64,000 nucleotides of DNA from Vulcanimicrobiota bacterium (GTDB lineage: Bacteria > Vulcanimicrobiota > Vulcanimicrobiia > Vulcanimicrobiales > Vulcanimicrobiaceae), in the NCBI GenBank assembly GCA_963752825.1, contig CAVVZF010000001.1:930225-994224 (forward strand). Reading direction: 5' to 3'. This document shows, in pieces, positions 1-64,000 of the stretch. Position 1 is the first letter of the stretch. Each line of letters opens with the position of its first letter. The position numbers and the translations under genes are program-made. The notes beneath the pieces are model-generated. The model was not told the DNA's origin and searched no databases. It saw only the letters and a program-made list of their open reading frames with translations.

Positions 1-1351
1 ACCCGTAACCCCATCCAAAGCCGAGCCACGCCCAGCCGGGATACCACGGATAAAACGGTTCGTAGGGCGCGATCGGAACCCACCCGATATAAGGATAGGG
101 GTAGCCGTTTGCGGCTGGATACGCGGGGCCGCCGACGCCGTACGGAGTCTCAGGAGAAGGCCCGCCTTCGCCATACGGGCCGGGAGCGGCCGAGTTATAT
201 GGAGCCTCTGCGGCGGCTGGAGCAGCGTTGTTTGACGGGGCGGCAGCCTCGTTGCCGTACGACGGGGCAGGAGCGCCCGAACTGCTAGGCGCGTAGCCGT
301 AGTTTCCGCCGCAGTTATTGGGTCCGCCCGTAGACGCGACGTCGAATCCAAAGAACCCAACAAGCGCAGGCGACCAGGTCTGGGCCGCCTTGGAGGCCGG
401 CGGCAACCATGCCCAGCCCGAAGAGCCGCAGTCGCAGTAATACCAGTTGCCATAGTGATACGGCGTCCAGCCCCATGGCTCGGAGCCTACCCACGTCCAA
501 CCGTACCCGCCTTCCCAAGTCCAGGAACCGTTACGATATGGGACCCAGCCCGCCGGCTCGTTCGGTACCCATGACTGTCCGTAGCCGGCGACGGCTTCCC
601 AACGACCGTAGTCGTTCAGATTCTCGTAACCGGCGAGTCGGGGATTCAAGCTCGGGTTCGCGCTCAGCGCGGCGAGCATCGTCTTGTCGCGCTCGGCGTT
701 CAAGTCGTCGAAGGAGTCGAAGGCGACTTCTGGGCCATACGTGATCGCGGGATTGGATGCCGAACCCCGCGCGCTCAGCGTCCTTCCCGTTCCGAGTGTG
801 TAGGTTTGCTGCGGCGTAACTACGTCGGCGCCGCCGCGTCGCGCGGTGATCCAGCTCGAGCCGTCCGCGGCGATCGAAATCCGAACGTCGCCGGCCTGCT
901 GCGCGCGTACGCTAACCGAAGGCGTGTCGACTTGAATCGCCTCGCCGCCGCCCATCAGTCCGATCTCCGCGGTGCCGTCCGCGAGCTGTACCTTTCGGTT
1001 ATTCGGGTCATTGCTGACGATGCGCGCCTGGGCGGTCCCTCCCAGCCGAACGGCCGTGTAGCCGTCGAACTGAAGCTCAGCGTGCGACGTCGTCCCGGTC
1101 GAGATATAGTCGCCGGGAAGCATCGGCGCATTGCGTACCGCGTTTGTCTGCACGTGGCTGTCGCCTCGTTGGACGACCGCCGAACCCTCGACGACGCTGA
1201 CGCGGACGACGCCTGGTCCGGCCGTGCCCGGCCCGTTCCTGTTAGGTGCCTGTTCGTGCGGGGTCCGCAGCGCACTCGTGAGTATCACTCCAACCAGCAC
1301 GGCCACGGAAATCAGGGTCGCGGAAATCACGCTAACGGACTTGGTTATCAT
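1..1351 (-). CDS. Membrane-anchored FecR-domain protein with a W/Y/G/P-rich C-terminal region (DUF6600-like); the 3' end runs off the window start
   Basis: Absent from the ORF track because no stop lies in the window. My minus-strand translation from the ATG at 1351-1349 (GGAG about 9 nt upstream) gives MITKSVSVISATLISVAVLVGV (TM helix), then GDYISTGTTSHAELQFDGYTAVRLGG (FecR-like), then YGRWEAVAGYGQSWVPNEPAGWVPYRNGSWTWEGGYGWTWVGSEPWGWTPYHYGNWYY. The frame stays open to position 1. Confidence 0.75.
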   Translation of the reverse strand, partial: MITKSVSVISATLISVAVLVGVILTSALRTPHEQAPNRNGPGTAGPGVVRVSVVEGSAVVQRGDSHVQTNAVRNAPMLPGDYISTGTTSHAELQFDGYTAVRLGGTAQARIVSNDPNNRKVQLADGTAEIGLMGGGEAIQVDTPSVSVRAQQAGDVRISIAADGSSWITARRGGADVVTPQQTYTLGTGRTLSARGSASNPAITYGPEVAFDSFDDLNAERDKTMLAALSANPSLNPRLAGYENLNDYGRWEAVAGYGQSWVPNEPAGWVPYRNGSWTWEGGYGWTWVGSEPWGWTPYHYGNWYYCDCGSSGWAWLPPASKAAQTWSPALVGFFGFDVASTGGPNNCGGNYGYAPSSSGAPAPSYGNEAAAPSNNAAPAAAEAPYNSAAPGPYGEGGPSPETPYGVGGPAYPAANGYPYPYIGWVPIAPYEPFYPWYPGWAWLGFGWGYG

Positions 1352-1546
1352 CGGTGGCTCCTCCGGTTCTTATTGAAGCCGAATCCGCCTGAGCGAGCAT
1401 GGAGCGACGATTAGCCGCCCATTAAGTTAGAATGAGAGGGCGATTAAGTGGTGAAAAGGAGCCGGCCGGCAAGCAATCGGGAACCCCCAAGACCCGAGGG
1501 GGCGCGCGCAACGGGCTCGTGCCGAACGCCGCGCATGTCGTGTTCG

Positions 1547-2467
1547 TCAAGTAGACGAGAAGAGGTCGGTCGTGATGTAGCGCTCCGCAGTATCGGCGAG
1601 AAGGACGACGATCCTTTGACCCTGATTTTCCGGACGCGCCGCGACCTGCAGCGCTGCGGCGAACGCGGCGCCGGAAGAGGCGCCCGCTAAGATACCTTCG
1701 GTTCGCGCGAGACGCCGCGCGCAAGCGAAAGCATCTTCGTCGGTGATCGAAATGATTTCATCAATAACGGAGCGGTTGAGAATCGCGGGGATGAAGCCCA
1801 CGCCGATGCCGGGTATCTTGTGATCGCCGACTCGGCCGCCCGATAGAACGGCGGCGTTCGCAGGCTCAACGGCGACGACTCGGACTCCCGGCCTTCTAGC
1901 TTTGAGCACCTCTCCGACTCCGGTGATCGTACCGCCCGTTCCGACGGCCGACACGAAGACGTCGACGGCTCCTTCGGTATCGTCCCAAATTTCGACGGCC
2001 GTCGTTTGCCGGTGCGTCTCTGGGTTTGCGGGGTTGCTGAACTGGTCGACCCAGACGGCGTTGGCGGTTTCAGCTGCGATGCGCCGAGCGCGGGCGACGG
2101 CATCGCCCATGAGAATTCCTGGAGTGAGCTCCACCTCCGCCCCAAGCTGGCGCAAGAGCGCAATGCGCTCCGTCGACATCGTTTCCGGCATCGTAAGGAT
2201 AAGTCGATAGCCACGGGCGGCGGCCACAAACGCCAGCCCGATTCCGGTATTCCCACCGGTGGCTTCGACGATCGTCATTCCAGGCCGCAAAACGCTCCTC
2301 CGTTCAGCATCGAGGATGAGCGCAAGCCCGAGCCGGTCCTCGACGCTGCCGCAGGGGTTGCGCATCTCGAGCTTTGCAAGGATTCGGCCGGGCAAGCCAC
2401 TGGAGCTGCGCGCGAGTTCTACTAGCGGCGTATTGCCTACCGTGTCGGTAATAGTCGAGAATCTCAT
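1547..2467 (-). CDS. cysK: Cysteine synthase (CysK/CysM fold, PLP-dependent beta family) homolog with a substituted catalytic lysine
   Basis: ORF 1547..2629 trimmed to the ATG at 2467 (MRFSTITDTVGNTPLVEL; 306 aa, a normal CysK length). CysK motifs present: QFSNPANPETH, AVGTGGTITG, GIGVGFIP, LAGASSGAA. The Schiff-base lysine position reads NPCGSVEDR (Glu, codon GAG), and the Asn loop reads TGGNTG rather than TSGNTG. Confidence 0.85.
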   Translation of the reverse strand: MRFSTITDTVGNTPLVELARSSSGLPGRILAKLEMRNPCGSVEDRLGLALILDAERRSVLRPGMTIVEATGGNTGIGLAFVAAARGYRLILTMPETMSTERIALLRQLGAEVELTPGILMGDAVARARRIAAETANAVWVDQFSNPANPETHRQTTAVEIWDDTEGAVDVFVSAVGTGGTITGVGEVLKARRPGVRVVAVEPANAAVLSGGRVGDHKIPGIGVGFIPAILNRSVIDEIISITDEDAFACARRLARTEGILAGASSGAAFAAALQVAARPENQGQRIVVLLADTAERYITTDLFSST

Positions 2468-2633
2468 TCGTTCAATCCTGAGCACCGGGTGCAAGCTTAT
2501 ACGCATCGAATCCTCCGCGACGACTTCAGACTTTTCAATGCCAAGCTTTGGTCCTACGGTGCTGTTTACGTCGGTTCCGAGGAGGACAACGTGTACGCGT
2601 TCGCTATGACCTCCGGCGATGGACTCCACGGAA

Positions 2634-2999
2634 TCAGTGCCATCGGTGTGTGGCGATCTGCCAGACGTTACTGCCCGGATCTTCGATCATCGCGCGACGA
2701 TCGCCGTATGGCATGTCGGCTGGTTCTTCGATCGATTTTGCCCCAGCCTCTAGCGCGCGCCGGTACACCGTATCCGCATCCTCTACGTAGAGATAAAGGA
2801 AGCTCGAAGTCACTTCGCGCGGGCCCGCGCCGCTGACCATAACCATCGAGTCGCCGATCCGCATCTGCGACGGCATATCGCTCTTGAACTCGCCGCTCGC
2901 GCCGAAGGCGTCTTTCAGAAACCGCACGAGCCGCGCGGGATCCCGAGCCACGAGACGCGGCGTGACGCTACGCCAACCCTCGGGCTTCCATTCGGCCAC
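2634..2999 (-). CDS. VOC (glyoxalase/bleomycin-resistance/PhnB-like) family protein
   Basis: ORF 2634..3119 trimmed to the GTG at 2999 (GGAG 8 nt upstream), which lies downstream of the stop of the upstream gene at 3026. Sequence WRSVTPRLVARDPARLVRFLKDAFGA...LYLYVEDADTVYRRALEAGAKSIEEPADMPYGDRRAMIEDPGSNVWQIATH is typical of the VOC fold. Confidence 0.75.
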   Translation of the reverse strand: MAEWKPEGWRSVTPRLVARDPARLVRFLKDAFGASGEFKSDMPSQMRIGDSMVMVSGAGPREVTSSFLYLYVEDADTVYRRALEAGAKSIEEPADMPYGDRRAMIEDPGSNVWQIATHRWH

Positions 3000-3025
3000 T
3001 CGATTTCTCCATTCTTTCAGTGTCG

Positions 3026-3850
3026 CTAACGTGCATAAGCTCCGGTGGCGCGCGCCAGGAGCTCGGGCGCGCCAAGCAGCTCGCACGCGGCAGGAAATTG
3101 AGCAGTTGGTCCGCGCCACGCCAACTCGTCGACGTCTGCAAAGAGCGCGGCATCGGTTCGAAGCGTTGCCAGTTCCTTGAATAGGAGAGCGACGCGGCGG
3201 CGCTCGCCGAGCACCTCCGGCGGAAATCGCTCGATTCTGCCATAGCGCGTCAGGAGAGCGACCGCACCCTTCGGTCCAATGCCGGGCATGCCGGGATAGC
3301 CGTCCGCGGCGTCGCCGACGAGCGCGAGATAGTCGGGTATTAGCTCGGGATCCACCCCAAACTTAGCTCGCACGCCGTCAGCGTCCCGGATCGCCTTACT
3401 CCTTCGATCGATTTGCACGATGCGGTCCTCACGCACGCACTGCGCGAGATCCTTGTCCGGCGTCCAAATGCAGACTTTCTGCACGCGAGAATCACTCGAG
3501 GCGAGGGCGGCAGCGGCGGCCAGCGCATCGTCGGCCTCGAGTTCGACCATCGCCCAGACCGCGATCCCCATGGCCCGCAGCGCCTCCTCGAGAGGATGGA
3601 ACTGTGTGAGGAGCGCCGGATCGATTCCCTGACCGGTCTTGTATCCAGCCCAGAGCTCGTTACGAAAAGACTCGATGACGTGATCGGTGGCGACGCCTAA
3701 GTGGGTGGCTCCGTCGGCGATCATGTGCAGCACGGTATTGAGCACTCCGACCACCGCCCCGAAACGCCGGTCCTTACCGTTCGTGAAACGCCGCAACCCG
3801 TAAAAATGGCGGAAGAGTTCGTAGGTTCCGTCGATCAGATGAACAACCAC
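3026..3850 (-). CDS. 5'-3' exonuclease (FEN/Pol I N-terminal domain family)
   Basis: ORF 3026..4129 trimmed to the GTG at 3850. The R-rich 93-aa N-terminal extension overlaps the divergent gene and looks non-coding. Motifs: VVHLIDGTYELFRHFY, ELEADDALA, TPDKDLAQCV, LIPDYLALVGDAADGYPGMPGIGPKGA (H3TH). Confidence 0.85.
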   Translation of the reverse strand: MVVHLIDGTYELFRHFYGLRRFTNGKDRRFGAVVGVLNTVLHMIADGATHLGVATDHVIESFRNELWAGYKTGQGIDPALLTQFHPLEEALRAMGIAVWAMVELEADDALAAAAALASSDSRVQKVCIWTPDKDLAQCVREDRIVQIDRRSKAIRDADGVRAKFGVDPELIPDYLALVGDAADGYPGMPGIGPKGAVALLTRYGRIERFPPEVLGERRRVALLFKELATLRTDAALFADVDELAWRGPTAQFPAACELLGAPELLARATGAYAR

Positions 3851-3943
3851 GGTTCGCCTTGCGTTCCCTGACCGGCCGTCACGCCACCTTTCTTGCTGAG
3901 CGAGTGGGGGGACGGGGCGGCGCCGGCGGCGTACTGCGGCGGC

Positions 3944-5494
3944 ATGTCGACCGCCGCGCAAGCAAGCCGACGCGCCGGAATTGATGGAGGCGCCGTCTGG
4001 GCGGCTTGGAGCGTCGCGGCGATCGTCGTAGTGGTGCACTTCGCCGTGGCGACGGAGTACGGCGCGTTCCGAAACGAGCTCTACTTCATTGTCTGCGGGC
4101 GTCACCCGGCGTTCGGTTACGTCGATCAACCCCCGCTCGTTCCACTGCTCGCGGCGCTAACTCAATCGGCGGGAATCGACCTCTGGTTGCTGCGCCTTCC
4201 GGCGGTGTTGGCCGCCGCGCTCCTCGTCCCGGTGACGGTCATGCTAGCGCAACTGCTCGGCGCGAGCACGCGCGGCGCCTGGCTTGCGGCGATTGCGGCA
4301 GCAGGCGCGACGCTCGTGACGGCGATGACCGCCACGCTCTCGACGTCGACTTTTGAGCCGATCGCCTTCACGCTGATCGCCTACTTCATCGCGCGCGCCC
4401 TGTTCTTCGCCGAACCGCGCGCGTTTTGGTGGGCCGGCGCGATCACCGGTTTCGCGTTCGAAGCGAAGTATGGCGCCTTCTTTTGGGCCCTTTGGCTCGC
4501 GCTCGGGCTCGCGCTGGCCGGGCCGCGATCGGCGCTGCGCTCGCGCGATTTCTGGATAGGCTCGCTCATCTTTGCGGCGGTTGCGCTGCCGAACGTGATC
4601 TGGCAAGCGGCGCACGGATTTCCGTTCCTCGAACTGGTTCGCAACGACAACGCCGGAAACTTCACCGGAACGCCGCTCTCTTTCACGCTCGACCAGATGC
4701 TCGCCGTGAACATGGTGCTGGCTCCCCTCTGGATTGCCGCGATCGTCGCGCCGTTCGCGTCGGCGCGACTCGCACGCTTCCGCTTCTTGTCGATCGCCTT
4801 CGTCGCGATGGCGGTCTTCATTTTGGTGACGCACGGCAAGAGCTACTATCTCGCGGGCGCTTATCCGACGATGTTCGCGCTGGGTGCTGCGGCATGCACG
4901 CGGTTGCCGCGCTGGCTCGTCGCAGTCTGGGCGGTGCTCATCGCCGTCAACGGCGCGTTCTCGCTTCCGCTCGTGCTGCCGGTGCTGCCTCCGGACCGCC
5001 TCAAGACGATGATGGACAACATGCATCCGCGGCCGCGTCCGATCGAAGCGGCCGGCGTCGGCGCGCCGCTGATGCAGATGCTCTCGGACGAGTTCGGCTG
5101 GCAGGGCCTCGCGCGCGCCGTCGAGGACGCGTACGGCACTCTGCCGCCGGCTGATAGAGCGAAGGCCGCGATCTTTGCTTCGAACTACGGCGAGGCGGCG
5201 GCGATCGACTATTACGGCTATGGACTTCCGCCGGCGCTAAGCGGCAACAACAACTACTACCTCTGGGGGCCGCGCGGCTATGACGGTTCGGTCGTGCTCG
5301 CGGTGAACGTCGATCCCGCGCAGTGGTCGAGAATTTGCGATTCGGCGCGCGTCGTGGCTACGTTCGGCACGTCGCCCTACGCGATGCCCTACGAGCGCGA
5401 TCGGCCGATCGTCTTATGCCGCGGCATGCGTCCACCGCTGCAGCAGCTCTGGCCTGCATTCAAACACTACGGTATCGAAAACCTAGGTCGCTAA
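3944..5494 (+). CDS. Glycosyltransferase family 39 (ArnT/PMT-like) integral membrane protein
   Basis: ORF 3893..5494 (TTG start); the ATG at 3944 is preferred and the start is uncertain. Many TM helices. The N-terminal loop FRNELYFIVCGRHPAFGYVDQPPLVPLL resembles the DE/ELY motif region of GT39/GT83 enzymes, and there is a soluble C-terminal domain. Confidence 0.75.
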   Translation: MSTAAQASRRAGIDGGAVWAAWSVAAIVVVVHFAVATEYGAFRNELYFIVCGRHPAFGYVDQPPLVPLLAALTQSAGIDLWLLRLPAVLAAALLVPVTVMLAQLLGASTRGAWLAAIAAAGATLVTAMTATLSTSTFEPIAFTLIAYFIARALFFAEPRAFWWAGAITGFAFEAKYGAFFWALWLALGLALAGPRSALRSRDFWIGSLIFAAVALPNVIWQAAHGFPFLELVRNDNAGNFTGTPLSFTLDQMLAVNMVLAPLWIAAIVAPFASARLARFRFLSIAFVAMAVFILVTHGKSYYLAGAYPTMFALGAAACTRLPRWLVAVWAVLIAVNGAFSLPLVLPVLPPDRLKTMMDNMHPRPRPIEAAGVGAPLMQMLSDEFGWQGLARAVEDAYGTLPPADRAKAAIFASNYGEAAAIDYYGYGLPPALSGNNNYYLWGPRGYDGSVVLAVNVDPAQWSRICDSARVVATFGTSPYAMPYERDRPIVLCRGMRPPLQQLWPAFKHYGIENLGR

Positions 5495-5952
5495 ACCGAA
5501 ACGCCGTTTGCCATCAGGGCCGCGCACAGCGGCAGGAACACAAAGAGGCCGATCTGGACCCCAAGCAACGTCCTCAACCGACGATACTCAGCATGGTCTA
5601 GCACGATCGATCCGTCAGCGGTTTGGCGCCGGTTCCATTGTAAGAATGCGCGCGTCGGCGCGATCGAGATGAGCGCGATGGTCACGAAGATCGCCATCTT
5701 CACCCAAAAGATCGCATTGTGGGCGTAATATGCGGAGCCCTTGGCGCCAAAGAACACCAGCAACAGTCCTGTTATGATAACGAGACCGGCTGACATCCCG
5801 TAGTATCGATCGATGCCTTGAAGTTGCGCTACGCCTTCGCGCGACAGTGATTTCTTCAGCACGAACGCCTCGCCGGCCAAGAGGCCGGCGAGCAAGAAGA
5901 TGCAGATAAAGTGGGCAAAGTGGAGCAGCGCGTCGCGCTCGATTATGGACAC
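5491..5952 (-). CDS. DUF2214-like integral membrane protein
   Basis: ORF 5491..6081 trimmed to the GTG at 5952, just after the upstream gene's stop at 5967. Four predicted TM helices. NAIFWVKMAIFVTIALISIAPTRAFLQWNRR...LFVFLPLCAALMANG matches my recollection of DUF2214 proteins. Confidence 0.65.
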   Translation of the reverse strand: MSIIERDALLHFAHFICIFLLAGLLAGEAFVLKKSLSREGVAQLQGIDRYYGMSAGLVIITGLLLVFFGAKGSAYYAHNAIFWVKMAIFVTIALISIAPTRAFLQWNRRQTADGSIVLDHAEYRRLRTLLGVQIGLFVFLPLCAALMANGVSV

Positions 5953-5966
5953 GTGCGACGAGGGCT

Positions 5967-6311
5967 CTAGCTCACCCTGACCGCGCCGTGGTCGTCGCAG
6001 TGCGCACCGTGCTGATTGTGGAGGTGCCCGCCGACGACGTAGTCGACGTGCCCGGCGTGGGGAACCGGCTCGTGCCCGCATCCTGACGCGTGGCGATGCG
6101 CCGCTTCATGGGCAGCGCAGTCGTGGCCGTCGTTGCAATCGGCCGGATTTTTGCTTGACGCGGCAAGCTCGTGCTCGTCGAAGTGACCGTCGTGTCCGTG
6201 GTGCATGTGGCCGTCGTGCAGATAATCGCTGTGGTCGTCGTGCTGCAAGCTCGAGTGTCCGCACCCCGCAACGTGCGCATGGTTGTGAGGGTCGTGCGTC
6301 GTATGCGTCAT
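5967..6311 (-). CDS. Histidine-rich putative metal-binding protein with an internal duplication
   Basis: ATG at 6311 (MTHTTHDPHNHAHVAGCGH...). His/Asp-rich, with two copies of an H-x-DY-x-x-x-GH-hydrophobic-H unit (HSDYLHDGHMHHGHDGHFDEH and GHVDYVVGGHLHNQHGAHCDDH) and CGH motifs. Confidence 0.7.
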   Translation of the reverse strand: MTHTTHDPHNHAHVAGCGHSSLQHDDHSDYLHDGHMHHGHDGHFDEHELAASSKNPADCNDGHDCAAHEAAHRHASGCGHEPVPHAGHVDYVVGGHLHNQHGAHCDDHGAVRVS

Positions 6312-6439
6312 GGCCGCATTATCTCGCAAACTAAGCCGACTGTCCAGCGTACGACTCAGGTGCGATCGAGAGCGTGTGTGAACGCCTCGCGCAGCGTCTC
6401 CACTCCGACTGCGCGAACTGACGCGCCTCTACGGTTTGA

Positions 6440-6832
6440 TTAGGGTCCGCTCGGGTGGTTGACGAAACTCGGGTTCAGGCACTGTGTTCCGCCCTTGTCG
6501 CGCGTAACAAACGCGCTCAGCTGAGCGCTTATGGCGCTGGGCGCTCCTGCGGGAAGCGCATATCCGCTGAATCGCCATTGCCCACAATCCTTGACATAAT
6601 ACTCGGTGAGGCGTCCTTTTGACTGTATGTCGACGCGTGCGTAATCTTGCACTACGACGATGTCCATGATCCTAGAGGCATCGGACGCACCGTGCGAAAG
6701 AGCCAAGTTTTCGAGCGAGCTCGTATCGGCGTCTGAGCCACAATACGCTGCGATGACCGGTATCGGCGAGAGAAAGACCAGCGTTGCGATCGCGACCGGA
6801 AGCGCGATCGAAAAGTGTCGTGATAACGCCAT
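6440..6832 (-). CDS. Secreted hypothetical protein
   Basis: ORF 6440..6880 trimmed to the ATG at 6832, which has GGAGGA upstream. Signal-like N-terminus MALSRHFSIALPVAIATLVFLSPIPVIAAYCG. No family recognised. Confidence 0.55.
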   Translation of the reverse strand: MALSRHFSIALPVAIATLVFLSPIPVIAAYCGSDADTSSLENLALSHGASDASRIMDIVVVQDYARVDIQSKGRLTEYYVKDCGQWRFSGYALPAGAPSAISAQLSAFVTRDKGGTQCLNPSFVNHPSGP

Positions 6833-6950
6833 GGTTCGAAGTCCTCCGCGATCGAAGCATGTAGCCCTGCTTCGTCTCACGCACCAGCCTCCCTACGCCA
6901 AGAGTACGAACGCGGCGCGCGGTTAACGCGAGCTAACGCAACCTCGGCAA

Positions 6951-6995
6951 GGCGAAAAGGCGAGGAGGCGACGCTGCCTCGGGCGCCGCCTCCTC
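6951..6995 (-). terminator. Putative intrinsic terminator downstream of the S53 peptidase gene
   Basis: 9-bp stem gaggaggcg (6962-6970) / cgcctcctc (6987-6995). On the minus strand the stem is followed by GCCTTTTCGCC. Confidence 0.55.
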
Positions 6996-7015
6996 TGTTG
7001 CCCCTTCTCGACGTA

Positions 7016-8932
7016 TTAGCCGGGGAAGATCGAGTTCTGAATGTCCTGCTGCATCCGGTAGTAGTCGATCGATCCTAGACCCGTGGGTTCGTCCCATCCC
7101 GGCGCGGCGGCGCTTGGAATGCCGTTGGAGCCGTACAGGATGTCGTTGAAACCGCCGATCGGAGCCGTCGTATCCGGAGGCAGTGCGGATGTATCGTCAC
7201 CCGGTTCGCCTGCCGGCACGCACGCCGTGGATCCTATCGGACAGGGCTCGTAGTAGCCGTACACGCCGTAGTACACAGGCGCGGCGAATCCGAGCTTGTT
7301 TTTGAATTGGGTCTCCAGGCGTGCCCATAGGCCCATCGACATCGGCGAAGACAGACTCGTCCCTCCAATTCCCGTCTGGGTACCGCTGACGAAGACGTCC
7401 ATCGGGCAGCCGTTGTTGTCGGCGCACATCGCGATGTCGGCCGCTCCCCGGAGCCCGCCCGAAGTGCACTCCGCGCAGATTCCGTTGGCCTGCCAATACG
7501 GGGCCGATTCGAATGCGCTGAATCCGCCCCCGGTACCGATCCACACGTGCTCGCCGTAATAGGAGCCCGGCTCGTTGCCGACCGCGTTCGTGTCGAGTGT
7601 CGTGCCGCCCACGGCGACGACGTAGGGCGACGACGCGGGATAGCATACTTGGGGCGTTCCGCCCACCGGCCCGCCCGTGTTGACCAGGACCGGACAGCCC
7701 GAGCCGCTGTCGCCAGTCGAGGCGAACATGGTCATGCCCTGGCCCGCAGCTTGATTGAACTCCTCATCGTCGATCGTCATCGATCCGTCGGCGTACGCCA
7801 GGGCCTCCGGTTCGCCGAAGGAGGCGTTGCCGGCCTGGGCCTTGTCATCGTTGACCCACTTACTGAACTCGAGCGCGATATCGGAGTCGCTGAGCGACGT
7901 CGTGTCGTACACGTACAGATGCTGTACCCTTTGTGCGAATCCGCTCGAGATCTGCGTGTCGAGGTCCCATTCGTCGATGCCGGATGTATCGATGCTCGGC
8001 ACGCCGACCTTCACTACCGAATACGGCACCTGTGGGAGTCCCCAAAACGCCTCCGCCGTTCGCAGGTCGGTAACGACCTGTGAGACGTTGCCTTCGGCCA
8101 TGACCGCAATCGAGGTGTTGGAGCCGCTGCTGCAGTTCCAATCCGGACGAATGCGATGGTATTTGGGGGCCGACCCACAGTGCTGGGCATCGTACGCGAC
8201 CTGGTACTGCGGCGGACCATATTCGCCGCCGATGCAGACGCCGTTCACGACCTCAAGACATGGCGGGGGCGTGCCCGTCGCCATCGGCACGATCTTATGA
8301 TCCGACTTCATGATATGAAGCTGCATTTGATAAGCGTTGGTCAGCCCGAGTACCGCGACGACGAGCCCCTGAAGCTTGGCCGGAACCAGGGCCGGTTTGA
8401 CGTTGCCATAGACGTATTTCCCGTTCGCGGGAGTGCCGTGGATGATCGTGTGGAACGCGGCCTCGACGCGTGAAACGGGCGCGGTGCCGCTAACGATCAA
8501 GTTGTTCGGCTCGATGCTGACGCCCGTAAAGCCCTGCTGTTTGAGATAGTCCGCGACGGAGGCGGCCTGGCTGCGCGAGGGGTTGAACCGCTCGGTGAAC
8601 TGCTCCGGGGTCAACCACTGGTGAAAGGATGCCTCGCCGCGCGAGTGTTGGCTGCGAACGAGCTTCGCGGCGCCGTCCCGGTCGCGCATGGAGAGACCGA
8701 CGACCACGCGCAGCCGCGTTGCCTCGGGGACCCGTCCGGTCGGGAAGTTCTTGATGGGAACGCCTTGGGTCGCCGTGGCGGCCCACCCCGCGGGGACGCG
8801 TTCCGTCGAAGCAGGTGGCGTTAGGGAACTGGGAAGCGACGCGCTGGGCAGCAACGTTGGCGCGCCGTTCCCGCTACACCCAGCCGTGAGGATGCCGGCG
8901 GCAAGGCCGGCGAGAAGCAGAGATTTCCTCAT
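7016..8932 (-). CDS. S53 (sedolisin/kumamolisin) family serine peptidase with a pro-kumamolisin activation domain; lipoprotein signal
   Basis: ORF 7016..8989 trimmed to the ATG at 8932 (AGGAG upstream). Signal MRKSLLLAGLAAGILTAGCSG. Prodomain-like EQFTERFNPSRSQAASVADYLKQQGFTGVSIEPNNLIVSGTAPVSRVEAAFHT. Catalytic motifs EWDLDTQ (Glu/Asp), STGDSGSG and GGTSLSSP (Ser). Confidence 0.85.
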   Translation of the reverse strand: MRKSLLLAGLAAGILTAGCSGNGAPTLLPSASLPSSLTPPASTERVPAGWAATATQGVPIKNFPTGRVPEATRLRVVVGLSMRDRDGAAKLVRSQHSRGEASFHQWLTPEQFTERFNPSRSQAASVADYLKQQGFTGVSIEPNNLIVSGTAPVSRVEAAFHTIIHGTPANGKYVYGNVKPALVPAKLQGLVVAVLGLTNAYQMQLHIMKSDHKIVPMATGTPPPCLEVVNGVCIGGEYGPPQYQVAYDAQHCGSAPKYHRIRPDWNCSSGSNTSIAVMAEGNVSQVVTDLRTAEAFWGLPQVPYSVVKVGVPSIDTSGIDEWDLDTQISSGFAQRVQHLYVYDTTSLSDSDIALEFSKWVNDDKAQAGNASFGEPEALAYADGSMTIDDEEFNQAAGQGMTMFASTGDSGSGCPVLVNTGGPVGGTPQVCYPASSPYVVAVGGTTLDTNAVGNEPGSYYGEHVWIGTGGGFSAFESAPYWQANGICAECTSGGLRGAADIAMCADNNGCPMDVFVSGTQTGIGGTSLSSPMSMGLWARLETQFKNKLGFAAPVYYGVYGYYEPCPIGSTACVPAGEPGDDTSALPPDTTAPIGGFNDILYGSNGIPSAAAPGWDEPTGLGSIDYYRMQQDIQNSIFPG

Positions 8933-9122
8933 TTCCTGACTCCTGTCGAGAGAAGCAACAAGTTGAAGAAATCGTAAACGGGCGTCCACGCGTCCGACTG
9001 CGCGGTTCTATGACACAGTTTCTGCTACAGTTGGGACCCGGAGGCGTCCCGGGCTCCCCCATCGCGGGGGACGGAGGGCCTGGAGAACCAGGTGGCGGCT
9101 CGACCCTCTTGAAGGACTCCCC

Positions 9123-10085
9123 ATGTTCCGCCTCGCCCAGACCGGGCGTTGGATGCTTTTCCTGGCGGGAGCTGCCGGCTTGGCGGATTGCGCGGCCGGT
9201 TCTTCGGCGCCGCCGCTCCGGACGGTTTGGCCGGCCGTCGTAGCGGAGGCCAGGCCCGACGCTCAGCATTATGGCAATGACTTCATGTATTCATCCCAGC
9301 CCTATGGGAACGACGCGACGGTGTATCGGCGCCAGGGCCTCACCCTCACGCATCTGGAGACGCTCTCCGTCGGCATCTCGGCGCCGCAGGGAACGATTAC
9401 GACTTCGTCCGGTTGGTGGTATCTTGCCAACGCCGGCGCTTCGAACGTGCTGATCTACCGCAGCACGAAAAAAGGACCGAGCGGTCCGGTCGGATTGCTC
9501 GGCGACGGCGGGGAGGTGCCCGATAACGTCAGCGTTACACCCGACCGCGAGCTGGTTGCGGTTTCGAACCTAGCGAGTGCCGGTAGCGGCACGGGAAGCG
9601 TCAGCGTTTACCTAAACCAAGCGTCGAAGCGATCGCGCGTTCTCACCTACGGCACCGACGTGCTGGCGGGCGAGGGGGTTGCGATCGATCCCCACGGCAA
9701 CTGTTTCTGGAGCTTCAACGACGTCAGCAAGCCGAGCGCGCTCGGCTCGATCGTAGAGTTCGACCGATGCAGCGGAACGGGAACGGTCGTGAGATCGGGG
9801 ATCGCTCGCGCCGGCGGGATGGTCTTTGACGCGACCGGCAACCTCTACTATATCGACGAAGCCAGCGGAATCTACAAGTGCGCACAGATCTCGAATTGCA
9901 AACTCTTGTCCGGCGGCTTCGGGCTTCCAATCAATCTCAACTTCGACGCCAATCAGAAACATCTCTGGGTCGCCGACGCGACGGGCTACATCGACGCCGT
10001 GAATCCCGCGACCGGTAGCATCGAATACCAAACGCTCTCGGTCGACGGCGACCCCTTCGGAATCGCACCTTCGCCCGGGGGTTAG
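9123..10085 (+). CDS. Secreted beta-propeller-like lipoprotein, uncharacterised (distant member of 'family B')
   Basis: ATG with GAAGGA upstream. Signal MLFLAGAAGLADCAAG. Repeated blade-like motifs (VAIDPHGNCFWSF, VFDATGNLYYID, HLWVADATGYIDAV) and a C-terminal GIAPSPGG. Confidence 0.7.
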   Translation: MFRLAQTGRWMLFLAGAAGLADCAAGSSAPPLRTVWPAVVAEARPDAQHYGNDFMYSSQPYGNDATVYRRQGLTLTHLETLSVGISAPQGTITTSSGWWYLANAGASNVLIYRSTKKGPSGPVGLLGDGGEVPDNVSVTPDRELVAVSNLASAGSGTGSVSVYLNQASKRSRVLTYGTDVLAGEGVAIDPHGNCFWSFNDVSKPSALGSIVEFDRCSGTGTVVRSGIARAGGMVFDATGNLYYIDEASGIYKCAQISNCKLLSGGFGLPINLNFDANQKHLWVADATGYIDAVNPATGSIEYQTLSVDGDPFGIAPSPGG

Positions 10086-12556
10086 TGCGCGCGGCGAGCG
10101 GCGCCGAGCTTTCCAGCCTGCTCAAGCGTCTTCGGACGCAGGCGGGCTTCTCGCAACAGATGCTTGCAGACCGCGCGGCGATTAGCGTCCAAGCCGTTTC
10201 GGCGCTGGAACGCGGTAGCCGTAAGGTTCCCTATCGTTACACCCTCGAGCGCATCGCCGAGGCACTCGAACTCCCCGAGGAGGCTCGCCTCGAGTTGGAG
10301 ATGTCCACTAGGCGCGCGCGCGGCCAGCGCCTGGAGGAATCGGCTCCGACGCCGGCTCACAATCTGCCCCGCCAGCTCACGTCGTTTCTGGGCCGCGTCG
10401 AGGTCGTAAAGGAGGTCGTCGCCCTCCTTTCGCAGGCGCCCCTGGTCAGCATCGTCGGAACCGGCGGAGCGGGCAAGACCCGCGTGGCGATCGCCGCCAG
10501 CACAACACTGCTCAACAGCTTCGCCGATGGGGTCTGGTTCGTCGATCTGTCCCCTCTCGCCGATCCGGAACTCCTGCCACAAGCTCTAGCCGCCGCGCTG
10601 AGCGTGCAAGAATCGCCGCACCGTTCGCTGCTGGAAACGCTCGTCGCGTACCTAGGGCGAAGACGCGCCTTGATCGTTTTCGACAACTGCGAGCAGGTGA
10701 TGTCCGGTGCGCGCGCCGTGATTGGAGCGCTACTCCGCGATTGTCCGAGCATCGCGCTGCTCGCGACCAGCCGCGAGGCGTTGAGCATACCCGGGGAGCG
10801 CGCGTACCGAATCCCGCCGCTGGGCGTTCCGCGACACGGGACGCCCGCGCCCGAAGACGCGCTTCGCTACGGGGCCGTCGAGCTTTTCGTCGACCGCATG
10901 CACGCCGTCGACTCGCGCGCCGAGATCACACGTGAGAACGTCGAACCGATCGTGGAAATTTGCCGGCGCCTGGACGGTTTGCCTCTGGCGCTGGAGCTCG
11001 CGGCGGCGCGCACGGCCGTGCTCTCTCCTGCCCAGATTTGCGCGCGTCTCGACCGGATCTTCGACGTCCTCACGAGCAGCGGCGCCGCAGCGATTCCGCG
11101 GCAGCGGACGATGCGCACCGTCGTCGACTGGAGCTACGAGCTGCTCTCTCCGCCGACGCGCCTGCTCTTCACTCGCCTCGCGATCTTTGCCGCAGGCTTC
11201 TCACTGGAATCCGCGAGCGCGGTCTGCTGCGACGAGCGGCTTCCCGGCGCGGGGATGTTGGAGTTGCTTTCGTCGCTCGTCGCGCAGTCGCTGGTCGCGC
11301 CCGAGTTCGAGCGAGGCAACGCGCGCTATCATCTCCTCGAGGCCACCCGACAGTACGCGCTGGAGAAGCTCGAAGAGCGTGGCGAACGAGCGGCCATGGC
11401 GCAGCGACACGCGATCGCGTTTCTGCGCATGGCCGAGCGGCTCGACCGCGATTGGTATGACGCTCGGGAGCGTTCGTGGTTTCGAGAAGCGGAGGCGGAG
11501 GTCGATAACTTCCGCACCGCGCTGACCTGGTCGCTCGCCGAGCGCCGCGATGTGCCCTCGGGCCGTGTGCTCGCCGCCGGGTTGGCCCGCGTGTGGTATT
11601 CGATCTCCCCGGTTGAGGGACGACGCTGGGTGCGGCTCGCCATCGAGAGCGGCGACGACACGACGCCGCGCGACGTGCTCGGCCGCCTTCACGTCGCGGA
11701 TGCGGAGCTGAGTGGTTCGCTCGGTGAGTACAAAGCGTCCCTTTCAGCGGCGGAGCGGGCTCTGCGGCTCGACGATGGCCTCGACGAGTTGCAGCGAGCT
11801 CGCGCGGAGCAAGCCGCGGGCAGCGCGCTCGGCGCGCTGGGGCGCGCAGATGAGGGCCAAGCGCTCCTCGAAGCGGCGCTCGCGGCGTCGAAGCGCCTCG
11901 ATAATCGCCGGATGCAAGCCCTCGTGCTCGGCGACCTCGGAACGGCGCGTTCGCGCTGCGGCGACCTCGAGGGAGCGCGACGTTTTTACGCCGATGCACT
12001 CGCGTACTACGAGGCGCTCGGTCTCGAACGGCCTGCGGCGTCGATTGCGGGGAATCTCGCTGAGGTCGAGTTTGCGGCCGGCAACGCGGCTGCGGCGCTC
12101 CAGCTGGCCGAGGAGGCTCGCGCGGCGCACGAAGACACGCAAAACCGCCGCGCGGTCGCAAACGACCTTTGCAACATGGCCGCGTATCTCATTGCGCTCG
12201 ACTGTTTCGACGACGCGCGCGCGTATGGAAGGGAAGCGCTCATCGCCGTCCGCGACGTCAAGCGGACCGTGCTGATGGCCTACGTTCTGCAACACCTCGC
12301 GGCGGTGGGGGTGCTGCAAGCCAGTTCCGATCATCGCAACGTCGAAACCATTCACAAGCGCGCTGCGATGTTGCTCGGATTCGTGGACGGATGGCTCGGG
12401 AAACTGGAGGCGCCGCGCGAATACACCGAGCGCCAAGAGTACAAACGCGTCGTCGCCGCGCTGCGGACGGCGTTGGGCGATCGTCTGGACGCCACGATGG
12501 CGCACGGCGCCGATTGGACCGAAGCCGTAGCCATCGGAGCTTCGCTCGAGCTATAA
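10085..12556 (+). CDS. XRE-type HTH / NB-ARC-like P-loop (STAND) / TPR multidomain regulator
   Basis: The GTG start overlaps the upstream stop (TAGTG). HTH: LKRLRTQAGFSQQMLADRAAISVQAVSALERG. Walker A: VSIVGTGGAGKTRVA. Walker B-like: ALIVFDNCEQV. Also LDGLPLALELAA (NB-ARC GLPL-like). The C-terminal half is helical TPR-like repeats. Confidence 0.8.
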   Translation: MRAASGAELSSLLKRLRTQAGFSQQMLADRAAISVQAVSALERGSRKVPYRYTLERIAEALELPEEARLELEMSTRRARGQRLEESAPTPAHNLPRQLTSFLGRVEVVKEVVALLSQAPLVSIVGTGGAGKTRVAIAASTTLLNSFADGVWFVDLSPLADPELLPQALAAALSVQESPHRSLLETLVAYLGRRRALIVFDNCEQVMSGARAVIGALLRDCPSIALLATSREALSIPGERAYRIPPLGVPRHGTPAPEDALRYGAVELFVDRMHAVDSRAEITRENVEPIVEICRRLDGLPLALELAAARTAVLSPAQICARLDRIFDVLTSSGAAAIPRQRTMRTVVDWSYELLSPPTRLLFTRLAIFAAGFSLESASAVCCDERLPGAGMLELLSSLVAQSLVAPEFERGNARYHLLEATRQYALEKLEERGERAAMAQRHAIAFLRMAERLDRDWYDARERSWFREAEAEVDNFRTALTWSLAERRDVPSGRVLAAGLARVWYSISPVEGRRWVRLAIESGDDTTPRDVLGRLHVADAELSGSLGEYKASLSAAERALRLDDGLDELQRARAEQAAGSALGALGRADEGQALLEAALAASKRLDNRRMQALVLGDLGTARSRCGDLEGARRFYADALAYYEALGLERPAASIAGNLAEVEFAAGNAAAALQLAEEARAAHEDTQNRRAVANDLCNMAAYLIALDCFDDARAYGREALIAVRDVKRTVLMAYVLQHLAAVGVLQASSDHRNVETIHKRAAMLLGFVDGWLGKLEAPREYTERQEYKRVVAALRTALGDRLDATMAHGADWTEAVAIGASLEL

Positions 12557-12588
12557 ATCAGCCCACTCGTTCAGAAGCGCGGGAAACA

Positions 12589-13059
12589 CTAGGCGCGATC
12601 GATGCGGCCCGAGTAGCACCCCGGCTTGGCGTTGTGCGCGTGGATATACGCGACCTTCGGATCGGCGAACAAGCGCTCGATGAGCGTTTCGAGCGCTTGC
12701 CCATCTACGAGGTCCGCGTCGAGCATCATGTCGTTCGCGTCGTACGCTCGCAGGCTCAACGGCCGAAGACGCATGACCTCGGGAATCTCATTGATGCGGT
12801 CGTAACGTTCCGTCGCGCCCTCGCGCACGAAGATCGCGTGGCTCGCCCGGTACGGCGATGCGGCATCGAGATGGGTGTAGTTCAGCAGGAGCGCGCGTTC
12901 GCCGACTTTGAGGTCGCGCATCTCGATCCGATCGGGAAATCCGGGCATGGTGTCGACGACGTAACGCAGCACTCCGTGGCGCGCAAGCTCGGCGTCGCTG
13001 AGTCCGTAGAGGTGCGCGAAGGATTCCGGTGCGAGACCGGTGACGCGAAACGGTATCAC
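12589..13059 (-). CDS. DUF1203-like protein
   Basis: MIPFRVTGLAPESFAHLYGLSDAELARHGVLRYVVDTMPGFPDRIEMRDLKVGERALLLNYTHLDAASPYRASHAIFVREGA matches my recollection of the DUF1203 family. Confidence 0.6.
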   Translation of the reverse strand: MIPFRVTGLAPESFAHLYGLSDAELARHGVLRYVVDTMPGFPDRIEMRDLKVGERALLLNYTHLDAASPYRASHAIFVREGATERYDRINEIPEVMRLRPLSLRAYDANDMMLDADLVDGQALETLIERLFADPKVAYIHAHNAKPGCYSGRIDRA

Positions 13060-13178
13060 CGATGGATATTCTCGCGCATCGGCCGCTATAAAACCATCGG
13101 AATCTTGCTCGATTCGCGCCTCGCGTGGGTTTACGACGTTTCTCGCGAAAGTAGCTCGGTCAGCGAAAGGAGCTATTC

Positions 13179-13499
13179 ATGGCTAAGTTCTTAGTCCACG
13201 CCAGCTATACGCCCGAAGGGGCGAAGGGGCTCGTGAAGAGCAGCGCTACGCGGCGGCGCGAGGCCGTCGAGGAGCTCATCAGGTCACTAGGCGGGAAACT
13301 CGAGACCTTCTATTTCGCCTTCGGCGAGGACGACGCGGTGCTGATTATCGATCTACCGGACGCCGAGGCCGCGCTCGCCGTCGGGTTTGCCGTTCGTGCT
13401 TCGGGCATGGTGCACAGCAAGACGACCGTATTGATCCCGATCGAAGAAGTCGATCGCGCGATCCAGCGCCACGTCCAGTACACTCCACCGGGCGGGTAA
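13179..13499 (+). CDS. GYD-domain protein
   Basis: GAAAGGAG RBS. MAKFLVHASYTPEGAKGL...GGKLETFYFAFGEDDAVLIIDLPD is the typical GYD-family pattern, about 105 aa. Confidence 0.7.
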   Translation: MAKFLVHASYTPEGAKGLVKSSATRRREAVEELIRSLGGKLETFYFAFGEDDAVLIIDLPDAEAALAVGFAVRASGMVHSKTTVLIPIEEVDRAIQRHVQYTPPGG

Positions 13500-13511
13500 G
13501 TCTTCGCGCTC

Positions 13512-14657
13512 GTGCCGGTCCACGTTCGGTTCCTCGCAGCGCTCCTGGTTCTGCTGGCGGTCGCGCCGCCGCCGCAACAGCCGACGCTTCGTGCCGCGGT
13601 GGACCGCGTCATACGTCCGGTTATGGCGAAAGATGATATTCCCGGCGTTGCGGTCGGCATTACAATCGCGGGCTCCGACTACGTCTTCGAGTACGGGCTA
13701 GCTTCGAAGCGGCTGCGCCGGCCGGTCACCCGCGATACGCTGTTTGAAATTGGATCGATAACCAAGACGTTCACCGCAACGCTGGCCTCCCGGGCGCAGG
13801 TCGAACATCGCCTCGCGCTCGCGGACGACACGGCCCAATACATCCCCTCTCTGCGCGGCAGCCCATTCGGGCGGGTAAGTCTGCTCGCTTTGGGCACCCA
13901 CACTCCGGGAGGCCTGCCGCTGCAAGTTCCGGAGGACATCACGACCGACGCGCAGCTGCTGGACTACCTAAAGAAATGGCGGCCGGCCTATCCGGCGGGT
14001 ACGTACCGGACGTACTCCAACGTGGGGATCGGCATGCTCGGATTGATTACGGCAAAGAGCATGGATCGAGATTTTAGCGAACTGATGGAGCAGCAACTGT
14101 TTCCCGCCCTCGGCCTAACGAGCAGCTTCATGACCGTTCCCACGACCCGAACGGCCGATTACGCGCAGGGATACGCGCAAGACGGCGCGCCCATTCGAAT
14201 GTCGCGCGGCGTCCTGTGGGCGCCGGCATACGGCGTCAAAACGACGGCCGCAGACCTGCTCCGCTACGTCGAAGCCGAGATGGGCCTAATCGAACTCGAC
14301 CCCTCGCTGCAACAAGCCATTACGCAGACGCACACCGGGTACTTCCAGGCGGGTCCGATGACGCAGGACCTGATCTGGGAGCAGTACCCGTATCCCGTGT
14401 CGCTTAAAGCGCTGCTGGAAGGCAACTCGCCGCGGATGATCTTCGATGCAACCCCCGTTACGCAGATCAGGCCGCCCGAGGAGCCGCGGCACGACGTCTG
14501 GATCGACAAGACCGGTTCGACCAACGGCTTTGGGGCATACGTGGCGTTCATACCGGGAAGACGGCTCGGAATCGTGATCCTGGCGAATAGAAGTTTTCCG
14601 ATCGCGGATCGAGTGACCGCCGCGTATCGCATCCTCACGTCGCTCGCGAAGGATTAG
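13512..14657 (+). CDS. Class C (AmpC-type) beta-lactamase, secreted
   Basis: GTG start and signal-like N-terminus. All three class C motifs are present at the expected spacing: SITK (FEIGSITKTF), YSN (YSNVGIGMLG) and KTG (KTGSTNGFGAYVAFIP). Length is 381 aa. Confidence 0.85.
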   Translation: MPVHVRFLAALLVLLAVAPPPQQPTLRAAVDRVIRPVMAKDDIPGVAVGITIAGSDYVFEYGLASKRLRRPVTRDTLFEIGSITKTFTATLASRAQVEHRLALADDTAQYIPSLRGSPFGRVSLLALGTHTPGGLPLQVPEDITTDAQLLDYLKKWRPAYPAGTYRTYSNVGIGMLGLITAKSMDRDFSELMEQQLFPALGLTSSFMTVPTTRTADYAQGYAQDGAPIRMSRGVLWAPAYGVKTTAADLLRYVEAEMGLIELDPSLQQAITQTHTGYFQAGPMTQDLIWEQYPYPVSLKALLEGNSPRMIFDATPVTQIRPPEEPRHDVWIDKTGSTNGFGAYVAFIPGRRLGIVILANRSFPIADRVTAAYRILTSLAKD

Positions 14658-14725
14658 CCGGCGAGAGCGCCAATCCGGCGATTCCCCCAAAGACTAAACC
14701 GACCGATTAGGAGGTCTTTCGTCCG

Positions 14726-15148
14726 ATGCAACTCGAGCCATATCTCTTCTTTACCGGCGGCAAGTGTGAAGAAGCGTTAAATTTCTATAAAGGTGTCTTC
14801 AACGGCGAAATCGACGGACTTTCGCGCTGGAAGGAGATGCCCAAGGACGCCGGCGGACCGCCGGTCACCCCCGAGACCGAGAACATGGTCATGCACGCGA
14901 ACTTCAGAGCTCCCGGCGTGTCGTTCATGGCCTCCGATGCCTCCCCCGGAAAGACGTACGGAGAAGGATCGATGTCGCTGTCGCTCGGCACCGGTGACGT
15001 GGCCGAAGCCGAGCGGGTGTTCAAGAACCTCGCGGAGGGAGGAAGCGTCGAGATGCCGCTCGCCGATATGTTCTGGGGCGCGAAGTTCGGCATGCTCACC
15101 GATAAGTATGGCATCGATTGGATGATCAACTGCCAGACCGGACAGTAA
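14726..15148 (+). CDS. VOC-family protein (PhnB/YjdN-like)
   Basis: MQLEPYLFFTGGKCEEALNFYKGVF...VMHANF...FMASD...MPLADMFWGAKFGMLTDKYGIDWMINC is the characteristic PhnB-like pattern. Confidence 0.8.
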   Translation: MQLEPYLFFTGGKCEEALNFYKGVFNGEIDGLSRWKEMPKDAGGPPVTPETENMVMHANFRAPGVSFMASDASPGKTYGEGSMSLSLGTGDVAEAERVFKNLAEGGSVEMPLADMFWGAKFGMLTDKYGIDWMINCQTGQ

Positions 15149-15203
15149 CCTTTCGCGGGAGCGCCTTCATGCTTTTCTCATCTCTCGCGCTGAGGATGAG
15201 AGT

Positions 15204-16415
15204 ATGGAGCGCTCCCTTTCCTCCATTGCATTAGCCGCGTTCTTATCGAGCTGCGGAGGCGGCGCATCGGTCGCGCCGGCCGTACCCCTCGGGGTCGGTG
15301 CGCGCGGCGTCACGAACGCCGGTACGCTCGGGCCGGTCGTCTCGTCGGCGTTCGGTGGAGAGATCTACGGCTGGGACATCGACCAAACCGGCAGCGATGG
15401 CTTCCTGACCGAGACGCTCCTCAAACACAGCGGTCCCGTGGTGAACGGAATCGAGACCTTCGACGAGACGACCGGCAGAATAACCAAGGTCGTGCGAAAA
15501 TCGGAGCGGCTGAACGCCGACGTCGAGCCCGTCGCCATGGCGATCGCCGGCAGCGACGTCGGCATCATCGACGTGGCTCACGTTTCGTTCGGTAAGGGGG
15601 TCGTGCGGCACGACCACTTTGACCTGATGGAACCCGTTTCGAGGAACAGAATCAGCGGGAAGTCGGTGCCGTCGCGGGCGCGCGGCATGGTTCCTAGCCT
15701 AGTGACGAACAATCAAGCGTCGGCGTCGCAAGTCATGACGGCGCTCTACACGCACCGAGGCATCGATCAGGTGGGGCTGTACACCTACGACACGGCCGGC
15801 AACAAATGGGGAAATCGCATCGACTTTCCCAAGAGAGACCTCTTCACGACGCTGGCGCCGATCTATGCGGCGGTCGATGCCAAGACGAGCGAGGCCGTGA
15901 TCGGCTACCTCGGCCGGGAGCGGTACAACCCGAAGGAACCGGCGACGTTCGACGTCCTCGACGCGTCGACCGGCAAGCACCTGCGCACTTTTACCGGTCT
16001 CGGATACGGCTGGCCCAACGGCATGGCGATCGACCCGGCTACCGACATGATGTGCACGACGACGCAAGGCGACATGGACGTGGAGTTCTATCACCTCGCG
16101 ACGGGTAAAGGCAAAGCCGTGAAGATACCGGTCTATTTCTTCCACGGCGGAGGCTTGACCAACGGTGCCGCGGTCGCCGCCGATCCGGTACACCACCTCT
16201 TCCTGGTGGCCCAGCGCAACTCGACGTTCTCGCCCAATGGGGGGAGCACGGTCATCGTCTACGACGAGCGCGGCAAGCTCGTGGAATATATCAACGGTTT
16301 TAATTTCTTGAACCTGAATACGCCCATCGTGCCGCGTCTCGCGGTCAATCCAGTGGCCAGGATCGGATACGCCAACGGGCCCGGCCTCAACACTCTTCAG
16401 GAATTCAACTACTAG
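15204..16415 (+). CDS. Uncharacterised lipoprotein, 'family A' copy 1
   Basis: Lipobox AAFLSSCGG. Paralogous to 19038..20324, with shared blocks IYGWDIDQTGSDGFLTE, MMCTTTQGDMDVEFYHL, AADPVHHLFLVAQRNS and VIVYDERGKLVEYINGFNF. Confidence 0.75.
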   Translation: MERSLSSIALAAFLSSCGGGASVAPAVPLGVGARGVTNAGTLGPVVSSAFGGEIYGWDIDQTGSDGFLTETLLKHSGPVVNGIETFDETTGRITKVVRKSERLNADVEPVAMAIAGSDVGIIDVAHVSFGKGVVRHDHFDLMEPVSRNRISGKSVPSRARGMVPSLVTNNQASASQVMTALYTHRGIDQVGLYTYDTAGNKWGNRIDFPKRDLFTTLAPIYAAVDAKTSEAVIGYLGRERYNPKEPATFDVLDASTGKHLRTFTGLGYGWPNGMAIDPATDMMCTTTQGDMDVEFYHLATGKGKAVKIPVYFFHGGGLTNGAAVAADPVHHLFLVAQRNSTFSPNGGSTVIVYDERGKLVEYINGFNFLNLNTPIVPRLAVNPVARIGYANGPGLNTLQEFNY

Positions 16416-16430
16416 CAACGGAGACAAACG

Positions 16431-17390
16431 ATGACACGACGCATCGCTTCGATCGCCCTTCTCCTCGGCATCGCCGGATGCAGTGCGGCTCAGTTTTCGG
16501 CCGCGCCCCCGCTGCAGCAGCCGGCCCGCCAGGCCGCGCAACGCCATCGCGGCCGCTCCTGGATGTCTCCGGAGGCCAAGACCGAGAACCTGCTCTACGT
16601 CTCGAACGTCTCCGACATCACCGTGTACTCGTATCCCAAGGGCAAACTGGTCGGGACGCTCAGCAATTTCGACAAACCGTACGGCGAGTGCGTCGACGCG
16701 AAAGGCAACATATACGTCACCGACAGCTCGTTCGGGCTCATCTTCGAATACGCGCACGGCGGGACGAAGCCGATCGCGACGATCGCGGACAAACAGTATC
16801 AGCCATACGGCTGCGCGATCGACCCGACGACCGGCAATCTCGCCGTCGCCAACTATGAGACGGCGTGGGACTATCCCGGCAACCTCGCGATCTTTCGTAA
16901 GGCCCGGGGCTACCCCCAATCGTACGTCGTCGAGGGCCTATACTACTATTATTATTGCGGATACGACGCAGCCGGCAGCCTGTACGTGGACGGGCTGAAC
17001 GACGGCGGGTTCAATTTCGCCTTCGCCCGGCTGGCCAAGGCCAGCCACACGCTGCAACCCGTCCTCCTGCCCCAGAGCATCACTTTTCCGGGCGGCGTCC
17101 AATGGGATGGCACATACGTCGCGGTCGGCGATCAGGCCGGGTCCGCGATCTATCAGTTCAGTTTCACGAAAGGGCAGCCTAAGCTTCAAGGCCACACGCC
17201 GCTGACCGGCTCCGGCCTCGTGGGGCAGTTCGCCATCCACGGCGCGATCGTCGTAGCGCCGAATCAGGCGAACAGCACGTCCAACGTGCTGTTTTATAAC
17301 TATCCGGCGGGCGGCAACCCGACGCGGACGATAACCGACGGCGTTTCGTTTCCGTTCTCGGCGGTGGTGAGCCCGGCCGGCGGCCGTTAG
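16431..17390 (+). CDS. Secreted beta-propeller-like lipoprotein, uncharacterised (distant 'family B')
   Basis: Lipobox LLLGIAGCSA. Blade-like motifs: CVDAKGNIYVTDSSFGLIFEY, CAIDPTTGNLAVANY, GYDAAGSLYVDG. C-terminal AVVSPAGGR. Confidence 0.7.
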   Translation: MTRRIASIALLLGIAGCSAAQFSAAPPLQQPARQAAQRHRGRSWMSPEAKTENLLYVSNVSDITVYSYPKGKLVGTLSNFDKPYGECVDAKGNIYVTDSSFGLIFEYAHGGTKPIATIADKQYQPYGCAIDPTTGNLAVANYETAWDYPGNLAIFRKARGYPQSYVVEGLYYYYYCGYDAAGSLYVDGLNDGGFNFAFARLAKASHTLQPVLLPQSITFPGGVQWDGTYVAVGDQAGSAIYQFSFTKGQPKLQGHTPLTGSGLVGQFAIHGAIVVAPNQANSTSNVLFYNYPAGGNPTRTITDGVSFPFSAVVSPAGGR

Positions 17391-19030
17391 CGGCCGCCGG
17401 CTTTCGGGAGCCGCAGCGGGTCGACTCGCAACGCGAGTCGACCCTGTTGTTTGGCCGGCACGGTCTGGCGTGCGAGCCGAAGGATCCGACGATCGGCGAG
17501 AACGCGGGCCGCGGCGTCGTAGGTCGTCGCTAGATCGCTCGCGCTGCCGAATCGTTCTACGAGCGCGACGGCTTCGCGCATGAGATCGGCACGCTGCCCG
17601 AGCTCCTTTTGACCCGAGGCCATCGCAGCTCGATCGCGCAGGACGATCCCTTCGAGCCTGCGGTTGGCGAGCTTCTTAGCGATGCCGTAGGCTTCCAGCA
17701 TCGCTTCGCGAGCTTTGTCGTGTCGCGCCGCCTTCATGAAATATCTGGCTTGGGCGTGCTTCAGCAGCGCGTGCCGCAGCGTTCCGGGAGCGACGATCCG
17801 CTCGGCCTCGAACACGAGCGGGGCCGCCGCGCGCCAGTAGCGCGTTTCGAGCACCGCGTCGACGATTTCAGCGACGACGTATCCCAGGAATCCGCCGAAA
17901 TCGGCTCCTCGAGCCATGCGCAGCGCTTCGTGGGCCATGGCATAGACCGCTTCGTCGCGACCTCGCGAGGCAGCGTGACGGATGAGGCCCGAGCTCGCCA
18001 GAAGCGCTCCGATGAGCGTTCCGCTCGCGATGCTCAGGTCCAGCGCGTCGCGCAGGGACTGTTCTACCAGCCCAAACTCGTCGGTCGAGCTCTCCGCGCA
18101 GTAGCCCGCCAGCAACGCGATCGCAATGTGCCGCTTCGCGAGCGCGTGTGCGGACGATTGTTCCATCGTCCGCATGTGGCGCAGCATCTTTCGCGCCTCG
18201 TCGTAGTTGCCGGAGTTTCGGTACCACTCGCCGCAGAGAAATGCCGCATCGAACGTGATTTCATCCGACCTTCGTTCGGCGATTCGGCGCTTGGCGAGCC
18301 TCTCGAGTGCGGACGCGGCGGCGGCGTCGCGGCTGAGCTGGGACTCGATGCGGGCCTTGTTCAAGGCCCACACGTCGCCGAGCCACTCGCTGCTTCCGTT
18401 GCCTTTGGATAGCGGGAGCGAGTTGCCGGATCGGCCGAGAAGTTCGGTCGCCCGCTCGCGTTCGCCGAGGAAGACGAGCTCCTCGGCGAGCGCCAGGCCA
18501 ACGGCGGATTTGGCCAGCTCATCGACGACGGACGAATAGCCGTCCTCGAGCGCGCGCACCGCTTCGTTCGAAGCGCCACCGTCGCGCAGCGATTCCGCGC
18601 GCCGCAACAGCAGGCGCAACGCATCGTCGCGCACGACGGACCGCGCGTCGCGTGTCGTTGCCGCCTGTCCGAGCGCCCGCGCGATGCGCGAGCAGATTAT
18701 CTGCCGCTCGCGATAGTAGTGGCTTCTCGAAAGTCCTAGCTCCGCGGCCGTTTTCGCCGCTTCTTTCCCGGCGCAAAGCGCGGCTACGATTTCACGGCGG
18801 CGGCGTGCCTGCAGTTCGAGCCCGTTCGACTGCAGGTCGTCGCAGATCGCGTCCGTGAGGGCTAGAATATCGGCGCGGATCGCCGCTAGAACTCCCCTGC
18901 GGCCGCCGTTTTCAATGCGGAAGTACGATCGCAGGAGCGGGTTGCGGCGCAGAGCGCCCTCGTCGTCGATATGCCGAAACAGATGGCGTGCCGACGCAAC
19001 GAACGAGCGCTCCGGGTTGGCGCGGGGCAT
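17387..19030 (-). CDS. Putative regulator: sigma-70 region-4-like HTH followed by a long helical-repeat (TPR-like) domain
   Basis: 547-aa ORF that starts 7 nt after the upstream lipoprotein gene's stop. HTH-like RRREIVAALCAGKEAAKTAAELGLSRSHYYRERQIICSRIARAL. The rest is Ala/Leu/Arg-rich helical repeats. The function call is tentative. Confidence 0.55.
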   Translation of the reverse strand: MPRANPERSFVASARHLFRHIDDEGALRRNPLLRSYFRIENGGRRGVLAAIRADILALTDAICDDLQSNGLELQARRRREIVAALCAGKEAAKTAAELGLSRSHYYRERQIICSRIARALGQAATTRDARSVVRDDALRLLLRRAESLRDGGASNEAVRALEDGYSSVVDELAKSAVGLALAEELVFLGERERATELLGRSGNSLPLSKGNGSSEWLGDVWALNKARIESQLSRDAAAASALERLAKRRIAERRSDEITFDAAFLCGEWYRNSGNYDEARKMLRHMRTMEQSSAHALAKRHIAIALLAGYCAESSTDEFGLVEQSLRDALDLSIASGTLIGALLASSGLIRHAASRGRDEAVYAMAHEALRMARGADFGGFLGYVVAEIVDAVLETRYWRAAAPLVFEAERIVAPGTLRHALLKHAQARYFMKAARHDKAREAMLEAYGIAKKLANRRLEGIVLRDRAAMASGQKELGQRADLMREAVALVERFGSASDLATTYDAAARVLADRRILRLARQTVPAKQQGRLALRVDPLRLPKAGGR

Positions 19031-19037
19031 CTAACCC

Positions 19038-20324
19038 TTATAGGCTGAGCGCCAAACCCAGGCCTCCCGCTGAGTCAGTTCCAGCGTACTTATCTTCACC
19101 AAGCGTCTTAATACGTAAAGGATTGAAGCTGATTGGCACCGGGCCGGCGACGTAGCCGCTCCGCGAAGAAGGAACGACGTGGATTGGGCTAGCGGGCAAC
19201 AACGTGTATGACGGGAACTGGAAGCCGGTGAGGCTTTCTACTACGTTCCCTTTTTCATCGTAGACGTAGATCTCGCTACCGCCCAGTAACGAGTTTGGCT
19301 GCTCGACAAGAAACAGGTGGTTAATCGGATCCGCTGCGATCGACGTGCCCGCTTGGCCTTCGCCTCCCGAATTCGGAATCTGTCCAACAAACGTTTGTTT
19401 CTGCGTCGTGAGATTGTACATCTGGACGCTGTAGGTCGACTGGGTCGTCGTGCACATCATGTGCGCCGCGGAGTCGATCGCGATGCCGGTGACCGGGCCG
19501 CTGAAAGGCGGAGCGACGAAGTTGTTGGACACGTGTCCGGTGAGAACGTCGAAGTCGATAAAGACCGTCTGCGAATGGTAGTTAGCCGCAGGCACGTAGG
19601 CATGGTGCGTGGTCGTATCCTCCGCGACGAAGTACGGGAAGTTGACGCCGTCGAGCCTCGGGGGGTGGAGATCGCGCAAGATCTTGTTGCTCGCGATGTC
19701 CGTCACGACGACTTCGAAATGCGGTGGTTTGGTGATGTCGGGTACCACGGTCGCGGCCATCACGAAGCGGGGATCGACCTGCTGGTCGGGCATGTCGACG
19801 ACTCGGAAGTCTTTTCCCGGCGGTCGAGTCCAAGTTGCGGTGATTTTATTGCCGGTAACCGGCGCCATCACATAATAGACGTCGTGCCTATGGAAATTTC
19901 GGAGGTTTACTCTTCCATCGTCGATTAGTCCGACGTCGTTCGCAGCTATCCCGTCGACGCTTAACTCGCGATTGCCTTGCTTACCGGTATTCTGCTTACG
20001 AACGACCTTCACGATCTGTGCTTTGGTCTGATTGAACGTCTCCACGACGGATTTGCTCGGCAAGGTGAGGCTCGTGACCTCGGTTAGGACTCCGTCGGTA
20101 CCGTTCTCGTCGATCGCCCAGCCGAAGATCGGTCCGCGGAACCTGCTCGTGAGAACCGGGCCGGGCCCGGCGAGACGCCCCGCCACGAACTGTCTCCCCG
20201 CGCTAGCGGCCTGCGGGCCCAGCGGCAAACCGCTTGAACCGGATCCCGCCAGCTTCGTGCAGCCCGCTGCGAGCGCGACGGCCACCAAAAGAGCGGCGCC
20301 TCTAGCCCACGGTCCGATCATCAC
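19038..20324 (-). CDS. Uncharacterised lipoprotein, 'family A' copy 2
   Basis: Lipobox AVALAAGCTK. Paralog of 15204..16415 (IFGWAIDENGTDGVLTE, MMCTTTQSTYSVQMYNL, AADPINHLFLVEQPNS, IYVYDEKGNVVESLTGFQF). Visibly lower GC than its neighbours. Confidence 0.75.
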   Translation of the reverse strand: MMIGPWARGAALLVAVALAAGCTKLAGSGSSGLPLGPQAASAGRQFVAGRLAGPGPVLTSRFRGPIFGWAIDENGTDGVLTEVTSLTLPSKSVVETFNQTKAQIVKVVRKQNTGKQGNRELSVDGIAANDVGLIDDGRVNLRNFHRHDVYYVMAPVTGNKITATWTRPPGKDFRVVDMPDQQVDPRFVMAATVVPDITKPPHFEVVVTDIASNKILRDLHPPRLDGVNFPYFVAEDTTTHHAYVPAANYHSQTVFIDFDVLTGHVSNNFVAPPFSGPVTGIAIDSAAHMMCTTTQSTYSVQMYNLTTQKQTFVGQIPNSGGEGQAGTSIAADPINHLFLVEQPNSLLGGSEIYVYDEKGNVVESLTGFQFPSYTLLPASPIHVVPSSRSGYVAGPVPISFNPLRIKTLGEDKYAGTDSAGGLGLALSL

Positions 20325-20460
20325 CCTTCCCCCTCATTGCGCAACGTGTCCGGCAACGAACGGCCGGACTACTTCAACCTTCGCGACCAAGTGTGAAGAA
20401 AGTCTAAAGCCTTACGGTCGCCGAGTGAGACAAAGTCGCGTCGGAATGGGAAATTGTGCC

Positions 20461-21132
20461 TTACATCGCCTTGCCGTCGAACGTCTCCGCGTTGAGCGCG
20501 TCCAAGAAGCGGGTGAGCTCGGCGGCGCGCTCGGCGCCGATTTGCTGCGCCGTCTTCGTGATCAGCCGGGGAGGAATGTCGCGCACGAAAGAGCGCAGGG
20601 TCTTGACGGCCCGAGCGAAGCTTTCGGCGCTCTCTCCGGTTAGCGACAGCATACGCGCGGCGCCGACGTTGCCCAAAAAGTCGAGCGAATCGGCGTCGTG
20701 CAGGACGACGGCCTCGGGCTGCGTTCCCGGATCGCTGTAGTACATGTGGCCGCGTTCGGCGGCCTGCACCGCAGGCAGCTTCTCCATGGGGAATCCGGCC
20801 GCGCGCAGGATCGCGCCGCTCTGCCGGGCGGCGCACTCGCCGTGTTCGAGCTTAGCGTCGGCGCACGGCATGAACGCCGCCATGTCATGCAGGAAGGCCG
20901 CGGCGAAGAGGACGTCGTCGTCGACGCGCAGGCCGTCGCCGCGCGCGAGCTGCATCGCGATTTGGTAGTTGCGCTCGGAGTGCTGCCATCCCCAGGCTGG
21001 ATGATGAAACTTCGCTCGGGCGAGATCGTAGATGGTCACCTTCCAGGGCGCATCGAGCGGAATGCCGGTGGCGGTTTGCGCGGGCTGCGCGACTCCGAGC
21101 GCCGCAACGGCGGCGACGTGAACTGCAAGCAT
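20461..21132 (-). CDS. HD-domain phosphohydrolase-like protein with a signal peptide
   Basis: ORF trimmed to the ATG at 21132 (MLAVHVAAVAALGVAQPAQTA). HD motifs WGWQHSERN ... AAFLHDMAAF ... VLHDADSLDF. Confidence 0.7.
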   Translation of the reverse strand: MLAVHVAAVAALGVAQPAQTATGIPLDAPWKVTIYDLARAKFHHPAWGWQHSERNYQIAMQLARGDGLRVDDDVLFAAAFLHDMAAFMPCADAKLEHGECAARQSGAILRAAGFPMEKLPAVQAAERGHMYYSDPGTQPEAVVLHDADSLDFLGNVGAARMLSLTGESAESFARAVKTLRSFVRDIPPRLITKTAQQIGAERAAELTRFLDALNAETFDGKAM

Positions 21133-21224
21133 GCGAGTACGTTCGGTGCCCACGCTGCCGAAGGCTTTTCGACGACCGGCGACCAACCTAGCATGGACCG
21201 CCTTTCGCTGCCGGAGCTAGTCGC

Positions 21225-22052
21225 ATGGAAATCGTCATCGCCGAAAAGGGCGCTTACTATTTCGAGCCGATGATCACGGCGCAGGAAGCGCGCGGCCGAG
21301 CGAGCGCGCACAAGGCGTCTGCGTTTGGAACGTTGTCCCGCATCTTCGCGCGCCCGAAAGAGGACGACATCGCGATGACCGAACAGGGGCTATGGTACCT
21401 GCCGCTGTGGCATGCCAAGGCGCATCTCCGTTTTCTTTACGATCGCAGCGAAACGTACAAGGTGCAGATAAAGACGTCCCACGTCGCCGGCGTGACGGTG
21501 GGCGAGGACGCGTATGCGGTCAAGGGCGGGACTATCGAGCTGCCGGTCGTCGAGCACTGCGAGCGCGACGAGCAACGCGAGCTGTGGCTCGACGCGCTCA
21601 CCGACCAGCCGGCCAACCCTGCCGCGTATCTCAAGGCGACAGCTCTCCCGGTCAGCCTCACCGAGTTTGCGCCCGAAGACGCGAAGGTCGTCGCGCCGGC
21701 AGTACGCGCGTCGGCCGTGATCCGGGCGCTTCTGGGCGAGGACTTTCGGCCGGCCGACGCCGACGAGATCAAGGAAGAACGCGTGAACGTCGAGTGCATC
21801 GATCTCTACCTGCGGCCGACGTTCAATTTCCAATTCGAATGGAGCGCGAAGAACAAGTCGGCGGACGTAGCGGTCGACGCCATCACCGGCGAGCTCCAGA
21901 CCCAGCCCTCGGCCGCGATGGCCGCGGTCGCGAAGCTCTTAAAGCCCGAGACACTATTCGATCTCGGGGCGGAAACGCTCAACATCATCATTCCGGGCGG
22001 CGCGATACCCTTGAAAGTCGCGAAGGCGCTCGCCGAGAAGCGCAAGACATAG
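21225..22052 (+). CDS. Hypothetical protein, no family recognised
   Basis: 275-aa ORF with good GC3 coding character and no signal peptide. Ends in an amphipathic helix, IIPGGAIPLKVAKALAEKRKT. Confidence 0.6.
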   Translation: MEIVIAEKGAYYFEPMITAQEARGRASAHKASAFGTLSRIFARPKEDDIAMTEQGLWYLPLWHAKAHLRFLYDRSETYKVQIKTSHVAGVTVGEDAYAVKGGTIELPVVEHCERDEQRELWLDALTDQPANPAAYLKATALPVSLTEFAPEDAKVVAPAVRASAVIRALLGEDFRPADADEIKEERVNVECIDLYLRPTFNFQFEWSAKNKSADVAVDAITGELQTQPSAAMAAVAKLLKPETLFDLGAETLNIIIPGGAIPLKVAKALAEKRKT

Positions 22053-22065
22053 AAGGACTCGGGCT

Positions 22066-23226
22066 TTGGGACGGACCGCCGTTATCTTCGTCGTCTTCGC
22101 CTGCGCCTCGCTGCTTTCGCGAACCGGCGCGACGCACGCGGCCGCGCGGCAGTCGGCGGCCGACCCGGCAGTCCGCCGTGCGATCGATGCCGCGGTCGAA
22201 CGGGATCGCAAGATCTACGGCGGCCGCACGCCCGTGCCCGGCGTGCTCGTCGGCGTGTGGGATGGTGCCGGCGGCAGCTACGTCCGCGCGTTCGGTTATG
22301 CCGACCGCGTCAAGAAACGCCTCCTGCAGCCCGCGGACCATTTTCGGATCGGGAGCAACACGAAAACCTTCGTCGTAAGCGTCATCTTGCAGCTCGTGGA
22401 CGAGAAGAAGCTCAGCCTCGACGACCCGATCAGCCGTTTTGCGATCGGCGTGAGGATCCCGAACGGGAAAAACATCACAATCCGCGAGCTCTGCGAGATG
22501 CGGAGCGGACTGTTCGAGGTTTACAAAGCGCCGGAGTTCGATCGCATGAACGTTACGCCGCAGATGAAGTTCGATGCGCGGACGATGGTCCGGTGGGCCG
22601 TCGCGCAGAGGCCGTATTTTCCACCGGGCACGGCTTATAACTACAGCAACACCAACTATCTCATTCTCGGCCTCATCATCGAGAACGTCACGCACGACGG
22701 CGTCGCCAACGAAATTCGCAAGCGTCTGATCGTGCCGTTCGGGCTTTCGCAGACGAGCTATCCCGACACGCAAGCCATGCCGGATCCGTGGGCGCGCGGT
22801 TATAGCCTTGATAAGCATCAGAACTGGGAGGACGTCAGCAACACGATACCCGTCTCAGTCATGGGTGCGGCGGGCACGATGATCTCCGACATGGCCGACA
22901 TAAAGCGCTGGATAACGCTGTATGTCACTGGGAAGACGAGCGCACCGGAAACGTATCGCGCGCTCGTGCAGTGTATACCCACCGGCGAGGGGAATCTCTC
23001 CTACGGTCTCGGGCTCGGATGCAGCGCCGGCTGGTACGGCTACACCGGCGGGCTGGTTGGGTACAACACGGCCGACGACTACTTTCCGCCCACCGGCGCA
23101 TTCATCGTCGCCTGGGTCGACATGCAGAACGAGAAGCCGCCGCCGGGCGTAGCGAATGCAATATTCCGGGACGTCGCGCGCATCATCACGCCGAACAACG
23201 TGCCGATGACCGGGAAGGGCCTTTGA
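22066..23226 (+). CDS. Serine hydrolase of the beta-lactamase/DD-peptidase (S12) family, secreted
   Basis: Signal-like N-terminus. SxxK motif FRIGSNTKTF, YxN motif YSNTNYLILG, and a later GYTGG. Confidence 0.8.
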   Translation: MGRTAVIFVVFACASLLSRTGATHAAARQSAADPAVRRAIDAAVERDRKIYGGRTPVPGVLVGVWDGAGGSYVRAFGYADRVKKRLLQPADHFRIGSNTKTFVVSVILQLVDEKKLSLDDPISRFAIGVRIPNGKNITIRELCEMRSGLFEVYKAPEFDRMNVTPQMKFDARTMVRWAVAQRPYFPPGTAYNYSNTNYLILGLIIENVTHDGVANEIRKRLIVPFGLSQTSYPDTQAMPDPWARGYSLDKHQNWEDVSNTIPVSVMGAAGTMISDMADIKRWITLYVTGKTSAPETYRALVQCIPTGEGNLSYGLGLGCSAGWYGYTGGLVGYNTADDYFPPTGAFIVAWVDMQNEKPPPGVANAIFRDVARIITPNNVPMTGKGL

Positions 23227-23253
23227 AACTACCGTGAAACGAGGAACATCACC

Positions 23254-23739
23254 ATGGCAAGCCAGTTAATCGTCGGCATATTCCCCTCGACCGACGCCGC
23301 CGCGTTGGAGAAAGCGCTGTCCGGCGTGCCGGGCCTCGACCGGGACCGGCTACGCATCTTCATCCCCGACAGCGGGGCAGCGGCGCCGCAAGATTCGTCC
23401 CTTCAATTTACGTTGGTGAAGCCGGACCCTGCGGAGGAGCTGTCGCCGGAGCTCTCCCATGGTACCGGCGTGATGACCGATTTCGGAGGAACCGACGTTC
23501 CGGGATTAACCGATAGCAGAGAGCAGTCGCTGAGCGATTTCGTCGACATACAGGAGTTCCCAAACTATCTCGGCTCCCTACCGATTCCCGATGACGAAGT
23601 CGACAACTATAACGAGGCTCTCGCCGAGGGCCGCAGCGTCGTCGCCTATTCGGTCGAATCGGACGCCGAGACGGCACGGCAGGCCCTGCGAGCGGCCGGC
23701 CTGCGCAACGTCGAGGCATTTGTTGTGCGCGGCGCTTAG
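23254..23739 (+). CDS. Acidic hypothetical protein
   Basis: 161-aa ORF, MASQLIVGIFPSTDAAALEKAL..., Asp/Glu-rich in the middle. No confident family assignment. Confidence 0.55.
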   Translation: MASQLIVGIFPSTDAAALEKALSGVPGLDRDRLRIFIPDSGAAAPQDSSLQFTLVKPDPAEELSPELSHGTGVMTDFGGTDVPGLTDSREQSLSDFVDIQEFPNYLGSLPIPDDEVDNYNEALAEGRSVVAYSVESDAETARQALRAAGLRNVEAFVVRGA

Positions 23740-23781
23740 CCGGCGCGCGTCAAGCTGCGTCTTCGTTCAACGCTCGTAGCC

Positions 23782-24228
23782 TTATGCGAAGCGACGGCGA
23801 TCGTCCGCGTCGACGATGTCCAGGATGAACTCTAGCTCCGGATGCTGCTCGAGTGTCGGCGCGTACTCGTTGCGGAAGAATGCTTCGTCCTCGGCGTGCT
23901 TGGGTCGAATGCGGCGCAGCGTCGCGTTGATGGCGGGATACTGCGACGGATCCGTTTGCTCGCGGAGCCACGCTGCGACCTCGTCGTCGCTCGCCGCGCG
24001 CGCGACGACCGCGAGCAGATCCGCCTCGGCAACGCCGAGCCGCTCGAGCAGATACCCTGAGATGCCCTTGATCCGGCCGTTGATGAAGTAACCGCCGGAA
24101 TCGCCGCCGGGGAGCTGCCCGCGAAGCTTGTCGATCGTGCGCGACATCAGCATGAGGCCGTCGAGCTCCACGTAGCAGCTGCGCGGCGGCCTCGTGCGTA
24201 AATCCAGCGGTTCCACGTTGTACCTCAA
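23782..24228 (-). CDS. DUF5069-like protein
   Basis: LDLRTRPPRSCYVELDGLMLMSRTIDKLRGQLPGG..GGYF matches my recollection of the DUF5069 N-terminal pattern. Confidence 0.55.
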   Translation of the reverse strand: MRYNVEPLDLRTRPPRSCYVELDGLMLMSRTIDKLRGQLPGGDSGGYFINGRIKGISGYLLERLGVAEADLLAVVARAASDDEVAAWLREQTDPSQYPAINATLRRIRPKHAEDEAFFRNEYAPTLEQHPELEFILDIVDADDRRRFA

Positions 24229-24313
24229 ACCACTGATACGAGCGAGGCTTCGCTTGCCCTCCCCCCGGACGGGTCACGCAGCCGAGCGGCGAGGCGCTAC
24301 AATCGAGGCAGAC

Positions 24314-26536
24314 GTGAGCTTCTTCGAACGGCCCGATCCGCGGTTGATCCAGAGCGCCGATCCGACGCCGGCCGGTGCCATCATCGGCGCGCTGCGGCGC
24401 CACGCAATCGCGTTCTGGGTCTGCGCCGCGGCGTCCGCCGGCGCGTATGCCGCCAACGTGGCGATGGGCCTGGACGAGGCTGCGGCGACGCGCGGGAGCG
24501 TCGTCGTTTCCGGGTTGTCGGCGCCGGCGACAATCGTCCGCGACCGTCGCGACGTGCCGCACATCAGTGCCGCGAACGATCGCGATCTCTATTTTGCGGA
24601 AGGCTACGCGCAGGGTTCGGACCGGTTGTTTCAGCTCGACTTTACGCGTCGCTACGCGTACGGGCGGCTCGCCGAGGTGCTCGGGGCGAAGGCGCTTTCG
24701 CTCGACGAGGCGCAGCGCGCGGCGGACGTCAGCGGCATCACGCGCCGCCAACTGCGGGCGCTACCGCAGAGCGATCGCGACGCACTCGCGGCGTTCAGCG
24801 CCGGCGTCAACGCGGCCGTCGCGCGTCAGCCGCTGCCCGTCGAGTTCCGCATGCTGCTCTATCGCCCGGCGCCGTGGACGCCGAAGGATTCTCTCGCGGT
24901 CGCCGTCGTTGCGTCCCTCGAGCTCGCGGACTCCTGGCACGACGTCTTTGCGCGCGACGCCCTTTGGCGCGGCGACCGCCGCTGCTACGATGACCGATTT
25001 CCGCTATCCGACCCGCGCTATGACGTGACCGTCGACGGCGTCGTCACGCGCGCCGTCTCGGCGCGCTCGCGCGTCACGCGCGAATGTAACGCGTCCGTCA
25101 CCGTCGCGGACGCGCCGCGCCGCGCCACCGGCAGCAACGCCTGGGCCGCCGGCGCACTGCGCGCCCGAAACGGGCACGCGCTGATCGCCAACGATCCGCA
25201 CCTCGACCTCACGATTCCCGGGATCTGGTACGTCGTCGAAATTCGATCGCCCGGCGTGCACGCCGCCGGCGCGACGATCCCCGGAATCCCCGGCGTCGTG
25301 CTCGGCCACAACGAGCACATCGCATGGGCTTCGACGAACGCGGACATGACGACGACCAGCGTGTTCGATGCGGGACGGCTCGACCGGCGATCGTGGGTGA
25401 CCGAGCGGTTTCGCGTGCGCTTTTCGCACGACGTAACCGCGATGTACTATCGCACGCCGCGCGAATTTTCGGTATCCGACGATAACGACCCCGGGCGCGT
25501 CGCGCTCGTGCGCTGGCCGGTCTACGCGCAGACCCGCTCGACGATCTCGACGGTGTTTGAGCTCGATCGCGCCCGGGACGTTAGCGAGGCGCTGCGCGTT
25601 CTCGCCCGCTACGGCGGGTCGCCGCAGAACTTTCTGCTCGCCGACCGCAACGGTGACGTCGCGTATCACGTGGCCGGACTCGTTCCCGACGATCCGGCGT
25701 GGGGCCGCTACGTGCATCCCGCGCGCGAGCTGCGCCGCGCCATGCCGGCGATTTCGTTCGACCGGCTTCCCCACCGCGATCCGGCGCGTGACGCGATTCT
25801 CGTGTCCGCCAACAACAAGGGCTACGGCCCGGGATATCCGTACCGTCTGTCGGCGCAGTTCGAGCCGCCCTACCGCGCCTATCGCATCGCCGCGCTCCTG
25901 CGCTCGCGCGGGGAGTACGACGTGGCGTATTTCGCGCGGATGCAGCTCGACACGCTCTCGCCCATCGACCTGCGGATCGCTCGCGGCATCGTTCGGGCCG
26001 CGCGAGAGCATTTTTCGAGCGGCGACGCGGAAGCGCTGCGGGCGCTCGGCCGATGGGACGGACGCTACGCAGCGGATTCGCGAACGGCGGCGCTCGAACA
26101 CGCTCTGCGCACTGCGCTCTACGGGGACGCGCAAGTGTTCGACACCCCCCGCGACGACCGCGACGTCAGCGGCGCGCTGGCCTTTGCCGCGCGCGAGAGC
26201 CGGCGCTGGCGCGATGCGGGCGCCACGCGCATCGATCATCCGCTCGCGCCGATGAACTTCGCGTTTCTGAACGGCGCGCTGCTTCCGGGCGCCGGCGACG
26301 AGTATACGATCCACCTGCAAGAGCCCGGGTTCGCGCAAGGTTTTCGCGCGGTCTGGGATACCGGCAATTGGGACGATGGCGGAATCGCGATCCCGAGCGG
26401 CGAGTCGGGCGAACCGGGCTCCGGTCACTACACGGATCTGACGCGCGACTGGATCGAGGGAGTGCTGCCGTCGCTTCCGTTCTCGCGCGCCGCGATCGCG
26501 CAAAACGCATCAACGGTGCTCGTCCTGCTTCCATAG
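24314..26536 (+). CDS. Penicillin acylase / AHL-acylase family (Ntn hydrolase, S45)
   Basis: ORF 24194..26536; the GTG at 24314 is preferred because it avoids overlapping the divergent gene, but the start is uncertain. Motifs: RDRRDVPHISAANDRDLYFAEGYAQGSDRLFQLDFTRR, the Ntn nucleophile context GSNAWAAG, and NDPHLDL. Confidence 0.8.
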   Translation: MSFFERPDPRLIQSADPTPAGAIIGALRRHAIAFWVCAAASAGAYAANVAMGLDEAAATRGSVVVSGLSAPATIVRDRRDVPHISAANDRDLYFAEGYAQGSDRLFQLDFTRRYAYGRLAEVLGAKALSLDEAQRAADVSGITRRQLRALPQSDRDALAAFSAGVNAAVARQPLPVEFRMLLYRPAPWTPKDSLAVAVVASLELADSWHDVFARDALWRGDRRCYDDRFPLSDPRYDVTVDGVVTRAVSARSRVTRECNASVTVADAPRRATGSNAWAAGALRARNGHALIANDPHLDLTIPGIWYVVEIRSPGVHAAGATIPGIPGVVLGHNEHIAWASTNADMTTTSVFDAGRLDRRSWVTERFRVRFSHDVTAMYYRTPREFSVSDDNDPGRVALVRWPVYAQTRSTISTVFELDRARDVSEALRVLARYGGSPQNFLLADRNGDVAYHVAGLVPDDPAWGRYVHPARELRRAMPAISFDRLPHRDPARDAILVSANNKGYGPGYPYRLSAQFEPPYRAYRIAALLRSRGEYDVAYFARMQLDTLSPIDLRIARGIVRAAREHFSSGDAEALRALGRWDGRYAADSRTAALEHALRTALYGDAQVFDTPRDDRDVSGALAFAARESRRWRDAGATRIDHPLAPMNFAFLNGALLPGAGDEYTIHLQEPGFAQGFRAVWDTGNWDDGGIAIPSGESGEPGSGHYTDLTRDWIEGVLPSLPFSRAAIAQNASTVLVLLP

Positions 26537-26567
26537 GAAGCCGCCGACGGCGTTATAACTACGCTGC

Positions 26568-27848
26568 ATGGATGCCGACGCGATCGTGATAGGCGGCGGG
26601 GCGGCCGGCCTGGCGGCCGCGCGCCATCTGGCCGAACGATCGCTGCGCGTGATCCTCCTCGAGGCGCGCGAGCGCTTCGGAGGCCGCGTATGGTCGCGGC
26701 CGGCGGCGCGCGCGACGACACCCGCGGAACTCGGTGCGGAGTTCATCCACGGCCGTGCTCGCGAAACGATGACGCTGCTGCACGAGGGCGGCACGAGCAC
26801 CATTCCCACGACCGGCGACAGCCCGTTCGACTCGGCGCCCAACATCTTCGACGTCGCGCAATCGTTGCGCGAAGACGAGAGCGTCGAGCGTTTTTTGCAG
26901 CGTTTCGAGGGCGACGAGGGGATGCGGCAGATCGCGGCGCTGGCGCGCGCATTCGTCGAAGGATTCGATGCGGCGGATCCCGCGATCGCAAGCGTGCGCG
27001 CCATCGCGGACGAGTGGAAGTCCGGCGTCGACTCGAGCAGCGCTCGGCCGCGCGGCGGATACGGACCGATGTTCGACCGTTTGATCGGCGCGTGCGTCGC
27101 CGCCGGCGCGCAGCTCTGCCGCTCGAGCGTCGTGCGAAAGATCGCTTGGCGTCGCGGGACGGTTGCGGTCGACGTATTGGACGGCGGTGAGAGGAAGACG
27201 CTCCGCGCGCGCGCCGCGATCGTGACGCTCCCGGTCGGCGTTTTGCGCCAGGCGGGCGACGAGCCCGACATCGTTTTCGAACCGCCCCTGCCGCCCGCGA
27301 AGCGGGCCGCGCTGGCCGGGATCGAGATGGGTCACGTCGTCAAGGTCGCGCTGTGGTTTAAAACGGCGTTCTGGGAGCGGGTGGACGACGGCCGCTACCG
27401 CGACGCTGCGTTCCTGTATCGCGAAGGCCAGGTGTTTCCGGCGTACTGGACGCAGTTTCCGGTGCGCAGCACGCTCGTGATCGCCTGGGCCGGCGGCCCG
27501 AAAGCGGTCGCGCTGCAGGGCCTTCCGCAGCCGGACGTCATCGAGCGCGCGCTGAGTGGATTCGGGGCTTTCCTGGAACAGCCGGAGCTCGTTCGAAAAG
27601 AATTCGAGCGCGGCCTGATGCACGATTGGAACCGCGATCCGTTCTCGCGTGGCGCGTACAGCTACGTCGCGGTCGGCGCGCTCGGCGCCCGAGCGGCGCT
27701 GGCCAAACCGTTGAACAAGACGCTGTTCTTCGCTGGTGAGGCGACCTCGACCGACGGGCAAGGCGGCACCGTGAACGGCGCGCTGCATACGGGCGAGCGC
27801 GCGGCGACGGAAGCGGCGGCCGCGCTACGCACGAAATCGAATGTCTGA
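26568..27848 (+). CDS. FAD-dependent amine oxidase (flavin monoamine oxidase family)
   Basis: Dinucleotide-binding motif DAIVIGGGAAGLAAARHLAERSLRVILLEARERFGGRV and C-terminal FFAGEATS....GTVNGALHTGERAA. Confidence 0.8.
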   Translation: MDADAIVIGGGAAGLAAARHLAERSLRVILLEARERFGGRVWSRPAARATTPAELGAEFIHGRARETMTLLHEGGTSTIPTTGDSPFDSAPNIFDVAQSLREDESVERFLQRFEGDEGMRQIAALARAFVEGFDAADPAIASVRAIADEWKSGVDSSSARPRGGYGPMFDRLIGACVAAGAQLCRSSVVRKIAWRRGTVAVDVLDGGERKTLRARAAIVTLPVGVLRQAGDEPDIVFEPPLPPAKRAALAGIEMGHVVKVALWFKTAFWERVDDGRYRDAAFLYREGQVFPAYWTQFPVRSTLVIAWAGGPKAVALQGLPQPDVIERALSGFGAFLEQPELVRKEFERGLMHDWNRDPFSRGAYSYVAVGALGARAALAKPLNKTLFFAGEATSTDGQGGTVNGALHTGERAATEAAAALRTKSNV

Positions 27849-28310
27849 GCACCCGGCGCCGTTTCTCTCGGCTTGGTTGAGCTTCTACGTGATGATCGGC
27901 TCTTCGGCCGCCGCGCTCACCGGGTTGATGTTCGTCGCGATCACGCTGGTAACGACGAACGGAGATGCCCGCGCGTCGAGTCGGGCTCGCCACGTTCAGC
28001 ACGCCGACGGTCCTCGTTGATCGGGCTGGCGGGTCTCTGCGGCGTCCTTTACCATCTGCGAGTCCTGCGGCTGGCTAGAGACATGACGCTCTACGTTCCC
28101 GACGCCGAGGACTGGGTGTGGTACTCGGTTCTTCCGTTGCTCGCGGCCTGCGCGATGCTCGGCGGCGCGGTCGCGCTCGCGTGGGCGCCGGCGCGGGCGC
28201 TCTATGCGATCGCCGCGAGCGCGCTGCTGCTGATCTTCATCGGGATCCGCAACGCCTGGGACGTCGTCACGTTCCTCGCGATGCAGGGCAACGCGCCGCC
28301 GCCATCCTAA
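27841..28310 (+). pseudogene. Frame-disrupted small multi-TM membrane protein gene (or a sequencing frameshift)
   Basis: Protein-like sequence is split over three frames. Frame 1 runs from the ATG at 27841 (it overlaps the upstream stop as ATGTCTGA) and gives MSEHPAPFLSAWLSFYVMIGSSAAALTGLMFVAITLVTTNGDARAS, stopping at 28018-28020. Frame 2 gives VGLATFSTPTVLV. Frame 3 gives LIGLAGLCGVLYHLRVLRLARDMTLYVPDAEDWVWYSVLPLLAACAMLGGAVALAW...LLLIFIGIRNAWDVVTFLAM through to 28310. Confidence 0.5.
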
Positions 28311-28317
28311 GACCGGT

Positions 28318-29412
28318 TCAAAATTCTTCGAGCGCACGCAGCGCCTCGGGCAGATTCGCTCGGCCGTAGCCGACGCGGAAGTGCTCGTCGCCGGCGTCGA
28401 AGGCCGTGCTGGGTAACAGCAGCACGTTCGCGCCGGCTACCAGCCGCGTGCAGAACGCCTCGCTGCCGCCGCCGAGATAGCGCGGAAACGCGGTCGTTCC
28501 GGCGCGCGGCCGCTTCCAATCGAAGAGTGTGGGCCACCGGGCAAAGAAGGCGTCGAGCCGATCGAGATTCGCTACGGCGATGCGACGCACGCGCTCGAGG
28601 AGCGCGTCGCTATGGCGCAGCGCCAGTGCCGCGAGGAATTCGCTCGGCGCGCTGCTGCAGATTGTCAGGTAATCCTTGATCGTCGCCATGGCGCCGTAGA
28701 GCGCGCGGTCCTGCGCCGAGATCCAGCCGATTCGTAGGCCGGCAAGCCCATACGCCTTCGCCAGCGCCCCGAGCGATACGCCACGCTCGTACAGATCCGA
28801 TGCCGCCGGCAGCCGTTCGGCCTCGCGCTCCGAACCGCGGTAGACCTCATCGGAAAAAAGCCACAGGCCATGTCGTCGCGCCAGCGCAACGACGCCATCC
28901 ATCTGCACCCGGTCGAGCGCATACCCCGTTGGATTGTTCGGCGTGGTCAGGACGATCGCGCGCGTCGCCGGACGGATCAACCGCTCGAGCTCGCCGACGT
29001 CCGGAGCGCCCTCGCGCGCGAGATCGCAGTGCCAGCGCGTGACCTCCGCTCCGAGCGCCTGCGCGATCGAATAGTGGGACTGATAGCACGGGAACTGCAC
29101 GACGAGGTGATCGCCGGGCCGCAGCGCGGCATTCATGAAGGTGAAGATCGCCTCTTCCGCGCCGCTGTGCACGAGAATGCGATTCGGATCTGCGCTCTCA
29201 TCGAGCGATGCAATCGCGAGTCGCAAGTCCTCGCCGCCGCGCGAATCCGTGTAACCGAGCCCGAGATCGGCGAGGCGTTGCTCTGATCCGGGCTCGAGCT
29301 CCAGCAGTTCGCGCAGGCTCAGCGTCTCGGGGTCGCTCGCGCACAGGAGATAGCGCGCGGTGAACTCATGCCGCGCGAAGAACCGCTCTAGAGCGAAGGG
29401 TCGAAGGTTCAT
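28318..29412 (-). CDS. PLP-dependent aminotransferase, class I/II fold
   Basis: 364 aa. MNLRPFALERFFARHEFTARYLLCASDPE..., NPTGY, and SLGALAKAYGLAGLRIGW (PLP-lysine context). Confidence 0.8.
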   Translation of the reverse strand: MNLRPFALERFFARHEFTARYLLCASDPETLSLRELLELEPGSEQRLADLGLGYTDSRGGEDLRLAIASLDESADPNRILVHSGAEEAIFTFMNAALRPGDHLVVQFPCYQSHYSIAQALGAEVTRWHCDLAREGAPDVGELERLIRPATRAIVLTTPNNPTGYALDRVQMDGVVALARRHGLWLFSDEVYRGSEREAERLPAASDLYERGVSLGALAKAYGLAGLRIGWISAQDRALYGAMATIKDYLTICSSAPSEFLAALALRHSDALLERVRRIAVANLDRLDAFFARWPTLFDWKRPRAGTTAFPRYLGGGSEAFCTRLVAGANVLLLPSTAFDAGDEHFRVGYGRANLPEALRALEEF

Positions 29413-29504
29413 GAAGAAACGATGAGATTGGTGTTAGCGCACGCTCGCACCTGGGGAACGCAAAAGGTCATGCGTGTCTTCGCCGCTGAAGGCGGGAGCT
29501 GACG

Positions 29505-29765
29505 ATGCAATATAAGGTTGCCTGGTACGCGCTGATCGCGATCGCGGTCGTCGTGATCGTGTTCGAGCTGTTCTTCCGCTACCGCTACGTCAGCGCGGGC
29601 GACAACGTTTGGCGGATCGATCGCATCACCGAACAGGCCTGCCTCGTGCGCGCCGGAAACGCCGATTGCTCGCCCGGCACGACAGCCGCCGCCGCTCCGC
29701 GTAGCGCGCCGAAGGTGACGCTAAACCCGTACCTGGCCTCGCCGACGCCCGAGCCGAATCCCTAG
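29505..29765 (+). CDS. Small membrane-anchored hypothetical protein
   Basis: 86 aa with one N-terminal TM helix (VAWYALIAIAVVVIVFELFF). Weak evidence. Confidence 0.45.
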   Translation: MQYKVAWYALIAIAVVVIVFELFFRYRYVSAGDNVWRIDRITEQACLVRAGNADCSPGTTAAAAPRSAPKVTLNPYLASPTPEPNP

Positions 29766-30184
29766 CCGTTACGACCGGCGATCAGCTCGATCGCGTTCCC
29801 GGACGGGTCGCGCACGTACAACGAGATCGCCCCGTCGTCTTCCATGCGCTCTTCCGCGATCGCGACACCGTGCGCCGCCAAGTGATTTCGAAGCGCCCCC
29901 TCGTCGACGCGGGTCAACCGCAGCGCGACGTGATGCACGTTGCGTCCGCCCGCGACGGCGGGCCTCGCCCACGCCCCCTGTGGGACCGCCGCGTCGACGA
30001 GGTCGAGATGCGAGGAGCCGGCGCGCAGCTCGACCATGCCGTAATCCGGCAGCCGCGACTCCACGTCACAGCCGAGCACGCCCTCGTAGAACCGCAGCGA
30101 TTCCGCCATTCCGCTCACGATGAGTAAGACGTGATCGAGACGGTCGACGGTAAACGGCGCTCCGTGATCCGGCATGGCGTCCAT
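29762..30184 (-). CDS. VOC family protein (glyoxalase I-like)
   Basis: LDHVLLIVSGMAESLRFYEGVLGC...HVALRL...YVRDPSGNAIEL. Confidence 0.8.
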   Translation of the reverse strand: MDAMPDHGAPFTVDRLDHVLLIVSGMAESLRFYEGVLGCDVESRLPDYGMVELRAGSSHLDLVDAAVPQGAWARPAVAGGRNVHHVALRLTRVDEGALRNHLAAHGVAIAEERMEDDGAISLYVRDPSGNAIELIAGRNG

Positions 30185-30234
30185 TGTAGCACGTCGAACG
30201 GTTAGCGGCCTGACCCGTATACAAGGAGGGCGCC

Positions 30235-30426
30235 ATGGCCCGGAAGTTTATCGACTGTCGCGAACATCCCAGTGAGGCGAATTGCACCGTCGCCATCTCC
30301 GCCGATACCGAAGACGAGGTTGTGGAGGCTGCGGTCCAGCACGCCGTCTCGGTTCACAAGCATGCCGACTCGCCGGAACTGAGACAATTGATACATTCAG
30401 GCGTGCGAGAAGGAACGCCGGCGTAA
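30235..30426 (+). CDS. DUF1059-like small protein
   Basis: AAGGAGG RBS. MARKFIDCREHPSEANCTVAISADTEDEVVEAAVQHAVSVHKH is typical of DUF1059. Confidence 0.7.
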   Translation: MARKFIDCREHPSEANCTVAISADTEDEVVEAAVQHAVSVHKHADSPELRQLIHSGVREGTPA

Positions 30427-30429
30427 AGC

Positions 30430-32667
30430 TTACGTGCCCTCATCGGCGCCGGCATGGAACACGAACTTCACGATCAAGCGGTTTAGCGTGGCTCCGGCCG
30501 CCGGGCTCCCGAAGTTCACGTAGAGCTCGTTGCCCTTCGCGAACCGCTCGTGAAAGCCGATCGCGAGGTTGTTGCCGATCTGCGTCGCGAATCCGCCGCG
30601 TCCGTTGATGTCGCGCAGCTCGAGCGACAGCGAGCTTTCGCTGCTGAGGTTGTATCCGAGCGAGATGCGCCGCAGCCACTGCGAGTCGAGCACGCCGTTG
30701 GAAAACGCCCGCTGGTAGGTGCCGTCGTACTCCAGACCCAGGCTCATCCGGCGTCCGATCGGGCGGCTCGTGACGATCGTGAACAGGTGCACGTAGTTGT
30801 CGCCGAACGGCCCCCACGAATAGCTCACATCGACGGGAGCCGGCGTTCCATCGCGGTAGCCGATGGGAATTTGGTAGAGGTTGAAAGGCTGCGTCACGCC
30901 GTCGAGATAGCACGGATAGCCGGTGAAGCTCGACGTAAACAGGATCGGCCCGGTGCAGCCGGGTCCGGCCGGGATCGAGTAGGAGCGAAGCTGGCCCACC
31001 TGTTCGCCGACACCGTCGAGCGAGAAGAGATTGGGAAAGGTGGCCTGCACGAAGAGCTGCGTGTCCGCCTGATGGACCGCTCCGGACTCGTCGAGAAATC
31101 GATCCATCGTAAAGAAAACGGAGTAATTTTTGATTCCCGGAGTCGTCCCCTGAAAGTCGGTTTCGAACTGAGGCCCGCGCATGTCCGAGTTGGGCGTGTA
31201 GCCGTCGATCGGGTTGTAGTTGGGTGATACGTCCAGGTAGCCGGCATTGACCTCGAAATTGTTCTTGTGCCGGTCGACGAAGAATTCGGTGAGGTCCGCA
31301 TGACCCTGCGGAACCCACGTCCCGTCCTCGAAGGACTGATCGAAGAAGTAAATCATGCCGTTGCTGAGGCCGCGCGCCTCGGCGCCGGTCTCGATGGTGT
31401 CGTCGGTTCCCGCGATGCTGTGATTGGCGAAGACGCCGTCGCTCCAATAGATGAACGACCCGCCCGGCACCATGTGCTCGTAACCGTACGCCTGATCGCT
31501 GAACGTGTTGTTGGTGGTCTCGTCGTACCCGTGGAACGTCAGCGCGCCGAAGCTCTGATCGCCGAACGTTCCCTCGACCTTGGCGCCGCTATCGAACGGC
31601 CCGACCGAGGGCGAGTAGAAGACGAGAAACGGCGCTTGCACGTTCGTCCCGACCGCCGTGCGCGGGCCCGATGCGGCGTTGATGAATGCCGCGCCTTGCG
31701 CGAAGAACGGCCGGTACTCGATGAGCTGGCGCTGGAACTCCTGCGGCGCGATCGTCTGCTGATCGATCTCCACGTTGGAGAAGTCCGGGTTGAGCGTGCC
31801 GACGAAGCGAATCGTCGGAGTCAGCGGATAGCTGACGTCGCCGCCGTACATCCGCACGTTCTCGGGCAGAAACGTTCCGTTGGCTTGCTGGAAGAGATTG
31901 CGATCGTTGCCGACGCTCGCGAGCGCGTAGACGTCGGCGCGCGGCTTCGGGCGCGTCGCGGCCGACGCGGCGAGTTCCATCCTCCCGGCCGCCCAGAAGC
32001 GCGTATCAGCGAACGTTGGCCAAGTTCCCGCCGCCGCATCCTGCATGATCGGGTCCCACACCCAGGAGATGTGCTCGCCCCGGGCGGCCACGCCGCGCAC
32101 GAAGTTGAAGCGCCACGTCTGTTTTCCGCCGCGCGGCACGCGGATCACGTCGAGCGGCACGATCAAGACCGCGCTCCAGGACCCGCTGCCGACACTTCCG
32201 GCCGCGCTCCAGCGCGCGCGGTAGCGAACGTTCTCGTTTGCCTGTTCGTAGCGGATGCCGCGCGGCGTCGCCTCGAAATAGTAGGCGTCGCTCCCCGCCC
32301 CGCTCGTGTCCAGGCCGATGCCGACGAAGTCGTCGAGCCCGAACCCGACGTCGTTCGTCGTTTGCGCTGCGACGACCGGAGCGCCCGTCTGCTCGGCCTT
32401 GAAGCCGACGTAGACGTTCTTATCGTCGTAGAGCAGATAGGCGGTGGTCGCCAGCGTGGCCGGCGAGCGCGTCGTCACGTTGATCCACGGTCCGGCGCCG
32501 TTTGGGATCTTACCCGCCGCCCACGCCGGGTCCGCGAGCGTGGGATCGAGGGCGAGCGGATGCGGCGCTCGGGCGACCGTGAACGCAAAGCTTCCGTTCA
32601 CGGCGGCCCTGAGGGGCGCGCCGAGCAGTACGAAAGCAACGGCTGTCCAAATGCAAACGCGCAGCAC
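30430..32667 (-). CDS. CBM9-like / DUF5916-like putative outer-membrane protein
   Basis: GTG start and signal peptide. N-terminal DPTLADPAWAAGKI...YLLYDDKNVYVGFKAEQ (CBM9-like). The long C-terminal part has alternating beta-strand character. Confidence 0.7.
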   Translation of the reverse strand: MLRVCIWTAVAFVLLGAPLRAAVNGSFAFTVARAPHPLALDPTLADPAWAAGKIPNGAGPWINVTTRSPATLATTAYLLYDDKNVYVGFKAEQTGAPVVAAQTTNDVGFGLDDFVGIGLDTSGAGSDAYYFEATPRGIRYEQANENVRYRARWSAAGSVGSGSWSAVLIVPLDVIRVPRGGKQTWRFNFVRGVAARGEHISWVWDPIMQDAAAGTWPTFADTRFWAAGRMELAASAATRPKPRADVYALASVGNDRNLFQQANGTFLPENVRMYGGDVSYPLTPTIRFVGTLNPDFSNVEIDQQTIAPQEFQRQLIEYRPFFAQGAAFINAASGPRTAVGTNVQAPFLVFYSPSVGPFDSGAKVEGTFGDQSFGALTFHGYDETTNNTFSDQAYGYEHMVPGGSFIYWSDGVFANHSIAGTDDTIETGAEARGLSNGMIYFFDQSFEDGTWVPQGHADLTEFFVDRHKNNFEVNAGYLDVSPNYNPIDGYTPNSDMRGPQFETDFQGTTPGIKNYSVFFTMDRFLDESGAVHQADTQLFVQATFPNLFSLDGVGEQVGQLRSYSIPAGPGCTGPILFTSSFTGYPCYLDGVTQPFNLYQIPIGYRDGTPAPVDVSYSWGPFGDNYVHLFTIVTSRPIGRRMSLGLEYDGTYQRAFSNGVLDSQWLRRISLGYNLSSESSLSLELRDINGRGGFATQIGNNLAIGFHERFAKGNELYVNFGSPAAGATLNRLIVKFVFHAGADEGT

Positions 32668-32735
32668 AGCGCAATAAGTCTAACATCGCGCCTTCCCGGG
32701 GTGCCTTCAATTCGCGGCGATTTGATGGTTCGTTG

Positions 32736-33266
32736 ATGCAAAACGGCACGTTAATCTACACGTTCGGGCACGGCACCGCCGGTGAGGTCGAGCTGGCGGC
32801 ACTGATCCGCGCGGCGGGTGTGAAGGCGGTCATCGACGTGCGCAGCGTGCCGAAAAGCCGGGCGCATCCGCACGTCTGGGCGGAGCGCATGGCGCAATGG
32901 ATGCCGGACCTCTCGGGCGCGACCTACGAGTGGCGTCCGGCGCTCGGCGGTTTTCGCAAGGCTCGCGCAGACAGCCCGAACGTCGGCCTGCACCACCCGT
33001 CGTTTCGCGGTTACGCCGACTATATGCAGACGCCCGAGTTTGCGGCCGCACTGGCGCAGCTGGTCGAGGATGCGCGACGCGGCTGCACGGCGATCATGTG
33101 CTCCGAGACCCTCTGGTGGCGCTGCCATCGCCGCCTCATCGCCGACGCGCTCGTCCTCGCCCGTTGCGTGGAGGCGCAGCATCTCATGCACAGCGGCGCT
33201 CCACAACCGCATCGTGTGACGCCCGGAGCGCGGCTGCTCGAGGCGGGGTACCTACAGTACGATTAG
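32736..33266 (+). CDS. DUF488 family protein
   Basis: IYTFGHGT...LIRAAGVKAVIDVRSVPKSR and CSETLWWRCHRRLIAD. The track starts at the TTG at 32733; the ATG at 32736 is preferred. Confidence 0.8.
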   Translation: MQNGTLIYTFGHGTAGEVELAALIRAAGVKAVIDVRSVPKSRAHPHVWAERMAQWMPDLSGATYEWRPALGGFRKARADSPNVGLHHPSFRGYADYMQTPEFAAALAQLVEDARRGCTAIMCSETLWWRCHRRLIADALVLARCVEAQHLMHSGAPQPHRVTPGARLLEAGYLQYD

Positions 33267-34069
33267 TGGTGATCGACGCGCGCAGGCGTCTGCCGCGCGA
33301 GCAGCTCGTCGACGAGCTCGACGATGCCATTCGCGGCCGCGTCCAGAAGCACGCGGCCTTTTTCTGCCGACGCCTTGGTGGGATCGCCCATCACGCCGCT
33401 GCGGCTGAGCCGGCTCCAGTGTTCCATCATCGCGAGCGGGCCGTCGCCGGCGATCAAATCGGTCCAGTAGTTTTTCGACGGCCGGTGCGAAAGCTCGGCG
33501 ATGGCCTTCGTCATATCGACCAGCTCCGGCCGCAGCGCCAAGTAGAGCGACGTCTCGAACTCGCACGCGTGATTCATGCCGCCGACCGGTTCCGATTCGC
33601 GCAGGGCCTCCGCCGCGTCGCGCACGCCCGGCGCCGCCCAGTAGTTAACGGCGGCCGCCAGCGCACCCGTATGCACCACGCAGAGCCTCGCGATGATGTC
33701 GGCGAACGGCGTGTTGCTGCCGTGGCCGTTTACGATGAGGATGCGCGTGAAGCCGTGATGCGCGAGGCTCTTAGAAACGTCCAGGCCGTAGTCGATGAGC
33801 GTGTGCGGACCGATCGTGAGCGCTCCTGGAAAATCCATGTGATGCGGGCTATACCCGTGGTTGATCGCCGGCACGAGAACGACGCGATCCACCGCGCGCG
33901 AGGCCGCCAGCTCGCACACGTTCGTGCATAGCATCAGGTCGGTGTCGATCGGAAGATGCGGCCCGTGGTCCTCGAGCGTCGCGATCGGCAGGATGGCGAC
34001 GCACGGACGAGACGCGGCGTCGCGAACCTCCGGCCAGGTCATCTCGCCGTAGCGATATTTGCGTGGCAT
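33263..34069 (-). CDS. Creatininase (creatinine amidohydrolase) family protein
   Basis: ORF 33263..34519 trimmed to the ATG at 34069; the long extension overlaps the divergent MFS gene. YGEMTWPEV...ILPIATLEDHGPHLPIDTD...INHGYSPHHMDFPGALTI...ILIVNGHGSN. Confidence 0.8.
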   Translation of the reverse strand: MPRKYRYGEMTWPEVRDAASRPCVAILPIATLEDHGPHLPIDTDLMLCTNVCELAASRAVDRVVLVPAINHGYSPHHMDFPGALTIGPHTLIDYGLDVSKSLAHHGFTRILIVNGHGSNTPFADIIARLCVVHTGALAAAVNYWAAPGVRDAAEALRESEPVGGMNHACEFETSLYLALRPELVDMTKAIAELSHRPSKNYWTDLIAGDGPLAMMEHWSRLSRSGVMGDPTKASAEKGRVLLDAAANGIVELVDELLARQTPARVDHH

Positions 34070-34132
34070 GCGCCCGTAGTTCTTGACGGCCGCAGAAAGT
34101 AACTTTCGCGCGGCCTGAGAATACCGGCGGTC

Positions 34133-35266
34133 ATGAGCGTCGACGCGAAGCGCGTGCTGCGTTTCGTCGCGATCATGGGCGTCGTCAATTTGTTTGCGGA
34201 CATGACGTACGAGGGCGCGCGCGGCGTCGTCGGCGCGTTTTTGGGTCATCTCGGCGCGAGCGGGGCTGCGATCGGAGCGGTGGCGGGGGGCGGCGAGCTG
34301 GCCGGCTACGCGATCCGCTCCGTCTCCGGTGCGATTGCCGACCGAACCGGACGCTATTGGCTGGAAGCCTGGGTAGGATACGCGATCAACGTGCTGTGCG
34401 TTCCCGCGCTGGCACTCGCCGGAAGCTGGCCGGCCGCGGCGGGCCTGATGATCGGCGAGCGCGTCGGCCGGGGAATCCGCAAGCCGGTCATGGCCGCCGT
34501 GCTTGCGGAGGCCGGACAAACCATCGGACGCGGACGCGTATTCGGACTAAACGAGGCGCTGGACCAGATCGGCGCGACCGCGGGTCCGCTCCTCGTCGCG
34601 TTCGCGATCGCCCGCGCCGGGTACAGCACGGGGTTCGGAATCTTGATCGTTCCCGCACTGCTGACGCTCGCGTTTCTGCTGGCTGCCACGGTCGCGGGGC
34701 AAAAGATCGCGCCCCGCGCGGAAGCGGATGGCGCGACCATTCGCGATCCGCGTGCGTTTCGGCGCTACGCGATCGGAGGGGCGCTCATCGCCGCGGGCTA
34801 CGTGGACTTCGCCTTGATTGCGTTTCGCTTCGCGCGCGATCACGTGGTTGGCATCGCCGCGATCTCGCTGTGGTTTGCGGTCGCGATGGCCGTCGGCGCG
34901 ATCGCGGCCCCGATCCTCGGGCGCCTCTTCGATCGATGGGGTAAGATCGTCGTCGCGCCGGCGATCGTCCTAACGGCGGCCGCGACGCCGCTCGCGTTTC
35001 TCGGAACGGGCGCAGCCGCGCAGGCCGGCGCCGCGTTGTGGGGCGTCGGCACGGCGGTGCAGGACGCGCTGTTGCTTGCGCTGATCGCCGGCGTGATCGC
35101 ACGTGGAAGGAGAGCGACGGCGTTCGGGCTTTACGACTTGGTCTTCGGAATCGCGTGGTTTGCCGGCAGTGCGATCGCCGGCGTGCTGCTCGATCAGTCG
35201 ATCCCCGCCTTGGTTATCTTCTCGACGCTCCTGCAGTTGGTCGCGATACCGTTCTTCTTGCTGTAA
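34133..35266 (+). CDS. MFS transporter
   Basis: 377 aa with about 10-12 TM helices. ADMTYEGARGVVGAFL...GAIADRTGRYW has the pattern of an MFS loop motif. Confidence 0.75.
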   Translation: MSVDAKRVLRFVAIMGVVNLFADMTYEGARGVVGAFLGHLGASGAAIGAVAGGGELAGYAIRSVSGAIADRTGRYWLEAWVGYAINVLCVPALALAGSWPAAAGLMIGERVGRGIRKPVMAAVLAEAGQTIGRGRVFGLNEALDQIGATAGPLLVAFAIARAGYSTGFGILIVPALLTLAFLLAATVAGQKIAPRAEADGATIRDPRAFRRYAIGGALIAAGYVDFALIAFRFARDHVVGIAAISLWFAVAMAVGAIAAPILGRLFDRWGKIVVAPAIVLTAAATPLAFLGTGAAAQAGAALWGVGTAVQDALLLALIAGVIARGRRATAFGLYDLVFGIAWFAGSAIAGVLLDQSIPALVIFSTLLQLVAIPFFLL

Positions 35267-35340
35267 GGGCCGAGTCTCGTGCCGAATCGAGCCGGCGTCT
35301 GCCTCCGATTGAGCTTCCGCGGGTTGGGAATCATGGGGCC

Positions 35341-35733
35341 ATGAGAGCTTTGTTTATGATTCTCAGCGGCTGGGCCGGGATCGCGGCCACCACTGCGATC
35401 GCGGGCGCTCAGGGCGCTCCGCCGCCGCCCGGTCCCCCGCCATACGTTGATACCAACTGCGGCGCATGGCAAGGCGACACGTGGGTTCCCAACGGCAACT
35501 GCCCGACGGTGACCTATCGCCATCAAGTCGTCGCCGGGACGATCGTCTCCGTCAAGGGGCACCTCGTCACCGTTCAGCAGACGAAGGGACAGGCAGTTAT
35601 CGACGACAGTGCCGCGTTGAACAACCAGACAACCGGCAAAGTCGCCGTGGGACGGCAGATCGTCGCGCACGGCTACTGGCAGGGCGACAACTTTTACGCG
35701 ACCGCAATCACGAGCGGTCAGCCGCCTCCGTAA
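35341..35733 (+). CDS. Small secreted hypothetical protein
   Basis: ATG at 35341 within ORF 35038..35733. Signal MRALFMILSGWAGIAATTAIAGAQG, then a Pro-rich stretch and a beta-rich domain. Confidence 0.55.
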   Translation: MRALFMILSGWAGIAATTAIAGAQGAPPPPGPPPYVDTNCGAWQGDTWVPNGNCPTVTYRHQVVAGTIVSVKGHLVTVQQTKGQAVIDDSAALNNQTTGKVAVGRQIVAHGYWQGDNFYATAITSGQPPP

Positions 35734-35760
35734 AGATCCTCACGGCTCGACCGATTCGTG

Positions 35761-35798
35761 AAAGCAGGACCGGCACGAGAACGAGCCGGTCCTGCTTT
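35761..35798. terminator. Bidirectional stem-loop between convergent genes
   Basis: Perfect 14-bp stem aaagcaggaccggc / gccggtcctgcttt with a 10-nt loop. TTT follows the stem in both orientations. Confidence 0.6.
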
Positions 35799-35802
35799 GT
35801 AG

Positions 35803-37326
35803 CTACTTGACCGTGACGTTGACCGGCTTCGACGCGATCCCGTTGGCCACGACGACGAGCGTGCTCGCTCCGGTGTCCGCGCTCTTCGGCACGTCGAAGT
35901 TCGTGGAGACGACCTTCTTTCCGGTAGCGACTCCCATCGTGCTGTGATCGTGCGTCCGCGCGTAGAACACGTGCTTGGTCGTGTTGTTCGTGATGCGCAC
36001 GAGCGGGTAGTTCGTCGAGTTCTGATACTCGTCGCCGAACGCCATCCCCATCGATAGACCGTTGAACTGCGTGCCCGTGATCTTATAGGTCTGCCCGCGG
36101 GTGATGGTGCTCGGCGCGGTCTTGATCGTCGGCGCCCAACTCGCCTTCGGCGAACCGGAGGGATTGAAGAGCACGGGGCTGCCGTAGTTCATCATCAGCA
36201 CCTGACCCGTCGGCAACAGGAGCGGCGGCCCCGACTGGCCGCCGTCTTGCGTCCACGACGTGCCGTTGAACTCGTACATCTCGCCGCTGTTGCCGTATAC
36301 CAGCACGTTGCCGCTCGGCAGCAGTACCGCGAAGTTGTCGCCGGCGTTGTCGCCGTTGAGGAAGTCCGGACCGACGGACCACTTGCCGCTCGCAATGGTG
36401 TAGATGGCGGTGTGCCCGGTGCCGGTGCCATTGGGCGCCGATCCGGTCGCGAAGACCGTCCCGTCGGGACGCAGCATCGCGGGGCCGATCTCACCCGGCG
36501 GATAGTAGCACTCGTTGGGTCCGTAGAGCAGGCACCCGTACGGCGACGGCGAGTGCAGGTCGACGATCGTCGAACCCGCGCTCGTCCATTTTTGCGTCGC
36601 GGGGTTGTAGATCTCCGAGTTTGGGGCATTCTTGACGTCCGCGGTCAGCACGGTGCCGTTGGGAAGGAGCGTCCAGCCCTCCTCGGCGTTGAAGTCGGAC
36701 TTGCCCTTAGCGGCCATCCTCTTCCACGTCAGCGTATGCGGATTGAGGAGCGAGTCGCGATGCGTCAGCTTTTGCCCGACCAGGTACTCGCCGTCGGGCA
36801 GAATGGCCGAGGGCGAATCGCCGATCGTCGTCCAGCTGTTGGGATGGCCGATCGACGTCCACGTATCGGCGACCGGGTCGTAGATGGCGCCGAGGTTCGT
36901 CAGCTGCAGTTGGTAGCCGTTCCCCGGATAGTTGTACTCGCCGCCGGTGATGATGAAGCGGCCGTCGATCTGCACCGCCGACGCGAAGGCCGAAGGCCCG
37001 TAGCCGGTTGGCAGCGTCGCCGCCTGCGCCCAGGTCCCGTCGGCATAGTTGCCCGAGGAGTCGGGGGTGTAGCGGTACCAGGTGTTGTTGCTGTAGGTTT
37101 GCGCGAGCACCGTCCCGTCCGTCATCAGGAACGTCAGCTGAATTCCCGGCACGGGCGGCCGATGGCGCAGCGGCTCGAACCGAGTTATCTTTCCGGGCCG
37201 CAAATCGTTGGCGAGTTGCGGACCGGCGCCCGGCAGAAGCGAATGGCCGCCGGAGCACCCGGCCGCACCGACGGCGAGCGCGGACGCAGCCGCGAGACAC
37301 GCTGAACTAAGGGTGAAGCGAAACAC
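35803..37326 (-). CDS. Kelch/galactose-oxidase-like 7-bladed propeller lipoprotein with a C-terminal Ig-like (IPT/DUF1929-like) domain
   Basis: Lipobox VGAAGCSG. About seven recurrences of L-x-P-[DNST]-G-x-V-[LF] (LMTDGTVLA, ILPDGEYLV, LLPNGTVLT, LRPDGTVFA, LLPSGNVLV, LLPTGQVLM). C-terminal YKITGTQFNGLS...LVVVANGIASKPVNVTV. Confidence 0.7.
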   Translation of the reverse strand: MFRFTLSSACLAAASALAVGAAGCSGGHSLLPGAGPQLANDLRPGKITRFEPLRHRPPVPGIQLTFLMTDGTVLAQTYSNNTWYRYTPDSSGNYADGTWAQAATLPTGYGPSAFASAVQIDGRFIITGGEYNYPGNGYQLQLTNLGAIYDPVADTWTSIGHPNSWTTIGDSPSAILPDGEYLVGQKLTHRDSLLNPHTLTWKRMAAKGKSDFNAEEGWTLLPNGTVLTADVKNAPNSEIYNPATQKWTSAGSTIVDLHSPSPYGCLLYGPNECYYPPGEIGPAMLRPDGTVFATGSAPNGTGTGHTAIYTIASGKWSVGPDFLNGDNAGDNFAVLLPSGNVLVYGNSGEMYEFNGTSWTQDGGQSGPPLLLPTGQVLMMNYGSPVLFNPSGSPKASWAPTIKTAPSTITRGQTYKITGTQFNGLSMGMAFGDEYQNSTNYPLVRITNNTTKHVFYARTHDHSTMGVATGKKVVSTNFDVPKSADTGASTLVVVANGIASKPVNVTVK

Positions 37327-37479
37327 GAATGACCTCCAAGCTTGGGAGCTACGAGCGAGACCCGCTACCCTTTGAGGTCAGCGGAGGGTTTCCCGCTAAC
37401 ATTGGTTCCTGCGCCGCTTCCGTTGGGTAAAGGGGAACGAGCAAGCCTTCGGGCACAATCGCGTGAGGAGGTTTCGGCC

Positions 37480-38565
37480 GTGTTTTCACTGGGATCTCGC
37501 ATTTTGAGCGGCGCGTTGCTGGCCGCGCTCGCCGTCACGAGCTTGCCGCACGTCGCGCTCGCTCAGACGGTCACCGTCACGATCAACGGACAGCCGCTCT
37601 ACCTCAATCCGGGACCGATCGAGCGCGAGGGTCGCGTCTTCGTCCCGCTGCGGGGAATCTTCGAGCGGCTCGGAGCGACCGTCGTCTACGCCTCCGGCAC
37701 GATCAACGCGACGAAGGGCGCCACGACGGTTTCGCTGCACATCGGCTCGACGCAGGTCACCGTCGCCGGCCAGCCGCAGACGCTCGACGTCGCGCCGTTC
37801 ATCGTCGGTGCCACGACGTACGTTCCGCTGCGGTTCATCGCGCAATCGCTCGGAGCGCAAGTGGGTTACGACGCGAGCACGCGCGTCGTGGCGATCAACA
37901 TGGCACAACCGGTCCCGCCGCCGCCGGCGCGACCCCCGCGTCCCCCGGTGCCTCCGCCGTATCCCCCGCCGTCGACCGTCGTGCGGCTGCGGCTCCAGCA
38001 GCCCGATCCGGGCTCGAACGTCCGCGACCGCTTCACCGTGATCTCGGCCGAATTCACGGCGCGCGTCGACGCCGGCAGCGTTCGCGTCTATCTCGACGGC
38101 AACAACGTCACGTCGCGCAGCGGCACGTCCTCGACGGGCTTCTCCTACAAACCGCCGGCGCCGCTCGACTTCGGCTCGCACACGGTGCGCGCGACCGGCC
38201 GCGGCCCCGGAGGTACGCCCTTCGACCGCTCGTGGTCCTTCCAGGTGATCCGCTCCGGGCCGCCGCCGCCGACGATGCGCCTCACGATCACGCAACCGGC
38301 GCCCAACGCGGCGGTCGGGCATACGTTCGACATCGTCGGGAACACGGTGCCGAACGGACACATTCGGGTGACCGCGGGTCCGCGACCGTCGACGACGGGG
38401 CAGTTCCGCGGCGAGACGGATGCCGGCCAGCGAGGCAACTTCCGGATCACCGTCACCCTCACGACGATGCCCGGCCAGCAGGCCGTCTCGGTTCGCGTCG
38501 TGGCGACCGATCCGGCGTCGGGACAGAACACGGAGACGACGCTGCAGCTGCGGCTCAGTCAGTAG
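37480..38565 (+). CDS. Secreted protein with a copper-amine-oxidase-N-terminal-like (stalk) domain, Pro-rich linker and Ig-like domains
   Basis: GTG at 37480 with GAGGAGG 8 nt upstream. INGQPLYLNPGPIEREGRVFVPLRGIFERLGATVVY...VAPFIVGATTYVPLRFIAQSLGAQVGYD, then PVPPPPARPPRPPVPPPYPPP. Confidence 0.7.
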   Translation: MFSLGSRILSGALLAALAVTSLPHVALAQTVTVTINGQPLYLNPGPIEREGRVFVPLRGIFERLGATVVYASGTINATKGATTVSLHIGSTQVTVAGQPQTLDVAPFIVGATTYVPLRFIAQSLGAQVGYDASTRVVAINMAQPVPPPPARPPRPPVPPPYPPPSTVVRLRLQQPDPGSNVRDRFTVISAEFTARVDAGSVRVYLDGNNVTSRSGTSSTGFSYKPPAPLDFGSHTVRATGRGPGGTPFDRSWSFQVIRSGPPPPTMRLTITQPAPNAAVGHTFDIVGNTVPNGHIRVTAGPRPSTTGQFRGETDAGQRGNFRITVTLTTMPGQQAVSVRVVATDPASGQNTETTLQLRLSQ

Positions 38566-38614
38566 CGCCGGCGGGATTTACAGTTTCTTAACCCGCCGCG
38601 CCTAGGGTGGAGCA

Positions 38615-39256
38615 ATGGGCAGAAAACTCATAGCAATCGCCATCGCGCTCGTCGGCATCGCCGTCAGCGCGTGCGCCGGGCACGTCACCGGCGGAAATGC
38701 TGGGGCGCCGGGCGGCGCTACCTTCGTGCTCCCGCCGCTCGACTCCGATGTCGTCATGACCGCGACCCTTCCCAAGGACACGATCGGCGAAGAGAAGCCG
38801 GACGAGGGCCTCGGCATGGTCAAGTCGCCGAAATGGGAGGCCGAGGTTGGCGGATACACGCAGCAACGCTACTCTCAAGTGCTTGGCTTCCCGCCCGGCA
38901 CAAAGATCACCGTTCGCAATCTCTCGAAGACCACCGAGCATACGCTGGACGTCGTCAAGGTGATCTCGAAACCGCCCGCGATCTTCCCGAAGAACCCGAA
39001 CCTCTCGATCAAAGCGCGCGGTAAGGGCAAGTTCGAGGCGGGATATGCCAGCGGCCCGATCAAGCCCGGCAAGTCCGTTACGATCATGCTGGTCAAGGAC
39101 GGCGTCTACCTAATCGGCTGCGCGTTCCATTATCACGAAGGCATGCACGACGTGTTCGTCGTCAGCAAACACGCTGCGCCGGGCAAGCAGGCCACGCCAC
39201 CGCCGACCTCGCGTCCCACGGTCAGTCCGACGTCTCGCTCGAGCTACGACCCGTAA
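38615..39256 (+). CDS. Cupredoxin-like (type-1 copper) lipoprotein
   Basis: Lipobox GIAVSACAG. Putative Cu ligands are His in TTEHTLDV plus C-x2-H-x4-M in YLIGCAFHYHEGMHDVFVV. Pro/Thr/Ser tail. Confidence 0.65.
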   Translation: MGRKLIAIAIALVGIAVSACAGHVTGGNAGAPGGATFVLPPLDSDVVMTATLPKDTIGEEKPDEGLGMVKSPKWEAEVGGYTQQRYSQVLGFPPGTKITVRNLSKTTEHTLDVVKVISKPPAIFPKNPNLSIKARGKGKFEAGYASGPIKPGKSVTIMLVKDGVYLIGCAFHYHEGMHDVFVVSKHAAPGKQATPPPTSRPTVSPTSRSSYDP

Positions 39257-39335
39257 CCTTCGAGCGTTAGACGAATCAAACCGGGATTGCCTCCGGCCGC
39301 CTCGAAAAAAGTCGAGCTTGGAGGAGGTTCGCACT

Positions 39336-40562
39336 ATGCGCATCGGCACGTTGTTACTTTGCGCCACGCTCTTGGCCGGCTGTTCGAACGCTTCGGGGAC
39401 ACCGGCGCTGCCGGGGAGCTCGGCCGGCACCGCGCCGGCGGCGTCGCGCGCATTCGGGCGGGAAGGACCGCTGTACAGCTTCGATGGCCGCACGAGCGGG
39501 GGCGCACCGATGGCCGGGCTGCTTCTCCACGGCGGCCTGCTCTACGGTACGACGTCGGCGTACGGCAAGGGTTACGGGACGGTCTTCAAGATCGATGCGT
39601 TCGGGAAGCTCCACACGCTGTATTCCTTCACCGGTTATCCGGACGCCGAATACCCGCAAGCCGGCCTGATCTGGTTCAACGGTTCGCTCTACGGAACGAG
39701 CTCCGCGGGCGGTTTGTCCGGCGGCGGAACGATCTTCTCCGTGGCGCCGGACGGCGTCGAGCACGTAGTCCACAGCTTTGGAAAGCGCAGGGACGGTGAT
39801 CTGCCGCTGGCGGGCCTGGTCGACGTCAGCGGCGTGCTGTACGGCACGACCGAGCTCGGCGGCGCACACAACAAGGGAACCGTCTTCGAACTCGACGCAT
39901 CCGGCGAGCGCGTGCTGCACAGCTTCGCAGGCGCTCCGACCGACGGCGGACACCCGACGGCCGCGCTGATCCGTTACAAGGATGCACTGTACGGCACGAC
40001 GCGTGCCGGCGGGCGGATCGCCTCCGGCGGTACCGTGTACAAGATCACGCCGTTCGGAGAGGAGGGCGTGCTACACAGTTTCGGCGTCAACCGCGGCGAC
40101 GGCTCGAATCCCGCCGGACCGCTGGTCGTTGTCAACGGCGAGTTCTTCGGCACGACGCTGCACGGCGGAAGCCACGGCTTCGGCACCGTCTTCGCGATGG
40201 GTCCGTCCGGTTCGGAAGAGGTGCTCCACTCGTTCGCGGCGGGAGCGGACGGCGCGGGTCCGCTCGCCGGTCTGATCGCTGTGGGCGGCGAGCTCTACGG
40301 GACCACCATGAACGGCGGCCTGACCGAGAAAAGATCCGGCGACTGCCTCCTGGGGTCCGGCTCCATCGGCAGCCCGACCTGCGGCACGATCTTCAAGGTC
40401 GACGCGTTCGGGCAAGAACAAGTGGTCTATCGTTTTCACGGCTACGCCGACGGGGCCAATCCGGAGGCCGGTTTGACCGACGTCACCGGCGCTTTGTACG
40501 GCACGACCGCGTGGGGCGGCGCACACGTCGATTTCGGAACCGTCTTTCGCTCGTTGCGATAG
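39336..40562 (+). CDS. GloVer-type tandem-repeat (choice-of-anchor) lipoprotein
   Basis: ATG at 39336 with GGAGGAGG upstream. Lipobox ATLLAGCSN. About seven repeats of LYGTTxxGGxxxxGTVF[KE][IL]xxxGxxxxLHSF of about 45-50 aa each. Confidence 0.8.
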   Translation: MRIGTLLLCATLLAGCSNASGTPALPGSSAGTAPAASRAFGREGPLYSFDGRTSGGAPMAGLLLHGGLLYGTTSAYGKGYGTVFKIDAFGKLHTLYSFTGYPDAEYPQAGLIWFNGSLYGTSSAGGLSGGGTIFSVAPDGVEHVVHSFGKRRDGDLPLAGLVDVSGVLYGTTELGGAHNKGTVFELDASGERVLHSFAGAPTDGGHPTAALIRYKDALYGTTRAGGRIASGGTVYKITPFGEEGVLHSFGVNRGDGSNPAGPLVVVNGEFFGTTLHGGSHGFGTVFAMGPSGSEEVLHSFAAGADGAGPLAGLIAVGGELYGTTMNGGLTEKRSGDCLLGSGSIGSPTCGTIFKVDAFGQEQVVYRFHGYADGANPEAGLTDVTGALYGTTAWGGAHVDFGTVFRSLR

Positions 40563-40645
40563 ATCGAGCCCGCAGCGTGACGAGGGTGTGCAGCGCGGCT
40601 TAGCACGTTCGTAATCGTCGCTTAAGAGTCGCTTGCTAGCATGGC

Positions 40646-41866
40646 ATGCGCATGCTGCGAGCGGAAGACGCCGCCGTTGCGGCGCACGGCGGTGACGATC
40701 GCGCGCTCGCCCGAGTCGCGGACCCGGAGTTGCTCGCGTGCCGCACCGCCGGCGACGTAACGGCATATTTCGAGCGGGCCGGGGGGGCCGGCTACGAAGA
40801 GTCGCTGGTCGCCGGGATCGTCCTTACGTGGTCGGGCGACGCGCCCGGCGCGTATGCGTCGTTGCGTCAAGCCCACGACCGCGCGGCGTCGCAGGGGCGC
40901 TTTGCGTTCGCGGTCGCGGCGCTCGAGCGGCTGGCCCACGAGGCCCTGCTGTTCGGCGACGTCGACGCGGCGCGCGCGACGATCGACGACGCGACGCGTC
41001 TCGCGGCAGCGCACGGTCTGGCGCCGCGGCTGCTGCGATGCCTGATCGCCGCGGCGCGCCTCGCGCTGGATGCCGGCGATGTCGCCGCCGGCGCGCAGCT
41101 GCTCGAGCGTGCGGTAGCGCACGCGCGTCCCGCGGGGATGCTCGCCGCGTGCGCGCCGGTCGGCGCGCAACTCGCGCTGGAAAAGGGCGATCCCGGTGCG
41201 CTCGCGATCTGGACCGGACCGGAAGTCGTCGCCGCGGCGCTGCGTTCGGACGATCCCGAGGTCGCTGCTGCGGCGACGACCGCGCTGCTGACCGCCGCCG
41301 ATAGCATAAAGAATCATCTTCAAGTTCGGCGCGCGCTGCGGCGCGCAATACTGGGGACGGCCAGTCCCTCGCGCAGCCCCGAGTTGTTTTCGATCGCGGC
41401 ACGGTACGGCGATCTCGACGAGGCGCGACTTGCGTCGCGCGCGCTCGCCGCCCTTCCGGCGGCGAATCGCCGCTACCTGCGCGCGCACCGGCTCTTGGCC
41501 CGCGCTTACCTCGCCTTTCGATTCGGTGGACGGACCTCGTGGGCCGATCACGCCAGCGACGCGGCGCGCGCGTTTAATGCGATGGGCTTACGCCGCTGGA
41601 CGAACGAGGCGATGCTGCTGCTCGTGCGCCAGCCGGGCGGCGGCGGACGCCATCCCGCGCAGGGCCGGCCTCCGAACTCGATGTTGACCGAACGCGAGCA
41701 GCAGGTGGCCGACCTGATCCGGCGCGGCGCGCGCAATCGCGAGGTCGCGCTCACGTTGCAAATCAGCGAGCACACGGTGGAGCGTCACGTCAGCTCGATT
41801 CTCGGGCGACTCGGACTCCGATCGCGCTGGCAGATCGCCGACACGCGGAACAAGAACGAAGATTAA
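40646..41866 (+). CDS. LuxR-family transcriptional regulator with an N-terminal helical-repeat domain (no receiver domain)
   Basis: C-terminal HTH LTEREQQVADLIRRGARNREVALTLQISEHTVERHVSSILGRLGL. About 330 aa of Ala/Leu/Arg-rich helical repeats precede it. Confidence 0.8.
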   Translation: MRMLRAEDAAVAAHGGDDRALARVADPELLACRTAGDVTAYFERAGGAGYEESLVAGIVLTWSGDAPGAYASLRQAHDRAASQGRFAFAVAALERLAHEALLFGDVDAARATIDDATRLAAAHGLAPRLLRCLIAAARLALDAGDVAAGAQLLERAVAHARPAGMLAACAPVGAQLALEKGDPGALAIWTGPEVVAAALRSDDPEVAAAATTALLTAADSIKNHLQVRRALRRAILGTASPSRSPELFSIAARYGDLDEARLASRALAALPAANRRYLRAHRLLARAYLAFRFGGRTSWADHASDAARAFNAMGLRRWTNEAMLLLVRQPGGGGRHPAQGRPPNSMLTEREQQVADLIRRGARNREVALTLQISEHTVERHVSSILGRLGLRSRWQIADTRNKNED

Positions 41867-41885
41867 GCGCGGCTGAACTTTCTTA

Positions 41886-41899
41886 GGATTACGTAATTC
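41886..41899. promoter_or_regulatory. Palindromic candidate operator between the LuxR gene and the receptor operon
   Basis: GGATTACGTAATTC. The core ATTACGTAAT (41888-41897) is a perfect 10-bp palindrome in an AT-richer patch about 90 nt upstream of the 41989 start. Confidence 0.35.
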
Positions 41900-41988
41900 T
41901 CTCTGTCGGTACATTAACGGCCGTCCGGAGACCCGGGATGCAGCGCCGGTCCGTCATCGCCTAGCATCGGTTTGAAGAATCGGCCCGT

Positions 41989-44900
41989 ATGCCGGCTCTT
42001 CGTTGCTGCTGGGAGTTGATGTTGGTCGAAAGTCTCCTTCGTCTTCGGAAACTCGTGGCATTAGCCGGCTTTTGCGCTATGGTGTTGCCGCATATCCGGG
42101 CCGGCGCGGAGACCGCGGGCATCCTTTCGGGAACGGTCACGGACGACCGCACGCACCGCCCCGTTGCCGGAGTCGCGGTGGTCGCGAAGTCGCCCAGCGC
42201 GACCTATCGTACCGTCACCGACGCGCAGGGACGGTTTCGTTTCCTGAGCGTACTGCCGGACACGTATTCGATCTCGTTTTCGTATTCCGGCTACGCGCCG
42301 TATTCGACGTCGCTGGTAGTGCTCAACGGCTCGCAGCAGACGGTCAACGTGCCGCTGTCGCACACGCTCAAGACGATCGCCTCGACGCACGCGCGCTCGA
42401 CCGGCAGCGCCTTCCAGCGCGGGATGACGATCGATACGTACACGGTGACCGGCGCGCAGATCGAGACGGTCACGGGCAAGGCCTTCAACGCCAACGAGAA
42501 CGACCTGCTGCGCAGCATCCCCAGCGTCACGATCGACAAGACCGGCACAGTTTCGATCCGCGGCGGCTTCGCGTTCGAGGCAGCGTACGAGTTCGAGGGC
42601 ATCGACTACACGACGCCGTCGGCCAATCTGCAGAACACGCTGCAGAACATCGCCAACTTCAACCTGCTCAACGGGGTCGGCAGCGTGCAGCTGGTTCCCG
42701 GCGGCGGCGACGCGACGCACGGCGACACGGGCACCGGGCTCGTGCTGTTCACGGCCAAGCACGGCACGTATCCCAGCTACTTACACGTCGACGCCGAGTC
42801 GCAGCTGTTTCCGTACCTGCATCAGCTGGGGCTGGAGTGGGGCTGGGCCGATCCGTCGCAGCGGCTCTCCAACTACGCGGGGTTCATCGGGATCCGCAAG
42901 GCCTATCAGTACGGCATTCCGGGCACGGCGGCCAATACGCTGGGCACGCTGGGGACCAACGCCGCGACGCTGGGCAGCACGATCGATCCGAACCTGGTCT
43001 ACTACGCGCCGTCGTTCTTGAAATCGGACGACTTCGTCGACAACCTGATCTACCGTTTCGGCCGCAACGAGAATCAGCGGCTGCAGTTCTTCATTCAGGA
43101 TCAGTCGATCACGCAGACGCTCGACTACGGGGGCTTTCAGTTTCTGCCGTACATCTCGGGGGGCACGACCGCCGGCAAGTGCGCCCCCTACCTCGTGATC
43201 GGGCCCAGCGGTCCGGTCAACTCCGCGACGCAGAACTACGCCTGCGATTCGCTGATCCCGCTCTTTCCGGGCCAGCCCAACACCTACGCCTTCGTCTCCT
43301 CGCCGGATACCCTCAAGAGCCCGTTTCTGGCGTATAAGCTCGAGTACGGCGTGAACCTGGGCACGTCGTCGCTGCTGACGGCGCGCTACTTTCGGACGTA
43401 CACCGAGCAATCGCAGGACATGCCGGCGCAGGGCATCTTTGCCGATCCCTACGGCGGCACGCGCACCGGCGCCCAGGTCGACGTGACGACGCAGATCGGC
43501 AGCAAGAATCTCCTGAAGTACGGCACGATCTACCAGTTCGTCGTTCCCTACGGCAACCGGTACGACTTCACGTCGTACACGGCGTTCACGACGCCGGCCT
43601 ATATCATCACGTATCCGATCACGCATCCGCTGCAGCCGCTGCCGCTGCCCTACACCTACAGCGGGCTGTTGCCCAACAATAATCCGTTCGCCGCCGCGGG
43701 GCTGGAGAAGGACTTCTTGTCGCCGGCGTTTTGCCTCACGCAAGGCATCACCGGCTGCGGCTACTTGAGCGCGTACTTTCCCGGCGGCGTACGCTTTCCG
43801 TTCGAGGAAGACGTGGCGACGGTCGGGCAGCAGCAGTACGGCGCGTACCTGCAGGACACGATCGACATGTCGAGCCGCTGGAAGAGCGAGCTCGGCCTGC
43901 GCTTAGACGGCTACAACTTCCAGATCCCGCAGCAGGCCGGCGCACCGGCATCGATTCCGGCCGTCGAGCACCAGCGGCTGTACGAGCCGCACCTGGATCA
44001 GTCGTACTCGCCCGATCCGCGCGACACGATCCGCGTCGGCTTCGGCCATACGCTGGCGATGCCGCTGCCCAGCCTGCTGGGCGCCGACGTCAGCCGCACG
44101 CCCTACGCGCCCTTCGAGAACATTCCGTCCTACGACAACTCGACCGGGCTGCCTGCGCAGTACTGCGGCCCGCACGCCAATGCGCTCTGCGCCAACTATG
44201 CGGATCAGCTCTACTGGCTGACGCGGGATTACCGCTACGGCAGCTCGACGCTCGAGGCGCCGCTCGTCGGCGCGACGTTTACCAACATCGACCTCTCGTC
44301 GGCGCACGCGTTCCCCGACGGCTCGGCGATGAAGATCACGCCGTTCTACCGGCGCGGCTACAACGTCGTGGAGCAGACGGCGCAGATCCTGGGCTTCAGC
44401 TACCAGACCGGCTCGCCGGTCTTCGGCGACGTCGCGTACTCCAATCTGGGCATCCAGCGCGCGAAAGGCATCGAGGTGCTCTACACTAAGGAAGAGCCGC
44501 TCGGCCTCTCGATGCAGCTGGGCGCAACCTACATCAACCAGTTCAGCAACGAGCCGCCGGGGGCGTTCTTACAGCCGGCGGCGCTGGCGCTGGGCACGAC
44601 GTATCGCTCGCCCGACCTGTCGCCGTTTCAGATGAACGCCGCCTTCAACTACAAGACCAGTCATGGCTGGCGTATCAATCCGGTGCTCTCGTTCAACGTG
44701 GGCTATCCCTACGGGGCCGGATACTACACCGCGGTCTATTGCAACGGCATCCCCGTCATCGTGCCCAGCACGAGCCTGTCGCTGATCTACTCGCAGACGC
44801 CGGGCTACATCGATCCACTCGACCCGGGAACGTGCACCAAGCCGAACATCGCGGCCACGCGCGGCATTCACGAGCCGGACTTGGCGGGGGGCTTCTTGAC

Positions 44901-45204
44901 CACGCCGCGCGTCGACGCCGATCTCACCGTCGAGTACCGGCCGCCCACCAAAGGCGTGCTCGCGCAGTCGGTCTTCGGGTTGCAGGTTCAAAACCTGTTC
45001 AACCAGCTCTACAACGTGCCGATCGTCAACGGCTGCTACGGCGCGCCGGTGACCAGCGGCCTGCAGACCGGCAACGCACCGTGCACCTACTCGACCGCAC
45101 CCTACGCGCCGCCCGACGTCTCGGCGCACAGCTCCTCGCCATATTTGACGTTTCCGAACGAGCCGCCGATCTCGTTCCGCTTCTATTACCACGTGGCGAT
45201 ATGA
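41989..45204 (+). CDS. TonB-dependent-receptor-like outer-membrane protein with an N-terminal carboxypeptidase-regulatory-like domain
   Basis: 1071 aa; an alternative start lies at 42019. GILSGTVTDDRTHRPVAGVAVVAKSPSATYRTVTDAQGRFRFLSVLPDTYSISFSYSGY (CarboxypepD_reg). Plug-like DLLRSIPSVTIDKTGTVSIRGG...FEGIDY. The C-terminal part is long and beta-rich. Confidence 0.8.
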   Translation: MPALRCCWELMLVESLLRLRKLVALAGFCAMVLPHIRAGAETAGILSGTVTDDRTHRPVAGVAVVAKSPSATYRTVTDAQGRFRFLSVLPDTYSISFSYSGYAPYSTSLVVLNGSQQTVNVPLSHTLKTIASTHARSTGSAFQRGMTIDTYTVTGAQIETVTGKAFNANENDLLRSIPSVTIDKTGTVSIRGGFAFEAAYEFEGIDYTTPSANLQNTLQNIANFNLLNGVGSVQLVPGGGDATHGDTGTGLVLFTAKHGTYPSYLHVDAESQLFPYLHQLGLEWGWADPSQRLSNYAGFIGIRKAYQYGIPGTAANTLGTLGTNAATLGSTIDPNLVYYAPSFLKSDDFVDNLIYRFGRNENQRLQFFIQDQSITQTLDYGGFQFLPYISGGTTAGKCAPYLVIGPSGPVNSATQNYACDSLIPLFPGQPNTYAFVSSPDTLKSPFLAYKLEYGVNLGTSSLLTARYFRTYTEQSQDMPAQGIFADPYGGTRTGAQVDVTTQIGSKNLLKYGTIYQFVVPYGNRYDFTSYTAFTTPAYIITYPITHPLQPLPLPYTYSGLLPNNNPFAAAGLEKDFLSPAFCLTQGITGCGYLSAYFPGGVRFPFEEDVATVGQQQYGAYLQDTIDMSSRWKSELGLRLDGYNFQIPQQAGAPASIPAVEHQRLYEPHLDQSYSPDPRDTIRVGFGHTLAMPLPSLLGADVSRTPYAPFENIPSYDNSTGLPAQYCGPHANALCANYADQLYWLTRDYRYGSSTLEAPLVGATFTNIDLSSAHAFPDGSAMKITPFYRRGYNVVEQTAQILGFSYQTGSPVFGDVAYSNLGIQRAKGIEVLYTKEEPLGLSMQLGATYINQFSNEPPGAFLQPAALALGTTYRSPDLSPFQMNAAFNYKTSHGWRINPVLSFNVGYPYGAGYYTAVYCNGIPVIVPSTSLSLIYSQTPGYIDPLDPGTCTKPNIAATRGIHEPDLAGGFLTTPRVDADLTVEYRPPTKGVLAQSVFGLQVQNLFNQLYNVPIVNGCYGAPVTSGLQTGNAPCTYSTAPYAPPDVSAHSSSPYLTFPNEPPISFRFYYHVAI

Positions 45205-46391
45205 AAATTGGTGTTGTATTCGCTTTCATCGGTTGCTGCGCTGCACTGTGCGCCTGCGGGAACGGCGGCGCTTCGGAGCCGCCGGTGACGTCGTTTGATC
45301 CGGCCGCGACGAGCAAGCTGCAGTTCGCGGTGGGCGTCGCGACGATCTCGTCCAAAAACGGCGCGAGCATCGCGTACGGGCTCAACACCGTCGAGACGTT
45401 GCGCCAGAGCAACGGGTTGTCGGGAACGCTCTACAATCAGCCGATGATCATCGGCCCGTCGAGCTTCGACGTGCTGATCTCGACGCAGACCGGCAACGAG
45501 GTGCTGGGAGCCGGCGCGGATCTGGGCACCAACCACATTACCTGGGCGACGCTCAATCAATCGCTCTGGACCGGATCGCCGCGCGGGCCCAAACAATCTA
45601 CCACCGGCGCGTTCGGCTACGGGTTGTGTCCGTGTAACTCGGACTCCGGTCCGGGCGACGGCTTCACGCCGCTGTATCAGGCATACAACCAGCCGATCTA
45701 CGGCAACAACCCGGAGCGGTGGTACGGCGGACCGCCCGCGTTTCCGCAAGGCGGGCCGTCGCTGGTTGCGCTCGGTTGGGAGGGCTACTCGCTGGGCTTC
45801 AGCGACTTCGCGGTGCAGCCGGTGCTGGGGGTCTATCATCTCTACGCGGCGGTGCCGCCGGCGTATGATACGCCGCAGAATCCCACGCCTAGTCCGAATC
45901 CCAACGGAACGCCGACGCCGCCGCCCGGCATCCTCGCCGCGGCCGCGCAGCTCACGAGTCTCTCCGCGCTGCCCGCGTTTGGAACGCCGTCCTTCAAACC
46001 CGATCGCAAGGGCGGCGGCACGATCAGCTTGACGGTGCCCGCCGGAGCGACCGAGGCGATGGCCGTGGTGCGCGCCAACGGCGGCAGCGGCATCTCGGGC
46101 AGCAGCTGCGTGAATGCGCACGCCAACGACGCGTATTACACGATCGTCGCGCATGGGGCTGGGCCGGCGCAGCTGATCCTGGCCGACGATCTCGGGCCGC
46201 TCACGCAATCCGGCAAGCAGACGCCGACGATCTGTTCCAAGGGGGCGTACGAGATCTATGCCGTGGGCGCGGACTACCCGGCGTACGAGGCATCCTATCC
46301 CAAGAACCTCTCGCAGCTGCCCGTGATCAAAGGCCCGAGCGGTCAAGCCGACGTCACGACCTCCGATCTACTCACGGCCGCATATCCGTGA
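45201..46391 (+). CDS. Uncharacterised lipoprotein (operon gene 2)
   Basis: The ATG at 45201 overlaps the upstream stop (ATGA). Lipobox CAALCACGNGG. Has an internal PT-rich linker. No family recognised. Confidence 0.7.
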   Translation: MKIGVVFAFIGCCAALCACGNGGASEPPVTSFDPAATSKLQFAVGVATISSKNGASIAYGLNTVETLRQSNGLSGTLYNQPMIIGPSSFDVLISTQTGNEVLGAGADLGTNHITWATLNQSLWTGSPRGPKQSTTGAFGYGLCPCNSDSGPGDGFTPLYQAYNQPIYGNNPERWYGGPPAFPQGGPSLVALGWEGYSLGFSDFAVQPVLGVYHLYAAVPPAYDTPQNPTPSPNPNGTPTPPPGILAAAAQLTSLSALPAFGTPSFKPDRKGGGTISLTVPAGATEAMAVVRANGGSGISGSSCVNAHANDAYYTIVAHGAGPAQLILADDLGPLTQSGKQTPTICSKGAYEIYAVGADYPAYEASYPKNLSQLPVIKGPSGQADVTTSDLLTAAYP

Positions 46392-48364
46392 CGAACGTTC
46401 GCACGCGAGCGATTCTGACGATTACGGCGCTCGCCGCGACGGCGGCATGCAGCGGCGGCTTCGGCACGCCTAACGGCCCGGTCGTGAACTCTCCGGGGGG
46501 GCCGACGCCGCAACCGCTTCCGCTCGTGAAGGTGGACGTGCACGTGACGATTCCCGGAACGGGGCACGCAAAGGGCGTCCGGCCCGATTACGTCTCACCC
46601 AATACCGAGTCGCTCGTAATCCAGCTCGCGTCTGTGGACGGCCAGGGCGTGAGCGGCGTCAACGCGACGACGATCGAGACGCGCGTACATTCTCACGGCT
46701 GCGCGCCCCAGGGAAGCCAGACCGTCTGCGCGGGAACGGCCCTCGGATCACCGGGCGAGGATGTCTTCTCGCTCACGACCTATGCGGGCCCCAACGCCAC
46801 CGGCGCCGTCTTGTCGGCCGGCACCGTGCAGGCGAAGATCGCGTCCGGCGGCGGCGACGTGCCGATCAACAACCTTACCCTTACCCTCGACGGCGTGATT
46901 GCATCGCTGCGTTTGTCGCTGTCACCCAAAGCGGGCGAGCGCGGCAAGCCGGTGACGGCTGCGGTTTCGCTAACGGCGTTCGACGCCACAGGCGCGCAGA
47001 TCGTCGGTGCTAGTCCTTTTCTTACGCCGATCGCACTAACGGTTCAGGGCGACACGGTGCACGCGTTTCGCCTGCACGCGGGCCGGGAATCGGGCGCTTC
47101 GCTGTCGATCGCGAAGCCGACGTCGGACATCACGCTCAGGTACGACGGCAACCGCCAGGCGTCGCCCGTCACAATCGCCGCAAGCGTATCAGGCTCGATC
47201 GGTGCCAGCGCACACTTTGCGCTGCACGGCAAGGTACCGCCGCCCCCGGTCGGCACGTTCTATGCGTTGAATTTCGGGGCCGGCGACGGGAAAGCAGCGT
47301 CGGTCACCGAGTACGACGGCAAGGCGAAGGGCAACGCCGCTCCTGAGCTCACGCTGTCGCTGAACTCCAAGCTTTATGCTCGGACGATCGCCGTCGATTC
47401 CAGCGGGAATCTGTACGTGGGCTATCTTGATAACAGCCTCGGTTATGATCCCGGAACCGGCGCGCCCGATGCCGGCAACGAGATTGCAATCTACGGACCC
47501 GGTGCCAGCGGAAAGAGCCCGCCGAACGCCGTGCTCAAGGCCGACTCAAAGACGAACACCGCGCTCTTTCCGGTCTTCATCACCTTCGATCCGTCCGGCC
47601 GGCTCGTAACGTACGGCGGTACCAGCGTCGACGGCAATACGGGCGACGCAGTGCTGACGTATCCGGCCGGAAGTTCCGGGCCTGCCGCGCCCGAGTACGC
47701 TTTCGATTTCACAACGAGCCTTGACTACGCGGCCGCCCTCCCGAGCGGGCTCGCCATTGACTCCGCCAACAATTTCTACGTCAACGGTGGGTTGCACACG
47801 CCTCTTGGTAACCAGTATGGATTGTACGTTGCGGCGGCTGCCGATATCGGCAATCCGCAAACCGCGCCCGCACGCACGATTCCATGGGATTCGACCACGC
47901 AACTCGAGCCCGGCTTTACCACGAACGTGAGCCTGGACCGAGCGGGTGAGATCTTCATCGGCACGTGGGTGAAAGAGGGCAGCGGCGGGAGTGCGACCTG
48001 TCAAGCGCGCGTCAACGTCTATGCGGCGGGCGCCGGCGGAGGCATCACCGACGTTCCGCCGCTGCGGATTTTGACGCTCGGCGACGCGTCGACGCGTGGC
48101 AACGACTGCTACGCATCGCGCAATCCACTGCTGGCGTATTTCCCGACGATTCAGATCTACGGATCGTCACTCTTCATCACCGACGATTTCAATAACGCGA
48201 TCGACGGCTACTCCGCTAGCGCACACGGAAGGGTAAAGCCGATGCTTCGCATCGTGGGCTCGGCGACGCAGCTGAATGCCCCGACTGCGCCCGTAGTCAC
48301 TTCGTTTTCCGGGCCGGCCAAGGCCGGCGCGGTTGAGACCACTGATTCACTCGACCATCGATAG
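46388..48364 (+). CDS. Uncharacterised lipoprotein with Ig-like N-terminal region and a propeller-like C-terminal region (operon gene 3)
   Basis: The GTG overlaps the upstream stop (GTGA). Lipobox ALAATAACSGG. C-terminal blade motifs DSSGNLYVGY, DSANNFYVNGG, RAGEIFIGTW, SSLFITDDFNNAIDGY. Confidence 0.7.
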   Translation: MTNVRTRAILTITALAATAACSGGFGTPNGPVVNSPGGPTPQPLPLVKVDVHVTIPGTGHAKGVRPDYVSPNTESLVIQLASVDGQGVSGVNATTIETRVHSHGCAPQGSQTVCAGTALGSPGEDVFSLTTYAGPNATGAVLSAGTVQAKIASGGGDVPINNLTLTLDGVIASLRLSLSPKAGERGKPVTAAVSLTAFDATGAQIVGASPFLTPIALTVQGDTVHAFRLHAGRESGASLSIAKPTSDITLRYDGNRQASPVTIAASVSGSIGASAHFALHGKVPPPPVGTFYALNFGAGDGKAASVTEYDGKAKGNAAPELTLSLNSKLYARTIAVDSSGNLYVGYLDNSLGYDPGTGAPDAGNEIAIYGPGASGKSPPNAVLKADSKTNTALFPVFITFDPSGRLVTYGGTSVDGNTGDAVLTYPAGSSGPAAPEYAFDFTTSLDYAAALPSGLAIDSANNFYVNGGLHTPLGNQYGLYVAAAADIGNPQTAPARTIPWDSTTQLEPGFTTNVSLDRAGEIFIGTWVKEGSGGSATCQARVNVYAAGAGGGITDVPPLRILTLGDASTRGNDCYASRNPLLAYFPTIQIYGSSLFITDDFNNAIDGYSASAHGRVKPMLRIVGSATQLNAPTAPVVTSFSGPAKAGAVETTDSLDHR

Positions 48365-48379
48365 AAGGAACATCGACGT

Positions 48380-49828
48380 ATGAATAAGACTCTCGTGGCT
48401 CTAGCCTTATCGGCGGCCACCGCGGCGCTAGCGCTTAGCGCGTGTAACGGAAGCTCCGGGGCGGGCTCTGGAGTAGCGAGTATACCGAACGCGCCCACTG
48501 GATCGCATCGCGTTCGTGCCAACGACAATGGTCCACAAGATCTCCACGCCGGGGGCGCGACCTTCCCGGCGTACGCTTACAACCTCGGCGATCAGCCGGC
48601 GGGCCTCTATAGCTCGCCTCAGGCAACACCCGGCCCCGGCTCTATTCTCGCGAGCGCCGGTACCGCGGGCGTCGTCTACTACTGCTTGACCGGCAGCGGC
48701 TTCGGTCGCAAACAGTTCACCGGTCAATCGATCACCGCGACCGTCGCCTGCGCGCCGCTCGGCGCATCGCCCACAGGCTTCGGCGGCCGGCGAGATCCGC
48801 TCGACTTCAACGGAAGCGACGTCGCTCTCGCGTCGACCGAGTGCTGCGGGTCGGGCACGCCCTACGCCACCAACCGAGCTTCCACTTTGGGACAACCGTT
48901 CGAGCTCCCGACGATCGGCGGCCCGATCGTCTTCCCATACAACAACAACGGATTCACGGGAATCAAGAGCGGCAAGTTCTTGCGCCTCTCGACCTGGACG
49001 TACTGCGCCATTTCCAACGGCACGATCAGCGACTGGAACGATGGAGCGATCACGGCCGATAACGGCGGCAAGTCGGTTACCGGTGGGTCGAGCGAGACGC
49101 TTCACTACTACTTCCGTTCTGACGGCAGCGGGACGAGCTACCTCTTTACGAATAAGCTCAACACCGCGTGCAACGTCTCGTTCGGCCCGCCATACAACAA
49201 GGCGCCCTACAGCAGTCCGAGCCGCAGCGCAGCTTGGGGGTTCGGCGTAAACCAGACCTGGCCGGGACCCGGCTCGTCAGGCGACCCCAACTCGCGGTTT
49301 ATCGGTGAGAGCGGCAATCCCGGCGTCGTCGCAGGAATCCAAGGCGACGAGTGGGGCACCGGCTACGCCGAAGGCGCCTGGGTGAAGTCGGCGCCTGCGG
49401 GCACCTACGGCACTCTCGAACAGTCGAGCGTGCTCGACACCAGCAACACGATTTTCGTGAGTCCAACCAACAAGACCGCTGTCGCTGGTGCGCTTGCGAA
49501 CGCCAAAACGATCACCTACGGGATGGGCAGCGACGGCATTACCCTCGGCTCGAGCACGCCGTGGTGCCAGCTCTATATCGACCCGAGCCAGTTCGTCACG
49601 CCGCCGAAGGGCACGTATCCAATCGTCGGCTTGAGCTACTGGCTCTTCTACGGGAAAAACCTGGGCGTCCATGTATTGCAAAAGCAGAAGCTGATCAAAT
49701 TCGTCGTATCGAAGACGGCCAATGGGCTACTTGGTCCGCTAGAATACTCACCGCTCAACTACACCGTTCACCAGGCGGTTCTCCACGCACTCCGCGGCAA
49801 GGCATCTCAGCCGGCTTGCCTCCAGTAG
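48380..49828 (+). CDS. PstS-family (type 2 periplasmic binding protein) phosphate-binding-like lipoprotein (operon gene 4)
   Basis: Lipobox ALALSACNG. PstS-like blocks: GGATFPAYAY, CLTGSGFGRKQF, DFNGSDVAL, GTISDWNDGAITADNGG, HYYFRSDGSGTSYLFTNKL. Confidence 0.75.
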   Translation: MNKTLVALALSAATAALALSACNGSSGAGSGVASIPNAPTGSHRVRANDNGPQDLHAGGATFPAYAYNLGDQPAGLYSSPQATPGPGSILASAGTAGVVYYCLTGSGFGRKQFTGQSITATVACAPLGASPTGFGGRRDPLDFNGSDVALASTECCGSGTPYATNRASTLGQPFELPTIGGPIVFPYNNNGFTGIKSGKFLRLSTWTYCAISNGTISDWNDGAITADNGGKSVTGGSSETLHYYFRSDGSGTSYLFTNKLNTACNVSFGPPYNKAPYSSPSRSAAWGFGVNQTWPGPGSSGDPNSRFIGESGNPGVVAGIQGDEWGTGYAEGAWVKSAPAGTYGTLEQSSVLDTSNTIFVSPTNKTAVAGALANAKTITYGMGSDGITLGSSTPWCQLYIDPSQFVTPPKGTYPIVGLSYWLFYGKNLGVHVLQKQKLIKFVVSKTANGLLGPLEYSPLNYTVHQAVLHALRGKASQPACLQ

Positions 49829-49844
49829 CATACCCTGACAATGC

Positions 49845-49873
49845 GTACGCGCGCCGCGATGCGGCGCGCGTAC
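49845..49873 (+). promoter_or_regulatory. Strong intercistronic stem-loop after the PstS-like gene
   Basis: Perfect 13-bp GC-rich stem gtacgcgcgccgc / gcggcgcgcgtac with a 3-nt loop (gat). No U-tract follows, and it ends 11 nt before the next start codon. Confidence 0.6.
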
Positions 49874-49884
49874 CTCTTCACCGT

Positions 49885-50640
49885 ATGAATTGTTTTGCAC
49901 GATTTGTTCTCCTCGCTTCCAGCTGCGTATTTGCAATTACGGGGTGCGGCGGGTCGAGTTCGTCGTCGAGCGCAACGCCGCCGCAGGCCGCTTTCGCGCG
50001 CGTGCGCTTCGCCGACGGGGCGCCTTCGCTGGAAACGCTCATCAACGGCGTGCCGCAAGATATCGGGCTGGCCTACCTGCAGCTCGATCATTCGACCGTA
50101 ATGTCGCTCTTTGTATACGGCGCGTTCTCGCCGTTCATGCAAGTAGCGCCGGGGACGCATTCGCTGACGGCGCGCGACGAGCTGGGGTATGCGGTTGGTC
50201 CGCTCAAAGCCCCGTCGCTGAGCCCGGGAATGTACTACACGCTAATCGTCGTCGGCGCGTATCCCACGTACAGCGTGCTGGCGTTTCCAGAGCCGACAAG
50301 GCCGAGCGGCGCCGCGATGTCATTCTACGAGGCATCTCCGGCCGTTCCATCGTCGGACTTCGGAAGCTTCAGCGCGTCGATGCACGCGAATTTCAAGAAG
50401 CTCGGCAGCGCGCAGCTCGGGAACGTCGCCACGGTTCCGCTCGGGAACAGCGTGTCAAACCTCGGGGGATATGTCGGGAACGCGAGCGCGCCGCTCGGCA
50501 CGCTGACATTGCGCCAGATCAATCCATTCGATAAACGCAACGTGTTGCCGTTTCACCGCGCGGCGCGGCTGTCGCTCTTCCTGTTCGATCCGAAGTCCGG
50601 CAGCACGAGCGGACCCCTCTTCGGGAGCCTCGATCGATGA
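49885..50640 (+). CDS. DUF4397-like lipoprotein (operon gene 5)
   Basis: ATG at 49885 within ORF 49351..50640. Lipobox VFAITGCGG. ARVRFADGAPSLETLINGVP...MQVAPGTHSLTARDE...MYYTLIVVGAYP resembles DUF4397. Confidence 0.7.
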   Translation: MNCFARFVLLASSCVFAITGCGGSSSSSSATPPQAAFARVRFADGAPSLETLINGVPQDIGLAYLQLDHSTVMSLFVYGAFSPFMQVAPGTHSLTARDELGYAVGPLKAPSLSPGMYYTLIVVGAYPTYSVLAFPEPTRPSGAAMSFYEASPAVPSSDFGSFSASMHANFKKLGSAQLGNVATVPLGNSVSNLGGYVGNASAPLGTLTLRQINPFDKRNVLPFHRAARLSLFLFDPKSGSTSGPLFGSLDR

Positions 50641-51716
50641 AAATTTCCTCGTGCTTCGCGATACTCGTCGCGCTGGCCGGCGCCGTGGCGGTGATCTCCG
50701 GCTGCGGGACGACGGGTCCGGCGCCGATCGGCGTCTCGAATCCGCCGCAGCCCACCGCTACGCCCGCCGCGCGGTGGCTCTACGTCGATCACAACGGGAC
50801 GTTCTTCGCGTACGCGCTTCCGCTGACGGCGCAGTCGAAGCCGGTGCGTACGCTCCAAGAATGGCCGGGCCTTGGTCTTGCGCCGCAGATCGCCGTGGAT
50901 CCGTACGGTGAGGTCGCGCTCGCGAGCCCGACGACGATCCGGATCTTTCATCCTCCGATCGAATCGTTCGCGCGCTCGCACGCCAAACTCAGCATTCCGC
51001 TCACGCCGGCGATCACCGAGATCGGGCTCTCCGGCGCCGACCTCGTCGACATCGAGTACGATCCCAACCAAAACCTGTGGCTGCTCAACAACCTTGGCGG
51101 CGAGGTATCCGAGCTTCAGGCGCCCCTGACGAAGACGATGGTGGCCTCCGTCATTATCATTTTCGGCGCTCCAGGCTCGAAGACGGCAGGCTTCTCGACC
51201 CTGATCCAGGCGCGCTTCGACGTCAACGCCGCGTTGTACGTCTATGCGAGTTCGTCGCAGCGCGCTCGCGTCTTCAAGACGGGCCTTCCTTACGCCAAAC
51301 CGCCCAGCTCGATCGGTTTGAACCTGGCGCAGGCCGACTTCGTCGATTCGAGCCAGTGGCCGCCGACGGCGCCGCAGCAGCCGTCGCTGCTTCTGGGGCA
51401 GTACTTCGGGCCGCTGCACTCGCCGCATCCGGGTTCGCCGCCGTCGCCGCCGGTCGATGTGATGAGCCAGTTCCAAGAACCGCTCAACCAGCAGAACCGC
51501 GGACTCTTTCCGGACGAGTTCGCCAACACGATCGTCGGAGCGCTGATAGCGGATCCTCCGCGCGGGGTCTTCTATACGCTGGACGCGGTCGACGGCCGCC
51601 TCGACGTCTACGGGTTGCCGATGCGCAGCCATGCGAAGCCGGCGATCTCCCTGCGCTGCCTCGCGCAGGGGGGAAGCTGCAGCCAGAAGATCGAGCACCT
51701 CTTCTTGGCGCCTTAA
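50637..51716 (+). CDS. Uncharacterised propeller-like lipoprotein (operon gene 6)
   Basis: ATGA overlap with the upstream stop. Lipobox VAVISGCGT. Motifs IAVDPYGEVALASP, EYDPNQNLWLLNN. Confidence 0.7.
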   Translation: MKISSCFAILVALAGAVAVISGCGTTGPAPIGVSNPPQPTATPAARWLYVDHNGTFFAYALPLTAQSKPVRTLQEWPGLGLAPQIAVDPYGEVALASPTTIRIFHPPIESFARSHAKLSIPLTPAITEIGLSGADLVDIEYDPNQNLWLLNNLGGEVSELQAPLTKTMVASVIIIFGAPGSKTAGFSTLIQARFDVNAALYVYASSSQRARVFKTGLPYAKPPSSIGLNLAQADFVDSSQWPPTAPQQPSLLLGQYFGPLHSPHPGSPPSPPVDVMSQFQEPLNQQNRGLFPDEFANTIVGALIADPPRGVFYTLDAVDGRLDVYGLPMRSHAKPAISLRCLAQGGSCSQKIEHLFLAP

Positions 51717-51752
51717 CCAGCGCCGCGCGCCGGCGCGTCGAAACAAAGCGGC

Positions 51753-52748
51753 GTGCGCGCGATGACGCTCGAGCGGCCGGCCGCGATCGAAACCGATCCG
51801 CTACGGCTAACGAACAAACCGAAACCGGCGCCAGCGCCGGGTGAAATTCTCGTGCGCGTCAGCGCGTGCGGCGTCTGCCGGACGGACCTGCACGTCGCCG
51901 AGGGCGACCTCGCGCCCAAGCACCCAGGCATCGTCCCCGGCCACGAGATCGTGGGCGCCGTCGCGCTGGCCGGTCCCGGGAGCGAGCGATTCGCCGCCGG
52001 AACGCGCGTCGGCATCGCGTGGCTCCGCTACACCGACGGCACGTGCGACTACTGCCGCAGCGGACGCGAGAATCTCTGTCCCAACGCGCTCTTCACCGGC
52101 TGGGATCGCGACGGCGGCTACGCCGAGTACGCGGTGGTGCGGGAAGACTTTGCCTACCGGCTGCCCGACGCGATAGACGACGAGCACGCCGCGCCGCTGC
52201 TGTGCGCCGGCATCATCGGCTTTCGCGCCATCAAGCGCGCCGGGGTCGTGCCCAGCGCCACCGTGGGGCTCTACGGGTTCGGCGGCTCGGCCCATCTGGC
52301 GCTCCAGGTGCTGCGGCACTGGAACTGCCGTGTGTTCGTCATGAGCCGCGGCGGCATCCACCGCGACCTCGCGCGGGAGCTCGGAGCGGATTGGATCGGT
52401 GACGCGTCGGATGCGCCGCCGGCAAAGCTCGACGCCGCGATCCTGTTCGCGCCTGCCGGCGACCTCGTGCCGCCCATCTTGGCGGCGCTGCGCCGCGGCG
52501 GCGTGCTGGCGATCGCGGGAATCCATCTCACGCAGATCCCGCCCCTCGACTACGACACGCTCTTCGACGAGCGCGAGATCCGCAGCGTCACCGCCAACAC
52601 GCGCGCGGACGGCGAGGAGTTCCTCGCTATCGCCGGCGCGATACCGATCGAATCTTCGACGGTGGGAATGCGCTTGGAAGACGCGAACCGCGCACTGAAC
52701 ATGCTGAAACACGACGAGCTGCGCGGCGCCGCCGTGCTGCACGTATGA
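51753..52748 (+). CDS. Zinc-dependent alcohol dehydrogenase (MDR family)
   Basis: CGVCRTDLHVAEGD, GHEIVG, structural-Zn cluster CDYCRSGRENLC, and nucleotide-binding GLYGFGGSAH. The start is either the GTG at 51753 or the ATG at 51762. Confidence 0.85.
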   Translation: MRAMTLERPAAIETDPLRLTNKPKPAPAPGEILVRVSACGVCRTDLHVAEGDLAPKHPGIVPGHEIVGAVALAGPGSERFAAGTRVGIAWLRYTDGTCDYCRSGRENLCPNALFTGWDRDGGYAEYAVVREDFAYRLPDAIDDEHAAPLLCAGIIGFRAIKRAGVVPSATVGLYGFGGSAHLALQVLRHWNCRVFVMSRGGIHRDLARELGADWIGDASDAPPAKLDAAILFAPAGDLVPPILAALRRGGVLAIAGIHLTQIPPLDYDTLFDEREIRSVTANTRADGEEFLAIAGAIPIESSTVGMRLEDANRALNMLKHDELRGAAVLHV

Positions 52749-53425
52749 ATCGCATCGTTTGCGCGGCCGCGATCGTTGGGCTAGCCGGATGCAGCGGGGC
52801 GTTCGGCGAGCGCGCGCGCGAAGATTTTCATGCGACGATCGAGGCGGGCGCGGGCGCGACGGTGCACGTCGACAACATCGCCGGCAGCGTCAACGTCGAT
52901 GCATGGGCAAAGCCGAGCGTCGACGTTCGCGCGACGAAGTACGGCAACGACGCGGCGGAGCTGCGTTCGGTGAAGATCGACGTACGCGGCGAGGGCAAGG
53001 ACGTCTTCGTCAAGACGAATTACACGGGGCTGCGGCACGGCACCGTGCGTTACCGGATCACGGTTCCGGCCGACGCGTCCCTGGATATCTCGAACGTCGC
53101 CGGGGCAGTGAACCTCGCGGGCACCAGCGCCGACGTCACGGTGGAGACGCAGGCCGGGGCGATCACCGCGGACGTCGGGCGAGTCTCGGGAAACCGCTCG
53201 ATCGATCTGCGCGCTACGACCGGCGCCGTCGAGGTCTCGATCGCTCCGAACAGCGATGCCTCGATCGAGGCGTCGAGCACCGTCGGGGACATCACGAGCC
53301 GCATTCCGGGCGTCGCGGCGAGCCGCGAAAACCTCGTCGGCGCCCGCGCGAGCGGGCTGATCGGATCGGGGAGCGGCCGGGTCCGCGTCGGCACCACGAC
53401 CGGCGCAATCGCCCTGCGATTCTAA
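52745..53425 (+). CDS. DUF4097-like beta-strand-repeat lipoprotein
   Basis: ATGA overlap with the ADH gene's stop. Lipobox IVGLAGCSG. Repeated V-x-N-[IV]-AG-[SA]-VN and TTGA[IV] units. Confidence 0.65.
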   Translation: MNRIVCAAAIVGLAGCSGAFGERAREDFHATIEAGAGATVHVDNIAGSVNVDAWAKPSVDVRATKYGNDAAELRSVKIDVRGEGKDVFVKTNYTGLRHGTVRYRITVPADASLDISNVAGAVNLAGTSADVTVETQAGAITADVGRVSGNRSIDLRATTGAVEVSIAPNSDASIEASSTVGDITSRIPGVAASRENLVGARASGLIGSGSGRVRVGTTTGAIALRF

Positions 53426-53482
53426 CTCAACGTATTTGGGGCGTTGACGCGTTAACGCCGCGATCTTTGCGATAATGGCGGC

Positions 53483-54529
53483 ATGAAGGCTTCAACCGTG
53501 TTAACCACGGCTGCCGTCGCGTTTCTCGCGGCGTGTTCCGGCAGCGCGAGATCCCCCCAGGCGCTCTACGCCCTCCCCGCCGTCAACGAAGCCCCGCAAC
53601 GGTCGGACTTTGCGACCGTCGTACCGCCGCAACTGCGCCCCATCGGCGGCGCCGCGGCGTTGCCGTTGACGCTCGAACCGAACGCGAAGAGCGCCGGGGG
53701 AATCTACGCCAGCGAGGTCTACGCGACCGACATCTGGGGATTTGCGGCGAAGAACAACCACAATCGCAAGGCGAAGTGCGTCGTCACGCACGTCCAGGGC
53801 GCCAACGGCATCGCGGTCGACCTCAGCGGCAACCTGATCGATCCCGACGGCGGCACCGACACGGTCATCGTCTTCAAGGGTCCGAAGATGTGCGGACCCA
53901 AGCTCGGTTCGGTCAAGGACCCGTACGGGCAGCCGTCGGACGCGGCGAGCGCAGACGCCGCCAACGGAACGATCGTCATCGCCAACATCTTCGACAACAA
54001 CAAGACTCCGGGAAGCGTCTCGAAATGCACGCTCGCTCACGGTTGCAAGACCAACCTACACAGCCCGAACATGGATGAGGTCGCGGGCGTAGCGCTCGCG
54101 AAGAACGGCGACTGCTGGGCGTCGGCGACCGATTCGAATGGCGCGGCGACGCTGACATACTTTGCGGGCTGCGCGGGCCGCGGCAAAAAGGCGACCGGCT
54201 ACCTCAACGCCTACTACGGCGGCCTCGACATCGACGAGCACGGGAACCTCGTTTCGCTCAGCTACCAAGACGCGAAGCTCTACGTCTACAAGGGCTGCAA
54301 TCCAAAGTGTGGGCTGGTCGGCGGACCCTTCAGGATGAAGGGCGAGGCCACGTTTGGGCACCTGAACGCCACCTCGACCAAGCTGGTCACCGGCGACTTC
54401 CAATACGGCCGAATCGACGTTTACAGTTACAAGCCCGCGAAGGTCCGCTTCGCGTACAGCTTCAACCGGGGCTTCAGCCCCAGCGAGGTCGTCGAGGGAG
54501 CCGCGTTCAACCCGCGATCGACCGAATAG
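53483..54529 (+). CDS. Cys-rich beta-propeller-like lipoprotein, 'family B' copy 1
   Basis: Lipobox VAFLAACSG. Shares blocks with the two downstream genes: GIAVDLSGNLI, KGPKMCGP, DPYGQPSDAA, VAGVALAKNGDCWA, TYFAGCAG, YYGGLDIDEHGNLVS, VYKGCNPKC, DVYSYKP, YSFNRG. Confidence 0.75.
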   Translation: MKASTVLTTAAVAFLAACSGSARSPQALYALPAVNEAPQRSDFATVVPPQLRPIGGAAALPLTLEPNAKSAGGIYASEVYATDIWGFAAKNNHNRKAKCVVTHVQGANGIAVDLSGNLIDPDGGTDTVIVFKGPKMCGPKLGSVKDPYGQPSDAASADAANGTIVIANIFDNNKTPGSVSKCTLAHGCKTNLHSPNMDEVAGVALAKNGDCWASATDSNGAATLTYFAGCAGRGKKATGYLNAYYGGLDIDEHGNLVSLSYQDAKLYVYKGCNPKCGLVGGPFRMKGEATFGHLNATSTKLVTGDFQYGRIDVYSYKPAKVRFAYSFNRGFSPSEVVEGAAFNPRSTE

Positions 54530-54742
54530 GGCCACCAAAAAGGCCAAAAAAATTGACGGGGATGCAGGATTCCGGCACCTTGGACCAAAGGACAGACCTC
54601 CCTAGGTCTGGACGGAGTTTTGCGGATGCCCCAACCACTGGAGTGCACCTCGGTTCAATTACCGGACGTCCGCTTGACCGCCGCGGCGGAAGCTCTCGAC
54701 GGCCTAGCACTTCCCTAACTACAAGTAAGGAGAATTCTCCCT

Positions 54743-55810
54743 ATGCGTTTGTTATCAGCAGCGGTTTGTACATCAGTCGCTGCCGCGCTTCTCGCCAGCT
54801 GTTCGGGCGGCAACATGGGGTCGATGACCTCATCGGTCCCGGGCACCGGCAGCAGCGCATCTAAGGTCCAGGCGCTGCACAAGGCTGGTGCGGTCAGCAT
54901 CATCCCGAAGTCGGCGCTACCCAAGGGGCCGGTAAAGCTCAAGGGTCGGCAGGCGCCGCCTCAAGAGATGAAGGGAATCTACGTCGCACAGTTCTTCGAA
55001 TCGACCGTTAACGGCTACACGAAGAACAACAGCGGCAACGGCGCGTCCATCTGCAACGTGCCGGGCAGCAGCGTCAACAACCTCGGCGTTGACAACTCGG
55101 GCAACCTGATTATTCCCGACGCCTTCAGCGGCGTGGTCGTCTATACGGGCCCGACGATGTGCGGCGGAACGACCCCCCCGGTCACCATCACCGACAGCTA
55201 CGGCCAGGCCTCCGACGCGGCGGCCGTTAACGCGCTGACCGGCAACATCGTCGTCGGCAACATCCTTGGCCCGGGCTTCACCGTGGTCTGCACGGTCGCC
55301 AGCCTGAGCTGCACGCAGCTCACGCCGAGCTCGCAAGGCATCGGCGAAATCGCCGGCGTCACCATGGACTCGGCCGGCGACTGCTGGGCCGACTCCTACA
55401 ACGCGGCGTTCACCGCCGTCATCCTCACCTACTGGGCCGGCTGCACCGGAACGGGACAGGTCGCGACCGGCTTCGCCAACACCGGCTACGGCGGTCTCGA
55501 CGTTGACAACTCGGGCAACATCGTGTCGTTCAACTGGCACGGCTCGGCAGGCACGGACCTCTGGGTCTACTCGGGATGCAACCCGGCCTGCACCGGCGTT
55601 AGCGACAACACGCTGACCGAAAACACGGCCATCTTCGGCCACATCGGCAAGCATGGCATCCGCCTCGTTGCCGGTGCGTATCTGAAGGGCCAGGCCGACA
55701 TCTATCAGTACAGCCCGTCGACGCTCACCTACTACTACAGCTTCAACAACGGACTTTCGGTTACCGGCGACACAGAAGGCGCCGCCTACAGCCCGTCCTC
55801 GAAGAAGTAG
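54743..55810 (+). CDS. Cys-rich beta-propeller-like lipoprotein, 'family B' copy 2
   Basis: AAGGAG RBS. Lipobox AALLASCSGG. By eye, roughly three-quarters of residues are identical to the next gene. Confidence 0.8.
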   Translation: MRLLSAAVCTSVAAALLASCSGGNMGSMTSSVPGTGSSASKVQALHKAGAVSIIPKSALPKGPVKLKGRQAPPQEMKGIYVAQFFESTVNGYTKNNSGNGASICNVPGSSVNNLGVDNSGNLIIPDAFSGVVVYTGPTMCGGTTPPVTITDSYGQASDAAAVNALTGNIVVGNILGPGFTVVCTVASLSCTQLTPSSQGIGEIAGVTMDSAGDCWADSYNAAFTAVILTYWAGCTGTGQVATGFANTGYGGLDVDNSGNIVSFNWHGSAGTDLWVYSGCNPACTGVSDNTLTENTAIFGHIGKHGIRLVAGAYLKGQADIYQYSPSTLTYYYSFNNGLSVTGDTEGAAYSPSSKK

Positions 55811-55848
55811 CAGTAAACCAAGAAACTCGATAGCGAGTATGCAAACGG

Positions 55849-55882
55849 GGTGGCCGGTCTAGCGCCGGTCACCTCTTTGTTT
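55849..55882 (+). terminator. Putative intrinsic terminator between family B copies 2 and 3
   Basis: Stem ggtggccgg / ccggtcacc (one mismatch) followed by tctttgttt. Confidence 0.5.
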
Positions 55883-55913
55883 CTCGGACGTCATATGAAG
55901 GAGCATTAACAAC

Positions 55914-56975
55914 ATGCGTGTGTTATCAATTCCACTCGGCGTCGCCATCGCGGCGGCGCTGCTCGCGAGTTGCGCGGGCGGCAACATGGGATCGACGGGT
56001 TCGGTCTCCAGTGCCGAAAATAATGCATCGAAGGTTCAGGCACTGAAACGCACAGGCGCGGTGAGCATCATCCCGCGGTCGGCGCTGCCGAAGGGGCCCG
56101 TGAAACTCAAAGGCCGTCAGGCGCCGCCGCCATGGTTAAAGGGCATCCACGTCAGCGAGTTCTTCGGTACTGAGATTCTCGGCTACCAGAAGAACAACAG
56201 CGGCAACGGCGCTCCGCTCTGCACGATCACCGGCGTGAGCAGCGTCAACAACATCGCAACCGACACGATCGGTAACCTCATCGCTCCGGATGCCTTCGGC
56301 GGCGTGTTGATCTACACGGGACCTGAGATGTGCGGCCCGCTGATGGCGACGATCACCGATACCTACGGGCAAGCCTCGGATGGCGCCGCGGTTAACGCCG
56401 CGACCGGGCCGATCGTCGTCGCCAACATTCTCGGCCCGGGCTACGTGGTAACCTGCACGGTGGCGAGCCTGAGCTGCACGCAGCTCGCGCCGAGCTCGCA
56501 AGGCATCGGCGAAGTCGCCGGCGTCGCGATGGACAAGAACGGCAACTGCTGGGCCGACGCCTACAACGCGGCGTTCACGGCCGTCGTCCTCACGTACTGG
56601 GCCGGCTGCACCGGCACCGGCGTCGCGGCGACGGGCTTCCAAAACACCGGCTACGGCGGACTCGACGTCGACAACTGGGGCGAGGTCGTGAGCTTCAACT
56701 GGCACGGATCCGCCGGCACCGACCTCTGGGTGTACTCGGGATGCAATCCGGCATGCACGTCGGTGAGCGATAACACGCTCAGCAACGGCACGGGAATCTT
56801 CGGGCACCTCGGGAAGCAGAGCCAGCGGCTCGCGGTCGCCAATTATCTCAATGGTCAGATCGACATCTACAGCTACAAACCGACGAAACTAACCTACTAC
56901 TACAGCTTCAACAACGGCCTCCAGGCTAGCCTCGACGTCGAAGGCGTTGCCTACAGCCCGTCGTCGAAGAAGTAA
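55914..56975 (+). CDS. Cys-rich beta-propeller-like lipoprotein, 'family B' copy 3
   Basis: GAAGGAG RBS. Lipobox AALLASCAGG. Close paralog of 54743..55810 (for example VASLSCTQL, LTYWAGCTGTG, GYGGLDVDN, SFNWHGSAGTDLWVYSGCNPACT, LTYYYSFNNGL, AYSPSSKK). Confidence 0.8.
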   Translation: MRVLSIPLGVAIAAALLASCAGGNMGSTGSVSSAENNASKVQALKRTGAVSIIPRSALPKGPVKLKGRQAPPPWLKGIHVSEFFGTEILGYQKNNSGNGAPLCTITGVSSVNNIATDTIGNLIAPDAFGGVLIYTGPEMCGPLMATITDTYGQASDGAAVNAATGPIVVANILGPGYVVTCTVASLSCTQLAPSSQGIGEVAGVAMDKNGNCWADAYNAAFTAVVLTYWAGCTGTGVAATGFQNTGYGGLDVDNWGEVVSFNWHGSAGTDLWVYSGCNPACTSVSDNTLSNGTGIFGHLGKQSQRLAVANYLNGQIDIYSYKPTKLTYYYSFNNGLQASLDVEGVAYSPSSKK

Positions 56976-56981
56976 TCCGAC

Positions 56982-58334
56982 TTAGTCGTCGCCGATGATC
57001 GATTGCGGCTTGCCGCGCCGGCGCGGCAGGCCGCGATCGTGTTCGATCCAGTACTCGGCCGGCTTCGACCCGCCGAACCTTTTGAATTTGCGCGGCTTCT
57101 GGCCGTAGTCGAATGCGTCGCCGGCAGGATCGCGGGCGCGCGCGTCTGCGGCCGCCAGCGGCGCGAGTCCAAAGTTGTCCTCGATGAACTTGAGCACGCT
57201 CGCGGTCTCGTATTGAACGTGCGTCACGTAGCCCTGTTTGGCGTACGGTGAGATCATGACCAGCGGCACGCGAAAGCCGAGCCCGAAGGTATCCGCGTGG
57301 ATGGGCTTGATCGGGTCGAACAGCCCGCCCCAGTCGTCCCACATCACGAAGATCGCCGTCGAGTCCCAGAACTGACTCCGGCCCACCGCGTTCACGAGCG
57401 AGGCGATCCACGCCGGGCCGCCGGCGGCGTCGAGCCCGGGATGGTCGGAGTTCTCGTAAGTCGGCGTGATCCACGTCACGTTGGCGAGCGTTCCGTTTGC
57501 GATGTCGGTGAGGAACTGCGAGGGCGGGTTGATGACGTCGGCCTTCCAGTCGGGGCCGCGGTAGATGGTTTTGTTGGCCTGATACGACGACCAGAGGCCG
57601 CCGTCGCCGTAGATGGCGCCGGCGTAGAAGCGCCAGGTCACGCCCGCCGCGTCGGCCTCGCTGCCAATCGTGGCTATGTCGAAGCACGTCACGATGCTCC
57701 GACCGTACGTCCGCTGCGCGGTCCAGGTCGGGATCTTGTCCTGCCTTCCACCCTCGCATCCCCAGTCGGTCGGCGGCGCGTCGGCGGCCCCGTCCGCATA
57801 GGCCGCGATCGCGTACTGGTGCGAGATGAAGCTGCCGTCGAAGTTCGAGGAGAACGTCCTGTCGGCGAGCACGTACTGCTTCGCCATCTTCCAGTACGGG
57901 TCGACCTCTTTCTCGGGGACGTACGCGTACGCGAAATTCTGTGGGGCTCCGAAGCCGTGAAGCTCGTTGTTCCAGCCGTCCATCTTGCACTTGGTTCCGC
58001 GCAGGTTTCCGGTTCCGTCACACGCGGCAAAGAACGCCGGCGAGAAATGATCGATGTCCCACGAAGTGGCGAGGTCGGTAGCGTGCAGCTCGATCTTGTT
58101 CCCCTTGGTGTCGAAGCCGTAGCTGCGCGTCTTCGCGCCGGGATAGCCCATGAAGAGATTGTTGAACGAGCGGTTCTCTTGGATGATGAAGACCACGTGC
58201 GAAATCGGTGTCGTGCTCGCGCGCATCGCGTGCCGGAGCGCCGGCGCGGCTGGGTCAACCGAGGGCGCTCCGCCCGAGCCGCAGCCGGCTAGCGCCAGCG
58301 CGAACGACGCCAAGACCGCGCGTTGTAAAGCCAT
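56982..58334 (-). CDS. Phosphoesterase-family (PLC/AcpA, PF04185-like) lipoprotein, copy 1
   Basis: Lipobox FALALAGCGSGG. ISHVVFIIQENRSFNNLFMGYPGA, DIDHFSPAFFAACDGTG, SFISHQYAIAA, WITPTYENSDHPG, VMWDDWGGLFD, GFRVPLVMISPYAK. Confidence 0.8.
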   Translation of the reverse strand: MALQRAVLASFALALAGCGSGGAPSVDPAAPALRHAMRASTTPISHVVFIIQENRSFNNLFMGYPGAKTRSYGFDTKGNKIELHATDLATSWDIDHFSPAFFAACDGTGNLRGTKCKMDGWNNELHGFGAPQNFAYAYVPEKEVDPYWKMAKQYVLADRTFSSNFDGSFISHQYAIAAYADGAADAPPTDWGCEGGRQDKIPTWTAQRTYGRSIVTCFDIATIGSEADAAGVTWRFYAGAIYGDGGLWSSYQANKTIYRGPDWKADVINPPSQFLTDIANGTLANVTWITPTYENSDHPGLDAAGGPAWIASLVNAVGRSQFWDSTAIFVMWDDWGGLFDPIKPIHADTFGLGFRVPLVMISPYAKQGYVTHVQYETASVLKFIEDNFGLAPLAAADARARDPAGDAFDYGQKPRKFKRFGGSKPAEYWIEHDRGLPRRRGKPQSIIGDD

Positions 58335-58417
58335 CTCCGCTCAATTGGGCGCACCGGGTCGCAACCCTCCGTTGGCCGGGAGGAAGCGCCTCGCGCCGCG
58401 GCATAGGCTGTTGCGCT

Positions 58418-59764
58418 ATGACGAAGAGTTCCGTCGCGCGCGCCGCGGCCGTCGCGTTTGCGCTTGCGTTCCTCGCCGCCTGCGGCGCCGGAGCGCCCGG
58501 GGGCGTTGCGCCGGCGGCGCGGGTAGCCGCGGTGCGCGCGCCGCGCGGCGGCACGGGCGCGGGGAAGATCCAGCACGTCGTGTTCATCATCCAGGAGAAC
58601 CGCAGCTTCGATAACCTCTTCCAAGGTTTTCCCGGCGCCGACACGCAGTCGTGGGGCAAAAATTCGAAGGGCGAGACGATACAGCTCGCGCCGATGAGCC
58701 TGGCCCGCGCCTACGACATCGATCATTCCGCCCACGCGATGTTCGCCGCGTGCGACGGCACCGGCAACCTGCCCGGAACGAAATGCCGCAATGATGCGTT
58801 CGATAAGGAGCAGAGCTTCGGGGGTCCACCCAACCCGCAATATGTCTACGTTCCGCACAAACAGTCAAAGCCGTACTTCGACATGGGGCACGAAGGGGTG
58901 CTCGCCGACAAGATGTTCCAGTCGCAGCTCGACGAGAGCTTCGTGGCGCATCAGTACGTGATCGCCGCGCAGGCCCAGTCGAGCGTGGACCTGCCCGACG
59001 GGAAGTGGGGTTGCGAGGGAGGGTCCGGCGACATCGTCCAGATGATCACGGACTCGCGTCGGTACGGCGGGTGGCAGCAGGCGTGTTTCGACTATCAGAC
59101 GCTCGGTGACGAGCTCGACGGCGCGAAGCTCTCGTGGCGGTTCTACACCAGCAAGTATACGAGTCACAACGGCGGGGAGTGGTCGGCGTATCAGGCCGTC
59201 AAACACATCTTCGACGGACCCGATTGGGCTAACGTCATCACGCCGCAGCAGAAATTCATCACCGACGTGGGCGCGGGCACGCTCGACAGCTTCACCTGGA
59301 TCACGCCGACGTGCAAGAACTCCGACCACATCGACTGCGGCAGCGCCACCGGACCTTCATGGGTGACGGCGCTCGTCAACGCCGTCGGCGAGAGCCGGTT
59401 CTGGGACACCACGGCGATCTTCGTCATCTGGGACGACTGGGGCGGGCTCTACGATCACGTCCCGCCGCCGTACAGAGGCTACGACGGCGTGGGCTTCCGC
59501 GTTCCGATGCTCGTGATCTCGCCGTACGCGCGCAAGAATCACGTATCGCACGTCCAGTACGAGACGGCGAGCGTGTTGCGATTCGCCGAGGATCTCTTTG
59601 GCCTGGGTCAGCTCTCGGCCGCCGATGCGCGCGCGGCATCGCCCGCACAGGATTGCTTCGATTTCACCAAGCCGCCGCGCGCGTTCGTGCCGATCAAGGC
59701 GCCTAACGACGCCAAATACTTCCTGCACCAGGCGCCGGACTATCGGATCCCCGATGCGCAGTAG
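58418..59764 (+). CDS. Phosphoesterase-family (PLC/AcpA-like) lipoprotein, copy 2
   Basis: ATG at 58418 within ORF 58208..59764. Lipobox LAFLAACGAG. IQHVVFIIQENRSFDNLFQGFPGA, SFVAHQYVIAA, WITPTCKNSDH, VIWDDWGGLYD, GFRVPMLVISPYAR. Confidence 0.8.
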   Translation: MTKSSVARAAAVAFALAFLAACGAGAPGGVAPAARVAAVRAPRGGTGAGKIQHVVFIIQENRSFDNLFQGFPGADTQSWGKNSKGETIQLAPMSLARAYDIDHSAHAMFAACDGTGNLPGTKCRNDAFDKEQSFGGPPNPQYVYVPHKQSKPYFDMGHEGVLADKMFQSQLDESFVAHQYVIAAQAQSSVDLPDGKWGCEGGSGDIVQMITDSRRYGGWQQACFDYQTLGDELDGAKLSWRFYTSKYTSHNGGEWSAYQAVKHIFDGPDWANVITPQQKFITDVGAGTLDSFTWITPTCKNSDHIDCGSATGPSWVTALVNAVGESRFWDTTAIFVIWDDWGGLYDHVPPPYRGYDGVGFRVPMLVISPYARKNHVSHVQYETASVLRFAEDLFGLGQLSAADARAASPAQDCFDFTKPPRAFVPIKAPNDAKYFLHQAPDYRIPDAQ

Positions 59765-61094
59765 CGCCGCCGCGCTGGCCGCGGCATGCGTGCTGACGGG
59801 CTGCTCCCTCGGCGGCAACGCGGTGCCGCTGGGCGAGACGCAGATGCTCGGTGCCCTGCGCGCGACGGGTGCCGGCAAGATCCGGCACGTCGTCTACATC
59901 GTGCAAGAGAATCGCAGCTTCAACGATCTGTTCGAGGGCTATCCCGGCGCGTACACCGTCTCGAGCGGCAAGGACTCGAAGGGACGGAGCGTCGTGCTCC
60001 GCCCCGTAAGCCTCGCCTGGCGCTACGAGATCGACCATTCCGCCAAGGCGATGTTCGCAGACTGCGACGGAACCGGGGAGCTTCCCGGGACCGATTGCCG
60101 GATGGACGGCTTTAATCACGAGCAGACGTACGGCGGACCGAAGGGCATCAAGTATCCGATGTACGTCTACGCGCCGCATAAGGAGACCAAGCCGTACTGG
60201 GATATGGCGCACGAGTGGGTGCTCGCCGATCGCATGTTCCAGTCGCAGCTCGACGAGAGCTTCGTGGCGCACCAGTACATCATCGCCGCGCAGGCGCACT
60301 CCGCCGTCGACATCCCATACGGTCCGTGGGGATGCGTGCCGGGCCCGAGCAACAGCGTCAACACGATCCTGCACGACCGCACGTACGGCCCGCCCGAGTC
60401 GGCCTGCTTCGACTATCAGACGCTCGGCGACGAGCTCGACAAGGCCCACCTGTCGTGGCGCTTCTATTCGGCCTGGTACGGCAACAAGTCGAGCGGCGAC
60501 GGCGCGATCTGGTCGAGCTATCAGGCCGTGAAGCACATCTACGAGGGGCCGGATTGGGCGAACATCATCACGCCGCAGAAGAAGTTCTTTCGCGACGTCG
60601 CCGCCGGGAAGCTCGCCAACTTCACGTGGATCACGCCGGTCTGCGACGACTCCGACCACACGAACTGCGGCGGCGGATACGGACCGTCGTGGGTGGCGGC
60701 GCTGGTCAACGAGATCGGCAAGAGCAAGTTTTGGGACTCGACCGTCGTGTTCGTACAGTGGGACGACTGGGGCGGACTGTACGATCCCGTTCCTCCGCCG
60801 CACAAAGACTACGACGGCCTGGGCTTCCGGGTTCCACTGATCGTTATCTCAGCGTACGCCAAGCGCGATTTCGTCTCGCACGTGCAGTACGAGACCGGCA
60901 GCGTGCTGCGCTTTGCCGAGGATCTCTTCGGCCTGGGCCAGCTCGGGAATGCCGATACGCGCGCGACGTCGCCCGCCCACGATTCCCTCGACTTCACCCA
61001 AAAACCGCGTGCGTTCGTCCCGATCAAGGCCCCGCGCGGGCGCGACTTCTTCCTCGCGCAGCCCGGCGACTATCGCGCACCCGACTACGAATAA
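59754..61094 (+). CDS. Phosphoesterase-family (PLC/AcpA-like) lipoprotein, copy 3
   Basis: ATG at 59754, an 11-nt overlap with the upstream gene. Lipobox AACVLTGCSLGG. IRHVVYIVQENRSFNDLFEGYPGA, SFVAHQYIIAA, WITPVCDDSDH, VQWDDWGGLYD, GFRVPLIVISAYAK. Confidence 0.8.
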   Translation: MRSSAAALAAACVLTGCSLGGNAVPLGETQMLGALRATGAGKIRHVVYIVQENRSFNDLFEGYPGAYTVSSGKDSKGRSVVLRPVSLAWRYEIDHSAKAMFADCDGTGELPGTDCRMDGFNHEQTYGGPKGIKYPMYVYAPHKETKPYWDMAHEWVLADRMFQSQLDESFVAHQYIIAAQAHSAVDIPYGPWGCVPGPSNSVNTILHDRTYGPPESACFDYQTLGDELDKAHLSWRFYSAWYGNKSSGDGAIWSSYQAVKHIYEGPDWANIITPQKKFFRDVAAGKLANFTWITPVCDDSDHTNCGGGYGPSWVAALVNEIGKSKFWDSTVVFVQWDDWGGLYDPVPPPHKDYDGLGFRVPLIVISAYAKRDFVSHVQYETGSVLRFAEDLFGLGQLGNADTRATSPAHDSLDFTQKPRAFVPIKAPRGRDFFLAQPGDYRAPDYE

Positions 61095-61098
61095 CGAT

Positions 61099-61128
61099 GA
61101 GGCGGGAGCTTTCGCGCCCGCCTCTTTG
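61099..61128. terminator. Stem-loop between convergent phosphoesterase and S53 genes
   Basis: gaggcggg(a)gc tttc gc(g)cccgcctc followed by tttgg on the plus strand. Confidence 0.5.
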
Positions 61129-61148
61129 GCTCATGGACCTCTAACGCG

Positions 61149-62366
61149 TCAGAACGTGCTGAGGCGCTTCGGGCTTCCCCAGCCGCCCGGGCCGGAGTAG
61201 TCCTTGAACTGATGCGTCCCCGCCGTGCAGAGGTAGCTTCCGCTGCATGAGCCGTCGTTACCCTTGAGGATCGGGTGCAGATCGTGTCTGCGCTGCTTGC
61301 CGGTAAGCGACCAGAACTTCTGGCCGGCGTTCTGCGAGCTCGCGTTGCCGGCGAGGCCGAAGATCGCGGCGGCTAGCGGCGTCGCGGCGCTCGTGCCGCA
61401 CACGTCTCCCCATCCGCCGTCGAACTCGTCGTAGACGGCGACGCCCGGCGAGCATCCGGCTTCGGCGGAGATGTCGGCGTCGGTGCGTGAGGTGCAGCTC
61501 GGATCGTGCTGCCAGCTCGGCTTGGTCTCGCCCGTGGCGCAGCCGCCGCCGGCGCCGTTCCAGATCGACTCGCTATAGGTCGACCCGCTCTTCGCGAGCT
61601 GCGTGCCGCCGACCGAGACGACGCTGCCGAGCGCTTCCGGCGCGCCGTTCTGGTTGTAGCCGAAGTCGCCCGACCCGGCGGTGTATACGACGCCCGGCTG
61701 ATCGAAGTCCGAGTTGTCGACGCAGTTGATCGAGCCGTAGCAGATCCAGCTGTTGCTGACGATGTGCGCGCCCAACGTCACGGCCTCCAGCTCGGCAGTG
61801 TCGAGATCGCTCGAGCTCGCGCTGTTCGCCTCGACCAGATAAATCGTGCAGAGCGGGCACGCCGCCGAGACCATCTCGACGTCGAGCGCGATCTCGACCG
61901 ACCAGCCGGTGTAGGTCGGATAGTTGCTCTGTTGACCCTCCTGATTGTATTTGAAGAACTTGGCCGTGCCGAGACCAAACTGCGTGCGATACGTCGAGAG
62001 CGACGTCGCCAAGCTCGGGTTGTCGCCGGCGTCCACGATCGCAACGATCTGACCCGATCCCTTGGTGATCGGCAGCTTATAGCGCGTCTCCAGATCGATC
62101 GGCGCCCAGCCGCACGTCGCGCCGGTGCAGGCCGGCTGGATTCCGCGCCGGGTGAGAGCGAGACAGGTGGGCCGTCCGATTATCTGCGGGCAAACCGGAC
62201 GCGCCTCGCCCCGTGCGAGCCAATCCGGCACGAATCGATGCGCCTGGGTCAACATCGACTGACCGGACGAACCGGTCGCCGGCACGCCGGAAGAGCCGCC
62301 CGAACCACAGGCCGCGATGGCGAGCGCCGCGGCCAGCGGCGCCACGAGTTTTATGGTTCCGTTCAC
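61149..62366 (-). CDS. S53-family serine peptidase lipoprotein lacking a prodomain, tandem copy 1
   Basis: GTG start with AAGGAG upstream. Lipobox ALAIAACGSGG. GQIVAIVDAGDNP, SVEIALDVEMV (Glu/Asp), AGSGDFGY, CGTSAATP (Ser), HDLHPILKGNDG. Confidence 0.8.
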   Translation of the reverse strand: MNGTIKLVAPLAAALAIAACGSGGSSGVPATGSSGQSMLTQAHRFVPDWLARGEARPVCPQIIGRPTCLALTRRGIQPACTGATCGWAPIDLETRYKLPITKGSGQIVAIVDAGDNPSLATSLSTYRTQFGLGTAKFFKYNQEGQQSNYPTYTGWSVEIALDVEMVSAACPLCTIYLVEANSASSSDLDTAELEAVTLGAHIVSNSWICYGSINCVDNSDFDQPGVVYTAGSGDFGYNQNGAPEALGSVVSVGGTQLAKSGSTYSESIWNGAGGGCATGETKPSWQHDPSCTSRTDADISAEAGCSPGVAVYDEFDGGWGDVCGTSAATPLAAAIFGLAGNASSQNAGQKFWSLTGKQRRHDLHPILKGNDGSCSGSYLCTAGTHQFKDYSGPGGWGSPKRLSTF

Positions 62367-62460
62367 AAGTGCTCCTTATCATTGTGGGTTGGGCGGAGAG
62401 GCTTGCCGCTCACCTGGGACCGCACCTGCCGCCCGCGTTGCTCCTGGTCATCGTCTCGAA

Positions 62461-62493
62461 CAAAAAAGAGGCGGGTGCTGTCGCACCCGCCTC
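62461..62493 (-). terminator. Intrinsic terminator between S53 copies 2 and 1
   Basis: On the minus strand, an 11-bp perfect stem GAGGCGGGTGC / GCACCCGCCTC with a 4-nt loop is followed directly by TTTTTTG. Confidence 0.8.
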
Positions 62494-62520
62494 GCGGTTT
62501 ACGTCAGGCGTCGCCGCGCG

Positions 62521-63738
62521 TTAGAACGCGCGGATGCCCTTCGGGCTTCCCCAGCCACCCGGGCCGGAGTAGTCCTTGAACTGGTGGGTTCCTGCCGTGC
62601 AGAGATATTCGCCGCTGCACGAGCCGTCGTTGCCCTTGAGGATCGGGTGCAGGTCGTGTCGGCGCTGCTTGCCGGTAAGCGACCAGAACTTCTTACCGGC
62701 ATCTTGCGAGCTCGCGTTGCCCGCGAGTCCGAAGACCGCCGCAACCGTCGGCGATGCCGCGCTCGTGCCGCAGACGTCGAACCAGCCGCCGTCGAACTCG
62801 TCGTACTCGGCGACGCCCGGCGAGCAGCCGGCTTCGGCGGAGACATCGGAGTCGGTGCGCGAGGTGCAGTCCGGATCGTGCTGCCAGCTCGGCTTGGTTG
62901 CGCCAGTGGCGCAGCCGCCGCCGGCGCCGTTCCAGATCGACTCGCTATAGGTCGACCCGCTCTTCGCGAGCTGCGTGCCGCCGACCGAGACGACGCTGCC
63001 GAGCGCTTCCGGCGCCCCGTTCTCGTTGTAGCCGAAGTCGCCCGACGCCGCCAAATAGACGACGCCCGGCTGATCGAAGTCCGAGTTGTCGACGCAGTTG
63101 ACCGAGCCGTAGCAGATCCAGCTGTTGCTGATGATGTGCGCGCCCAGCGTCACGGCTTCGTTTTCAGCCGTGTCGAGGTCGCTGGAGCTCGCGCTGTTCG
63201 CCTCGACCAGATAAATCGTGCACAGCGGGCAGGCCGCCGAGACCATCTCGATGTCGAGACCGATTTCCACCGACCAGCCGGTGTACGTCGGATAGTTGCT
63301 CTGCTGACCTTCCTGGTTGTACTTCTTGAAGTTGGCCGTGCCGAGACCGAACTCGGTGCGATACGTCGAGAGAGAGGTCGCCGCATCGGGGTTGTCGCCG
63401 GCGTCGACGATCGCGACGATCTGGCCCGATCCCTTGGTGATCGGCAGCTTATAGCGCGTCTCGAGATCGATCGGCGCCCAGCCGCACGTCGCGCCGGTGC
63501 AGGCCGGTTGAATGCCCTTTCTCGTCAGGACAGTGCAGGTCGGTTTGCCTTCAGTGGCGGGGCAGACGGGACGCGCCTCGCCCCGTGCGAGCCAATCCGG
63601 CACGAAGCGGTGCGTCTGGGTCAACATCGACTGACCGGACGAACCGGTAGCCGGCACGCTCGAAGTGCCGCCTGAACTACAGGCGGCGATGGCCAGGGCC
63701 GCAACAAGCGGCGCCACCAATTTTATGGTTCCGTTCAC
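62521..63738 (-). CDS. S53-family serine peptidase lipoprotein lacking a prodomain, tandem copy 2
   Basis: Same length (405 aa) and motifs as copy 1, and the same RBS/GTG start context. Lipobox ALAIAACSSGG. Confidence 0.8.
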   Translation of the reverse strand: MNGTIKLVAPLVAALAIAACSSGGTSSVPATGSSGQSMLTQTHRFVPDWLARGEARPVCPATEGKPTCTVLTRKGIQPACTGATCGWAPIDLETRYKLPITKGSGQIVAIVDAGDNPDAATSLSTYRTEFGLGTANFKKYNQEGQQSNYPTYTGWSVEIGLDIEMVSAACPLCTIYLVEANSASSSDLDTAENEAVTLGAHIISNSWICYGSVNCVDNSDFDQPGVVYLAASGDFGYNENGAPEALGSVVSVGGTQLAKSGSTYSESIWNGAGGGCATGATKPSWQHDPDCTSRTDSDVSAEAGCSPGVAEYDEFDGGWFDVCGTSAASPTVAAVFGLAGNASSQDAGKKFWSLTGKQRRHDLHPILKGNDGSCSGEYLCTAGTHQFKDYSGPGGWGSPKGIRAF

Positions 63739-63810
63739 AAGTGCTCCTTAGTAGATGGTGTGGGATTCTGGGTTCCCTTCTGTTCACCCTGAGAGTTTGC
63801 TGACCTGCCA

Positions 63811-63846
63811 CTAAAGTAAGAGGGCCAGCCACTCGTGCCGGCCCTC
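63811..63846 (-). terminator. Putative terminator between S53 copies 3 and 2
   Basis: Stem gagggcc(a)gc / gc(c)ggccctc. On the minus strand it is followed by TTACTTTAG. Confidence 0.45.
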
Positions 63847-63871
63847 GCTTGTGTTGATCCCTAACGAAGCG

Positions 63872-64000
63872 TTAGAATGCCCCGATGCCGTTTGGGGTTC
63901 CCCAGCCGGTGGGACCGGCGTAGGTCTTGTACTGACCGGTTCCCGCTACGCACAGGTAGCTGCCGGCGAGGCTCGGCGGGCAGTGGATGACGCCGCCCTC
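63872..64000 (-). CDS. C-terminal end of a third, more diverged S53-like paralog; the 5' end lies beyond the window
   Basis: My minus-strand translation ends ...AGSYLCVAGTGQYKTYAGPTGWGTPNGIGAF-stop, which parallels ...SGSYLCTAGTHQFKDYSGPGGWGSPKRLSTF of copy 1. Confidence 0.65.
   Translation of the reverse strand, partial: EGGVIHCPPSLAGSYLCVAGTGQYKTYAGPTGWGTPNGIGAF

Follow-up and report, generated by a model that had tools for sequence, protein, structure and literature searches.

A conserved receptor-lipoprotein gene block with a PstS-fold member in Eremiobacterota: a candidate locus for phosphate acquisition

Several described systems resemble parts of the gene block considered here. In Pseudomonas the genes for the phosphate-specific porins OprP and OprO lie close to pst genes; OprP is a 16-strand trimeric porin with neither plug nor energy coupling. 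The Oar protein of Myxococcus, of about 1,060 aa, carries a CarboxypepD_reg domain followed by a TonB-dependent-transporter (TBDT) barrel and has been implicated in protein secretion; to our knowledge it is not encoded with a fixed lipoprotein set or a PstS-like gene. PusCD, a SusCD-type system of the Bacteroidota, is induced by Pi starvation and co-localised with phosphatase genes (10.1101/719427). In BtuB-BtuG, TbpA-TbpB and HpuAB a TBDT is encoded adjacent to a dedicated, substrate-capturing surface lipoprotein that is not of the SusD type, and propeller lipoproteins such as BtuG can cap TBDTs (PMC10404256).

The block described here comprises seven plus-strand genes, G0 to G6, at positions 40646-51716 of the window (the whole 64-kb stretch of DNA analysed, which stems from Candidatus Eremiobacterota), and is known so far only from the soil phylum Eremiobacterota, whose sole cultured member possesses an outer membrane (PMC9758169). 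With SusCD and PusCD it shares a TBDT bearing a carboxypeptidase-regulatory-like N-terminal domain, a partner lipoprotein gene that follows at once, further lipoprotein genes, a putative dedicated regulator and multiple paralogous loci. It differs in that the partner, G2, is not SusD-like and ends in an FN3-like sandwich, in that a PstS-fold binder is present instead of glycoside hydrolases, in that the regulator is of LuxR/GerE type and the phylum is not Bacteroidota, and in that the barrel protein, G1, is too divergent in sequence to match any solved TBDT, SusC included. As in BtuB-BtuG and TbpA-TbpB, a TBDT gene lies beside a lipoprotein gene, surface exposure being only proposed in the present case, but five lipoproteins are encoded rather than one or two, and none is a sequence homologue of BtuG or TbpB. 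G4 shares with PstS and DING proteins the PBP_like_2 fold and a full phosphate ligand set, and it has a lipid anchor in common with the PstS proteins of Gram-positives and mycobacteria, and disulfide-forming Cys residues in common with the DING proteins; however, it is about 160 aa longer and belongs to a predicted TBDT-lipoprotein operon that is not adjacent to pstCAB. The genetic linkage of an outer-membrane channel to a putative high-affinity phosphate binder recalls OprP/OprO, although G1 has a TBDT fold. The domain order of G1 is that of Oar and its size is similar, with no specific sequence relationship between the two detected by Pfam or PDB profile search. A description of this receptor-lipoprotein system was not found in the searchable literature, in keeping with the original remark that the combination was not recognised as a described system.

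The gene block and its conservation

All seven open reading frames are present at the coordinates first predicted; Table 1 gives G1 from its most likely start, the TTG at 42022. The seven genes, with GC3 of 0.77-0.89, are gene-like by codon-position GC and the antisense frames overlapping them resemble shadow frames by the same measure, which confirms the block of same-strand genes. The junctions, too, are as originally described, with overlaps at 45201 (ATGA), 46388 (GTGA) and 50637 (ATGA), while 15 nt separate G3 from G4 and 56 nt, including a hairpin, separate G4 from G5. Four-base overlaps are kept in 19 of 36 loci for G1/G2, in 23 of 37 for G2/G3 and in 45 of 46 for G5/G6. The hairpin after G4 is the only one of its kind in the window and has counterparts in 37 distinct orthologous loci, among which the outer stems covary and, in three loci, the whole stem is replaced; it is a candidate terminator-like attenuator or 3' stabiliser. 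A C/T-rich tail often lies 3' of it.

Table 1. Features of the gene block and its surroundings (window positions)
Feature	Position	Strand	Basis
GloVer (Gloeo_Verruco) tandem-repeat lipoprotein	39318-40562	+	TIGR03803 E=5e-72, 7 repeats, lipobox
G0, LuxR/GerE-family regulator	40646-41866	+	HTH at aa 346-399
TTA-N8-TAA box, contains palindrome ATTACGTAAT	41883-41897		Alignment of 19 G0-G1 intergenic regions
Putative promoter-region blocks TTAA(C) 41914-41918, GGATGC 41936-41941, TAGCAT 41962-41967 (-10-like)	41914-41967	+	Columns invariant in 19 loci
Leader stem-loop GAAGAATCGGC-CCGTAT-GCCGGCTCTTC	41974-42001	+	Followed by SD GGGAG, 42011-42015
G1, predicted outer-membrane barrel with TBDT fold	42022-45204	+	Pfam, AF2 model, Foldseek, conserved TTG
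G2, lipoprotein, constant G1 partner	45201-46391	+	ATGA overlap with G1, co-occurrence
G3, lipoprotein, N-terminal module (aa 10-280) and C-terminal NHL/SBBP-type beta-propeller	46388-48364	+	Pfam (weak), phmmer
G4, PstS-fold lipoprotein with complete phosphate ligand set	48380-49828	+	Pfam, NCBIfam, PDB profile, motif alignment
Intercistronic hairpin after G4	49845-49873	+	13-bp perfect stem, dG about -27 kcal/mol
G5, DUF4397 lipoprotein	49885-50640	+	Pfam DUF4397 E=2.5e-7, conserved lipobox
G6, lipoprotein, possibly propeller-like	50637-51716	+	ATGA overlap with G5
Zn-dependent alcohol dehydrogenase	51753-52748	+	Pfam, NCBIfam; downstream of G6 in 16 loci
DUF4097/LiaG-like lipoprotein	52745-53425	+	Pfam, NCBIfam; downstream of G6 in 14 loci
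AcpA/phospholipase-C-type phosphoesterase	58208-59764	+	PF04185 E=9e-46; TIGR03397 E=1e-35

Gene order was counted in 77 species-level loci retrieved via the PstS-like gene, G4. All six structural genes occur in 40 of these, and the same order recurs in 38 species-level genomes, as conservation across related genomes would have it; in 34 of these 38 canonical loci G0 lies upstream on the same strand. The order is G3-G4-G5-G6-G1-G2 in loci L003 and L043, and G4 has moved ahead of G1 in L005 and L061. In L003 the whole permuted set occupies a different genomic site, and the same genome holds a second full copy of the cluster (L084). Distant clusters, in which G1 is 40-54% identical, still contain G1, G2, a large G3-type lipoprotein, DUF4397, PBP_like_2 and GerE genes, the PBP_like_2 genes being divergently oriented in some. 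The recurrent gene order, and the reappearance of the same parts in clusters that are permuted, duplicated or distantly paralogous, mark the block as a conserved unit, and its arrangement is far beyond chance. A bare G1'-G2' pair also exists, so that the two genes together can stand alone as a minimal unit.

Among the neighbouring genes, homologues of the GloVer lipoprotein lie directly upstream of G0 in 19 loci and, divergently oriented, beside a G1-like gene in distant clusters L082, L085 and L086, making it a possible accessory component. The alcohol dehydrogenase gene begins 36 nt after G6, and it and the DUF4097/LiaG-like gene are possible further members of the block. In 20 loci, rearranged ones included, PF04185 phosphoesterase genes of at least three paralogue groups are found less than 10 kb away from the cluster. 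Their arrangement near it takes at least four forms; L084, for instance, carries two tandem copies downstream on the same strand. Searches for a glycoside hydrolase, lyase or esterase family in G0-G6 and the immediate flanks, and for a TonB/ExbBD gene in the window, found none. Gene order is, to a considerable extent, conserved among fairly close relatives with common flanking synteny.

The predicted barrel protein and the lipoproteins

The original domain calls, namely a GerE/LuxR HTH in G0, CarboxypepD_reg in G1, PBP_like_2/PstS in G4 and DUF4397 in G5, were all reproduced. G1 is predicted to consist of a signal peptide, the CarboxypepD_reg domain (Pfam E=6e-17), a candidate TonB box (TLKTIAST), a divergent plug and a barrel of about 22 strands, and is proposed, from its model, to be a highly divergent plugged barrel of the TBDT type. 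Its earlier description as a receptor-like outer-membrane protein is upheld by Foldseek on the AF2 model (pLDDT 63 overall, 70-90 in the strands and below 50 in the plug region), where the top 50 PDB matches are all TBDTs, the best with E=6e-18 and a TM of about 0.5 on the target. PF00593 (TonB_dep_Rec_b-barrel) scores 26.5 bits in G1, just short of its cut-off of 27, and 30-33 bits in distant family members, and a search of the PDB with the G1 sequence profile gave no solved TBDT; as judged from the model, TBDT membership is at fold level only. PF00593, a generic model, is the sole barrel model matching G1. The Pfam Plug match falls below the cut-off of 23.9 bits (E=0.033, 15 bits) but spans profile positions 11-105 of 107, and hallmark-like plug motifs (LLRSIPSV..G.VSIRGG, EGIDY and GSVQL.PGGGDATHG..GTGL) are nearly invariant and form the most conserved part of the protein. 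The candidate TonB box, [ST]L[KR]TIA[ST], spotted by eye between the CarboxypepD_reg domain and the plug, is kept down to 40% identity. Predicted extracellular loops are as well conserved as the strands, as would be expected if fixed partners contact G1.

The lipobox is kept in every orthologue of G2-G6, and Asp at +2 is absent from all of them. G2 follows G1 in every cluster, including distant ones of 28-39% identity and the bare pair. It has no match in Pfam (SusD/RagB included), in NCBIfam or, by sequence, in the PDB, and its AF2 model is confident only for a C-terminal FN3/Ig-like sandwich (aa 255-396), so that the reported lack of a SusD-like partner is borne out by Pfam, PDB sequence and model alike. 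Two lipoproteins had been said to lack a recognisable family, which is right for G2 but not for G3, whose C-terminal part is of propeller type: the SBBP/NHL Pfam matches are weak and phmmer with aa 290-650 retrieves NHL/SGL propeller proteins, with no PDB match by sequence. The N-terminal module of G3 is common to many Pfam-less lipoproteins, including genes of ~725 aa in distant clusters. For G6, first termed propeller-like, a weak similarity to an NHL propeller was recovered (hhalign probability 33%) but no Pfam or PDB match.

The phosphate-binding fold predicted for the PstS-type lipoprotein G4 is retained together with the full phosphate ligand set. PBP_like_2 (PF12849, E=9e-11) scores above its cut-off, TIGR00975 matches with E=7e-22 but 77.8 bits against an equivalog cut-off of 205, and profile matches to PDB PstS and DING proteins reach 1.7e-12. 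The motifs GGATFP, TGSG, GSD and RSDSSGTT align to PstS T10/F11, S38, D56 and R135-T141, the phosphate ligands of the E. coli protein being T10, F11, S38, D56, R135, S139, G140 and T141; FRSDSSGTT aligns with E. coli RRADGSGTS and the other three with M. tuberculosis PstS3 motifs. F62, S106, R246 and D248 are invariant in 14 orthologues and the remaining ligand positions are kept in consensus motifs; six Cys are also invariant. Judged by these ligands, the substrate would be orthophosphate or a terminal phosphate rather than the phosphorylated polymers also named in the original hypothesis, and because PstS encloses free phosphate completely, polymer binding by G4 is not implied. No permease or ATPase gene lies beside G4-type genes in the annotated loci, and pstCAB adjacency was found in 0 of more than 80 loci. 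Solitary G4 paralogues sit between CDO and NUDIX-ScpAB genes, a housekeeping locus, and G4 could for this reason simply be the PstS of Eremiobacterota, serving a PstCAB encoded elsewhere.

Proposed function and alternatives

The reading preferred here, at a confidence slightly below even, is that of a regulated outer-membrane receptor-lipoprotein complex for phosphate or organophosphate acquisition, in partial agreement with the original hypothesis of a cell-surface capture and uptake machine. Its assembly, topology, energy coupling, substrate and regulation are inferred as follows. G2 would be the obligate lipoprotein partner of G1, at the position of SusD in Bacteroidota loci yet unrelated to it, while G3 (a stalk with an NHL propeller), G5 and G6 would have accessory roles as outer-membrane lipoproteins, in capturing, processing or scaffolding the substrate. 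Nearby phosphoesterases would free phosphate from organic P. As a lipid-anchored protein with affinity for orthophosphate or for a terminal phosphate group, G4 would then capture this phosphate for passage through G1 across the outer membrane; alternatively, a periplasm-facing G4 would take phosphate from G1 towards an inner-membrane importer. G0 may control the putative conserved promoter upstream of G1, with the start/stop overlaps fixing the G1:G2:G3 and G5:G6 ratios and the post-G4 hairpin setting that of G1-G4 to G5-G6. A more specific version, regarded as rather doubtful, has a PstS-fold protein recruited to a TBDT-type transporter, either as a lid that captures substrate at the cell surface or as an acceptor held in the periplasm by its lipid anchor, in a stable six-protein "phosphate utilisome" (G1-G6) known to date from Eremiobacterota alone, each genome having one or several paralogous copies. 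If true, this would be a hybrid of ABC-type binding-protein logic with TBDT/surface-lipoprotein logic, and would include three lipoprotein families (G2, the G3 N-terminal module and G6) without known relatives.

It is unlikely that the locus takes up a substrate other than phosphorus, for example a metal chelate, a peptide or a glycan, with G1-G2 and the propeller and beta-sandwich lipoproteins as the acting parts and G4 a co-located PstS paralogue or a binder of another oxyanion. Such a role would suit the G1-G2 pairs that have no PBP_like_2 neighbour (the upstream pair of L087, and L083), the G4 paralogues found alone elsewhere and the score of G4 far under the PstS equivalog cut-off; however, PBP_like_2 is found with G1-type genes whether the cluster is canonical, permuted or distant and divergently oriented, the phosphate ligands, including the phosphate-selecting Asp, are kept, phosphoesterases recur nearby and genes for CAZymes, peptidases or siderophores are absent from the block.

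It is quite improbable that the genes encode a constitutive structural or export complex in the envelope of Eremiobacterota, with G1 as either a major outer-membrane protein of high abundance or a secretion channel like Oar, and with the lipoproteins serving to coat or tether it or as its cargo. In favour of this, G1 far exceeds the other genes in conservation (orthologue identity 75-93%, about 80%, vs 50-67% for G3/G4), its GC3 of 0.89 is the highest in the window, its loops are conserved, its architecture recurs in Oar and most of the sampled genomes have the cluster, some of them in two copies. Against it, a dedicated ligand-type regulator gene and multiple divergent paralogous clusters per community are more typical of loci for the uptake of particular substrates than of housekeeping machinery, a solute-binding fold whose ligand site is intact is hard to fit as coat or cargo, and the only barrel model that G1 matches is a generic one. 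Finally, the flanks (a 213-aa lipoprotein, the GloVer protein, the alcohol dehydrogenase and DUF4097) are syntenic in 14-20 loci, so that general synteny in the clade is high and unrelated envelope genes might be held together by inheritance within one bacterial order. This absence of a functional unit is very improbable and largely refuted by four-base overlaps kept in up to 45 of 46 loci, by the whole set recurring permuted at another site (L003) and duplicated as a whole, and by the same domain set being reassembled, in different orientation, in paralogues of 40% identity.

The region upstream of G1

The HTH of G0 matches Pfam GerE (PF00196, E=9e-13) and its PDB matches (GerE, NarL, VraR, DevR) are limited to the HTH; aa 1-340 gave no family or PDB match, and an autoinducer-binding, receiver or MalT-type NTPase module was not found there. 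Between G0 and G1, the box positions T17/T18/A19 and T28/A29/A30 show little or no variation across the 19 intergenic regions aligned, marking a candidate operator, and the conserved blocks that follow would constitute the promoter, a scan for a canonical sigma-70 promoter upstream of G1 having given no match. All 16 orthologous leaders have the stem, some of the changes in it being compensatory; its RNAalifold consensus is weak (-4.1 kcal/mol) and no Rfam family matches it. Translation of G1 most likely begins with the TTG at 42022, a codon that does not vary in 19 loci and has GGGAG ahead of it; an ATG at 41989, rejected as a start, sits within the conserved leader hairpin and is not itself conserved. 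Small GerE genes also adjoin distant clusters. The TTA-N8-TAA box is AT-rich, in a genome of 65% GC.

Gene layout and non-coding elements

An ORF scan of the window recovers seven plus-strand reading frames between 40646 and 51716, comprising a regulator (G0), a receptor (G1) and five lipoproteins (G2 to G6). Their GC content at third codon positions, 0.77–0.89, is typical of real genes in a 65% GC genome, and the long antisense ORFs over the block show inverse codon-position GC, as in shadow frames. All five gene junctions of the original prediction are found as it described them, and the four-base overlap is kept at G1/G2 in 19 of 36 loci, at G2/G3 in 23 of 37 and at G5/G6 in 45 of 46. Each of G2 to G6 has an N-terminal signal peptide and a lipobox, the lipobox being kept in every orthologue; the signal of G1 is type I, ending A-x-A/ETAG. 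The start of G1 had been placed at the ATG at 41989, which is non-conserved and lies inside the leader hairpin, and most likely has to be moved: across 19 aligned orthologous upstream sequences it is the TTG at 42022 that is invariant, a few bases past an invariant GGGAG.

Features of the block and its recurrent neighbours, with the range of identity between orthologues and the window's protein
Feature	Position (nt)	Strand	Identity	Description
GloVer lipoprotein	39318-40562			seven GloVer (TIGR03803) repeats; recurrent neighbour
G0	40646-41866	+		LuxR/GerE regulator
TTA-N8-TAA box	41883-41897			includes palindrome ATTACGTAAT; invariant in spacer alignment
TTAA(C)	41914			invariant block
GGATGC	41936			invariant block
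TAGCAT	41962			invariant block, -10-like
Leader stem-loop	41974-42001			conserved; followed by Shine-Dalgarno and TTG start
G1	42022-45204	+	75-93%	receptor with TBDT fold (predicted)
G1/G2 junction	45201	+		ATGA overlap
G2	45201-46391	+	66-83%	lipoprotein
G2/G3 junction	46388	+		GTGA overlap
G3	46388-48364	+	53-67%	NHL-propeller lipoprotein
G3/G4 junction		+		15-nt gap
G4	48380-49828	+	50-65%	PstS-fold lipoprotein
G4/G5 junction		+		56-nt gap with perfect 13-bp hairpin, 49845-49873
G5	49885-50640	+	45-70%	DUF4397 lipoprotein
G5/G6 junction	50637	+		ATGA overlap
G6	50637-51716	+	54-85%	lipoprotein
Phosphoesterase gene	58208-59764			AcpA/phospholipase-C type, PF04185; 6.5 kb downstream of block

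The spacer between G0 and G1 (41867-42024) is unusually conserved across 19 species, and its TTA-N8-TAA box is, on sequence grounds, a plausible operator for a GerE-type regulator. Covariation in the leader stem is weak, with an RNAalifold consensus of only 4 bp. A search of 39-53 kb against Rfam returned no family, a sigma-70 scan found no promoter and the terminator count is at background level. The TAGCAT hexamer also occurs 4 nt 5' of the G0 ATG (window 40634-40648, cttgcTAGCATggcATG); should it act there as a -10 element, G0 would be transcribed with little or no leader.

Within the 64-kb window the hairpin after G4 has no counterpart, a single occurrence that rules out a REP element or genome-wide repeat. 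It recurs in 37 distinct orthologous loci, where its free energy ranges from -20 to -38 kcal/mol, and often has a C/T-rich tail on its 3' side. Its core (GCGCGCCGC/GCGGCGCGC) is kept and the outer stem covaries, and in three lineages (L029, L030, L044) the stem sequence is entirely different. Such a pattern fits a terminator or stabiliser specific to this locus, and as an attenuator or 3' stabiliser inside the operon it would uncouple the dosage of G1-G4 from that of G5-G6. Hairpins after the binding-protein genes of ABC operons offer a parallel.

Conservation and rearrangement of related loci

Homologues of the block are labelled Candidatus Eremiobacterota (= Vulcanimicrobiota, WPS-2), from the genera Cybelea and Tumulicola and the family Baltobacteraceae. 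A scan of one genome per GTDB species with the G4 alignment gave 283 relatives, from which 77 loci were kept and their gene content read by tblastn with all seven window proteins. Receptor, PstS-like and DUF4397 genes do co-occur repeatedly: all six structural genes are present in 40 of the 77 loci, 38 of them in the window's order and 34 with G0 also upstream, and the remainder are mostly short contigs ending inside the cluster. G1 is by far the best conserved gene, ca. 80% identical between species. Composition is uniform and the gene content envelope-related, grounds on which readings as a defence system or mobile element were set aside. The block is among the most conserved envelope loci of Eremiobacterota. 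Some cluster contigs are deposited under Acidiferrales, Verrucomicrobiia, Nitrosotalea, Binatia and Dormibacteraeota (L006, L009 and L063 among them); mis-binning is probable, because their genes are 50–80% identical to Eremiobacterota orthologues.

The genes flanking the block are also fairly syntenic among related loci, so that conserved gene order alone is weak evidence of a unit. Mere synteny is nevertheless largely excluded by permutation, duplication, deep paralogues and a minimal pair of genes, which together argue that the block is a functional unit. The order G3-G4-G5-G6-G1-G2 is found at another chromosomal site in L003 and L043, G4 is placed ahead of G1 in L005 and L061, and the genome with the permuted L003 also carries a complete copy in the canonical order (L084). 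Distant clusters, with G1 40–54% identical, combine a G1-like gene and an overlapping G2-like gene (28–46% identity) with a large lipoprotein carrying the G3 N-terminal module, DUF4397, PBP_like_2 and a GerE gene. Three paralogous clusters from sample ERZ27247748 (L082, L085, L086; G1 40–41% identical), each with a GloVer lipoprotein gene and one or two of PBP_like_2 type running divergently from the G1-like operon, suggest a multi-member, PUL-like family of loci. In L083 (G1 47% identical) the other parts are present and the recovered stretch holds no PBP_like_2 gene. L087 holds a bare G1'-G2' pair, and G1 plus G2 is therefore the smallest unit.

In L001, L002, L008, L009, L037, L068 and L069 a G4 paralogue stands alone at a conserved housekeeping site, between glycine-cleavage/cysteine dioxygenase genes and NUDIX-ScpA-ScpB. 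In GCA_019240525.1 the same dioxygenase-NUDIX site is taken by the whole permuted second cluster (L003), so the solitary gene is perhaps what is left of a second copy since lost.

Receptor, PstS-like protein and other lipoproteins

G1 matches CarboxypepD_reg (E=6e-17) and reaches 26.5 bits against TonB_dep_Rec_b-barrel, just below the Pfam threshold of 27; by sequence, a profile of 16 orthologues hits none of the TonB-dependent transporters (TBDTs) in the PDB. The AF2 model, built from a 40-sequence alignment (pLDDT 63, pTM 0.65, barrel strands mostly 70–90), has only TBDTs among its top 50 Foldseek matches, with E down to 6e-18 at ca. 10% sequence identity and including FrpB, PiuA, Fiu, PfeA, FpvA, FepA, the SusC-like ButC and TbpA. 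The modelled fold thus places G1 within the TBDTs, with candidates for both plug and TonB box. The segment after CarboxypepD_reg matches Pfam Plug weakly (E=0.033), yet spans nearly the whole model; its plug-like motifs are nearly invariant across the family, and the segment, with a mean majority fraction of 0.84 and 31% of columns invariant, exceeds every other part of G1 in conservation. A candidate TonB box is the conserved linker strand [ST]L[KR]TIA[ST]. Conservation of the predicted extracellular loops matches that of the strands (0.60–0.81 versus 0.53–0.75), as would be expected of loops in contact with fixed partners. A typical diderm envelope is described for the phylum's sole cultured representative (PMC9758169). 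Genes for TonB, ExbBD, Pst or Pho are absent from the 64-kb window.

That G4 is a PstS-type binding lipoprotein is borne out by a PBP_like_2 fold (E=9e-11) and by ligand motifs which align with those of PstS: GGATFP with the T10/F11 site (E. coli numbering), TGSG with S38, GSD with D56 and RSDSSGTT with R135/D137/S139-T141. All four are conserved in 14 aligned orthologues, and the orthologue profile matches PstS and DING structures (best E=1.7e-12). G4 falls outside PstS sensu stricto, with a match to TIGR00975 at E=7e-22 but a score of 78 bits against a cut-off of 205, and a different operon context; pstCAB genes were not found adjoining G4-type genes, solitary paralogues included, at the loci examined. 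Compared with E. coli PstS the protein has ca. 160 additional residues; six of its cysteines are invariant.

The two lipoproteins originally held to be without a family now part ways. G2 has no match in Pfam, NCBIfam or, by sequence profile, the PDB, and every one of the 472 homologues found is unnamed or 'hypothetical'. Its AF2 model resolves only a C-terminal FN3/Ig-like sandwich, with generic FN3 matches in Foldseek, and is unusable for residues 20–254, where the alignment is shallow and members are at least 69% identical. G3 shows weak SBBP/NHL repeats in the domain search, and among 592 relatives from an exhaustive phmmer search its C-terminal half resembles NHL/SBBP/SGL-type propeller proteins, preceded by an N-terminal 280-residue module common to many lipoproteins that have no Pfam match. 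G5 is a DUF4397 protein. For G6, with no family match in Pfam or NCBIfam, the propeller-like description stands as far as weak NHL-propeller similarity; it gains no relative of known structure. Profiles of G3, G5 and G6 give no informative match in the PDB, where G5 has no solved relative, and profile-profile comparisons find G2, G3 and G6 mutually unrelated. G0, of 406 residues, has a C-terminal GerE/LuxR HTH, and nothing in its first 340 residues is recognisable in Pfam/NCBIfam domain searches.

Proposed function and genomic surroundings

The best-supported reading, put forward tentatively, is a regulated outer-membrane receptor-lipoprotein complex acquiring phosphorus. G1 would be the plugged barrel and G2 its obligate partner, G4 would bind phosphate, and G3, G5 and G6 may act as accessory capture, processing or scaffold proteins, with Pi released by phosphoesterases encoded nearby. 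The lipoproteins could sit at the cell surface, utilisome-like, or on the periplasmic face, where G4 would relay phosphate from G1 to an inner-membrane transporter. Twenty loci carry PF04185 homologues within 10 kb of the cluster, from at least three paralogue groups and in several configurations: directly 3' of G6 in L058 and L060, behind an ADH gene in L010, upstream of the permuted cluster L003, and as two tandem same-strand copies (19407-21191) in L084. Their recurrence backs the phosphorus reading in a supportive rather than decisive manner. Among the rivals, an uptake locus for another substrate is less likely than the phosphorus reading, and a constitutive structural or export complex slightly less likely again. 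An inorganic pyrophosphatase gene also lies upstream of the cluster in L084.

The logic of the block, a TBDT with lipoproteins, is like that of SusCD loci and utilisomes, of the Pi-induced PusCD of Flavobacterium (10.1101/719427) and of BtuB-BtuG (PMC10404256). It differs from SusCD in that G2, with its FN3/Ig-like C-terminus and lack of any family match, is not the SusD-like partner which defines those systems, and in that carbohydrate-active enzymes, found in SusCD loci, are absent from the block. The PUL-like layout without a SusD partner noticed originally therefore holds, as does the view that this is not a described system, no description of the gene set being found in the searchable literature.

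Eremiobacterota abound in acidic, nutrient-poor soils, in peat and in polar deserts; to our knowledge almost nothing is known of their envelope and nutrient uptake. If the block captures phosphate or organophosphate, it would account for their ability to compete for phosphorus in soils of this kind. The pairing of a TBDT with lipoproteins, a principle familiar above all in Bacteroidota, would also reach a new phylum, built there from wholly different components with a PstS-type binder among them. Three uncharacterised lipoprotein families gain a testable context, and the cultured relative Vulcanimicrobium alpinus offers a way into experiments.

GloVer-repeat lipoproteins still adjoin G1-type clusters where G1 identity has dropped to 40%. 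Further on, the window has lipoprotein genes duplicated in tandem at two places (53483-56975 and 61149-63738): a set encoding lipoproteins of 348/355/353 residues without any family, and a pair encoding 405 residues each, whose N-termini are almost the same and which match subtilase (S8) weakly. The region is an island rich in lipoproteins. Elsewhere in the window, a STAND-type regulator of 823 residues (HTH_31, NB-ARC/AAA and TPR; 10085-12556) has a beta-lactamase-family gene nearby at 13512, with a second at 22066 and a penicillin amidase at 24194 further downstream.
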